From Eledone cirrhosa (Eukaryota), in contig OZ024742.1 of NCBI GenBank assembly GCA_964016885.1, positions 51,832,001 to 51,896,000 of the forward strand: a DNA stretch of 64,000 bases, written 5' to 3'. A model generated the notes under the pieces. It searched no databases and had not been told where the DNA came from. It worked only from the letters and a program-made list of their open reading frames with translations. The first letter of the stretch is position 1. Every line of letters starts with the position of its first letter. Positions 1-64,000 of the stretch are shown here, piece by piece. A program made the translations under genes and the position numbers.

Positions 1-812
1 ATTCTTCGAGATCTCCGACGTCGCACATCTCGGGCTATTCGAGCCGATAGGAATGCACACTGGCGCGAATTTGCGGAGCAGATGGAGAGGGCAGCAGCCT
101 GTGGTGACTTGCGAAAGTCTACTAACTGGTGAAGCGGGCCAGCCGAAGCAGTACGGGTATCAGCGAAACGATCCGTGTTGGGAACGGGCGGTCATTACCA
201 ATCTTAATGACAGGCTAGTCCGATTGCGGGACCATTTCTCCGAGCTGCTCAACCACCTGCCACCACCCACGCCAACCGACGTGTAGCATTTCGGAGAAGA
301 ATACGGGTGAAGCACTGCCCCTCTAACGGTCGAGGAGGTACATAGTCTCATGACACATCTCAGGAACAACATGGCGCCGGGCGAAGATGGCGTTCCAGCT
401 GAGGTCTACAAGGCCGAGCCTGATGTCTTCGCAGCTTGGCTCCATCGAGTCTTCTCCTCGGTGTGGGCGTCGGAGCGGTTCCCTGGTGACTGGAGCGAGG
501 CAACTCTCCTATCCTTCTTCAAAAAAGGCGATAGGAAACTGTGTTCCAACTACAGGGGTATCAGTTTAATTGACGTTGTGTTGCCAAAACCTTCGCAATT
601 CTTCTGTTGAAGAGGTTCCAGGCCATCCGTGATGTCCGTACCCGTCCTTCTCAGGGCGGCTTCCGTCTGGGGAGTGGGTGCGTTGGTCAAATCTTCAATC
701 TCCGGCGTGTCCTGGAACAACGGTGGGCATATCAACAGCCTACCGTCCTCTACTTCATCGGCTTTGCAGCTGCCTTCGACTCGATAGGTCGGGAAGCCCT
801 CTGGCGTATAAT
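1..812 (+). mobile_element. RTE-clade LINE reverse transcriptase fragment (frameshifted, 3'-truncated)
   Basis: ORFs 350..610 (APGEDGVPAEVYK...KKGDRKLCSNYRGISL) and 607..870 (QGGFR...QIFNLRRVLEQ...FAAAFDSIGREALW) carry non-LTR RT motifs of RTE type. Confidence 0.85.
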
Positions 813-814
813 GG

Positions 815-1045
815 TAAATATGTTGGTAGATATACTAATTCTTTATAATTATCTCCAAATTATTTGTTGAGCGAAATTTTGCCTGAATTACTACTATGAT
901 TCATAGTAATATTTTGGCTACTGTCTTTTTAACACCCCACTCCTCACTGATTAACCTCGATGTCACGTGATTGATTCTTTTGAATTTGCCACTGACCGGG
1001 AAGGTAGTGAAATTTTCAGTGTCTTGAAATTTAGACCGCGCTTGC
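815..1045 (+). repeat. Diverged fragment of the 24413-25570 HHR-bearing tandem-repeat family
   Basis: tgtcacgtgattgattctt and atctccaaat...tttgttgagcgaaa match the reverse complement of about 24700-24900. Confidence 0.6.
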
Positions 1046-1106
1046 TTTTTTACATTCACTGAATTATTTTTGTTTGAGCTCCCTGTGTCTGCCTATCGCC
1101 AGGGAT

Positions 1107-1277
1107 ATTGTATCTGTATTTTTGACCGTTGGTCAGTCAATGGCAACATTGAGGACCGAATAAATGAGATTACCGATATAAAAGACACAGATGCGAAAAG
1201 CGAAAACCAACCAAGCAGTGAGTTTGTTCTGTTATTAATTATGGCATTATTACACAAATATGACCCTCCCCAAGTAT

Positions 1278-1282
<5 letters not shown>
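1107..1282 (+). mobile_element. Terminal fragment of the PLE3 pLTR family, ending in (TA)n
   Basis: Close match to 13122-13300; ends caagtataacaa followed by a (TA)n run. Confidence 0.85.
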
Positions 1283-1348
<66 letters not shown>

Positions 1349-2162
1349 TATTTTCCGTTGTGTTGTAATATAAATATTACACACAGTAGATTATCAGCTC
1401 ACGTAGAGTTTGCTCGACGGTTCCAGTTGTAGTTCCAAAAGTAATCCGGAGAAAAATAGAAAGATTTGAATGGATACAGTTTAGTTGAAAGGAATTTATT
1501 GACACGTGTTTCTATAACAGTTACATAACCTAAAACAGCTATCTACAAACTTTTAGTTATGCAGGCATTCAATATTTCAATGTTATTATTTACTGTCATT
1601 TCATCAGAATAATATTACTGAGGACCTATTTAGTTTTTATAGAGAATATTAAGAGGGAGGGGTGAAGTTGTTAGAAGAATAGGAGTGGTTTTTCGATAGC
1701 AGTGAGAATTCTTGGTGGCAGTGAGTAATTAGATTCCCATCTGTTGTTTTGGCATTTTTTATAGAATATATTATTGGTTATTTTTCTAAATCTATAGAAG
1801 GATTAGAGATAGTAAAGATATGCGTGGTTGGTTTTGTGTTTGCACTTAATTAACATTCAGACTTAAATTTTTCTTTCAAGTGTACGTATCCTTTCACCCA
1901 CGCATTCACACACAAATATATTTGCACACCTCTACAAAATACATATACTCACAATTCACATATTCATACTTACATATATATACACATGCATACACATATA
2001 TATACACACATGTATTCATATACATACATACGCGCTCATGTGTATACATTTTCATACTCAACTTATCTTTATATACACACGTATAGACACACTCATATAT
2101 ACATACATACTCTAGTCCATGTGTACACACATACACATACTTACACATCCATATACACATAT

Positions 2163-2273
<111 letters not shown>

Positions 2274-2588
2274 TACATACACATACATATACACACATAT
2301 ACATACATATATATATATAAGCACTTTAATACATGAATACACTTACATCTAACTATACACATCAAACATATATATATATTTACTTATTTATATACATTTT
2401 CACATATATATACATACTTATGGACGTTTTTAGACACATTCATTATCGCATATTTGTACCTATTCTCATCAGCATATCTTTTCATTATTAGTATGGTAAT
2501 TTAAGGTTATTAATATATGTTGAGAAGAGATTGTTTTTATATTTTTCTAACTAGATTAAGGTTTATATAGTTGGGGGATGTCCCTCTT

Positions 2589-3100
2589 TTATGTAATATT
2601 CGGCTTGTAGTGGGAAAAAAGGGTTTTAGTTCTCTGACGGCAGAATAATGTTCGTTCAATTCTGTTATTCAGCAGTTTCTTCTTGTGTGTGATTATGTAA
2701 TAAATCTCAAGATTACACAATTTGCAGAAATTTTGGCTCCTGGAAAAGCTTTGGGTTTTAGCTAATTTTTCCCATTTTAGGGTAAACTTTTGGTCGCTAT
2801 CCCTGAGCGTCCAAGCTTTTTCTGCTAAAGTTGTTACATTTCTTTGGCTCTGGTGTTTTATTGAGTAAGAATGCCTATACAATCGAGATTTAAACGATGT
2901 TGCCGTTGATCCCACGTAATACCACTCGTTGCCTCCGGATTTAATGGTACACTTATAAATAATATTTTTTTCCAGGCAGTTATTGCCGAGGGGGCAGTTG
3001 TCAGGATAGGTGCAGTTACAGTTGTATACGTTGGGTTTTCTCTGGAGTAGTATTGCGGACGAACTTAGGTGTGGTTTATTTATGTTCTGTAGTGTATTGT
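2589..3100 (-). pseudogene. PLE Cys linker and GIY-YIG endonuclease, out of frame with the RT at an A-run near 3107
   Basis: CNC-TYPDN-C-PLGNN-C, IIYKC...WYYVGSTATSFKSRLYRH, CKLCNLE. Confidence 0.85.
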
Positions 3101-4504
3101 CTACTGTTTTTTTGTGTTCTTTGTACTTAAGTTCTTAGTGTTTTCGTTTAACCTTCTAGTATTGATCTTTTTTATGTGTTGTTCAAGGTTTATCGCTGTA
3201 GAGTATGACAGTCTTATAGTGGTAGGGTTTAGGATTTTGTGGTATTTGTGTGATGTGGGAAAATGTCTTTTAATTATTTTAAAGAAGAGTACTGGTAAAT
3301 TTGTACTAATGGAACTATTGTATTCGGGGTTATACCATAAGTACTCTTTGCATCGCTTTCTATTAGTTTTGTTTGTTGGTTTACTGGTGTGCATACTATG
3401 GTAGTAAGTGTGGTTTGGTGTTGTGTTATTATATCTACCTATGTGGGATTTATTTTGGGTGTTTTGATTGTTCCCATCTATGTACTCTATTTTGTTGAGG
3501 TAGCCTGCTTTACTAAGGGCGTTATCGTAGTACTCGGCGTGTTCCTTAAATACTTGTATGTTAGAAGATAGACTCGAGATTCTAAGGGAAATATTTTTAG
3601 GGATAGATTTAATTATAGAGATGGGGTGGTTAGACCCAACATTTACGTATTTGAGATTTTCATTCAATTTATGAAACGGTTTAATCAAACGAGAGTTTAA
3701 ATTGAGTGTGACATCCAGGAAGTTAACTACTTTAAGGTTGTATTCATATGTTATAGTTAGTCCTATTTCGAGTAGTAGTTTTCTTATATCTTTGCGTAGT
3801 TTTTCTAGTTTTTGGTTATTAAGGTTTTTAGCTAGGAGGAGAACATCGTCGCGGTATATTCCGCCGTGGAGATTGCTGAATTTTTCCTGGAGTCTAAAGG
3901 CGATAAATAACCCCACAATATCAGTTATTTCCGCCGAATCGTTAGAGCCCATTGTTATGTCAAAGTTAGAGGGTCTATCTTTACGTACCCAATAACTGTT
4001 CTCAAATTTGACTATAGTTTTTCTAGCTTCTAATATAATCTTAATTTCATCGTTTGTAAGGTCAGAGTTATCCTTAGCAAACTTAATGGCTCTATTCAAA
4101 GTTTCAGGTGATATCGATGAGTAATATTCATCGATATCAAACTGGATAAACTTAGATTTATTCTTATTGCTAATGCTATTAAACCATCTTATTGCTTCTT
4201 GGGTCTTCCCCCAGAGTTTAATGTTAACTTTAGCCTTAATTTGGGGGATGATTCTATCTAAGATATATTTGCTTATTTTACCTATATCTGATTTAGAGGG
4301 GCAGATTAATCTAATTTTAGGGTCATTATCAAAGTTTACCTTGTGGTCCTTAAGATTGAAGGTGGGTACCGCCGGTAAGAGTGGTCCTGTCCTATCTTCG
4401 ATTCCGAGATTTTTCACTATTTCGCATGCCTCATCATTGATGTGCTTAAGGGTTACTTCACTCGTTTTTCTAAAAATAAGATATGCTGATGAGAATAGGT
4501 ACAA
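3101..4504 (-). CDS. PLE reverse transcriptase (5'-truncated; N-terminus derived from the inverted arm)
   Basis: KDHK..F...PKIRLICPSKSDIGKISK, QFDIDEYYSSI, FDITMGSNDSAE, GIYRDD, VNFLDVTLNL. Confidence 0.9.
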   Translation of the reverse strand: MYLFSSAYLIFRKTSEVTLKHINDEACEIVKNLGIEDRTGPLLPAVPTFNLKDHKVNFDNDPKIRLICPSKSDIGKISKYILDRIIPQIKAKVNIKLWGKTQEAIRWFNSISNKNKSKFIQFDIDEYYSSISPETLNRAIKFAKDNSDLTNDEIKIILEARKTIVKFENSYWVRKDRPSNFDITMGSNDSAEITDIVGLFIAFRLQEKFSNLHGGIYRDDVLLLAKNLNNQKLEKLRKDIRKLLLEIGLTITYEYNLKVVNFLDVTLNLNSRLIKPFHKLNENLKYVNVGSNHPISIIKSIPKNISLRISSLSSNIQVFKEHAEYYDNALSKAGYLNKIEYIDGNNQNTQNKSHIGRYNNTTPNHTYYHSMHTSKPTNKTNRKRCKEYLWYNPEYNSSISTNLPVLFFKIIKRHFPTSHKYHKILNPTTIRLSYSTAINLEQHIKKINTRRLNENTKNLSTKNTKKQ

Positions 4505-4541
4505 ATATGCGATAATGAATGTGTCTAAAAACGTCCATAAG
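4482..4541 (+). ncRNA. Degenerate hammerhead-like motif in the PLE1 pLTR (mirror copy about 2417-2476 minus)
   Basis: tatg-CTGATGA...taggtaca/tgtgtcta stem...AAAA-cg-TC-cata. G12 appears replaced by A and there are extra bases before stem II. Confidence 0.45.
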
Positions 4542-4690
4542 TATGTATATATATGTGAAAATGTATATAAATAAGTAAATATATATATATGTTTGATGTG
4601 TATAGTTAGATGTAAGTGTATTCATGTATTAAAGTGCTTATATATATATATGTATGTATATGTGTGTATATGTATGTGTATGTATATATG

Positions 4691-4791
<101 letters not shown>

Positions 4792-5348
4792 ATATGTGTA
4801 TATGGATGTGTAAGTATGTGTATGTGTGTACACATGGACTAGAGTATGTATGTATATATGAGTGTGTCTATACGTGTGTATATAAAGATAAGTTGAGTAT
4901 GAAAATGTATACACATGAGCGCGTATGTATGTATATGAATACATGTGTGTATATATATGTGTATGCATGTGTATATATATGTAAGTATGAATATGTGAAT
5001 TGTGAGTATATGTATTTTGTAGAGGTGTGCAAATATATTTGTGTGTGAATGCGTGGGTGAAAGGATACGTACACTTGAAAGAAAAATTTAAGTCTGAATG
5101 TTAATTAAATGCAAACACAAAACCAACCACGCATATCTTTACTATCTCTAATCCTTCTATAGATTTAGAAAAATAACCAATAATATATTCTATAAAAAAT
5201 GTCAAAACAACAGATGGGAATCTAATTACTCACTGCCACCAAGAATTCTCACTGCTATCGAAAAACCACTCCTTCAACTATTCTTCTAACAACTTCACCC
5301 CTCCCTCCTAATATTCTCTATAAAAACTAAATAGGTCCTCAGTAATAT

Positions 5349-5395
5349 TATTCTGATGAAATGACAGTAAATAATAACATTGAAATATTGAATGC
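5349..5395 (+). ncRNA. Second hammerhead-like motif in the PLE1 pLTR (mirror copy about 1565-1611 minus)
   Basis: CTGATGA-aatg...catt-GAAA-tatt; stem I and the cleavage triplet are imperfect. Confidence 0.45.
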
Positions 5396-5498
5396 CTGCA
5401 TAACTAAAAGTTTGTAGATAGCTGTTTTAGGTTATGTAACTGTTATAGAAACACGTGTCAATAAATTCCTTTCAACTAAACTGTATCCATTCAAATCT

Positions 5499-5587
<89 letters not shown>

Positions 5588-5619
5588 TTGTACTTGTACT
5601 TGTGTCGCCATTCACCCTG

Positions 5620-5677
<58 letters not shown>

Positions 5678-5716
5678 ATATATATACTTTTACTTGTACT
5701 TGTGTCGACATATACC

Positions 5717-5845
<129 letters not shown>

Positions 5846-5850
5846 CATAC

Positions 5851-5901
<51 letters not shown>

Positions 5902-5902
5902 C

Positions 5903-5935
<33 letters not shown>

Positions 5936-6514
5936 CAATATATTAACAAATGGAAACTATATTTATAAAACCATGTTTATTTCATTATACATATTTCAAG
6001 GACACCAAAGCAAATTATGGTGCGCTTTCATCAGATAAAATATAATAAAGATCAGTTTTATAAACAAATATTGACATAGCCTTACAGAATGCAACCATAT
6101 CGGTTGGAAGCTCCTGGATAGTGGGGTTACTAATTTTATTATTTGTCTATTATGCAAATTAATATCGGAAAGGTTTAAATCCCATACATTTAAATTAAGC
6201 CGTTGGAATAAAGAAAAGGAAAAAGAACGAAAGAAAAAAAAGAAAAGAAAGAGAAAGAGAAAAAACCCTAAGTGAGAGAGTGTTGTATTGACGTAATTTT
6301 ATGAGATGAAGCGAAAAGATAAATATATATTGGATGAATTACGCGAAGTAAATAAAGCGTAATAACCGGAGAATTTTATCTAGTGTTTAAATTTGATTAA
6401 ATTATTGAGATCTATAAATTAAAAATTAAAAATTGAGATCTATATATTATTAAAAGAATATATAATTAAAAGAATATATATATATATACACACACACATA
6501 TATATATATATATA

Positions 6515-6924
6515 TAAAATAAAGTTAAATAAAAAGTCAAATGTTTAAAATTTAGCTTCGTTTATTGCTGCTATATATATTTCAGTGACAGCCCTCTTTG
6601 GCTGTGACCTCTTCAGGCAGTCCGAATTAGTGTGGTATAGACAGGTACATATGTTTTTTAGGTGTATAATATTGTCAATACTTTGATATGCCCAGTTCCT
6701 GGGTGATTCCAGTTCCTCAGTAAAATAACAACCCAACCAGGAACTGGGCATATCAGAGTATTGACAATATTATACACCTCAACAACATATGTACTTGTCT
6801 ATACCACACTAATTCGGACTGGCTGAAGAGGTCACAGCCAAAGATGGCTGTCACTGAAATATATATAGCAGTAATAAACGAAGCTAAATTTTAAACATTT
6901 GACTTTTTATTTAACTTTATTTTA
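6515..6924. repeat. Foldback element with ~188-bp arms, each carrying an HHR
   Basis: 6515-6702 is the reverse complement of 6737-6924. Confidence 0.9.
6568..6620 (-). ncRNA. Type I hammerhead ribozyme (mirror copy 6818-6872 plus)
   Basis: ctgc-CTGAAGA-ggtcacagcc...ggctgtcact-GAAA-tatata-TA-gcag; palindromic stem III. Confidence 0.85.
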
Positions 6925-7014
6925 CATTACTCCGGAGTAACCAAACCAACCTGCGCACTTCGTCGAGTGCTCCAGCTGCATACTGAGGTGTTGGTATACA
7001 ACCAACATATACTC

Positions 7015-7130
<116 letters not shown>

Positions 7131-7166
7131 TACATACTATCAAAATATATGTTATTATTACATAAC

Positions 7167-7270
7167 CCCGCCGAGGTTAACTTTGCCTTTCATCCTTACG
7201 GGGTCGATAAAATAAAGTACCAGTAATACATTGGGTAATTGCTGGCCTTGTGCCTAACGTAGAAACAATT
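7167..7270 (+). mobile_element. 5'-truncated tRNA-derived SINE
   Basis: Core gcctttcatccttacggggtcgataaaataaagtaccag; 15-bp TSD attattacataaccc at 7154-7168 and 7268-7282. Confidence 0.85.
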
Positions 7271-7879
7271 ATTACATAACCCTACATAAATTTATTATTA
7301 ATCATCAACCAACAATTAACTATTAAATTTTTCAATTAACAATAAACCTAATAAGAAATAGCAAAATATATGTTTAAAATATAGGAATGTTCAGAGATTT
7401 TACCGAAGAAAAATCTCTTCTTAGTAATAGCAATACAGTGTGATGGAAAATGTATTGATTATTTTGTAATTTAGATACTATAAAAGTTAAGATGATAAAA
7501 AAAGTTAAGATTATAAGAGAACCTTATATTTTTTATAATAAGTTATAATTTTATAAATTTTATAAATATTATATATTTTATAAATCCACCTGTTATACAG
7601 TTGTGACTGTTAAAATATAAGTTTGTTTACTATAGCGTCTTAATGTTTAAAGTTTTTCATAAGAATATATCTAAAGCATAAACAGTAAGATACCTTTTAT
7701 ATGAGTTCATTCGTAGAATGTATTCAAATTATACATTTCGATATACATATATACACAGACATACATGCATGCATATATACGCACACATACACACATACAT
7801 ATATATATATACATATATATACACATATACACATATACATATATATATATATATAAATAGAAAATACATAATATAAAAT

Positions 7880-8360
7880 AAAATATGAGTTATAATTTAA
7901 AAATGATTATAATTTTAAAAGGAATTACAATTTTTAAAAAAGATATAATAATATAATTTTAAAATGAATTATATTTTTAAGCAATGTAATTTTTAAGCAA
8001 TATAATTCAAAAGTATGTACTTTTTAAGCAATATAATTTTTAAAATATATAAGAATATATTAAAAAAACACAGTATAAAATATGAATTATGATTTTTTAT
8101 AATTTTTTATATCCATCAGAAGAATTGACAAAAAACATTTTTTTTTTAAACTTTCAGTATGTTTATCTAGAAGAATTTTCAAGGAAAAATGTTAAGGAAA
8201 ACATTTTCTCAAGGAAAACATTTTTTTTAAGGAAAAAAATTTTCTTAAGGAAAAAATGTTTTTAAGGAAAACATTTTTTTTAAGGAAAAAACTTTTAGGA
8301 AAAGATGTTTCTTCATTTAAGAAAAAATGTTTAGGAAAAATGTTTTCTTCATTTAAGAGA
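7880..8360. repeat. Degenerate A/T minisatellites in the PLE2 3' region
   Basis: Reiterated tataattttaaaa and ttaaggaaaa(c)atttttt units. Confidence 0.6.
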
Positions 8361-10974
8361 GTTTTTGGCAGTCGTATGAAGGAATCTAATGATTTATCGA
8401 TAGGTTTAATATATTACATCTTAAATTTATATTTAAACGTTGAATTTAATCTATGTTTGCAGCAACTGAAAAGATTGATCCTTAAATTCACAGAATTTTT
8501 GCACTTTAATATACAGAATATTTCCTCTATACAAAGAGCACAATTTACCGAAGAGGCGTTAAATGGGGGAGCTTTTGAAATAATATTCCAAAGTAAAGAA
8601 TAGTTAATGTTCTTTAATCTTAGGTCCCATAGTAAGCTAGATAGAGAAGTTGAAGTTTTTTTAATTTTTATTCGTAAAAGAGCATTTATGGTTATTAAAG
8701 CGGGATTTAAAATCTGTGGAAGTATAACCTACATAATTAAATGAATTTAAATTAGTTTTTACATTACAATTATATACTATATTTTTAGCTAAACAATTGG
8801 TATTTAACGGACAGTTAGATTTATTTCTACAGTTACATTTATCAAAATTCAAGTTACTAGGAGCCGTATTATTAAATTGGATAGTGCCGGGGTTGTTAAT
8901 GGTATTCTGGTTAGGTTTTAAGTTTCTATTATTAATTCTATTAATATTCTGCGCTAAATTACTGGTGGTTGAATAAGTCAATTTTATAGTATGTCTATTA
9001 AATATTGAGTAATATCTATGTGTTCTAGGGAAGCATTTGTCAAGAGCTTTAAAGAATAGTTTAGCAATAGGAGTTTTAATATTTAATGAGAAAGGAGTAG
9101 CGAACCATAATATATTCCTAGTTCTATTTCCTTTTTTGTTTTTCGATTTATTGTAAGGTTTTGTATTATAGTTGTTAAAATTATGGTTATTTATTATATT
9201 ATTATTATCAATATATTTAATTTTATTACTATATCCAGCTCTACCTAACGCTTCGTTGTAATGTTGTGCTGGATCTGCAGTTAAAATTAACGTACTTTAA
9301 GTTCTCGTTTAATTTGTGAAATGGATAATGAAGAGGTTAGTTAAGATTTAAGGTTACATCTAGAAAGTTAACTATTTTATAATTATTCTCTATTTCTACT
9401 TTAAGATTAAGGTAATTAAAAAATTGTATAATTTCTTTTCTTTTCCTCTTTAATTCAGTTATTATTTCCGATAAGTAATAGCATATCGTCGCGATATAAA
9501 CCTCCGGTCATCTCCGGTATTTTTCTGTGTAGAGTATTATTTATAAAAAGCCCCACAAGATCCGTTACCTGGGCGGAATCCGATGACACCATAGTGACAT
9601 CAAAATTATTATCTCTATCTGCTCTAGTCCAGAGTTGGTTGTTAAATTTAATTAATGTTTTCCGTGCCGTTATGATAATGTGCATTTCATTGCTAGTTAA
9701 GTCTGTATGTTTAAAAGCATATGTCAGTGCTTTATTAAATAGATTAGGAGTGATGGATGAGTAATAATTAGCAATATCCAATTGAATAAACTTATTATTA
9801 TAATTATATTTAATGTCTTTAAACCATTCGATAACTTCGTTAGTTCCTTCCCATCATTTTAAATAAGATAATTCCTTAATTTGTGGTATTATTCTGTCTA
9901 AATGTTCTTGCTAAGTATGCCAAGGTCCGATTTACATGGTGCAATTAATCTAACTGGTAAGTCAATTTCAAAGTTCCTTTTGTGGTCCTTCATATTAATT
10001 TTTGGTTACCTTGGCATGAAGGGTTGTGTCCTATTTCCAATGCCTAATTCCTGCATTATATAAAAAGCGTCTGTATTCAATTTTTCAAGGTCGTTATTAG
10101 TTGTTATCTTGTATTTCTTCCTTAATTCCTTTAATATAAGATTGTTATAAATATCCTTTTGTATTCCATAAAGATTATTGGTTTTGTCCGACTTGACTAG
10201 AGTTTTTTCGTTTTCTCCAAGTTTTCAATATTATTTTTGAGATTTCTTAAGTAATCCTGGCCTATGAAGTTTTTTTTTTTTAATTTAATGTTTTGAATGA
10301 TAGAGATGATTTCATTTCAAAATTCATTAGTAGTTTGTTGGAAGGTGGGTTTTTTTAGATTTGAAGATTCTATCAAGATTGGAAATATTCTCTTTTACAT
10401 CAGATTTATCGAAGTGGAAAGCACGCCACCTGATTCTTCTTATAAATGAGTCTGATTTTTCTATTAATTCTTTTATAAAGTCTTTATTCCCTGGTATAGG
10501 TATGTCCTTTAGAGAAGAAGAGATCTTAAAGAATTACATTATCATTCAGTTATAATATAAAGCGCTCGACATTAAAGGAGCAGAATATATGTAGAATGTA
10601 TATTTAATTTGTTGGGATACAACAAGCAAATATTTTTATAACTGATATAAAGCACTCAACAAATTTTTGGAGTAAAAATACAATATATTAACAAATGGAA
10701 ACTCTATTTATGAAACCATATTTATTTAATTATATATATTTCAAGGACACCAAAGCAAATTATGGTGCGCTTTCATCAGATAAAATAGAATATAGATCAG
10801 TTTTATAAACAAATATTGACATACCCATAATTTAAATGTATGGGATTTAAACCTTTCCGACACTAATTTGCATAATAATAAAATTAGTAACCCCACTATC
10901 GGGAGCTTCTAACCGATGTGGTTGCATTCTTTAAGGGTATGTCAATATTTGTTTATAAAACTGATCTATATTAT

Positions 10975-11033
10975 ATTTTATCTGATGAAAGCGGACCATA
11001 ATCTTCTTTGGTGTCCTTGAAATATGTATAATG
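10975..11033 (+). ncRNA. Hammerhead motif in the PLE2 pLTR (further copies about 5983-6040 and 10728-10795, minus)
   Basis: CTGATGA-aagcg(c/g)acca...tggtgtcctt-GAAA-tat(g/a)-TA; stem I is short. Confidence 0.65.
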
Positions 11034-11190
11034 AAATAAATATGGTTTTATAAATATAGTTTCCATTTGTTATTATATTGTATTTTTACTCCCAAAATTT
11101 GTTGAGTGCTTTATATCAGTTATAAACATATTTGCTTGTTGTATCCCTAACAAATTAAATATAACTTCTACATATATATATATATATATA

Positions 11191-13295
11191 TTGTTATACT
11201 TGGGGAGGGTCATATTTGTGTAATATTGCCAGAATTAATAACAGAACACACTCACTGTTTGGTTGGTTTTCGCTTTTCGCTTCTGTGTCTTTTATATCAG
11301 TAATCTAATTTATTCGGTCCTCAATGTTGGCATTGACTAACCAACGGTCAAAAATAATACAGATACAATATAGACACAAACACATATATATAGTTTATTA
11401 AAGTTCTTTCGTTGCACATCTGCAACATCGTCAGTGGTGCTATTGTTTCCTCCCGTTACATTCTATGTCTACGCCATTTTTATTTAGTCTGTCTATATAT
11501 TTATTTATTTATTTGTTTGGTTGTTTATTTTATTTTGTCTTCTTTGCGCATGCGTTTGCGTGTGTGTATAGTGTTTTGTTTGATGTGTGTTCGTGATTGG
11601 GTGACTGTGTATCGGTTAATGTATTCTATCTTCTCTAGTGTGTATTTATATGTGTTTGTTGTTATTGTGCTTGTGTATGTATTTATTTATTTATGTATCT
11701 ATCTATTTATTTACTTATTTATACTTCTCTTAGGTCAGTGTTGTTTGTTTGGGTGCTGTTGTTATTTCATTCATTCTTTCTGTTTAGTCTTGGCCTTCTA
11801 AGTTCTATTTCACTGGCCTCTCTGATTTTCCTATCTGCTGGGTCATGTCTATGTTTAGATATTATTCTAATTTCTATGTTGTCTATGTTACCGTTGTGTT
11901 GTTGTCTGGCATGTTTGTATAGTACTGACCCGTTTTTTCGTCCTTTTAGTTCCCCCCAGTGTTGGTCTATCCTTTCACCTATGCTACGAGCTGTCTCGCC
12001 TATGTATGTTGTTGTCATGTTTCTGCAAGTACCCTCTGTACATCTTATGCAATAGACTACGTTTCTAGTTTTACAGTTTATCCGGGGGTTTACCTTACAT
12101 ATGATACATTTCCTATTAGTACAGTGGGTTTTCTTAAAAGGGTAGGTTTTGCTGATCAGGGATTTTATGGTGGTTCCTGCCTTTTCTACCACCTTAATCT
12201 TTAAGTGGGTCTTTCTCGGGGCCTTTCTACACTGGTTAGCTAATTTCCCTCCAGGGGTAGCGTCCACAAACATGACACTCTGGTATCTCTGGTTGTCGTA
12301 CCATGAGGTGGCTTTCCCTATCTTATGTCTAGCCCTATCTAAGCTATTCCATGATTTGCTCCTGTATAATGGGCAAATTCCTTTCATGTCCAGTTCTATG
12401 AGGGTCTTATACTTCTCCATGGCCCCTTCGTATACTCTGACTCTGTCTCTTTGGTTGTAGCCAGAGAACTGTATGATAACAACATACATAGGCGAGACAG
12501 CTCGTAGTATAGGTGAAAGGATAGACCAAAACTGGGGGGAACTAAAATGACGAAAAAACGGTTCAGTATTATACGAACATGCCAGACAACAACACAACGG
12601 TAACATAGACAACATAGAAGTTAGAATAATATCTAAACATAGAAATGACCCAGCAGATAGGCAAATCAGAGAGGCCAGTGAAATAGAACTTAGAAAGCCA
12701 AGACTAAACAGAAAGAATGAATGGAATAACAACAGCACCCAAACACACAACACTGACCTAAGAGAAGTATAAATAAATAAATAAATAAATAGATAAATAA
12801 ATAAATAAATACATACACAAGCACAATAACAACAAACACATATAAACACACACTAGAGAAGATAGAATACATTAACCGATACACAGTCACCCAATCACGA
12901 ACACACATCAAACAAAACACTATACATACACGCAAACGCATGCGCAAAGAAGACAAAATAAAATAAACAAACACACAAATAAATAAATAAATATATAGAC
13001 AGACTAAATAAAAATGGCGTAGACATAGAATGTAACGGGAGGAAACAATAGCACCACTGACGATGTTGCAGATGTGCAACGAAAGAACTTTGATAAACTA
13101 TATATATGTGTTTGTGTCTATATTGTATCTGTATTATTTTTGACCGTTGGTCAGTCAATGCCAACATTGAGGACCGAATAAATTAGATTACTGATATAAA
13201 AGACACAGAAGCGAAAAGCGAAAACCAACCAAACAGTGAGTGTGTTCTGTTATTAATTCTGGCAATATTACACAAATATGACCCTCCCCAAGTAT

Positions 13296-13300
<5 letters not shown>
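11191..13300 (-). mobile_element. PLE3: 5'-truncated Penelope-like element with 828-bp inverted arms
   Basis: Arms 11191-12018 and 12473-13300. The minus-strand ORF part 11767-12470 encodes the C-terminal region with a Cys linker and GIY-YIG (VVYCIRC...YIGETARSIGERIDQH...RKIREA). (TA)n on both flanks. Confidence 0.9.
13053..13094 (+). ncRNA. Hammerhead motif in the PLE3 pLTR (mirror copy 11397-11438 minus)
   Basis: CTGACGA-t-gttgca-gatg-tgcaac-GAAA-gaac-TT-tg; stem I is weak. Confidence 0.7.
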
Positions 13301-13377
<77 letters not shown>

Positions 13378-13392
13378 AATATATATATATAT

Positions 13393-13728
<336 letters not shown>

Positions 13729-13730
13729 AG

Positions 13731-13830
<100 letters not shown>

Positions 13831-13883
13831 CTTATGTAAGTGTAAAGAAAATACTCAAGCTCAGAAATGCTTTAAAGATACCT

Positions 13884-14077
13884 TATAAAGTAGGGTAAAA
13901 ACCATTAAAAGGCCGAAAAATAATTTTCCAACAACCGCTCTGAAGAATTGAACCACATATCTTCCAGATATCATCTAAGCAGTATCTAGAAAATATGGGG
14001 TTCAATTCCTCATAGCGTCATAGCGGCCGTTGGCAAATTATTTTTCGTTCTTTTCATGGTTTTTACCCTACTTTATA
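13884..14077. repeat. Imperfect foldback containing CTGAAGA followed by a stem
   Basis: Termini tataaagtagggtaaaaaccat / atggtttttaccctactttata; inner attgaacc / ggttcaat. Confidence 0.8.
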
Positions 14078-14220
14078 TTCTATCTTTATAGCATTTCTGT
14101 GCTTAACAACTTTCTTTATACTTATATAATTACGTATATTCTCAGAGATTCGAAGGCCGAAAATTCGGCTTCTTATATTGTATATATACACACCCACACA
14201 CACGCACGCACGCGCACGCA

Positions 14221-14309
<89 letters not shown>

Positions 14310-14992
14310 ACACACACACACACTCACGCATATGTGTATATATATATATTTATATATATATTTAATACAATAACAGAGAAAGCTTTAAGCTAAACTCTGA
14401 CTGGTAACCATCTCACTCAACACACATTAGGGTATACGTTAGTATAATCCCAATTTTGTGTTTGGGGTGCTAACTATATGTATTTTGTGGAAAGCCAGTT
14501 GTATTATTTTATATGAGATATAATTAAAATCAAAATATATCTCTCTTTCCAAACAATTGTTTCATTATAAGTTTTCTACAAGTTGGGAGAATGTTTCCAG
14601 TTCATGTAGAAGCTTGACATATTTTTCTGTAAGAATATATGTAGGTGGGCACTTATAAATTATCAGTGGATGCCCATTAAACTTTGATATAAGAACAAAT
14701 TTCTTACCGCAGTTATTTTTTGTGTCCGCTAAGTCCTCCCTTCACGCATCAAATGACCGCCAAATTTGAAATTCCAGCAGTCTTTAGACTGAGGAAATAT
14801 CATAGCCTCACGAAGCGGAAAAGGGAGACAATCGCGAGTCACAAAAAAAGTAAAATTATATACACGTGGGTTAATTAGTTTTTTCAAAAACATTATCAAT
14901 CCTGCGTGTTAAGAACTCAATTAATTAAAAAGAAATAAATGTATGCATGTATTAATTACACACGCATATAGATATTTTCTTAGGCTAAAAAC

Positions 14993-15191
14993 TAGGAAAA
15001 TGTCCAAGACCCCGACGGCAGAGCTCGAGCTGTTTCGACAGGCTATTTCTGGACTAGAAATAGCCGTCGAAACGGCTCGAGTTCTGCCGCCGGGGTCTTG
15101 AACATTTTCCTATTACCCACTCTGCTACCCTAAGTATTGAGTACTCTGGTGCGTTATGCTCTACCTGGTTCCTTACCACACTTCCTTCGTT
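14993..15191 (+). mobile_element. ~200-bp hairpin-plus-tail element, copy 2
   Basis: Hairpin 14993-15112 and the same tail ending at (TA)n. Confidence 0.85.
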
Positions 15192-15682
15192 ATATATATA
15201 TATATATATAATTAAAAAATAGTTAAAGACTTATATTAATCCCCTATAATTTAATGAGCTGTGTGTGTGTGTGTGTGTGCGCGTGTGTATGTGTATATGT
15301 GTGTGTGTTTGTGTTTATAAGCATATATCGTTGGCAAAACGAGAAACAAAAGGAAATCCTTTTTCTTCGCCCGAGGAGATTTAACTCCGAACAGTCTTTG
15401 CTATATAAAATTAGCAGTTATACAATTATATACTGCAGCTATACCACACAACCACCAACTGCTCGCACTTTCAAACCCTTTTATAAATTTATATTGTAAA
15501 TATTAAGTTTTTGAATCTTTATGATCTTACCTACTTTACACTTTACACCTACTTTACACTTGCATATAGATTTGCTTAAATATTTTACATCGCTGGATAC
15601 CGTCTTCGGTTATTCTATCGATTATTAAAGACTAATATTTACTTTTATTTATTTATTTCCATGCTTATCTCTAGAAATAACT

Positions 15683-15843
<161 letters not shown>

Positions 15844-16827
15844 GTATATATATTATATATAACAGGATAGCTAATAAGCTTGAAACTAATTCATCGTTCC
15901 GTTGTCAGTGTTGAACAAAAGGGCAACGATGGTTGCTGAACCCTGTACGGCTTAATTCAGGCTGTTTGTTTACAAACAAACCGAACATTATAATAAATGT
16001 TCGGTAAACCCATACGTACATATATATATGTGTGCATGTATGTATATATATATATATACATACTACTGTACGTCTGTATACATATATGTATATATGCATA
16101 CATAATTATATATATATATATATATATTGATAAATAGATTGGTTGATAGATAAAGAGAGACAGAGAAATGCAGACTGACATGCCTACACATATATTCATA
16201 GATACGCTCTTGTGTGTGATGTACAAATAAAGCCAAATATACATATATATCATCCTCTTCCCCCTTGCAATTTAGCCTTATTTAGCAACTGGAAGTCAGT
16301 TTCGTTGAAAACCTCTCAAAATCTCACACAATATCACTTTTAGTAACAGGTAAAAATCAAAATATATACGTTTCTCTACCGCCAGTACACACAATGAAGC
16401 GAACATTTTTCATAGGCAATTGAAATTTAAGGTAAATAAGTTAATGTTAAGGGAAATAAGTGTTGTTTCTCGTAACGGAATTACTATCACCCCCGCCATA
16501 TCCTCTCAGCATCACATTGCCTAACTTTATAGACCCCCATGTCAAATTTAGCTCGGCTCTCCTTATCATCCTTCCGGGATGACAAAATGAACTACCAGTT
16601 TTTTAAACTCATATACTAAACATTTATCTCTGAAGATGTTATCATATTTCCTTCTTTAGGGATTTCATTTAATATCTATAAGATACACTTCTATACGGGC
16701 GTCGTATCATTTGTCAGACATTACATTTAATATTATTTATTTTCATATTTTCCCCTACAATTAACTAAAGGGGCCCACTTGCCATCAGGCAAGCTAACTA
16801 CCTGGCCAGCCCACCAATGTACACACA

Positions 16828-16926
<99 letters not shown>

Positions 16927-17684
16927 ATATTTGGGGAGGTTCATATATATATATATACACATCGATTGTTTATACCCACTAAGTGGGTAAAATATCTATT
17001 TGACAAATAAATTTCATAAATTTCAACAACATATGTATTGTTTTAAACCACATTGTTTCTTTACACGTCTATTTTAGATTTGTCTTAGTAATTGTCTATT
17101 TCAGCTAAAGCAATACATCTCAATCATTATGCTACAATCATTACACAAGACAATTTACCATATTTTATATTATCTGACATTTACTGAGGAGTTGATATTA
17201 AAATTTCAGAACTTAACTTTTATATTTGAAAGATTTCAACTATGTAAACCTTGTATATTTTTGTTAGTTCATATCTAGTATTTAAGTCTTTATAATTATT
17301 GCTAATGTGCAATAATTAACAGATTTCATTTTTTACAGCTTGTGATCTATCTGAACAACAACAAAAATGTGTTCTGGCTTAGTAACATTTACAGATGATC
17401 TTTCTAGTAAATAATTATCTATGATCTATTTTAACAGTCGTTCAATCTAGTAGATAGTGTTCTCGAAAAGCTATTGTCTAAACAAATGACACCTAACGTT
17501 GCACTATGAATCAAATATGTCACTGTGACCTATGTAAATAACATTCCACAATCTCAATACCTTCCCGAAACAATCGAAATATCGACTTTCAAACCAAGTA
17601 CTACTATCTTAAATAAGAGACGTTCGATGGAAAATATGATATATCTCTTTAAAAAAGAGCTGCAAAATAATGTACATAGGCATG

Positions 17685-17753
<69 letters not shown>

Positions 17754-17780
17754 ACGTATGTGTGTGTGTGTATGTGTGTG

Positions 17781-17829
<49 letters not shown>

Positions 17830-17969
17830 ATGCGTTTGTATACATCCATATGTACATACACACACGCAAATGTATATATATATATATATATTAGAAAGTG
17901 AGGTTTTTTTGCTTTTTTGTTTTTTTTTACAAAATGAAAAATAACCGAGGTGTCCTACACGAGTGGAAG

Positions 17970-18267
17970 TATAAAGAAAAAGAGATGAAATCGAAAATGC
18001 AACTAGAGTCTTATTTTTTTTTAAATATATATATTTATTTGGTTCCTTTACCGGTTTCGCAGTTCTTCTGCTTTTCAAAAGGTGAGTTGAGATGGAGGGT
18101 CTGTGGTTTTTCTCACATCTGTGAGAAAAACCACAGACCCTCCATCTCAACTCACCTTTTGAAAAGCAGAAGAACTGCGAAACCGGTAAAGGAACCAAAT
18201 AAATATATATATTTAAAAAAAAATAAGACTCTAGTTGCATTTTCGATTTCATCTCTTTTTCTTTATA
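17970..18267. repeat. Perfect palindrome with 148-bp arms and a 2-nt spacer
   Basis: Centre tctcaca-tc-tgtgaga at 18118-18119; arms appear exactly complementary. Confidence 0.95.
18155..18192 (+). ncRNA. Minimal type I hammerhead with a U3-A8 variant core (mirror copy 18045-18082 minus)
   Basis: cctt-TTGAAAA-gcag-aagaa-ctgc-GAAA-ccgg-TA-aagg. Confidence 0.8.
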
Positions 18268-18290
18268 TATATATATATATATATATATAT

Positions 18291-21200
18291 TTCTTTATTT
18301 ACCATAAAGGCATAAAAAGAAGGGACAAATACAAAGGGGGAGTTTACATAAAACCGAGTAAAAAGGGTATAAAATGAAAATAATCGAAAACAACCTCAAA
18401 AGGGAGGGGACGTGATAGGGGTTGCACACACCCTCGAAAAAGTGTGCAATCCTTTGCCCGGTGAGCACATGGAGAAGGGCTCCCCTCTCCTTCACTTCTT
18501 TACTCACAGGATGGTATACAGAGAAGGCCCATTTACACGAGCCATTCTCGTCACTATCACCCACCTTTCATAAAACTGCCTGTGGCCAAGCACCTCTCTC
18601 TCCATTCTTATCCTTCTTCCGAAGTGATATCGGAAGAAGTAGACCAGACTATGGCCAGAGGTGAAGTTGCCTGACCTCAAACCTTTCAATCGTGTCCACC
18701 AAACAACCTCTTTCAACATGGCTATTGCGCACAGAAAAACCGCCTTTGCTTCCTTTGTGAAGAGGGGAGGCGGCTTGATTGTCACCACAGACTCGGCGGT
18801 CAATCGAATCGGCGCCACCCGCGACAGCAGTCGTTCGGCGTAGCCCCACAGATCAGCCACGCCCGGACATTGCACGAATGCGTGCACAACGGTTTCTTCG
18901 TGACGCACGCATCTAGGGCAAATCTTTTTCGAGGGATCCCTGCCCGGGCGCCCGTGTCTGTAGAGCCTCTCTCGAACGGGTAGAGCCCCCCGGTAGCACT
19001 GCCAGGCTAGTGACTTCTGGAAGTTGTCCATTGGTCCCGGGCCGAAAGTCCTACCGAACAGGCTGGCCCTCTTCCATGTCCAGCGACTCTCCAAGGGTGT
19101 CATCGCCCCTGCTAGCCACCAGCCCTCTATAGAATGATGAGGTGGATTCTCCACCGATGGCCGGGCCCGCTTGCCAGAGAGCCCTGAGCGCTTGGGCACA
19201 CTCAGTGTGCCAGTCACCCAGTTTTCCGGATCTTTGCTTCACCCAGGACTGCAGCTCGGTGAGCGAGACAAGTCTCGGAAAGGCCCGTTTCACGAACCGG
19301 TTGACCAGTGAGGAATACCTGTAGGTGCCGTCGCCTTAATGCGTGCCTACGCATCATTAACCACGGCATCCCCAGCCCTCCTTTCGAAGGTTGTTGGCAG
19401 CAGATGGATCTTCTCACCATAGGGAGAGCGCTTCTTCCAAAGAAATTGGAAGAGCATGCGTTCCATGGTGGTGAGTCTTTCCTTAGGGCAAGGCACGACA
19501 GTCAGGCGGTAGTAAGTGACGGACGCTATGTAAATGTTCGCCACCTCCGCCCGACCTTTTAGGGACAGCTTACACTTGGCCCATTTCTGGGTTAGTGCAA
19601 ACACCTTGTTCGTAACCTCGTCCCAGTTCTTTTCCACCTGGAGGTCCGGTCCAAACCAGACCCCAAGCAACTTCAACGGGCCCTCCGTCCAGTGTCCGAC
19701 GAAACCATCGGGAGGCATCGGTTACCTCTCCACGTTCTGAGTTGCAGCCCGATGGATTTTTCCCGGTTCAGTTTCGCTCCTGACAACCTTTCGTAATCCT
19801 CCAGTAATGTACCGATCGCCTCGATCTCCGAGTCGGTCGATACCATTACTGTTACGTCATCGGCGTAGGCCGACACCGCTTTGCTCAATCCTGGTTCCAG
19901 GGGGATACCCTGCAACAACTCCAACTTCCTCAGTAATGGCTCGAGAGTCAATGCATACAGAAGGAGGAGAGAGGGCACCCCTGTCGAATGGATCGTGTGA
20001 TTTCGAACGACTTCGAAAGGTAGCCGTTCACCTTGATCCTAGAACAGATGTGGTTGCTATGTAAGGCAGTGATCCAGCCTCTGAAAACAGGACCAAACCC
20101 AGCCGCCGCTAGCACCGCAACCAGGTAACCATGGTCGACCCTATCGAATGCGTTAGACTGATCCAAGTTGATCAGGGCCCCACCGAAGCCGGGTTTGTTG
20201 CCAACCCTCTCTATGATGTATCGCATGAGGTGGAGGTTATCGTGAATGGACCTGGATGGGATAACACATGTCTGCGCATCTCCCACCAGGCCACCCACGA
20301 CAAGCGCCAACCTCTTTGCTAACACCTTGGCCAAAATCTTTAACTCTGTGTTTAGCAGGGTTATGGGCCGAAAATTATTTATACTATCCCCCTTGTTCTC
20401 GTCCTTCCTCACCAGAGAGACTACGCCCTTGGCTACAGAACAAGGAATTCTCCTGTTCTGCTGCCAATTGCAGTAGACCGCTTCGAGGAGTTCGGAGAAG
20501 AAGACCGGCATTGCTAAATAAAGTTTGTAAGGTATACCATCGAGAATGGAGATTTGCGTCTGCTGCATTGGCTCAGCGCATCCCCGATCTCATCAGCCGA
20601 GATTGGTCCCTCGCAGGACTCTGCCTCTTGGATCGAGAGACTCGGCAGGCCGTCGAGGTATGGGCCGAAATCCACGTCCCCGCCCGGAACCTCCCCCCCC
20701 CCCCGAATAATCGGGCAAAGTGCCTTTGAAAGGCCTCGTACATCTGCTTAGGCTCCCGGATTACCCGTCCATCCTCGTCTTGCAAAGCCGGATGGTGGAT
20801 CGATTTCCACTCTTAGCTTCTGTCACGCGGGCCTAGCCAACGGCTTCGGCCCCCTCATTACCTAGAGCACGTATTTTACTTCGAATGACGCAGCCTTCGT
20901 GCTTTGCATCGAAAAACTGGCTCAAGGCCGTCCTCGATGCCAGCACTCTGGCCACATCTTCGCTCTTGATTGCCTCTTCCAATTTACATGTTAATTCTTT
21001 CTCGTTTCTATTCCTATCGGCAGCTAACATCTTGCTATAACTTATTGATTCTGTTCTAATCTCTCTTTTGAGAGATCCCCACCATCGGTTGTTGACGATT
21101 GCACCCGTTAACCTATCCTTAACTAATCTGCTAATCCGGTTTCTGTAAGTCTCTTTTGCCGGTAAAGACAAATTAAGTTTCCAGTAACCGGGACCCTGTT

Positions 21201-24091
21201 TATGTGTTTTCTCAAGATTGACTACGCAGGTCACTAATTTGTGATCCGTATAGCCAAACGTGAGCATTTCTGGACAGCTTAATATGTCCCTATCCTTACT
21301 TCTAACTAAGAATCTATCTAAGTACGATCCAGATTGACCACTGTGGTTCGTCCAAGTCCAGGTTGGCACAGTTGGAAAATCTAGTCGATATCTATTGACC
21401 AAGTTAAAACGGCCGAGTAACCCCTTGAGGCTGTTACACCCCTCTATTAGGACATGCTCCTGCATAGTCCCAACGTGCATCTAGGATGTCATTCCAATCC
21501 CCCGCTAGAGGCAGGGAACGCGACGTTCCCAGAAAAGTCTCCAGACGCTTGAAGAAGTCGGGTCGTTCAGCTCCGAAAGGGGAGTAGACGGCGACCAGTC
21601 TCAAGGCCGCACCTTCACTACTGCCAACGTCTAGCACCAACAAACGACCCTCCGGGTCCGAGTGAACAACCTGTACGGCGAGACCCAGGTGTTTTTCCAG
21701 CAGTACGACAACCCCACCCCCACCTCCAGGTTGACAGAGAGATGCATGCACCTCAAAGTCATCGAAGGTAGGGGCCAGCTGCCGCACGACGCTGATCCGA
21801 GTCTCACAGATAACCATTACATTTATACCACGTGACCTGAGGTCATTTAGAAGCTTTGCTTGCTTCCAAGTTGAGCCCAGGCCACGTGCATTCAAACATC
21901 CTACTCTTAACACATCCATGTGGGCGGCAGAGCCAAAGGAGAGTGTAGAGACCTACCTTTCTGCTTCCCGGGTTCGGGTCGCACGACTTCCATGGGGTAG
22001 GGGGTGTTGGGTGAAGGGGTATCTTGTGGTGGTGTGGGGTCGTCAGTGTGTGGTGGGGTTGGGGTGTTTGGAGTTGTGTTGGGGAGGGGAAGGGGAAGGG
22101 GAAAGCTTTTTAGTAGGACGCGGTTTATGGGTTTGACAGAGGGTGGTCCTACGTCCTCTTTAAAATCCTTTTTTAGTTTTTGGTAGAGGTTCATTGGGAT
22201 CTTTATTAATTTTAAATGTGGGTAGTTTTCTGAAGAAACAAAGTTTACACCTTCGGTTTGTACCGAAGAGTTATTGTTTATGAGTTCATTTAATTCATTA
22301 TTGTTTCTGTTGATGTAAGTATAGTGTAATGTCTTTTTTTCGGATGGTGTGAGTGTTTCGAAGAGGGGAGGGGCAGGTTTTATTTTGTTTGTTGCTGGAG
22401 GGGTGTTTTGTATTTTGTTGGATTGTGTTGACATTTGGGTAGGGGTTGTTTGGCTTTGTGTATGTTTTGCACATGTTTTCTTTTTTTCCTTTTAATCTGT
22501 CTGAAGGACTCCGTTTCTTCCTCCGAATTCGTTGGGTTGTCTTCGGTGTTGGAGGGAAGAGGTATGTTTGCTGGTAATGTTTCCGTGTTGATTTTCTTTG
22601 TGGGGGAGATGGATGTCACTATGTTAGACTGTGTTGTGTGTTGTGGCTGCGGTGGTTGTGTTGTTTTATTGAGTGAGGGGTTGGGTGAGACTGTGTTTTG
22701 TTTTTGGGTAATGTGTTGTGACTGTTTGTGTTGTGGTGGTGGTGTAGTTTTACTGAGGGACGGGTTGGGTGGGACTGAGTTTTGTTGTTTGTTTATCTGT
22801 TGTGGCGGTGGTGGAGCTGGTGTTGGTAGCAGGGTTTTCTTCTTGTTGAGTTGGGGACAAGCCGCCTTCAGGTGCCCTCTGCCTGCACAGATATGACAGG
22901 ACGGCCTTCTCCCCTCCACGCTAATGTTTATATATCCGTGGCCCTCTAATAGGATTCTGTCGGATATTTGGGCAATGCGTTCAGGCTTCATTTGCACTAC
23001 AAGTTCTATACCTGTTCCACTGAACGCATTGCCTGTGGTTTTCCCAATGGAAAGCACGTTGTCATTCGCTGGATCGATGAAGCCAGCTATGAGCCAGCAG
23101 TAGTTCACATCTGGCATCATCGCATCCAGCCATATGCGCTGAGTTCTTTTACCCATATAAGATGGATAAAAGGTAAAATTTGTCGAACGAATCGGCGACA
23201 AAGCATATTTTTTGCCGCCGATTCGTTCTTCATAATAATCTCTAAGCTTCCATACAGTCTGTCTCTCCTTATGAAAGTGGTTTCATTAAGTACTTCTGTA
23301 AGTACTGCTTTGATTTCTGTTTGTGTTGGTTGTTGAGGTTTTTTAGAAATGTTGTTGATGGTGCGGAAAACGACCGTCCGACTTTCAATGTCTTTGGTGA
23401 GTCCTTGAGGCATTTTTACCGATAAAATACCATTTTCCCCTTGAGTTATGTATTGTCTGGCGTTTTTAATTCTTTGTGCCACATCTGAAATATTTTCAGG
23501 TATATATGTCAAAGATTTCTTTGTTGTTTGTGCAAATGAAATATTATTGGTGTTGACTTTGTCGTCTGCTTTGCTTTCTGCTATGATGTTGTTTTCAAAT
23601 GTTATTTTTGTGTTTGTTGTGTCTTTGTTTGTGGTATTAATATTGTCATGCAATTTTTCAAATTTTTTTTTTTTGTTGTTGGAATCAATGTCCAGATTTG
23701 TGTTTTCGTCATTTTTCTCCACACATTCGTCTGTTTTTATTTTATTTTTTCTTTCCTTCTCTATGACGTTAGTTGGGAAGGAAGGGGGGGGACTAAAGCG
23801 TGCGAGCTTACAACTCTTACAGCTGTCCCCCCACCACTATTTTCTTAGCTTCTTTTAACATTTCTGTCAGACGATTGAAATTTTATGCCACAAAATTTTT
23901 AAAAACAGGTTTTTCATCCCTGGGAGGGGCGAAGATGAGCTGACCCACCGCCTGACAGTTCAGACGGGGGATCAAGCTGCACAATAGTATCAAAATTAAA
24001 ATTGAACTTACAAAATTTCCGCAATAAATTGGAACAAAACTTCTGCGCGAAGTGAATTACATCTGCGCTGTAGAACAGACGACAGCTAGAT
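18291..24091 (-). mobile_element. Full-length decayed L1/Tx1-type LINE, subfamily I, inserted in (TA)n
   Basis: ORF1 pieces 23722-21907 with a CCHC knuckle (CHICAGRGHLKAAC). ORF2 pieces 21919-18504 include APE (LNARGL, GDWND, SYLD, TDH), RT (FRPITLLN, RQGCPLS, AYADD) and a C-terminal CxxC..H..C motif. AATAAA precedes the TA tail. Confidence 0.92.
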
Positions 24092-24238
24092 TATATATAT
24101 ATATATAGATAGATATATAGATATATATAAATATGTATAATATATATATGTATAAATAGTAAACAGAAATTACAACAGAATCGGTACAGTATATGGAAGG
24201 AATATATTAGATTAACGTTTGAAATAGCAGGAAGAATG

Positions 24239-24274
24239 TCTTAACATTTCGGACGCTAGTCCTTCATCAGAAGA
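24239..24274 (-). ncRNA. Minimal type I hammerhead in a ~200-bp non-coding element (about 24150-24365)
   Basis: tctt-CTGATGA-a-ggac-tagc-gtcc-GAAA-tg-TT-aaga. Confidence 0.85.
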
Positions 24275-24363
24275 AAGAATGAGAAATAATAAAGATTGAA
24301 GGGACGGGTGGGTGGAATTGGAAAAAATGTCTTTAGATAAAAATAACAGGTCCATTCATGTGG

Positions 24364-24423
<60 letters not shown>

Positions 24424-24500
24424 CGTAAAATAAGAAAATATTTTTTTAAAAAAATTTTTTTTTAATTTTTTTAAAAAATTTTTTACTTACTTAAATTTTC

Positions 24501-24582
24501 ACTCCAACTAATTAGTTTCTGCAATGGGATAAAGACAGTTACGTAATCCAACTGTCGAGAATTCATTGCGTCATCAGGGAGT
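24501..24582 (-). ncRNA. Type I hammerhead ribozyme, unit 1
   Basis: actcc-CTGATGA-cgcaatg..gacagttg/taactgtc..cattgca-GAAA-ctaattag-TT-ggagt. Confidence 0.88.
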
Positions 24583-25058
24583 CTATTCTCAGTTAAGTCT
24601 CCAGGCAATGCGCGGACACTGGCGGCTCATATAAAAATAATAATAATTCGGTAGATTGAACAGCTTGCGAGGACTGGATTCTATGTACCGAAATTCTCAC
24701 TGCTTCAAGTCAAATGGCCGATTCTAAAGAATCAATCACGTGACACAGAGTCTAGTTAGAAGGAATGGGATGGTAAGATGACTGACGCCTACTAACACCC
24801 CCAAAAAAAGTTTTTTTAGAAGTGGTTTTGGCAAGTTTGCTCGACAAATCAGTGATTTGGAGATAAAGATAGATAATTTAATATATCAACTAACATAAGC
24901 GCACAGATGCACGCCCATGCTAGCAAATACACAGGTTATGTCATAGTACCTAGGTGGTTCAATGCAGGAGAATGCAGAACAATAATATAAAAGACGTAAA
25001 ATAAGAAAATATTTTTTAAAAAAAAATTTTTTTAAATTTTTTACTTACTTAAATTTTC

Positions 25059-25140
25059 ACTCCAACTAATTAGTTTCTGCAATGGGATAAAGACAGTTAC
25101 GTAATCCAACTGTCGAGAATTCATTGCGTCATCAGGGAGT
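25059..25140 (-). ncRNA. Type I hammerhead ribozyme, unit 2
   Basis: Identical to 24501-24582, 558 bp away. Confidence 0.88.
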
Positions 25141-25584
25141 CTATTCTCAGTTAAGTCTCCAGGCAATGCGCGGACACTGGCGGCTCATATAAAAATAATA
25201 ATAATTCGCTAGATCGAACAGCTTGCGAGGACTGGATTTTATTTACCGAAATTCTCACTGCTTCAAGTCAAATGGCCGATTCTAAAGAATCAATCACGTG
25301 ACACAGAGGCTAGTTAGAAGGAATGGGATGGTAAGATGACTGACGCCTACTAACACCCCAAAAAAAAAGTTTTTTTAGAAGTGGTTTTGGCAAGTTTGCT
25401 CGACAAATCAGTGATTTGGAGATAAATATAGATAATTTAATATATCAACTAACATAAGCGCACAGATGCACGCCCATGCTAGCAAATACACAGGTTATGT
25501 CATAGTACCTAGGTGGTTCAATGCAGGAGAATGCAGAACAATAATATAAAAGACGTAAAATAAGAAAATTTATATATTAAATTA

Positions 25585-25685
<101 letters not shown>

Positions 25686-25690
25686 GTGTG

Positions 25691-26278
25691 TGTGAAAAAT
25701 ATGGGGAGAAGAATACTGCATGGTTGCACATGGATTACATGTTATAAAAGGACTCCCTCATCAGTGATTTGCCAACGATCATTGGTATTTCATCGTATTA
25801 AAAATCATATACCTCACGTTGGTGCGATAATAACTAAAATAAGTTATTAGGACAATTGAAACGCGTAAAGCGAGTGAGACAAGTAAACAACACAGGGGAA
25901 AGCTAACCGAAGATAGAATGAAACACAAGCAACATGATTATTCTGTCAGTATAAGCTGTGTGAATATATGGGCGACTAGAAATAGACATTCCGCTAGTGA
26001 ATCCGATGTAAGAAAGAAGGAAAATCGTTTTCGTAGCGAACGGGGGGAAGTGAGAAGGGGAGAAACAGAGAGTGAGTGAGTGGAAGTGCGAGGAAGAGGT
26101 CAGTAGAGAGAAAGTGTTAACTTACATGACAGAGGGGACGAAAGAAAGTAAGAGAAACAGAGAGAACGAGGGAGCAGTAAGAGAGAAAGAGAGAAACTCA
26201 GAATCGCAGTTTAGGTAAATATATGTGAAAAATATGGGGAGAAGAATACTGCATGGTTGCACATGGATTACATGTTAT

Positions 26279-26282
<4 letters not shown>
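25691..26282. repeat. Non-coding element with identical 59-bp terminal direct repeats
   Basis: 25691-25749 equals 26224-26282; the interior start resembles the arm ends of 55203-56164. Confidence 0.8.
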
Positions 26283-26331
<49 letters not shown>

Positions 26332-26949
26332 CCAAGTGAACGGAGAGACGGAGAGAGAGAGAGAGGAAAATATATATGCATATCTTCTTTTACACATCTG
26401 TTATCGATGCCAAGCCTAAGTTCCTCTTGCAGCCAATGGAGTTAATTCCCATTGAGAAATCTTGAACAAATGTGACGAAATCTTTAATATACTTAACCAT
26501 ATATGGAGGTCGTATAGGTGGCTCTGAATCGAAATGTATATGTGCAACCTGGAGTGTAATTTAATTTTGTAAATTCCAAACTTCTTTTTAAACACATTTT
26601 ATATATATTAAAATCTAAATATTCAAAAATATAAGAGTTTTCGTGAAGTGGTGCATGTATTATGTGTATGTGCTTGGGCATTTGTTATGTGTGCGTTTTA
26701 TGCATGCGTAGATGACAGAAATTAGGGCTATTAAAGAATATTGGGTCTGATAAACGTTCCAGACTGTTAGAAAGTAGTTTGAGATGTGCAAAAAAGCTCT
26801 AAAATCTTCAGTCTTAGGGTTTAATTGTTTGTTTGTTGAGTAGAATCCTTGAAAAATCCTAAATTTTTCACTGAGTTTGTGTGGGCTTCTCGTAGTTCCA
26901 TTGGTGTAGGCCATGAACTTCTCGAGTAATTTCAATGTTATTTTAAATG

Positions 26950-27700
26950 GTACTCCTTTTCTTTACCAGCGTGGTGTTTGTTTCCATGTCGGGATATCTT
27001 AATGAGGAAACGTGCGTGTAGAATATTTGTTTAAGCCGGTCTTGCATTGCAACATGCCATCATAATTTTCAATGATTTCCGGGTGGTTACTGTTGGTATA
27101 TTTAATTTCTGTCTCGTAGACAATGGGCATTAGATTAGAATTTACTTGTAATGGGCAGTCGTCTTTTATCTTGGAAGAGCATCCTGGATTTACATAGGGT
27201 TTATTCTTTCTCATTTTTTGTTTCATAGATGGTGGTGGGAAAGAATAACATATCTCCAGATAGAGGTGAGTGTAGATCTTACTGTCCCTATGTTGTGGAG
27301 GAAGGTGCATATCAACTATGTCTAAGAATCCCTTAGACAGATTTATCCTTACGTTAAGTGAATGAGGAAGGTGTTAGATTATATTTCGTTTTCTATTTCT
27401 ATTCATAGATTAAGGTTTATTGTGCATGTACACGATCTTTTCTCTAAATCCATTATCTCGTAGGGCTTTGCAGTATGATGGGGTCTTCATAAATATATCT
27501 CCTTAAGCTGATATTAGGTACTAGATTATTATACATAGTAGATGGGTGGCAGGGTCCCCTGTTAATATATTTTAGTCTTTCATTCAGCTCATGGTAAGTT
27601 GTATATGCACCAGTGGATAGATTTGAATTATCGCCAAAGACTATCCACTGGTACACATAAACCTTACCATAGTTCCTTTTATTGTTTATCTAGTGATATC
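26950..27700 (-). pseudogene. Ancient PLE remnant (linker/GIY-YIG region)
   Basis: ORF 26999..27310 ICYSF..SMKQKM...GCSSKIKDDCPLQVNSNLMPIVYETEI resembles the PLE1/PLE2 LSYS..CxC..CPL..IVY segment. Confidence 0.45.
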
Positions 27701-27869
27701 CTGTGTATATATACATATGTTTGTGTGAGAGTGAGAGATGGGGAGAGAGATAGAATGACATACAGAGAGAAAGAACGAGAGAAATGGATAGGTAGGTAGA
27801 TAGATAGATAGATAGATACGCAGCTATATCTGATTTATATGTTTATATATTAGTATCTAGTCATAGGTG

Positions 27870-27922
<53 letters not shown>

Positions 27923-28325
27923 TATATATGTGTGTGTGTATATATATATATGTCTGCGTGTGTGCGTGTGTATCCGCGTCTTTGTGTGTGTGCCTGCATA
28001 TGTATATATATATATATGTGTGTGTGTGTGTGCGTGTGTGTGTGTGTCGGTGTACATGTAAGTTTTGTTTTCACTGTATTATAGTATTTTATTAGATTTT
28101 GTGACCAGGTGTATTATTAATAAAACAAAACAGCAGAATAAAACGAAATACATAACGACGATGCAGAAGACATTTACACACAATAAATAACATTTCCCCC
28201 TCTCACACTCTCTCTATTCCACGCTTTCTCACTTCTCCCTCAATATATATATATATATATATATTTACATGCGAGTATGTGTGTAAGAGTTCGTATATGT
28301 GTGTGTATATATATATATATATATG

Positions 28326-28406
<81 letters not shown>

Positions 28407-28789
28407 GTATGTCGCTTCGCCTGTGTATACGTATATATTTTAGAATGTTCAGTGTTTGAATAATTACTGCTGCCATCGTAACGTAGGAACTTATGTTCAG
28501 AAGATAAAATGTAAATTAAATCAAGATCACTTTTGTGATGTTAATATCGAAGTGTTGCTCTAAACTAAATATATCCTGGCGGTATTTTTTTTTGTTCTTT
28601 CTTATTATTTTTGTTGTTGTTATTTTTTTTACTATTTTCATCATCTTAAATTTTTCCATTGTTATGCTAATTGTTGTCTGCATTGCAATAAAGAATAATT
28701 TAATAACTGTGAGGAAAAATAAGAAAGATATAGTGTATATATGTATGTATATGTATATATATATACATGCACACACACATATAATTATG

Positions 28790-28884
<95 letters not shown>

Positions 28885-28954
28885 ATATATAAATTAGAAT
28901 TGCATTTCTCGCCTTAGCATACTTACCTATTGTATTATATATATATATATAATA

Positions 28955-29203
28955 CAAGGACGATTTGTAAAGCCTTCATTACGTATATTGATTGGTGACG
29001 CACGTTTCGCTATTGATCAGCTCAAGGTTCGATCTTTATCAAAATCTCGTCGGACCTCTACTGTCATAATGACAACAGAGGTCCGACGAGCCTTTGATTC
29101 CAGAGTCGGGCTAGATCGATACAGATTGAACCTTGAGCTGATCAGTAATGAACCGCGCGTCACCAAACAATAAACGTAAAAATGGGTTAACAATTCGTCC
29201 TTG
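28955..29203. mobile_element. MITE/foldback element with TA flanks
   Basis: TA-caaggacgatttgt...acaattcgtccttg-TA; almost entirely self-complementary (ctcgtcggacctct/agaggtccgacgag). Confidence 0.75.
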
Positions 29204-29300
29204 TATTATTAAATTTACGACTGCTCTCAGGGGTGAACAGACAGGAACTTCACGTTGCACTCACTGGATATATATATATATATATATATATATATGGATG

Positions 29301-29465
<165 letters not shown>

Positions 29466-30866
29466 TGTGTGAGAGAGAGAAAGAGAGAGATAGAGGGGGG
29501 AAAGTTCTAGAAGATAGACATATATATAGAATTAAATTATCATATTTTTCAAATGTCGTCTGGGAAAATTTACTCTACGCAACCTATCCTTGCAATTTAA
29601 TGACCAACCCTCCCTTTTGTGCTTTTATTCCAGATCTTGAAATGCAAGCAATGAGTAATATTCGTATAATTCTTCTGATCATGAATAAAGCTTAAGAGAA
29701 TTTACTTTACAATACAATATACAATATTGATATTAAAGGAAAGAAGAATTTCAGTTACAAAACACGCTGCATCTTATTCATCGTTGACTGCATTCAATTA
29801 TTTTTAGATTTTATTACTAGAACAAGCGACTCAACTTGAAACAGCTGAAACATAATTTGGCTTGTCTAAATAATTTATCGAGAAAACACTGAGAAAGACC
29901 GCTACATTGTTTTCATTTTAATAGATATGACTTCCGTATGCCTATGAAAAGGAATAGTAGTTGGGGCCCAGCAAATGTTTACGAAAATATATGCTTACTA
30001 AAGGAGAACTGTTTTTATAGTGAAGTTTTTAAACTGAAATCATCAAATACTCCTTCTCAGGTTACTACGAGTGTTACTAGCCACGATTTCGACCTTTTGT
30101 TTGTACTTTTGCACATTATGAGCTCATACAGATAATAGATATTACCTATAAGACATCAAATCCGGTAAATTTGACTAAATTCGTACAACTCTTTCCCAAC
30201 TTGTCTGCAATTAAGCGAGTGATTAGTACATCAATTTAACCGGGGCTACAGCGAATACTAAAATTCTGATTGCAATGCTTGTAACAATAAATAGTATTTC
30301 ATGATTCATTGCTCAACAGAAAAAGAAAACCAATAGACTGAAGACACCAGATGTGGATCATGAACAATAGTGAAGTGTCAGACAAAATACGGCTAATCGT
30401 TTCTCTGACGCGCTACTGATTTTACTAATCCACCTACTTTATATTTCTTTAAAAATAATAGTAAAACATATGTTGTTAGACGTTTCTGCTATGTATTATG
30501 TAAAGTGAGTTTAAACAGATTTCATCATTTTGACAATGGGATATAGATAGTCGTTCATTCTTTATTAAGAAAATGATATTATTCAGAGCTTTGGCAAGTA
30601 ACAATATGAACTGCAATAAACCCTAAATTCTCATTTAAATATAGTAAATGAAGCCTATTTGAAGATTGCCAATGGAATGTCAAGATCCTGACACTAAATT
30701 GGCATTAGTGTTATCATAGATAATTGTATGCCAAAAAAGAAAGTATACAACAAATTATAGCGAACGTGAAAGTTATTATGGATATTGCTCTTAATGCTGA
30801 TGATTTTCTTAGTAAGGAGAATGTTAGTCTAAAATTGTCTTTACAGGGAGTAATGGGGATAATAAT

Positions 30867-31046
30867 TATTTCTTCTTTTGGCACAAGGCCAGCAATTATG
30901 CCAGTACATTACTGGCACTTTATTTTATCGACCTCGTAAGGATGAAAGGCAAAGTTAATCTCGGCGGGATTTTAACTCAGATCATAAAGGGCCGTAACTC
31001 TTTGCTGCAAAGCATGGCGTCCGACCCTCTACCGATACTGCCCTAC
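30867..31046 (-). mobile_element. tRNA-derived SINE
   Basis: Same family as 54088; 16-bp TSD taatggggataataat at 30851-30866 and 31047-31062. Confidence 0.88.
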
Positions 31047-31112
31047 TAATGGGGATAATAATGATGACAATAATACTGATTTCATTTATTTATAACAGAA
31101 ATTGGACAATAA

Positions 31113-31443
31113 TAGTTGTTTCTACTTTTTGGCACAAGGCCAGCAATAAACCAATACATTACTGGTACTTTATTTTATCGACCGTGTAAGGATGAATTGC
31201 AAAGTTAACCTCGGCGGGATTTGAAATCAGAATGACAATGCCGTAATTCTATGCGTCAAAGCATCTACTTTAGGCACAAGGTCAGCAATTTGAGGGGGGC
31301 GAAAGTCAATTAAATCGACCTCAGTGCATTACTGGTACTTTATTTTATCGACCCCTTAAGGATGAAAGGCAAAGTTAACCTCGGCAAGATTTGAACTCAG
31401 AACGTAAAAGGCAGTAACTCTATGCTTCAAAGCATGGTGTTTG
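31113..31443 (-). mobile_element. Two tandem partial SINE copies
   Basis: ggcacaagg..cagcaat...gtactttattttatcgacc...aaagttaacctcggc occurs twice. Confidence 0.85.
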
Positions 31444-31444
31444 A

Positions 31445-31499
<55 letters not shown>

Positions 31500-34400
31500 C
31501 TTTCTTTATTAACCACAATGGTCTACATAAAGTAGAAATTAAGGACAGTACAGGACAATACAGGGCGGTACAAATGGGCATTTCTGCGTGTAAAAAACAA
31601 GAAACAGAGGATGTCATAATAGAACAATGAAAAAATTCCCCAATAATGGGGAGCCTTCCGAGGGACATTCGTGGAGAAAGTCCATTAGAAAGCCACATTG
31701 ACCCTGACCACCAGGGCAAGTGCCCTCTCCCAGTTTTCCACCTTTAATTTAAAGACACATACTCGGAGTAGGCCCATTCACTCGGGCCAATCTTGCGTCT
31801 CTCACCCATCTTTCAACAAAATGCTGGGAAGAGAGCACTTCCCTTTCTACCCTGATTTTCCTTTTCAAATGAAATTTGAAAAAGTTATTCAGGGCATCAC
31901 CGAAGAGGTAACTGCTCGTCTTCAGCCCTTTCAAACATGTCCACCATACTATCTCTTTCGCCATGGCCACCAGACAGATAAAAACTGCCTGCCCTTCCCG
32001 GCTAAAGGAAGAGGGCGGGGCAATCCTCACGGTGGACTCAGCTGATAGCCGGATCCGTCCTACACGCGACAGCAGGTGTTCGACATAAACCCACCCAGTC
32101 AGTAACGCTCGGACACTGGACGAGTGCGTGCAGAACGGTTTCGTCGCCCTGCGCGCATCACAGACATGCCCGGCTAACGGCACCTCCATGCCTGTAGAGT
32201 TTATCCCGAACTGGCAAAGCTCCTCGGTAGCACTGCCAGGCCAGGGATTTCTGGAAGTTGTCCATAGGCCCCGGCCCGAAAGTTCTTCCGAAGAGATTGG
32301 CTAGTTGATTTTCGTCAGCGCCTAGAGTTTCCCCAGGTACGAAGTCGCTCTTCCCCTCCACTAATCCTCTATAGAACGCCAAGGTGGAGTTTCCACCGAT
32401 CACATTGCCCGATTGGTCGAGGGCTGTGAGCGCCTGAAGACATTCCAGTCTCCAAGCGATCCATCTCAGTCTTCGCTTGACCCAGGACTGCAGCTCCGTC
32501 AAGGAGACGAGCTGGGGAAAGACGCGTCTAGCAAACGGACACCACACCTGATCACCGTCGAGGAAGAGGTGGGGATGTCGTAGCCTGAGCGCATGTCTGC
32601 GCATCATCAGCCACGGCATTCCCAGCCCTCCACGTAGCGGGTGTTGACAGCAGATGGACCGCTTGACCATCGAAGCGCGTCCCTTCCACAAAAAGCGAAA
32701 GAGCAAACGAACCAGACCCCGAACAATTTAACCGGTCCGTCCGTCCAGCGTCCGACGACGCTGTTGGACGGCATGGACCTGCCTCTCCAGGTGCCGAGCT
32801 GCAGGCCCACTGACTTTTCCTGGTTGATCATTGCTCCTGTCACCGCTTCGTATTTTCTTAGTGTAGTGCCGATCGCCTCGATGTGTTTGGCGTTCGACAC
32901 CACTACGGTGACATCGTCAGCATATGCTGACACGGATCTTCCGCATCCTAGTTCGCGCGGGACGCCCCTCAACGTCTCCAGTTTGTGCAGTAATGGCTCG
33001 AGAGTCAATACGTACAAGAGGGACGGGAGGGGACATCCTTGGCGGACGGAGCGCATCATGTTGAACGGTTCCGACAGGTGACCGTTCACTCTAACCACAG
33101 AGCAGATGTCGCTGTGCATGGCAGCGATCCAGCCTCTGAAGACGGGCCCAAAGCCAGCCGCCCTCAGGACTGCCGCTAGGTAACGATGGTCGACCCTATA
33201 GAAAGCTTTCGACTGATCTAAATTGATCAAGTACCCACCCGTGCCAGGTTCCCTAGCTACCCTCTCTACGATGTATCGCATGAGTTGGAGGTTGTCGTGG
33301 CTGGATCTGTCGGGATGGCGCATGTCTGCGCCTCTCCCACCAGACCACCAACGACAAGCGCCAACCTCTTTGCTAGCACCTTGGCCAAAATCTTGAACTC
33401 TGTGTTTAGCAGAGTTATGGGCCGGAAATTATCTATGTTATCCCCCTTGTTCGGATCCTTTCTCAGCAGTGCCACCGCTCCTCGGCTCACAGAACTGGGA
33501 ATTCTCCCGTTCTGTTGCCAGTTGCAGTAGACGTACTCCAAGAGGCATTCGAACAAGTCTGGGATCTGTACGTAAAGTTCATAGGGCAGACCATCCAAAC
33601 CAGGCGATTTACCCCTTGTGCACCCAGTCATTGCCTCCCTTACTTCAACAGCTGTTATCGGATTTTCGCAACACTTCACCTCAGTGGCCGAGAGCCGCGG
33701 CAGTCCGTCGAGGTAGACACTAAAGGCAATCCTTCGACCCGGCCCACCGCTGCCCCCGAACAGCTGAGCGATGTGTCGCTGTAAAGCTTCACACATTTTC
33801 CCGGGATCGAGTAGCATGCGCCCGTCGTGGTCCACCAAAGACCGGATCGTGGCTTTGTTGCCACGACGCGCCTCCGCCACTCGGGCCCATTGAACGGCTT
33901 TCGTCCCCTCGTGTCTGAGAGCACGCACCCTTGATCTGACAACGCAGCCTTCGTGCTTTGCATTGAAGAATTGGTCAAGGGCCAATTCCGCCGCAAGCAC
34001 GTCGGTCGCAATGCCTTTGCAAAGCGCCTCGTCTAATTTTGTAACTAGTTCTCCCTCTGCTCTATTTTTCTCTATTGCTAAAGCCTTACTAAACCTAATC
34101 GATTCTATTCTAATCGCTCTTTTCAGAGCAAACCACCACTTGTTGTTGACGATGGCCCCCGTCAACGCCCGCTTAACTAGTTCGCTAATCCGGTCTCTGT
34201 AGGCCTTACTCGCTGGTAAGGAGGCTTTTAGCTTCCAGTAGCCGGGTCCTTGTCTATGAAGCCTATCTAAGTCAAGCACACAGATCACGAATTTGTGGTC
34301 CGTGTAGCTGACTATCTTGAATTGTGGACAGCCTATGCTAGACCTATCTATTCCCCTTAAAAATACTCTATCTAGATATGATCTGGATGACCCTATGCGA

Positions 34401-35578
34401 TTTGTCCAAGTCCACATTGGCACATTCAGGAAATCCAATCGGTACCTGTCAGACAGTTCAAAATGCCTGAGCAGGTTGGTGAGGCTCTTGCACCCTCTAC
34501 CCCTATCCGCTAATCCCACACAGTCCTAGCGTGCATGTAAGATCCCGTTCCAGTCGCCCACTAACACTAAAGAGCGGGACGTTCCAAGAAAGGTCTCCAG
34601 ACGCCGGAAGAAATCAGGCCGCCCTGCTACTGTCAAAGCATAGACGGCCACTAGCCTGAAAGCTTGCCCGTCTCCGCTGGTCACGTCCAGCACCACCAAC
34701 TTAGCCTCTGGGTTCAGGAAGATGGCCCGTATGGCGAGATCCCAAACCTCTTCGAAAAAGCACAGCAACTCCTTCCCCCGATCCAGGACGGCTGGGAGAT
34801 GTGTACACATCGTAGCCGCCGAAGATCGGTGCGAAGGCCCGTGATTCGGAGATTCTTGTCTCGCTGATGGCCACTACATCTGTGTTTAGTGACCTGAGGT
34901 CGTTGAGCAAGTGACCCTGCTTCCATGACGACCCCAAGCCACGCGCATTTATGCTGCCTATTCTGAGTGAGGTCATGTTTAAAATAGAGTGGAAAAGATG
35001 GGAAAGACCACTTACCGTACTTTTCGTAGAAGAGGGTTTGTTTTTCCATCCCTTTTCACTTGATCGTCTGGTGAAGGGATCGTTGAATCGTCTCTTCGGC
35101 TGGTCGTCGGCTCTTCTATGAGTATGTCCGAATATACTCTTCGGTGGATAGTTCCTCCTAGGTCTCTGAAATCACCAACTGCGTTGGGGAATTTCGTTTT
35201 GATGTTTGTGTATTGTTTCTGTGCTATTTTTAGCAGTCTTATGTTAGTTGGCGTTTTGATTGGTGCTGGTATTATGTAGTCGTGTTGTGAAATGTCTGTG
35301 TGTTCAATTATGTAAGTCATTAGTTTCTTGTTGTGTGTATTTATTGCCGTGCATTTGTTTTTCTGGGGGTGGGGTGTGGTTCTGCTATTTTCTTGTCGTT
35401 GTTGCTGGGTGTGTGTGTTTGCGATGTTGGTGCTTGTGGTGGTGGTGTTGAAGGTGTTGTTGGCGGTGGGGTTGTCGCCGGTGGTGATGGTGGTGCTAGT
35501 GTGGGTGGTGATGGTGTTGGTGGTGTTGCTGCTGTGGGTCTCTTTGCAGTAGACTTTACCCTTTTTTTCATTTCTTTA
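31445..35578 (-). mobile_element. L1/Tx1-type LINE subfamily II, copy A (5'-truncated in ORF1) with (ATT)n tail
   Basis: APE, RT and C-terminal ORF pieces 34976-31749; (AAT)n at 31445-31497. Confidence 0.92.
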
Positions 35579-36940
35579 TTAACCACAAGGGTTTACATAA
35601 AGTAGACATTAAGGACAGTGCAGGACAATGCAGATCGGTACAAATGGGCATTTCTGCGTGTAAAAAACAAAAACAGAGGATGTAACAAAAAATAACAATG
35701 AAAAATTCCCCAATAGGGGGGGAGACTTCGGAGGGACATTTGTGGAGAAAGCCCAGTAAAAAGCCACAATGACCCTGACCACCAAGGCAAGTGCCCTCTC
35801 CCAGTTTTCCACCTTTAATTTACAGATATATACTCAGAGTAGGCCCATTCACTCGAGCCATTCTTGCTTCTCTCACCCATCTTTCAACAAAATGCTGGGA
35901 AGAGAGCACTTCCCTCTCTACTCTGATTTTCCTTTTCAAATGAAATTTGAAAAAGTCAATCAGAGCATCACCGAAGAGGTAAGTGCTCGTCTTCAGCCCT
36001 TTCAAACGTGTCCACCATACTATCTCTTTCGCCATGGCCACCAGACAGATAAAAACTGCCTGCCCTTCCCGGCTAAAGGAGGAGGGCGGGACAATCCTCA
36101 CGATGGACTCAGATGATATCCGGATCCGTCCTAAACGCGACATCAGGTGTTCGACATAAACCCACAAGTCAGCAATTTTCGGACACTGGACGAGTACGTG
36201 CAGGACGGTTTCGTCGCCCTGTGCGCATCTCGGACATGCCCGGCTGACGGCACCTCCATTCCTGTAGAGTTTATCCCGAACTGGCAAGGCTCCTCGGTAA
36301 CACTGCCAGGCCAGGGATTTCTGGAAGTTGTCCATAGGCCCTGGCCCGAAAGTTCTTCCGAAGAGATTGGCTAGTTGATTTTCGTCGACGCCTAGAGTTT
36401 CCCCAGGTACGTCGTCGCTCTTCCCCTCCACTAATCCTCTATAGAACGCTGAGGTGGAGTTTCCACCGATCACATTGCTCGATTGGTCGAGGGCTGTGAG
36501 CGCCTGAAGACATTCCAGTCTCCAGGCGCTCCCTCTCGGTCTTCGCTTGACCCAGGACTGATCACCGTCGAGGAAGAGGTGGAGATGTCGTAGCCTGAGC
36601 GCGTGCCTGCGCATCATCAGCCACGGCATTCCCAGCCCTCCACGTAGCGGGTGTTGACAACATATGGACCGCCTGACCATCGGAGCGCGTCCCTTCCACA
36701 AAAAGCGAAAGAGCAAACGCTCCAGCGCAGTCAAGCGAGGCTTAGGACAAGGTACGACGGTCAGGCGGCAGCAGATGACAGACGCGATGTACGCGTTAGC
36801 CACCTCCGCTCAACCTTTCAGGGATAGCTTCCTCTCCACCCATTTCTGGGTGAGAGAAGCCACCCTGCTCGTCACCTCGTCCCAGTTTTTGTCCGTCTGG
36901 AGGTCCGGACCGAACCAGACCCCTAGCAATTTAACCGGTC
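35572..36940 (-). mobile_element. L1/Tx1-type LINE subfamily II, copy B (3' 1.4 kb)
   Basis: ORF 35820..36803 is the ORF2 C-terminus; the 3' UTR is fused directly to copy A. Confidence 0.9.
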
Positions 36941-37006
36941 ACTGGTTGTGATTTGGTGATAACATGTATGAATATAAAGGAAGATAAATGAAAATAATAA
37001 TAGTAA

Positions 37007-37125
37007 TATTATTATTATTATTATTATTATTACAGTTACATTTATCTTTCTTCTTCTTCTTCTTCTTCTTCTTCTTCTTCTTCTTCTTCTTCTTCTTCTT
37101 CTTCTTCTTCTTCTTCTTCTTCTTC

Positions 37126-37160
<35 letters not shown>
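37007..37160. repeat. Compound (ATT)n/(TTC)n microsatellite
   Basis: Direct reading of the sequence. Confidence 0.95.
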
Positions 37161-40100
37161 GAATGCTATGGTTGACGGAGGCTCGGCTCTGTAAGGTACT
37201 GTAAATTTTGAACGCTATGACAATTGTAAATTGTTTAAAACTTAGACCAACTTGTAGACAAAAACACCCTCCTCCTCGTGAGAGGGGTCTTTCTGCCCGT
37301 TATTTGGCCCTTCGGGGTTAAATAACTGCTTATTGGGGTTTTGTACCCAATATTTATTTTTAACAAAAAAACAACATGGCTACGAAAAAGAATTTGCATA
37401 GGTCACTCCCACTCATTCCGTCTTCTTTTTCCTCAATCGTCACTACAGCAGAGAGAAGATTGTCTCTCTCCCTCCCTTCTTTAAATGTGTCTCTCTCCCT
37501 CCCTTCTCTTTCGCAAGCGACGAAAGAAAAGAAAAGTCTCGTGCAAAGCGTGAAAGGTTTCTCCACGACGACGACGACAGCGACGAAACAGGTGTGCGGG
37601 AAATACGAAAACCCAGTTCATTCGTCTGACGTCAGGAATAATAGCAGTAGCAGCCGTAATAACAACAGCAACAGTGACAATGAAAACAACAGTAGCAGCC
37701 GCAACAGCATCACCAGCAGCATAAACAACAACAGCATTAGCAGCAGCAACACCAACAACAACCACAGCAACAGCGGCGGAGGCAGTAGTCGTAGTACCTG
37801 CAGCAACAACAAAAGTAACAGCAGCTCTGACGACAACAACAACAACAGCAGCAAAGAAAAACCAATCTCATTTGCAGGTATTGCGAAAAACTCGGAAACA
37901 ATCCTCATAACAAATGAGGAATTAGAGGAAGCGAAGAAGATGGTGACAAAGACTGGACACCGAGCAATCTGCAAGGCAGCGGAAACATTTTTCGAAAACC
38001 AACAGCACTGTACGGTCACGTACCGTACAGTAAGTGCAAAATCCCGTAGGGTGGAAAGAGCCACAGAGGCTCAAATACAAAAAGCCTTGGGGTCTGTGTG
38101 GCAGCGGAAAACGCACATCACGCGAGGAAAAAAAATATGCCACCGTAGACGTACTTTTTGCCACACCCCAGGAGGCAAAGGCCCAACCCGTAGTGACCCT
38201 ATGGAGCGAGGAAATGGTGTTGGTGCCCTCCTACTACGGGCAAAAAATTGTGAGGGTCAAACTGACCCACGTCCCCCCCAGGATGGCCCCTTCTTGGCTG
38301 GCCGCGTCTGTCCTCTTTGGAATCGAGGACAAAACAACTGTACTGCAAGTACAGAAAAAAGTAAGAGAAGATTGGGTCGGCACCTCCATTGAGATGATAA
38401 TCCAAACCAACCAGGAGTGCATCGAAGCTATCCCGGATGTGATAGACATCGATAACGGCACTCACTGCCCATAAGTGTTGAAGGAAAACGCCCGAAATGC
38501 TTTCGCTGTGGATCGAAGACTCACCTCAGGGCCTTCTGCAACGAGAAGACCCTGAGAAAGGAGAAACCCACTCCTTCCGAAACCGGTTCCACGGCTACCA
38601 GCAACAGGACAAGCGGCAACCAGGAACGATAGGTCCGTGGCACCCATACCCACGCCACGGAAATCAAAAACAGCAGCAGCAGTGGAAATATTAACAACAA
38701 CAACAGCAATACCAAATGCAGCTGCAATAGAGACTCCAGTGCAAACATCACCAACAACACAAGTGAAAGAGTGGAGCTGGTACCCCTCCCCGACCTCACA
38801 GAATCAGACATGGAGTGTGAGGTGGGAGAGAGATGGCAAAAGGTCGTAAGAAGGCACAAACGCAGAAGCAGCGCATCGTCGCCTTTGAAAAGGGAGGAAA
38901 GAAATGAGAAAAGGGTAAAGTCTACTGCAAAGAGACCCACAGCAGCAACACCACCAACACCATCACCACCCACACTAGCACCACCATCACCACCGGCGAC
39001 AACCCCACCGCCACAACACCTTCAACACCACCACCACAAGCACCAACATCGCAAACACAACAACAAAACACACACACCCAGCAACAACGACAAGAAAATA
39101 GCAGAACCACACCCCACCCCCAGAAAAACAAATGTACGGCAATAAATGCACACAACAAGAAACTAATGACTTACATAATTGAACACACAGTCATTTCACA
39201 ACACGACTACATAATACCAGCACCAATCAAAACGCCAACTAACATAAGACTGCTAAAAATAGCACAGAAACAATACACAAACATTAAAACGAAATTCCCC
39301 AAAGCAGTTGGTGATTTCAGGGACCTAGGAGGAACTATCAATCGAAGAGTATATTCAGACATTCTCTTAGAAGAGCCGACGACCAGCCGAAGGGACGATT
39401 CAACGGTCCCTTCACCAGACGATCAAGTGAAAAGGGATGTAAAAACCATCCCTCCTCTACCAAAAGTACGGTAAGTGGTCTTTCCCATCTTTTCCACTTT
39501 ATTTTAAACATGACCTCACTCAGAATAGGCAGCATAAATGCGCGTGGCTTGGGGTCGTCATGGAAGCAGGGTCACCTGCTCAACGACCTCAGGTCACTAA
39601 ACATAGATGTAGTGGCCATCAGCGAGACCAGAATCTCCGAAGCACGGGCCTTCGCACCGATCTTCGGCGGCTACGATGTGTACGCATCTCCCAGCCGTCC
39701 TGGATCGGGGGGAAGGAGTTGCTGTGCTTTTTCGGAGAGGTTTGGATCTCGCCATACGGGCCATCTTCCTGGACCCAGAGGGTAAGCTGGTCGTGCTGGA
39801 CGTGACCAGCGGAGACGGGCAAGCTTTCAGGCTAGTGGCCGTCTATGCCCCGACAGGAGCAGGGCGGCCTGATTTCTTCCGGCGTCTGGAGACCTTTCTT
39901 GGAACGTCCCGCTCTTTAGTGTTAGTGGGCGACTGGAACGGGATCTTAGATGCACGCTGGGACTGTGTGGGATTAGCGGATAGGGGTGGAGGGTGCAAGA
40001 GCCTCACCGACCTGCTCAGGCGGTTTGAACTGTCTGACAGGTACCGATTGGATTTCCCGAATGCGCCAATGTGGACTTGGACAAATCGCATAGGGTCATC

Positions 40101-43100
40101 CAGATCATATCTAGATAGAATATTTTGTAGGGAAATAGACAGGTCTAGCATAGACTGTCCACAATTCAAGATAGTCAGCTACACGGACCACAAATTCGTG
40201 ATCTGTGTGCTTGACTTAGATAGGCTTCATAGACGAGGACCCGGCTACTGGAAGCTAAACGCGTCCTTACCAGCGCGCAGGGCCTACAGAGACCGGATTA
40301 GCGAACTAGTTAAGCGGCCGTTGACGGGGGCCATCGTTAACAACAAGTGGTGGTTTCCTCTGAAAGAGCGATTAGAATAGAGTCCATTAGGTTTACTAAG
40401 GCTTTAGCAATAGAGAAAAATAGAGCAGAGGGAGAACTAGTTCGAAAATTAGACGTGGCGCTTAGCAAAGGCATTGCGACCGACGTGCATGCGGCGAAAT
40501 TGGCCCTTGACCAATTCTTCAATGCAAAGCACGAAGGCTGCGTTGTCAGAGCAAGGGTGCGTGCTCTCAGACACGAGGGAACGAAAGCCGTACAATGGAC
40601 CCGAGTGGCGGAGGTGCGTCGTGGCGACAAAGCCACTATCCGGTCTTTGGTGGACCACGACGGGCGCATGCTACTCGATCCCGGGCAAATGTGTGAAGCT
40701 TTTCAGCGACACTTCGCTCAGCTGTTCGGGGGCAGCGGTGGGCCGGGTCGAGCGATGGACTTTAGTGTCTACCTCGACGGACTGCCGCGGCTCTCGGCCA
40801 CTGAGGCGAAGTGTTGCGAAAAGCCGCTAACAGCCGCTGAAGTAAGGGAGGCAATGACTGGCTGCACAAGGGGTAAATCGCCTGGTTTGGATGGTCTGCC
40901 CTATGAACTATACGTACAGATGCCAGACTTGTTCGGAGGCCTCTTGGCGGACGTCTACTGCAACTGGCAACAGAACGGGAGAATTCACAGTTTTGTGAGC
41001 CGAGGAGCGGTGGCACTGCTGAGAAAGGATCCGAACAAGGGGGATAACATAGATAATTTCCGGCCCATAACTCTGCTAAACACAGAGTTCAAGATTTTGG
41101 CCAAGGTGCTAGCAAAGAAGTTGGCGCTTGTCGTTGGTGGTCTGGTAGGAGAGGCGCAGACATGCGCCATTCCCGACAGATCCAGCCACGACAACCTCCA
41201 CCTCATGCGATACATCGTAGAGAGGGTAGCTAAGGAACCTGGCCGGGTGGGTCCTTGATCAATTTAGATCAGTCGAAAGCTTTCGATAGGGTCGACCATC
41301 GTTACCTAGCGGCAGTCCTGAGGGCGGCTGGCTTTGGGCTCGTCTTCAGAGGCTGGATCGCTGCCATGCACAGCGACATCTGCTCTGTGATGAGAGTGAA
41401 CGGTCACCTGTCGGAACCGTTCAACATCATGCGCTCGGTCCGCCAAGGATGTCCCCTCTCGTCCCTCTTGTACGTATTGACTCTCGAGCCATTACTGCAC
41501 AAACTGGAGACGTTGAGGGGCGTCCCGCGCGAACTAGGATGCGGAAGATCCGTGTCAGTATATGCGGACGATGTCACCGTAGTGGTGTCGAACGCCCAAC
41601 ACATCGAGGCGATCGGCACTACACTAAGACAATACGAAGCGGTGACAGGAGCAATGATCAACCAGGAAAAGTCAGTGGGCCTGCAGCTCGGCACCTGGAG
41701 AGGCAGGTCCATGCCGTCCAACAACGTCGTCGGACGCTGGACGGACGGACCGGTTAAATTGCTAGGGGTCTGGTTCGGTCCGGACCTCCAGACGGACAAA
41801 AACTGGGACGAGGTGACGAGCAGGGTGGCTTCTCTCACCCAGAAATGGGCGGAGAGGAAGCTATCCCTGAAAGGTCGAGCGGAGGTGGCTAACCCGTACA
41901 TCGCCTGACCGTCGTACCTTGTCCTAAGCCTCGCCTGACTGCGCTGGAGCGTTTGCTCTTTCGCTTTTTGTGGAAGGGACGCGCTCCGATGGTCAGGCGA
42001 TCCATCTGTTGTCAACACCCGCTACGTGGAGGGCTGGGCATGCCGTGGCTGATGATATGCAGGCACGCGCTCAGGCTACGATATCTCCACCTCTTCCTCG
42101 ACGGTGATCAGGTGTGGTCGCCGTTTGCTAGACGCGTATTTCCCTAGCTCGTTTCCTTGACGGAGCTGCAGTCCTGGGTCAAGCGAAGACCGAGAGGGAG
42201 CGCCTGGAGACTGGAATGTCTTCAGGCGCTCACAGCCCTCGACCAATCGGGCAATGTGATCGGTGGAAACTCCACCTCGGCGTTCTATAGAGGATTAGTG
42301 GAGGGGAAGAGCGACGACGTACTTGGGGAAAATCTAGGCGTCGACGAAAATCAACTAGCCAATCTCTTCGGAAGAACTTTCGGGCCAGGGCCTATGGACA
42401 ACTTCCAGAAATCTCTGGCCTGGCAGTGCTACCGAGGAGCCTTGCCAGTTCGGGATAAACTCTACAGGCATGGAGGTGCCGTTAGCCGGGCATGTCCGAG
42501 ATGCGCGCAGGGCGACGAAACCGCCCTGCACGCACTCGTCCAGTGTCCGAAAATTGCTGACTTGTGGGTCTATGTCGAACACCTGATGTCGCGTTTAGGA
42601 CGGATCCGGATATCATCTGAGTCCATCGTGAGGATTGCCCCGCCCTCCTCCTTTAGCCGGGAAGGGCAGGCAGTTTTTATCTGTCTGGTGGCCATGGCGA
42701 AAGAGATAGTATGGTGGACACGTTTGAAAGGGCTGAAGACGAGCACTTACCTCTTCGGTGATGCTCTGATTGACTTTTTCAAATTTCATTTGAAAAGGAA
42801 AATCAGAGTAGAGAGGGAAGTGCTCTCTTCCCAGCATTTTGTTGAAAGATGGGTGAGGGAAGCAAGAATGGCCCGAGTGAATGGGCCTACTCTGAGTATA
42901 TATCTGTAAACTAAAGGTGGAAAACTGGGAGAGGGCACTTGCCTTGGTGGTCAGGGTCATTGTGGCTTTTTACTGGGCTTTCTCCACAAATGTTCCTCCG
43001 AAGTCCCCCCCCCCCCCCGATTGGGGAATTTTTCATTGTTATTTTTTGTTACACCCTCTGTTTTTGTTTTTTACACGCAGAAATGCCCATTTGTACCGTC

Positions 43101-43190
43101 CTGTATTGTCCTGCACTGTCCTTAATGTCTACTTCATGTAAACCCTTGTGGTTAATAAAGAAATCATTATTATTATTATTATTATAATTA
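37161..43190 (+). mobile_element. Full-length L1/Tx1-type LINE subfamily II, copy C (frameshifted)
   Basis: ORF1 37376-39474 with CFRCGSKTHLRAFC near 38498-38539; ORF2 39510-42909 with APE, RT (VYADD) and a C-terminal zinc motif. (ATT)n on both sides. Confidence 0.93.
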
Positions 43191-43207
43191 TTATTCATAT
43201 TATTATT

Positions 43208-43391
43208 GAGTCTCAGTTATTGATGTTATTTAACTGGAAAGTTTGTTGAAATGAATATCAAGCCGCTACCTGCAGCCTCAGATATTCAGGATGTATCGGA
43301 GGGTTCTTGCTGTTCCCAGCATGCATGCCTTTGGAAGTGTTCCAAAATGCGGCGCTGGACTAATCTTCTTTAACTATCCTGGGGAACACTT
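43208..43391 (-). mobile_element. 3' end of an R4/Dong-clade LINE
   Basis: The minus strand reads PKACMLGTARTLRYILNI* (stop 43278-43280), matching the QKAVLLGTARILR-type C-terminus of R4/Dong elements; embedded in TAA repeats. Confidence 0.7.
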
Positions 43392-43407
43392 TATTATTAT
43401 TATTATT

Positions 43408-44127
<720 letters not shown>

Positions 44128-45749
44128 TATTCAGATGATGATGATAACATAGAATAAGGAAATGTTAACGAAATTAAGAATTTGTTAAAAGTGGAAGACT
44201 ATTTCTCGGTCTTTGAAATATTGGATGAATAATGTGTCCTACATTGAAGCTCATTCTTCAATATCTGTCTAAATCCATACTTCAGCTGGCATTAGTGTAC
44301 TTAATTGAAGATACTTAATTTGCATTCTATGAAACTTATCCGAAATTGTATCTTCACTAATGAGATATTTATATCGATTTCATTAAACACATCCTATAAT
44401 TGGTGAGACTTAGCACTGATTTAAAAGATTAACTTGCACGAATGAAATGTGTTTCATCATACTTTTATTTTTATTTGTCAACTATTCCAAACTCAAAACT
44501 CACAAACACCAAATTTGTATAATAATTGTAAGAGAATCAATACAATGATTAACTAGAATACACCAAAGTCACTTGTTTATCAAGGTCAACTTTCAAAATT
44601 GACCTTGACACCTAGATGTATACTGTTGTATAAATATGCACGTCTCACACAGACACATCATATAAATATATACGTATGTGTATATATATATATATATTTA
44701 TTTATATATATATTTATATATGTATAAACATATGTGTGTGTTCGTGTGTGTTCGTGTGTGTGTGTGTGTCTAAGTCTGTGTCTGTGTGTGCGTATGTGTA
44801 TGTTTATATATGTCTGTCTGTCTGTATGCATGCATGTGTGAATGTATGTATGTGTGTATGAATGAGTGGATATTTATGTATATGTATCACGGTATTCAGA
44901 AACTCAGGATGATTGTTGTCATTATCGGGCTAAGTGATAAATAGTGCTGCGCTTCATACGCTAGCCGCTGACAGTGATTGGTGCATTCCGTAAGTTCGCC
45001 AAAATCCATTCATGTAACTGATTGCATCAACTCGGCTTAAATCTCGCAAAAACCATTATTTCTTACAGAAAAATGTAGAATCACACTGGTCTACTATGAA
45101 ATTGTTTCTGATACCAATTTAGCTGAATATTTACTTATTTCAGGGCGCTGTATTCGAAAATGATACTCCTTTTTAAAGTTTAGATCTTGTTTTCGAGATT
45201 TAGCTCAAAGGATGCCTTTACTTTTTTAAAGAAAATGTGTGAAAGAAAGCAGGGTAGGTGATTGGAATTGTAAGACAATGTTAGTAGTGCAGGACCTATA
45301 ATATTATTAAATATGGTCAAATTCTTTCTTACTAATAAAAATTATTGTTAATATCTGTTTTTATAAGTCAACTAAATGAACGGGAGCCCCAACCGAAACT
45401 CGTCTTTGCTGGGTAATGTTGCTATATATGGCTGAAGTCAATTGTATGATACAATCATTGTTTATATTGCATTTATGGTTTGTTGTGTAATGCTGGCAGT
45501 GGTACTAATAGTTGTATCTATGGTGTGTAGGTGCTGGAAGTTGTGAAGGTGCTGATGGTGGAGGTGGTTTGTGATGTACTGGTGGGGCTTTTGTTGTGGT
45601 TGGCGGTATCTGTTTTTATGGGGACTAACTCTCGTTAAGTTTCGCTTCACTTAGCTTTGGATAATTCCTTCCAAGATACTGAAAACCCTGTTCTGTCTTA
45701 TCTATATATTTTATGAATGATTTTATCTGCCTGTTTGATATGTTTATCT

Positions 45750-46330
45750 TCTCTAAAACTCCTTGAACTCTAATTTTGAATGAATTAATGAATTATCTCC
45801 ACTGTTCTGGAGATGCTCAATGCATAAAGTCACCATAAGGCCATCGACATCATTACATACTACAAAGTTACCCTTCTTTGTGAAACGATGCCCACAAGTA
45901 TTTATGACAATACCTAAATAAGCAAATACTGATATTTGTTGTAACAAATCCGCTTTATATATTAGCTCAATGTTTCTAAGGCAATCATTTAGTTCACTTA
46001 ATTTCAAAGTATCTAAAGAAAAAAAAAACAAATATGGTGACAAGGTCTTGATCATTTGACATTGAAGTTTCAAACTCTACTTCAAAGGCCTCCCTTTCAT
46101 CACCATTTAATTCAGCGACTATTTCTGGAATAATAAGTGTAGGTAGAAATTGTCGCTGCGATACTGGGCGTCTGATACTAGGAACATCATGAAATAAACA
46201 TTTCCTTTCCTCTTCCCTATAAGTCCTATCCGACCTAGTTGTACAACACGGAAGTAAAAATCATTTAAATGATAAGATGTCCTACGCCGAACCAATGACC
46301 ATGCAAAAAGCATTGGCTCTAAACCCTCAG
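45750..46330 (-). pseudogene. Highly decayed DNA transposase, Chapaev3/CMC-like
   Basis: MLFAWSLVRRRTSYHLNDFYF resembles MPFAVPMVWREPxxHxxDCYFC, and SELNDCLRN...FVVCNDVDGLM resembles ELNDLVRD...LVFCNDVxGLM. Family assignment is from recall. Confidence 0.5.
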
Positions 46331-48718
46331 TTCAACATCCGAAAATGCATAATGAAATTAATATTTATATTCTGAAGCAGAAATATTTTGAAATTTATTA
46401 GACGACTAACTTTTCGACAGACCACGTATATATATTTATGATATGCATAGAGATAGATTTTGTCTCTGTATACATGATATTACATACATTGATATGGAAT
46501 GTTCCACCATATATCATTGATACAGAAATCAATTACAAATTCATTTCTCTAACTATTCATAAATTATTTCCTAAACCAACACAATTTCCAATATCTTTTC
46601 AACAAGCATAAGTTAATGGTCTAATACATTCAGAAGTAGAACACCTGATGTGTCATTAAATGTTAGAATGCAACAAAGATATGGCAAGAAAATCAAAACG
46701 GAACTAACGAATTGTAGTGCTATATTCGGTAAAAGGGAAAATGATCAGTAAACACTATTCGTCATATTTCTTGAACCTGTCTACCGGATATATGTATGTA
46801 GAAGCTGCGTCGGCATCACATACCAACCGTTTAAAGATTATCAGTACTAGTAAGATGATTCATTTTGCCACCGACTCATAAAGAACGACACATCACTGAA
46901 CTTTCAAAATCTATTTGAAGCTTAACATATATAAGCGATACCAGATTTACATATCTGATACTAGTAAAGTCACGGTCATCCACCATTTAAGAATGGATCG
47001 AAGTAATGTGATCATTGTCTGTATCAAAACATCATAGCATGTGCTATATTTTATTCTAATGGGAAGAATAGTGACTTGCCGATACATGCCAATATAAGGG
47101 AAACGCCTTCTCCATCATGTCCGCCGGGGCTGGGGGGGGGGGATGTATCACGTAACATTCCATATTTAAGTATGTGCTCTATCATATAAGTGCACGTGAA
47201 TGATGAAAGTAGGGAAAGTGTAGTTTGAACCGTCACTCACATCGCGAGTACAATCAAGGCAATATTTATCTAAACATTATAACACCGATTTTATCATGTT
47301 CACCTAATATACGGAGAACCTCGAAAAGAAATGACATATTTATACCATGACCTCGTAAGGAGTGTTATGTTGTTTTAATATAATATAGGTAAAACTAATA
47401 TAAATGTAATACGTACACACATACATAAATACACACACACACCACCACACACCCACACACATATATATATATATATATATATACATATGTATGTGTGTGT
47501 GTAGAGAGAGAGAGGAAGAAAGAGAGATGAGGAGAGGTAGAGAGAGGGAGAGTGGGTGTTAGAGAAAAATAGAGGTAAGTATGTTTGTAACTCACAATAT
47601 AATATATTTTATAATTATATTACAATCATTTATTTATTGAATCATAAAACCAATATTTATATACATACTGATTGAGGGATAAAATGGATATTTTATTAGG
47701 TAGGTAAATATTATTTTGCTGCCTGATTGTTAGATAAATGAGCCTTCTGTAAGGTTTCTGTTACTAATATTATATCCAAAATGGAAGTAGCTGTGTGTAA
47801 CAAAATTAACTTTCTTCAGAAATCATTGAAAGGATTCTGTTGCCTACTAAGAAGCTCCTATACAAACACTTGATCAACAGAAACACAGAGATTTGTAACA
47901 ATTATTCAAATATAGAATGAGTTGATTGTAAAGAGTGACAATTCTTACAACAGTGTATTCGTGCCAAAGCAATAAATAACATTTAAAATCCGGATGAAGG
48001 TAGAAAAGAAAAAAAAATCGTTCAATATATTGACCGAATAACAATATTAACTAAAGTATTTCACCCTTCTTCCCTGAAGATGAGGTTTTAACATTTCTTA
48101 ATGAGTAGGAGCTTCCTATTTCCCAATAACCAATAATAGAAGATTTGAAACAAGAAAAATTGTGTTACAGCTTACAGTGTTTCTTGAAAGAGACGATTAA
48201 TTTGTTTGCGAAAAGGTCAAGTGTATGACACTACAACGTTTTGAAACAAGCAAGAGCTCTACACTCTGACGGTGTTGTGTATAAACATATATATATATAA
48301 TAAGGGTTGACGGACCTAACATATTTATCAATGCTAATAACGGTTGTATCTCAGCGCACTCCATGGGCAATGTAAGATACATTACTAGAGTATACACAAA
48401 GTTATTTGCTTCAACACAACACACGTAAAACGGGTGCCTATAATATTCCCGGACTCGAGTTTCTGCCGCATTAATGTATCAGTATGATGCACTGTACCAT
48501 CTGTCTGCATATATTATGCAACAATGCACAATCGGCTTATGCGGCTTCATCAGCGGGTATCGCCTAATCAATAACCAATCGATCGACAGAATCCTAAGAC
48601 CAGTCTATATCAGCCATGACTGTTTGTGACGACTGACACAGTAAAGCTATTAGCAACTGGCACCCGAGAGGACTCTATCTCTCAACTAGCCACTGATTAA
48701 AAAATGTTACGTGGGGAG

Positions 48719-48780
<62 letters not shown>

Positions 48781-48784
<4 letters not shown>

Positions 48785-48979
48785 AAAAAGTATGACCCCG
48801 ACGGCAGAGCTAAAACCGTTTCGACGGCTGTTTCTGGACCAGTCCAGAAATAGCCGTCTAAACGGCTTGAGCTCTGCCGTCGGGGTCATACTTTTTCCAT
48901 TTTCCCACTCTACTACCCTAAGTATTGAGTACTCTGGTGCGTTATGGTCCATGTGGTTCCTCACCTCAATTCCTTTGTT
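48781..48979 (+). mobile_element. ~200-bp hairpin-plus-tail element, copy 3
   Basis: Hairpin 48783-48898 and the same tail; TA runs on both sides. Confidence 0.85.
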
Positions 48980-49475
48980 ATATATATATTGGTAAACGGA
49001 ATAGAAAATGCTGACAAATTGTTCACAGTTGAAAAATGGTTTAATTAGGAATAAAAGAGTATTAGTGATTGTATGGGTTAGTATTCAGTTGTGGTTTTAA
49101 GTTTTTAAGTTTTTACCGGTTGCGCATTTCTAAATGCTTTTCAAAAATAATTTTGAGATAGAGTGTCCGTGCTGTTTGCTCTGATCTGATTAGTTTTGGG
49201 AATTCTACCTGTTTTTATGTTAAAAAAGTGGCTCCAGCGTTATTTTTGTGTTGCAAACATTCTTGTGGTCAAAACAATTTTGATTGGTCGGTAGAGGTCA
49301 TGTGAATGTAAAAAGTTGATTTTGCGCCGAGACTGTTTTTATGTTAAAAAAGTGGCTCCAGCAAAAATTCTTGGTCAAAACAATTTTGATTGGTCGGTAG
49401 AGGTCATGTGAATAAAAGATTGGTTTTGCGCCAAGATTGAGAAATGACTCTTTCACAACAAATATGTGTGTGTGT

Positions 49476-49546
<71 letters not shown>

Positions 49547-49629
49547 TGTGTGTAGTAGTAGTAAGGTGTTCGATGCTGCGACAATGGCCAGCAGCGATGT
49601 GTGTCAAATGGCTATTAAGATAAGTGTGT

Positions 49630-49710
<81 letters not shown>

Positions 49711-50058
49711 GCAGAGTAATTTGTGGTGGCAGGAATGGTCAGTAAGAATGTGTCTGAAAGCAATGGGGGTATTTTAGCATGTCAAAAGAGATTTTTCAGC
49801 TTTTGTCTTATACGGAGAAGTGCGTGTGTGTGTGTATATAAGTCTCTTTGTATGTTGATGTACGCGTGTGTATGTGTTTGTGTATATATATATGTGTGTG
49901 TGTGTGTGTGGGTGGACCAGTATTTTTTCCCCCTGGTAAAATGGTGTACATTATTCGATTTTTTCAGTAAAATCGGTTCTCTTAATAGAACATCAAAAAT
50001 CTTAACAATAAAAGGTGTGAAATGATATTCACTATATATATATACACATACATATATT

Positions 50059-50097
<39 letters not shown>

Positions 50098-50239
50098 TAC
50101 ATACATATATATGCACATATATTTCTTTGTATTGCACCATAGAGCATGTGTGTTTACGTGTGTCATTGTGTTTATATGTGGGTAGAGATATGTGCTGATG
50201 TAGGTATGTATGTTGACGTGTGTATGTTGTGGGTTCGTC

Positions 50240-52034
50240 TTAGGGAGAAGTGTTTAGACGGGGTCCGTATTTGTTAATGAAGTAAGATTCCTTGCTGATG
50301 CGCTGGGTGTGGGTGGCATTATCTTTAAATTTGTAGAGGGGAAAGATTCTGAAGTTGGGATGATTTTGGGCGGCACAGGTATCAATGTGTTCACTCAGTG
50401 GTATTTTCCTGTATTCCCGTATTTTAATTTGGGATCTATGGACAGTCATGCGTTGGCGGAGGCTGTTTATGGTCTGGCCTATGTATTGTTATCGACAACC
50501 TGAACAAGTTAATACATATATTAGATTTTCCGATGCACATGTGAAATTGTGTTTTACTATAAAACGTTGTCCATCTTTGAAATAGAATTCCGAACCCTCT
50601 ATTAGGTTGATGCTAATGCCACAGTTGGGTCTATCGCATTTTTTTACTGTGGGTTTCGTTGTTGTGGTTGGCAGTACTTTGGCATGTGTTAAGATGTTTT
50701 TCATTGACTTGGATTGTCTTTTGCTCTTTATGATATCGTGTGTTCGTAGAATTTGGTTCATTCTATGGTCCTTTTTCAATACAAGGATGTTGAGGGCGTT
50801 GTGTGTGGAGATGTATGGAAGAGCTTTTAGTTTTGGTTGATTTACTTTAGGGTGTCTAAGGCTCTGGGTACTGAGTTTTAGGGCACGTTGGATTCCATTG
50901 TCAATTAGTGATGCAGGGTAGTCCCTGCCTATGAGTGTGTCCTTTAGTTCTTGTAGCCGTAAGTAGCAGATGAATTTGAGTCCCTCTATCACGAATTCTT
51001 TTTTGATGCGTTGTGGGAGTTCATTGTGGAAATTATCCAGCCAGAATTGGATAGCTTCTATTCCTAGGTTGTGGGGGATATTGGAGTATAGGTTGACTAC
51101 ATCGAACGTCACTAGTAGGGTTTGTTCAGAAAGTGGCATATTAGGGAGGTGATTGAGCATATCTAGGTCGTCCCTTATATAGCTTTTGATGTGCTTGAGG
51201 AAGGGTCTGAGAAGGGTATCAATGAAGTTGCTAAGACGGTGCGTTTCGCAAGCGGGGCCTGCTATTATAGGTCTTAATTTGAGATTATTGGGTGAGGGGA
51301 CATTGATGACTATGTCTGTGGCTTCCTTGCATGCCTTACTTATTGATTCGCTTTTATGTACTTTAGGGATACCGTAGAAAAGGCTGGATTTACTTGTGAA
51401 GTCTGTGATGGAGCTGAATTCCTTGTTAGTGAGTCCTTCTTTGTATTGGTTGATTAGAGCTTTTAGGTTTCTCATAATTTTCTGTTGATTGTAGTGTTTA
51501 GCCTTTTCGTAGTATGTTTCGTTTTCCAAAGTGGAGAGTGCTAAGTTGATATAGAATTCTGTCTCCATTAGGACTACTGTACTCCCTTTATCAGCCTCTT
51601 TAATTGTAATGGTTCTGTCGGTTTTTAATCTATTTAATTCTTCCCATTCTTTCTTGTTGAGGTTTGGCTTGTGTTTTTGTCTGTGCAAGTGTTGGTAAGG
51701 GAAGTTTGTGATGTGTTCACAGAATTCGTCCAGTATTTTATTTCTACCTTTTGAAGGGGTGTAATTGCTTCTATTTCTGGCTAATGATTCATCCTCATTG
51801 TACTGGTCGAATAGTTGTTCACTAAGTCGTAACTTTCTACAGAAGTCTGTGATGTCTTCCTTCATTTCATAGTAGTTAGGACGTAGTGGGGTCGGTGTGA
51901 ATTTAAGACCTTTGGAGAGTAAGTTGATAAGGTTGGGTGTTCGTTCTGCACTAGTAAGATTGATAATTTTTATTACTATCGGTTTCTCCTCCCTGTCTTG
52001 TGTTATTTTGTTTGCCTGTATCTGTGTGCTGTGT
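50240..52034 (-). pseudogene. PLE4 RT and GIY-YIG with the catalytic RT core deleted
   Basis: ORFs 50489..51865 and 50240..50449; the sequence jumps from EGLKFI to LRLQELK with no YxDD. Confidence 0.85.
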
Positions 52035-53120
52035 CTAAAAAATGGTTGAAGTAGAGGGGTTGTCTGCTGATGTTAAGTGGTCTCCTATGTTTGTTATATT
52101 CCTTGTTGTAAAATGTGGTTCGGGTTGGTGGTTGTAGATTGAATGGGTGTTCCTGTACTGCGAGTATGGGTGTGTGTTTCTATGTGCCATGTTGTATTGT
52201 GGTGTTATAAGCGGCCTACATTGTTGGTTGTATCGTGTGGTGTGGGTTTGTTGTGTATTGTGGAAGCGAGAGTTGAGAAAATGGTAATTACCTTGCTGTC
52301 CCCTTGAAGCGGGGAAGTTGTTACATCTATCATGGCGGTGGTATCTTTTCCCTATGTTTGACGATGAGGCATCCGCGTAGTAGTTGAGTGATTTGGTATG
52401 GTGTCTCCTTGAAGGGGGAAAGTTGTAAATGTCATTCTGGGGGAGATGATTTCTTGGGTTTTTGTTCTTTCTTATGGTAGCGAGGTTGGGAAGTTCATCT
52501 TCGGTGTGGTGCTTCCTTCTTCGTTTGTTAGAGGCTTGGGGGTTTGAGAAGTTGTTGTGCGGTTCAGTTATGGGTTTTCCTATTTTTATGAACGGGTTAT
52601 TGGAGGTGTAATCCGTTTGAAAAGTCGATTCATAGTGTAGGAACCAAGCGGCACTTTTTTCCCAGCGTTGAAGGGATTTCAGTTCTTCTCTGTTGCAGTC
52701 CCCTTTCCATAATTGGGAGATCTTCTCTACCTTGGGGCCTTCAGTTTTGTTGTTGATTTCCAGGAGGATCTCTTCATCGATGGTTTTGATTTTTTCCTCA
52801 TTTGTCTGGGCCCTCAGTTTAAGAAGTTCAATTTCTGTCTTCATTTTTTCCAATGCCATTCTTTCCCTAAGGTGTCTTTGAGGTTCGAGTTCATTTGGAA
52901 TGGACTTTATTTGTAGTTTACGGGGGAGAGTTAGAGGGGTTGAGTTAAGCCATTTTTCATATGTCTCTGCTTTGTTGTGATTTTGTATCATCTTCCAGAA
53001 TGAGAACTTTCTGTCTCTGAGGGATTTGTTCCATTTTGGAATTGTTCGAATTTTCATTTTGTGTGAATCAATCTCACATGGTTCTTCGTTGGTTTTTCCT
53101 GGGTTGGTAGTAGTGAACAT
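52035..53120 (-). CDS. PLE4 upstream ORF / N-terminal extension (helical charged region, then low-complexity basic region)
   Basis: 361-codon open frame directly abutting the RT frame; E/K/L-rich segment ERMALEKMKTEIELLKLR. Confidence 0.6.
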   Translation of the reverse strand: MFTTTNPGKTNEEPCEIDSHKMKIRTIPKWNKSLRDRKFSFWKMIQNHNKAETYEKWLNSTPLTLPRKLQIKSIPNELEPQRHLRERMALEKMKTEIELLKLRAQTNEEKIKTIDEEILLEINNKTEGPKVEKISQLWKGDCNREELKSLQRWEKSAAWFLHYESTFQTDYTSNNPFIKIGKPITEPHNNFSNPQASNKRRRKHHTEDELPNLATIRKNKNPRNHLPQNDIYNFPPSRRHHTKSLNYYADASSSNIGKRYHRHDRCNNFPASRGQQGNYHFLNSRFHNTQQTHTTRYNQQCRPLITPQYNMAHRNTHPYSQYRNTHSIYNHQPEPHFTTRNITNIGDHLTSADNPSTSTIF

Positions 53121-53175
53121 AGTTTGGATAGTATCGCAAAGGTTTTGGAGTTTGTCGCCGATTTATATATATATA

Positions 53176-54069
53176 CGATGTGGGTCAGAAAAGGTCCAGG
53201 ACTGATGTCACAAAAGATTTATTTCAAACCCAAATTTCACACTAAGAGTTTTCTCCTTCAAAATAATCCCCCTCGAGTCTAATGTACTTTTCCATCCTTT
53301 TCTGTCACGCTTGCATGCACTCCTGGAAGGATTCATCCGGGATCCTCCGCAGTTACATGGTCACGGCCTTTTTGATGTCGTCCATGTCTTCAGAACAGGT
53401 CTCCTTCGGGTCGTACTCGAAGATCCATGACTCATATCGGTGATGACTGTCCCTAGCAAGTCTGGTTCGGTTTCAAGACGCTCGTGGAAGTCCTGGCACA
53501 TTAGCATGCGTCGACCCTTCTTATCATCGTTCAGCAGTTTTGGCACCATCTTCGCGCAGACTTTCCGCATGTCCAAATCTTCAGTGAGAATCTTCCAGAC
53601 GCTGTCCCGATTCATGCCCAGCTCATTTGCCATCAGTCGGACAGTCAGCCGACGATCGCTACGCACCATCTGCCTGACGCGCTCAACGTTGACCTCAGTC
53701 CTGGTTGTTGAGTGCCTTCCGCTCCTGGGGTCATATTCCACGTCCTCGCATCCTTCTTTAAACCTCTTGCACCACTCAAAAACACGTGAGCGTGACATCG
53801 TCTCACACCATACACTTGCTGCAGCAATCCCACTGCTTCTGACGGAGTTTTCAAGTATGTTCGTGGCTCTATACTCATTGCTTGACGACCTGAAACAGAG
53901 GACATGTATATAAAATTATGAACAAAAAAGTGTGATCGCTGCAGAGAGCTAAGGTTATAGTTACATACTCCAAGGGGATTACTTTGAAGGAGAAAACTCT
54001 TAGTGTGAAGTTTGGGTTTGAAATAAATATTTTGTGACATCAGTCCTGGAACCTTTCTGACCCACCTCG
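53176..54069 (-). mobile_element. Mariner-type DNA transposon, internally deleted, with ~105-bp inverted ends
   Basis: ORF 53361..53798 (VFEWCKRFKEG..DPRSGR HTH, CAKMVPKLL); C-terminal EGDYFEG; TA at the left flank. Confidence 0.9.
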
Positions 54070-54084
54070 ATTATTTATATATAA

Positions 54085-54270
54085 AGCGGTGGATTGGCAG
54101 TATCGGTAGAGGGTCGGACGCCATGCTTTCCAGCATAGTTATGTCCCTTTACGATCTGAGTTCAAATCCCGCCGAGGTTGACTTTGCCTTTCATCCTTAC
54201 GGGGTCGATAAAATAAAGTACCAGTAATGCACCGTGTAATTGCTGGCCTTGTACCTAAAGTAGAAACAAT
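54085..54270 (+). mobile_element. tRNA-derived SINE with a Nin/Deu-like core, full length
   Basis: A-box-like ggcagtatcggtag, B-box gagttcaaatcc, core gcctttcatcc..ggtcgataaaat..gtaccag; 12-bp TSD attatttatata. Confidence 0.88.
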
Positions 54271-54305
54271 TATTTATATACAAACAAATATATACATATT
54301 TATAA

Positions 54306-54389
<84 letters not shown>

Positions 54390-54390
<1 letters not shown>

Positions 54391-55197
54391 TATATATTAC
54401 GCAAAGAGAAGTGTGTTACGTAGTGAGAATCTGTGTAAAGAATTATTACGAGTGGTTTTACCGTTACTGTATATGGAACAACATCTAATAGTTAGCAATT
54501 AAATAGAAAAAAAAACAATTCAGAATCAAATCTCTGGATTAGAGATTTAAATCAGAAACCTTATACCTATATTTTGCTGATACGAATCTCGTTCGTTTCA
54601 CCACCTATATGTGAAATGTCAGGTCACAGGGATCCTCAGTCAGCAAATGCGAGCACTGATCACTACACATCTAACCTCATGGATAGAGAGATTGCTAATA
54701 GACACGCTGGCCAGAGTTGGCGAAATCACGTGTTATTTGCATCAAATAACGGCTCTCATGGATTAGGGCAGACGCTATAAAGTGCAGCCCAACCATTCGA
54801 ATTTATTAGCTCAACAATTTGGAGCTCATTAAGTATACAAAATCGGAATTAAGAGTATTCCGCAGTACACTGTAATATAGGTGGTGAAACGACCGAGATT
54901 CGTATCAGCAAAATATAGTTATAAGGTTTGTGATTTAAAACTCTAATCCAGAGATTTGATTCTGAATTGTTTTTTTTTCTATTTAATTGCTAACCATTAG
55001 ATCTTGCTCCCTATACAGTAACGGTAAAACCACTCGCAATAATTCTTTACACACATCTCACTGTGTAACACACTTCTCTTTGTGTGATATATACTTGCAT
55101 ATGAGCTCAGAAGGAAATTCTCTATCCTTACTTGAGCTAATTATATTATTATTATTACAGTGAACTGCGAAATACTCTTAATTCCGATCTTTGTATA
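54390..55197. repeat. Overlapping inverted repeats
   Basis: 54390-54610 is inverted at 54875-55095; 54834-54877 is inverted at about 55152-55197. Confidence 0.8.
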
Positions 55198-55202
55198 TAT
55201 AT

Positions 55203-56164
55203 ATATGAATAAAGGGGTCCTTCATCAGTGATCTTCCAACCATCATCGGTATTTCTTCGCTTTAAAGACCATATACCTCCGGTTGGTGCGAGCAACGGCT
55301 AAAGAAAGTCGTTGGGACACGCAAATAAAGGGAACAGCGTGAGTGTAAACAAACAAAGATGGTGAAGCAACGAAAAATGAGGAAGAACGAGTCAAGTCCC
55401 AAATTTCCATGAATATAAGTTCGGTGAAATCGTGAACGAGAGAGAATAAAGACCATCAAACCTGGTTGAAATGTGAGCAAGGAAGGAATTCCTCACAGGT
55501 CTAACGGGAGGAAGAAGGAGACTAGTCCGTGAATTCGGTGAACATAAGTTCTGTGAAATCGTAGACGAGAGAGAGAAAAAAGGCGAACCGGCCTGGCCAA
55601 GCGTGCGAAGAAAAGAATTACGCACAGGTCAAACGGGAAGTAGCAGGAGGAGAGGTAGTAACAGAGAGTGAGTGACCTCACCCTTCACCCACTCACTCTC
55701 TGTTACTACCTCTCCTCCTCCTCCTTCTTTCCGTTTGACCTGTGCGTAATTCTTTTCTTTCGCACGCTTGGCCAGGCCAGTTCGCCTTTTTTCTCTGTCT
55801 CGTCTACGATTTCACAGAACTTATGTTCAACGAATTCACGGACTAGACTCCTTCTTCCTCCCGTTAGACCTGTGAGGAATTCCTTCCTTGTTCACATTTC
55901 AACCAGGTTTGATGGTCTTTATTCTCTCTCGTTCACGATTTCACCGAACTTATATTCATGGAAATTTGGGACTTGACTTGTTCTTCCTCATTTTTCGTTG
56001 CTTCACCATCTTTGTTTGTTTACACTCTCGTTGTTCCTTCATTTACGTGTCCCAACGACTTTCTTTAGCCGTTGCTCGCGCCAACCGGAGGTATATGGTC
56101 TTTAAAGCGAAGAAATACCGATGATGGTTGGAAGATCACCGATGAAGGACCACTTTATTCATAT
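55203..56164. repeat. Foldback element with ~470-bp arms and a 15-nt spacer
   Basis: Arms 55203-55674 and 55690-56164, with an internal ~120-bp duplication. Confidence 0.9.
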
Positions 56165-56197
56165 TTAACGCATTTGCGACCCCGCAGCACGTTTATT

Positions 56198-56294
<97 letters not shown>

Positions 56295-57497
56295 ACATAA
56301 TAATAATAAAGTATATATACCTTTATAATTAAATATAAAATGTAGTAGTATTGTATATTAGGGATTATATTATTACACATATGACATATCTACTATGACA
56401 TATTAACAGCTGTATGATCCTTCCTAACATATACCTTTTCCAGTAATGAATTGATAACAATTTAAAGAGACCTTTAATGTATGATGTATTTAAAATCAGG
56501 CATAAATATACAGCGTTAAGTAACAGAGATCCAATGGTATCATATTATATTGTGTATTAGAAAAACGAATTTTAATAACTGAATTGAACTTAATTAGCTA
56601 GTTACCTCCTCTTACTCATTAGCTCCTCTTATTCACTTCCGGAAATTAACGATTGAAAATTTAACGGTTGATCGAATATAGTCTATGAATATGAATTCAT
56701 TAAGACTAATTTACAATCCATTGCTCTAACTAACTTAAAACATTTAATATAAACATTAACTAAAATTTAATTCAACGTATGTCATGGAAAAGTCTCCAAA
56801 AACTGTATGTTTCTCAACACACATTAATTCGAGCACCATCAACATTCAACACCCACCATAGATTCTAATACATTAACATATTTGCTTAAAGTGCAATCTT
56901 TATTCATCTATATATGCATAATAGCTTTGCCTGTCTTCTCATGTATATGACTTACGCGGTTGCATTATCCACACGCCTGCACATGAATTATTATTGCCCT
57001 CTTCCTTTCTCAAAACTACTTCCTCAATGCCTCTGTAACTATCCCCTTGTTTTAACTGTTGCATGTATTCCACTCCGTGCTTTTGATTTTAATTTAATTT
57101 TTATTTTAATCCGAATTTGAACTTGAATGTTTGTACAATTATTGTATAATTCTCGTAAAATATATGTCACATCCATTCCACCCTGTAAATACGAAACTGT
57201 TGCTCACAACATCAATTTATATGTATCTATATTATTGTTCAGTTGAATAGGAGGTTAATTATATGTGCAAGCATTGATAATGCTCCGATGATCCCAAACG
57301 AGCGTTTGGAAGAAAGGATTGTCAGCTATTAAATGATTTGAACGCAACTTTGATAATTGTATAATTTATTTATTTTCCTGCTCTGTAAAACAACTGATGT
57401 TCATACTGGTAATAAGATAATAAGAAATTACTGACCTTCCTGTTTATAGTCGTTTACACTATATACATAACTATAAATAGTATTATTATTAGTATTA

Positions 57498-58167
57498 TCA
57501 TCATCATCACATCATCATCACTGTTTTACGTCCGTTCTTCCACGCTAGCATGGGTTAGACGGGTTGTCCTGTTGTGGGCAGTGTCTGGTCGGCTGACCAT
57601 GCCTTGCTCATACAGGAACTGATCTGGCTTGATTTCTACAGCTGGATGCCCTTCCTAACACCAACCTCATTTACAGTGAGTGCTGGGTGCTTTTTCGTGG
57701 CGCCTACACGTCCAGTTTACAGTGTGGGCTGGGTGCTTTTTTGCCATGGCACCTCCACGACCACCTTGCGGTGGGGGTGGGGGGCATATTGTTTATATGC
57801 TTCAGCATGTACCCATGGGAGGTCGGGTACCCTGTATTACTGCGTGACGCCAGAAGTCACGGTCGTGTGTCATTGACTTTGAGAGGTGTAGTTGGGTAAG
57901 GTCGGCTTTTATCACCTCATCCCAAGTCATCTTGGGTCTCCCCACTCCGCGGTTTCCATCAACTTCTAGTGCTCTGCACCTTTTTATGCAGCTGTCATCC
58001 TTCATACGCATCACATGTCCATACCAGCGTAACCGCCTCTCCTGCACGCAGCATTTGATTCCTCTTATGCTCAGTCTCTCTCTCAATTCCTTTATGCTTT
58101 GTCGTTCACGTATATTACTGTTACACATCCATCGGAGCATGCAGGCTTCGTTTCTCTCTAATCTACG

Positions 58168-58168
<1 letters not shown>
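57498..58168 (-). mobile_element. 3' end of an RTE LINE with (TGA)n tail
   Basis: ORF 57802..58254: EACMLRWMC...RRLRWYGHVMRM...RGVGRPKMTW...DRDFWR. Confidence 0.88.
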
Positions 58169-58216
<48 letters not shown>

Positions 58217-58220
<4 letters not shown>

Positions 58221-58964
58221 TAAACGGAATAGAAAATGCTGACAAATTGTTCACAGTTGAAAAATAGTTTAATTAGGAATAAAAGAGTATTAGTAATTGT
58301 ATGGGTTAGTATTCAGTTGTGGTTTTAAGTTTTTAAGTATTTACCGGTTGCGCATTTCTAAATGCTTTTCAAAAATAATTTTGAGATAGAGTGTCCGTAT
58401 TGTTTGCTCTGATCTGATTAGTTTTGGGAATTCTACCTGGTTTTATGTTTAAAAAGTGGCTCCAGCGCTGCTTTGGTGTTGCAAAAATTCTTGTGGTCAA
58501 AACAATTTTGATTGGTCGGTAGAGGTCATGTGAATGTAAAAAATTGATTTTGCGCGAAGACTGTTTTTATGTTAAAAAAGTGGCTCCAGCGCTACTTGGT
58601 GTTGCAAAAATTCTTGTGGTCAAAACAATTTTGATTAGTCGGTAGAGGTCATGTGAATGTAAAAAATTGATTTTGCGCCAAGACTGTTTTTATGTTAAAA
58701 AAGTGGCTCCAGCGCTACTTGGTGTTGCAAAAATTATTGTGGTCAAAACAATTTTGATTGGTCGGTAGAGGTCATGTGAATGTAAAAAATTGATTTTGCG
58801 CCAAGACTGAGAAATGACTCTTTCACAACAAATATGTATGTGTGTGTGTGTGTAGTAGTAGTAAAGTGTTCGATGTTGTGATAATGGTTAGCAGGGATGT
58901 GTGTGCGAACCGCAGCCTGTTGACAGTTCAAATGGCTATTAAGATAAGTGTGTGTGTGTGTGCG

Positions 58965-59041
<77 letters not shown>

Positions 59042-59193
59042 CAGAGCAATTCATGGTAGCAGGACATTCAGTAGGAATGTGTCTGTAAGCAGTGGGGGTA
59101 TTTTAGCATGTCAAAAGATATTTTTCAGCTTTTGTCTTATACGGAGAAGTGTGTGTGTGCGTGTCTCTTTGTATGTTAATGTACGCGTGTGTA

Positions 59194-59203
<10 letters not shown>
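58217..59203 (-). mobile_element. Second copy of the PLE4 pLTR, with three ~120-bp internal tandem units
   Basis: Direct repeat of 48989-49890; (TA)n on both flanks. Confidence 0.88.
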
Positions 59204-59250
<47 letters not shown>

Positions 59251-59633
59251 ATATCTATGTATATATATATGCTACTGCACATTTTATACTTGTTAATTAC
59301 TTTTTATGTATATATTTCAGATGCATTCTTTACTGATAATTACAAATTCTCCAAATTTTAATATATATTTACCGGAATTGGTGTGAGTTTCCTAATTTCA
59401 TTGGATTATTCATCCTCTGCTACGAAATACAATCGTATCTAGCATTTAGTATATAATGTTATTTTTTATTAATATTCATATGTATGTATTTGTATATACA
59501 GTGACCTAATGAATACAAGATGTGTGAAAATACATTACACTAAACGTGCATTTATATATGCTATCTAGTCAAAACACACACACACACACATGCATTCAAT
59601 ACATATATATAATATTTATATAATATATATATT

Positions 59634-59733
<100 letters not shown>

Positions 59734-59839
59734 TGTGTGTGTATACAAGATAAATGACTGAATACACACCTGCTTAGCTTTAAAAAGTTTGTTTGCGTTC
59801 CTTCCCCATTTCGCTATGTATCTTTTTATTTCATCTTTT

Positions 59840-59960
59840 ATTTCTTTTCCTATCTTCTGATGGATGAAAAATTTCTCCGAAAAATTTAGACTCTCTCCCT
59901 ACTATATCAAGCATTAAACTAATATATTTCTTCATTGTACTGAATCGTTTTCTTTGTTAT
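59840..59960 (+). repeat. Decayed copy of the 24239 HHR family
   Basis: tcttctgatgg...tccgaaa..ttagac...ctaatatattt aligns to the reverse complement of 24180-24275. Confidence 0.55.
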
Positions 59961-60137
59961 TTCTGATCAATGTTTACGTATATCTTCGATTGTAAATCCC
60001 AACCAGCACCTGCTAACCACGTGTCAGCCAGTTTTGAGGGCGACTGACCGAAATGAAAGCAGCTAGTTGGTCAGTCGTCTTCTCTGTCTCTGATTTTCGG
60101 ACCCATGGACTTTATATATTCCTTTGTTATATTTCGA

Positions 60138-60195
60138 ATACCTGATGATATCACCGGATTCATACGGAACCCGGTCATTGAAATGATCATAGTAT
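60138..60195 (+). ncRNA. Type I hammerhead ribozyme
   Basis: atac-CTGATGA-tatcaccgg...ccggtcatt-GAAA-tgatca-TA-gtat. Confidence 0.85.
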
Positions 60196-60399
60196 AATGA
60201 ACTTTTCAAGGATGTACACCAGTGCAGCCTCCTGTTATTTTATTTATAATAATTAACTCCGTATTAGAACCACCAACTACACAAACGAAGACGAGTGAAC
60301 TGTACTACGTTGAGTGCTCTCCATAATATTACGTCAAGATTGACCATACGGAATGACCAATTCTATCCAGTGGTGAACCAACTAACCTAAATAAATAAT

Positions 60400-60575
60400 T
60401 GTTTCTACTTTAGGCACAAGGCCAGCAATTATCCAGTGCATTACTGGTACTTTATTTTATCGACCCCGTAAGGATGAAAGGCAAAGTCAACCTCGGCGGG
60501 ATTTGAACTCAGATCGTAAAGGGACGTAACTATGCTGGAAAGCATGGCGTCCGACCCTCTACCGACACTGCCAAT
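60400..60575 (-). mobile_element. tRNA-derived SINE
   Basis: Same family as 54088; 13-bp TSD ctaaataaataat at 60387-60399 and 60576-60588. Confidence 0.9.
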
Positions 60576-62084
60576 CTAAATAAATAATGTTGAGCACTTC
60601 CAGATGTAATATTGAACAGCGGCACTGACTTCAGTGTACAGCTATTGCCAGCATGGGATTAACTGATCGACTTACGATTCGGATTTTGGCTGCTCTGTGC
60701 TTTGTCTACCGCCCACCCTATCAAATGCTGCATACATGTCGGGAATATTCGGATTTCGACAAAATTCTACGTATTATACTTAAGCATGTATTGTATTGAC
60801 TGAATTCTCTACTCTATACCTCAGGACTTTTTTGTGACTCACACTGAATTCGGAGACCCGAACTTTACACTAGGTACCACCTGATACTATTCCATCTCTT
60901 CTATCCTCTATATCTATATGTACAACCTTGTATTATTTTACTGCAACTTGATCTATTTTGTATTTTCCCTTTGCTTTGATTCCTCCGATATGTTCTTATA
61001 TATTTTCGTCTTACTACATTACTACCCTAGCTATGACGGCGTTTTATTTATGTATTTTACTTTTTACTTTTTACCTTATTAATGTATTTTTTATTTATTT
61101 ATTTTTTATTTTTTATCTTTGTATGTTTATCTTTGTATCCTGCTTTTATTTTTTTGTGATTTTCTGCTTATTATTCCTTACTCAGGTCATTATGCACCAT
61201 TCATAGCTCCCTACCCACCAAAGAACCACACTACTTAAAACCCGGACTAACTGAGACTTTAAAATAATTATAGTCTATTGGCACTTTTCATTGGCTTTTA
61301 CCACTTTCGACTGATGTGGTAGATTTCCAGGCTGTGCGCCGGGCGCTCGGAAAGTTCAGCCTTCCTTGAGTGCTTGGAAAAATAAATTTCACCTCTTTCG
61401 GTAAACGAAACTACTCGGAGCGGATCTATTTGCCCCGGGGCCCGCCGCACCGCCTGTTTTGACCGCCACATTATACTCATACCTATAAATTCTAGGCTTA
61501 GGCATAACTGTTAGCTGTATCATGCCTCCCTCTACTGGCACGTAAATAAACCCATCCTGTGTGAATTAATAGTATTCGTTTGGTATAGACGATGGCCTGT
61601 AGAAGCTGGTTGTCTTCCCGCTAATACACCCGAAGCCTATCACAGTTACGTTCCTAGAGTACTCGGAAAAATTAATTTCCATTTATTTCGCTAGACGATA
61701 GCACTCGAAACTGGCTGACACGTGGTTAGGAGGTGCTGGTTGGGATTTACAATCGAAGGCTTCTATCTTTACTCTATATCCCACCTTGATAACTTATCGA
61801 GATTCCCTATAATACACTTAAACTTTTTCATATAAGACTCTCCCTGTAATTTCATTAAATCAATCTCGCAACACAAACAAACCTTTAATTTTCTATTAAT
61901 TTTCTAATAATTTAATTTCATCCCATAACTCTTAACATAAGTTAACGTTCCAATTTTTTATTCACACATTAGACCATACAGTCACCCATATATATGCCTT
62001 TGTTAAAATATGGGTTCTTTAGAATAACATTTTTCGCGGCGTCTTCTAGCATTACTGTAGTGTGACCCGTACGCTGACTTTTCT

Positions 62085-62153
<69 letters not shown>

Positions 62154-62348
62154 TCTTTTTTTATTCTCTGACGGAGAGGTGGTAGTACATTATAAGCCTT
62201 CGCCCCTTCACCAGATGGTCATTAGTAGACCGACTTGCCATCACTTGAGGGCGACTGACCGAGGTGAAAGCAGCTAGTTGGTCAGTCGTCCTCTCTGTCT
62301 CTGATTTTCGGACCCATGGATTTTATATATTCCTTTGTTATATTTCGA

Positions 62349-62406
62349 ATACCTGATGATATCACCGGATTCATACGGAACCCGGTCATTGAAATGATCA
62401 TAGTAT
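62349..62406 (+). ncRNA. Type I hammerhead ribozyme, second copy
   Basis: Identical to 60138-60195. Confidence 0.85.
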
Positions 62407-62601
62407 AATAAACTTTTCAATGATTTAACCAGTCCAACCTCCTGATATTTTATTTATAATAATTAACTCCGTATTAGAACCACCAACTACACAAACGAAG
62501 ACGGGTGAACTGCACTACGTTGAGTACTCTCCATAATATTACATCAAGATTGACCATACGGAATGACCAATTCTATCCAGTGGTGAACCAACAAACCTAA
62601 A

Positions 62602-62633
<32 letters not shown>

Positions 62634-63427
62634 TATACAAATAAAATTATCGAGAATCGAAACTTCGGCCCACGAAATAACTAAAAACATTCTCTCCGAA
62701 ATGTGCGGCAAAGTGCTCAATGGTTCGGATGAACCAGAGCTATAACTAACGTTTAATACCAAACACACTGAGACGATGTTTAAACAATCATTCGCACAGC
62801 CAAAAAATACGATCAAGTAATTCGGGTCAAACAAATAAAAATATACATGATTGAAACATTTACCCGGACCCCCTGGAAAGGTGGTAAAACCCAGCATTTG
62901 GGTTTCTGCGACTCCGAAATCAGGTACCGTCCGCCTACATAAAAAATGTCCGGCTTCTGGTAAGATGATGAATTCGCTTTTTCAACAGGCTTTTAGTTCA
63001 GTAATACAGGGGAAGACTTTTACTGAATCCACGTGGGGATTAGCAAGGGAGGCAACCCCTATATTAGGCGAATGAATTCAGTTGTGTATATTATTGTAAG
63101 AATACAAAATATCACAAATCTAATTAGAGTTCTCAACAGACGGGTTAAAGTTAACATAAGCTATTCATCAGTCAATAGAATCAACTAAAAAATCAATAAA
63201 ATTAACTGATCAATAGGTAGAGTCTGGAGATAAATACAAATAAAATTATCGAGAATCGAAACTTCGGCCCAAGAAATAACGAAAACCAATCTCCGAAATG
63301 TGCGGCAAAGTGCTCAATGGTTCGGATGAACCAGAGCTATAACTAACGTTTAATACCAAACACACTGAGACGATGTTTAAACAATCATTCGCACAGCCAA
63401 AAAATACGATCAAGTAATTCGGGTCAT
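62634..63427. mobile_element. Non-coding element with ~195-bp terminal direct repeats, in (TA)n
   Basis: 62634-62829 is repeated at 63234-63426 (period about 600 bp). Confidence 0.8.
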
Positions 63428-64000
63428 ATATATATATATACATATAAGCCAATAAAATAATTACTATTGGACGAATGCTAAGATATCTTCGTTCGGGCGT
63501 CGATATAATTGGCTTTCCCTTCTCCACAACTCGTTGATTTTCTGCTTAAATATTTAGTAGTAGTAGTAGTAGTATGCGGATATTTTGCTCTTGTTTACTT
63601 AAACTAACTAAGACTTCAGCGAAAATTTAATTTTTAAGAGTCGAATACTGTAAATGTGTCGGTTAAATATGCAACCTTTCCGAAAGGAACAAAAATTATA
63701 TTATTATAAACTATATATAATATTGTTAGTATTAATTCGTTTTATGAAGCTAAAATACGTAGAAAATTCTACGTCTTCGCCGTTTTATGCGGTATGGAGG
63801 TTCAATGAAAAATTATATTGTGTGAAGTAATTAACCATTGTTAAGTAACAGAGAAGTATCCATTGTAAAGTATCTGTCAGAAATTTACACCAGCGTTTAT
63901 TCTTTTTGGGTCGTTACGTGAGTGCAGGATCATTGAATGCTACATATTATTGTCAATAAATTGTGAAGAAGAGACATGCTTTTGTTTTCCTTTTGTTGAT

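What the first reader, a model, noticed from the sequence alone, without database searches (positions are those of the whole stretch)
24413..25570. Tandem 558-nt hammerhead repeat with the signature of a circular-RNA retrozyme
Seen: two near-identical non-coding units plus a ~30-bp third start, flanked by TA runs. Each has an intact minus-strand HHR with the palindromic stem III ACTAATTAGT, which allows a dimeric fold between adjacent units. Predicted cuts at 24506/24505 and 25064/25063 would release a 558-nt monomer. The array ends are permuted relative to the cut site, as expected if RT ran more than twice round a circular template (inference). A diverged relative at 815-1045 shows that it is a dispersed family.
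Basis: partly seen in the sequence, partly recalled or inferred. Interest (0 to 1): 0.85.

Follow-up and report, generated by a model that had tools for sequence, protein, structure and literature searches.

The report
Retrozyme carrying Penelope copying-start signals
This is a young, protein-free jumping repeat with a predicted self-cutting RNA fold, a known kind of element; its copies end beside two small predicted RNA hairpins that also mark the copy ends of Hydra-type Penelope transposons in the same genome, which likely names the enzyme group that moves it.

Summary
Observation confirmed: two type I hammerhead motifs on the minus strand, cut to cut 558 nt, inside (TA)n. Stem II covaries across sister subfamilies. 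It belongs to a young family (97-99% alike) within a superfamily of about 10,000 hammerhead matches; no copy examined has a coding frame of its own. It is a non-LTR retrozyme, a known kind.

Most family copies are two inverted arms, starting 79 and about 199 nt after the cut, one each (71 of 73 readable loci, counted by hand). The window copy has a 20-nt second arm. Both arms share one haplotype, can each run several laps, and cross the cut site without scars (149 of 150). Each start is UAUAU plus a bulged hairpin also found at the ends of three Hydra-type Penelope families here, one of them young and intact.

Likely mechanism: Hydra enzyme primes both ends of a TA break on one RNA. Cutting, expression and circles are unshown; circle template about 55%. 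This scan already noted the twin hairpins (Hydra elements) and Penelope-type scars (other retrozymes) elsewhere in this genome.

The parts
24366..24418 (.). Left (TA)n target tract; overlaps the element's first bases
   Evidence: TRF; junction
24414..25570 (-). Long arm, about 2.05 laps of the unit; RNA sense is the minus strand; primed end at 24414/5 (site 1, RNA position 79), far end at RNA position about 56
24506..25063 (-). The one complete cut-to-cut monomer, 558 nt; folds more stably than shuffles (z -4.0, 0 of 100)
24501..24582 (-). Type I hammerhead motif 1; predicted cut 24506/24505
25059..25140 (-). Type I hammerhead motif 2; predicted cut 25064/25063
24957..24989 (-). Start site 1: UAUAU (24985-24989), 4-nt spacer, bulged hairpin 1 (24957-24980); second copy at 25516-25548
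   Evidence: fold with pair probabilities 0.82-0.98; one compensatory pair G-C/A-U; coordinates
25399..25430 (-). Start site 2: UAUAU (25426-25430), 4-nt spacer, bulged hairpin 2 (25399-25421); the copy at 24840-24871 has UAUCU
25572..25591 (+). Short inverted second arm, 20-nt exact match to the RNA just 5' of site 2; RNA sense is the plus strand here
   Evidence: blastn E 1.7e-5; same end as other site-2 arms
25586..25685 (.). Right (TA)n target tract
   Evidence: TRF array 25571-25685
24736..24744 (-). GTCACGTGA block kept in families A, B and C, possible internal promoter element (untested; the E-box label is recalled); second copy 25294-25302
815..1103 (+). Fragment of sister family C (521-nt unit), lacking hammerhead and both ends
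1338..5504 (-). Truncated two-armed copy of a young autonomous Hydra-type Penelope family (PLE-a), one candidate mobiliser; arms 1338-4472 (minus) and 4478-5504 (plus)
8429..10515 (-). Decayed copy of a second Hydra-type family (PLE-d), another candidate

Best explanation
The array is one insertion of a young non-coding repeat with a predicted hammerhead ribozyme (a non-LTR retrozyme), likely copied into a (TA)n tract by the reverse transcriptase-endonuclease of a Hydra-type Penelope element acting in trans. Shown in DNA: insertions lie in (TA)n; outer ends fall at two fixed sites 79 and about 199 nt after the cut; two-armed insertions use one site each; both arms carry one haplotype; arms overlap in sequence, can each exceed one lap and cross the cut site exactly. 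Inferred: the unit is transcribed; the enzyme, probably as a dimer as modelled for the Anolis element, binds the two bulged hairpins of one RNA, cuts both strands of (TA)n, anneals each 3' end to the UAUAU just 5' of a hairpin and extends both. The two cDNA 3' ends are then joined through a few bases of microhomology; if the second end is not primed, a one-armed copy results. Since both starts lie within 200 nt of the cut, a whole unit can only be rebuilt from RNA continuous across the cut. I commit to a ligated monomer circle as the usual template (about 55%); an uncut multimer is the main alternative.
For: Fixed ends and (TA)n flanks. One-each rule, hand counts of BLAST maps: family A best hits 26 of 27 (38 loci, 11 single-armed); family A first-listed on C1 14 of 14 (21 loci, 5 single, 2 ambiguous left out); B 12 of 12 (26 loci, 11 single, 3 ambiguous); C 11 of 12 (27 loci, 13 single, 2 ambiguous); other subfamilies 8 of 8 (20 elements, 8 single, 4 ambiguous). 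Same haplotype on both arms: 29 loci, mean distance 0.0023 against 0.024 for permuted pairs; young set alone, 22 loci, 0.0016 against 0.0058; 0 of 5000 permutations reach either. Both arms at least 558 nt in 15 of 27 loci; longest arm 8,393 nt. Cut junction exact in 149 of 150 crossings, the other a substitution. Variants confined to one or two loci yet fixed in every unit that covers them: 317G (L032, 15 units), 406T (L035), 108G (L036), 522A (L042, L043), 356C and 398C (L054, L057), 376A (L045), which points to a single-unit bottleneck. Hydra link: PLE-a has an intact 785-codon frame, 3,596-nt period, RWK, DKT and CxCx5C motifs and no CCHH (clade features from PMC8557442 section 11). Its copies average 98.7% identity (45 matches); it starts at 45 and about 162, one each in 5 of 5 two-armed maps. 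The bulged-hairpin pattern occurs twice in A, B, C, PLE-a and PLE-e, once in PLE-d, and in 1 of 7 other hammerhead-bearing end regions. A joint pattern has 6,407 matches against 1 control; 98 of the first 100 rows are this superfamily and 2 are PLE-a.
Against: No expression, cleavage or circle was observed. The catalytic fold of the isolated motif (-18.1 kcal/mol) is less stable than a competing fold (-22.8). The triplet is GUU and stem II opens with C.A. Only 1 of 9 predicted Xenopus retrozyme dimers cleaved in vitro (10.64898/2026.07.22.740005). In the Anolis element, hammerhead cleavage was not needed for insertion and uncut RNA was the main substrate (PMC11167929). Seven variants are shared by only some units of an array (L031 twice, L033, L034, L035, L040, L054); in L040 by one unit in each arm. 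That needs later conversion or a multimer template. The hairpin patterns were drawn after seeing the sequences, with a lead from an earlier scan note. Hairpin 2 shows no covariation and hairpin 1 only one compensatory pair (34 of 2000 shuffles reach it). The unit has no long alignable stretch with PLE-a, and the hairpin is shared by three Hydra families, so the partner family is not fixed. A regex recount was noisier: 55 one-each pairs, 4 same-site calls of which I judge 3 false, and it missed L118.
Confidence: 0.8

Rival explanations
1. Same enzyme and same two start sites, but the template is an uncut or partly cut linear multimer read through a genomic array; the hammerhead is weak or only trims ends, and no circle is needed.
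For: Uncut RNA was the main substrate for the Anolis element (PMC11167929). Partly shared variants within arrays, including one on both arms of L040. Exact cut junctions fit this equally well. Autonomous PLE-a also shows arms of more than two laps.
Against: Linear copying should pass a new variant to one unit only, yet seven variants are fixed across whole arrays. Array length could only shrink from parent to daughter. Hammerhead stem II is kept by compensatory changes across subfamilies.
Confidence: 0.4
2. The inverted arm is a fold-back copy of the first cDNA or comes from self-priming on antisense RNA, as proposed for rotifer Penelope elements, with the tail set by endonuclease resolution.
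For: Proposed in PMC3846280 (passages). Near-symmetric inner junctions exist in some loci (L034, L048, L085, L106).
Against: Most inner junctions are asymmetric. In L153, L128, L068 and the second element of L146 each arm holds sequence that the other lacks, so neither is a copy of the other. Both strands are extended in vitro by the Anolis protein (PMC11167929).
Confidence: 0.08
3. The two arms come from two separate RNA molecules of the same source locus.
For: This would also give one haplotype on both arms and avoids one polymerase displacing the other's cDNA.
Against: Independent RNAs would not by themselves give one site each in 71 of 73 loci.
Confidence: 0.15
4. The units are solo pseudo-LTRs of an autonomous Penelope element, later multiplied in place as satellite DNA.
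For: This route is discussed in 10.64898/2026.07.22.740005. L031 shows a higher-order variant pattern that suggests local expansion.
Against: Dispersed young insertions with their own primed ends and unique inner junctions. Families A, B and C each have a closed 521-558-nt period, and tandem spacings of 471-571 nt recur among the rows.
Confidence: 0.07

Closest known systems
Animal non-LTR retrozymes (Cervera and de la Pena 2020, PMC7229834, parts 2-4 of 6 read; Li, Clavereau and Pollet 2026, 10.64898/2026.07.22.740005, parts 1-3 of 5 read)
   Same: Non-coding tandem units, one type I hammerhead each, low GC, dispersed, co-occurring with Penelope-like elements; size within the 51-972 bp range of Li et al.
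   Different: Larger than the coral, mussel and axolotl examples (220-390 nt); long stem II without a short loop 2; two-armed inverted insertions with fixed start sites and a motif shared with a named autonomous clade. PMC7761336 (passages) states that animal retrozymes show no motif that points to their mobiliser.
Endonuclease-positive Penelope-like elements, Hydra clade (Craig et al. 2021, PMC8557442, passages and section 11; Arkhipova et al. 2013, PMC3846280, passages)
   Same: Partial tandems, an inverted 5'-truncated arm, a tail on one end only, (TA)n targets, hammerhead near the end.
   Different: No ORF. The tail is 112-120 nt rather than the 30-40 bp described.
Poseidon element of Anolis, in vitro (Frangieh et al. 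2024, PMC11167929, parts 1-2 of 4 read)
   Same: Two internal start sites at a stem-loop, both DNA strands cut and extended, AT-rich target, predicted dimer.
   Different: There the start is not homologous to the cut DNA and no strand-to-site rule was seen. Here each start has 4-5 nt matching (TA)n, and the two ends use one site each.
Penelope pLTR hammerheads (Cervera and de la Pena 2014, PMC4209133, passages)
   Same: Palindromic stem III for dimer folding, long helix II, extra nucleotide after A9 before a G-C pair.
   Different: Also an extra A before G12, a 10-nt palindrome and a GUU triplet.
LINE-1 twin priming (recalled, no call)
   Same: Both ends of a break prime on one RNA and give an inversion.
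   Different: There the arms abut on the RNA. Here they overlap widely; only 1 of 27 loci has an arm ending at the other's start (L052).

Membership tests
Non-LTR retrozyme | Tandem units each with a type I hammerhead, at least two in a row | tested here: met
Non-LTR retrozyme | No protein-coding frame | tested here: met
   Three RNA-sense frames are broken by stops; no match to the window's Penelope proteins better than E 0.7; no ORF of 200 aa in the array
Non-LTR retrozyme | Dispersed as a mobile family | tested here: met
   1,232 first-look candidates, 39 scored, 137 matches, full-length ones 97-100%
Non-LTR retrozyme | GC below 50% | tested here: met
   24001-26000 is 31.7% GC, flanks included
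Non-LTR retrozyme | No LTR, primer-binding site or polypurine tract | not tested
   No LTR pair in the maps; no tRNA-site search run
Non-LTR retrozyme | Self-cleavage of the transcript | not testable with these tools
   Only folding and covariation
Non-LTR retrozyme | Expressed as circular monomer RNA | not testable with these tools
   No RNA holder listed
Non-LTR retrozyme | Target-site duplication | tested here: inconclusive
   Both flanks are (TA)n
Autonomous Penelope-like element | ORF with RT and GIY-YIG endonuclease | tested here: not met
   so it is not filed as an autonomous element
Penelope-type insertion | Tandem plus inverted arm, tail on one end, microsatellite target | tested here: met
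   71 of 73 two-armed loci
Hydra clade (for the candidate mobiliser PLE-a) | RWK, DKT, CxCx5C linker, no CCHH, C-terminal endonuclease, (TA)n targets | tested here: met
   Protein read, motifs, features; no phylogeny against named Hydra proteins was built
Hydra-mobilised element | Enzyme acts on this RNA in trans | not testable with these tools
   Shared hairpins and similar spacing only

The most novel reading that the evidence does not exclude
A Hydra-type Penelope dimer grips two bulged hairpins on one 558-nt ribozyme-made RNA circle, and both ends of a broken (TA)n tract prime on it and chase each other round the circle. This double rolling-circle insertion would explain the Penelope inverted arm and one-sided tail, and give animal retrozymes their first identified mobilisation signal.
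Probability: 0.4. Interest if true: 0.8.

Novelty: new member of a known kind. Interest (0 to 1): 0.55.

Why it matters
The element is ordinary for animal genomes. The value is in two open questions. Which enzyme moves animal retrozymes has been argued from co-occurrence and end similarity; a 2020 review says no motif points to it. How Penelope elements make an inverted arm with a tail on one end is also unexplained. Here a short non-coding family with thousands of copies shows a near-strict one-site-each rule, one haplotype on both arms and multi-lap arms. It shares its start hairpins with an intact young Hydra element in the same genome. That is a ready enzyme-plus-RNA pair for the published in vitro assay, with clear predictions for circular against linear template.

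Tried and rejected
Rfam: no hammerhead match. Pfam did not name the Penelope frames. None of this bears on expression. Arm ends at the cut site as a sign of cleavage in vivo: 3 of 64 within about 4 nt against 1.0 expected if uniform, but 21 of 64 lie within 40 nt and loci were chosen for full-length matches, so rejected as evidence. Template jumping between cut ends: no indel in 150 junctions. A direct parent element: no long similarity of units A, B or C to PLE-a; none of 20 loci from other subfamilies ran into an ORF; PLE-d and PLE-e ends were only read by eye and by pattern; other Hydra families were not searched. The MAFFT alignment of hammerheads mis-registered stem II, so pairs were counted from anchored motifs. 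Literature searches for the one-each rule, the hairpin signal or a structure listed no paper describing them; the library lacks most subscription journals, and I read no supplements, where Penelope end structures may be drawn. The scan index had no sequence look-alike of this unit. The organism is not identified.

Full report
Observation. The array is as described. Unit starts are at 24414, 24985 and 25544, the two palindromes are 558 nt apart, and the units differ by 7 substitutions and A/T-tract indels. Rfam does not recognise it. A pattern for the core has 10,039 exact matches in G000 and 0 in the reversed control. Across 23 distinct stem II sequences from the loci held, 125 of 138 cells are paired against a shuffle maximum of 117, and the second position shows all four Watson-Crick pairs (relatedness not controlled). 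The fold is therefore likely kept by selection. Activity is not shown: the catalytic fold of one motif scores -18.1 kcal/mol against -22.8 for a competing fold, and the palindrome duplex scores -9.0. Cleavage may need the dimer or a protein.

Family. A search with one unit gave 1,232 first-look candidates, of which 39 were scored, with full-length matches at 97-100%. I fetched 37 of these loci. Numbering from the cut, primed ends sit at position 79 or about 199-201, almost always against (TA)n. Of 38 loci including the window, 27 have two inverted arms and 11 have one. In 26 of the 27 one arm starts at each site; L067 uses site 2 twice. The window copy follows the rule, with a long arm from site 1 and a 20-nt inverted arm from site 2 at 25572-25591. 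To avoid choosing by similarity I took 21 family-A loci from the first rows listed on C1: 14 of 14 readable two-armed loci follow the rule, 2 were ambiguous and left out, 5 are single. Sister families B and C (521-nt units; starts 61/179 and 62/174) give 12 of 12 and 11 of 12, other subfamilies 8 of 8. The total is 71 of 73, by hand; a regex recount was noisier. The piece at 815-1103 is a family C fragment.

One template. Units within an insertion differ by 0.003 on average, on the same or opposite arms, against 0.0085 between loci. Arm against arm, 29 loci give 0.0023 against 0.024 for permuted pairs, and the 22 young loci alone give 0.0016 against 0.0058; 0 of 5000 permutations reach either value. 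Both arms are at least one unit long in 15 of 27 loci, and the longest arm is 8,393 nt. Inner junctions are scattered round the unit and mostly show 0-6 nt of overlap or a gap of up to 5 nt. In L153, L128, L068 and the second element of L146 each arm holds sequence absent from the other, which excludes fold-back copying there. The cut site is crossed without indels in 150 of 150 cases, one with a substitution.

Start signal and mobiliser. An earlier scan note (e1-9568397) led me to look for hairpins. Each start is UAUAU or UAUA, matching the TA target, then 4-5 nt, then a hairpin of 3-4 pairs, a 2-pyrimidine 3' bulge and a further stem. The window also holds a truncated copy of PLE-a. This family has 40,709 first-look candidates for its endonuclease piece, 150 of 150 scored being identical in protein, an intact 785-codon frame and a 3,596-nt period. 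It shows the Hydra motifs of PMC8557442 section 11. It starts 45 and about 162 nt after its own cut, one each in 5 of 5 two-armed maps, and both sites carry CUC-C...G-UC-GAG-CAA as does retrozyme site 2. Two more Hydra-like families, fetched as a control (12 loci each), have the same kind of hairpin at their ends with spacings near 92 and 101-104 nt. The general pattern occurs twice in A, B, C, PLE-a and PLE-e, once in PLE-d, and in 1 of 7 other hammerhead end regions. The signal therefore points to the clade, not to one family. PLE-a fits best by spacing (about 117 against 112-120) and by age (98.7%), but shares no long alignable stretch with the unit. The patterns were drawn after the fact, and hairpin covariation is thin.

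Mechanism. I infer that the Hydra enzyme binds both hairpins of one RNA, breaks (TA)n and extends both 3' ends from UAUAU, after which the two cDNAs are end-joined. This matches the Anolis protein, which cuts and extends both strands, starts at two internal sites and is modelled as a dimer (PMC11167929); it differs in having target-matching starts and a one-each rule. Because both starts are within 200 nt of the cut, a cut linear monomer would give only a stub. For a circle: seven variants confined to one or two loci are fixed in all units that cover them, up to 15 units, and linear copying cannot lengthen arrays. Against: seven other variants are shared by only part of an array, one across both arms of L040, uncut RNA sufficed in the Anolis assay, and only 1 of 9 predicted Xenopus dimers cleaved. 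I put the circle at about 55%. No RNA evidence was obtainable. The window copy has two hammerheads around one whole unit, with the conserved GTCACGTGA block upstream of the first, so it could in principle release a monomer; this is untested.

Known and new. The element meets the DNA-level definition of a non-LTR retrozyme (PMC7229834; 10.64898/2026.07.22.740005), and its insertion shape is the textbook Penelope one: partial tandem, inverted arm, tail on one end (PMC8557442, PMC3846280). That retrozymes derive from and ride on Penelope elements is already proposed. PMC7761336 says no motif identifies the mobiliser, and six searches listed no paper with the hairpin signal or the one-each rule; supplements and most subscription papers were not seen. 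Within this scan, the twin hairpins and the one-each rule were noted for Hydra elements (e1-8804728, e1-9568397) and Penelope-type scars for another retrozyme (e1-9533222). What this locus adds is the same signal in a protein-free family, the shared haplotype of both arms, and multi-lap copying on both arms. Verdict: new member of a known kind, interest 0.55.

Noticed in passing
L258:1600-6768 (G000:C1:391885000-391894900): A sister-family retrozyme arm runs at unit position about 400, through a shared TATATA, into the whole ORF of a Hydra-like element (PLE-e), while the opposite arm starts at retrozyme site 2. It may be a template switch in one insertion event, or a nested insertion or deletion; the element's 3' end is lost in a long TA tract.
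   Followed up: partly
window 48400-48560 (-) and 50489-53162 (-): Another hammerhead motif (palindrome CTCGAG, A.A mismatch) near Penelope-type frames of a different family; no bulged hairpin of the Hydra kind after its cut.
   Followed up: partly
window 11169-13322 and 1104-1345: A third Penelope-type family as inverted arms with a GIY-YIG-like frame (label from my reading of the translation); a piece of it interrupts the family C fragment.
   Followed up: no
window 18504-23836 and 31648-43013: LINE-like frames, with a large inverted pair at 31648-43013; RT fragments also at 300-815.
   Followed up: no
L035, L049, L050, L061, L146, L152: Young copies sit in the TA tract that flanks an older relative, so these elements pile up.
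   Followed up: no
window 24736-24744, 25294-25302: A 20-nt block around GTCACGTGA is nearly identical in families A, B and C, which otherwise differ by 20-30%: promoter element or RNA structure.
   Followed up: no
window 25006-25050 and 24430-24485: The A/T tract after the cut varies in length from unit to unit even where units are otherwise identical.
   Followed up: partly
L253:about 5050 (-), 5630, 6146 (+): An unrelated tandem family of about 516-nt period with a minimal hammerhead and inverted arms; not analysed.
   Followed up: no
window 58437-58809 and 48979-49388: 123-nt tandem inside a dispersed repeat of at least 300 nt.
   Followed up: no
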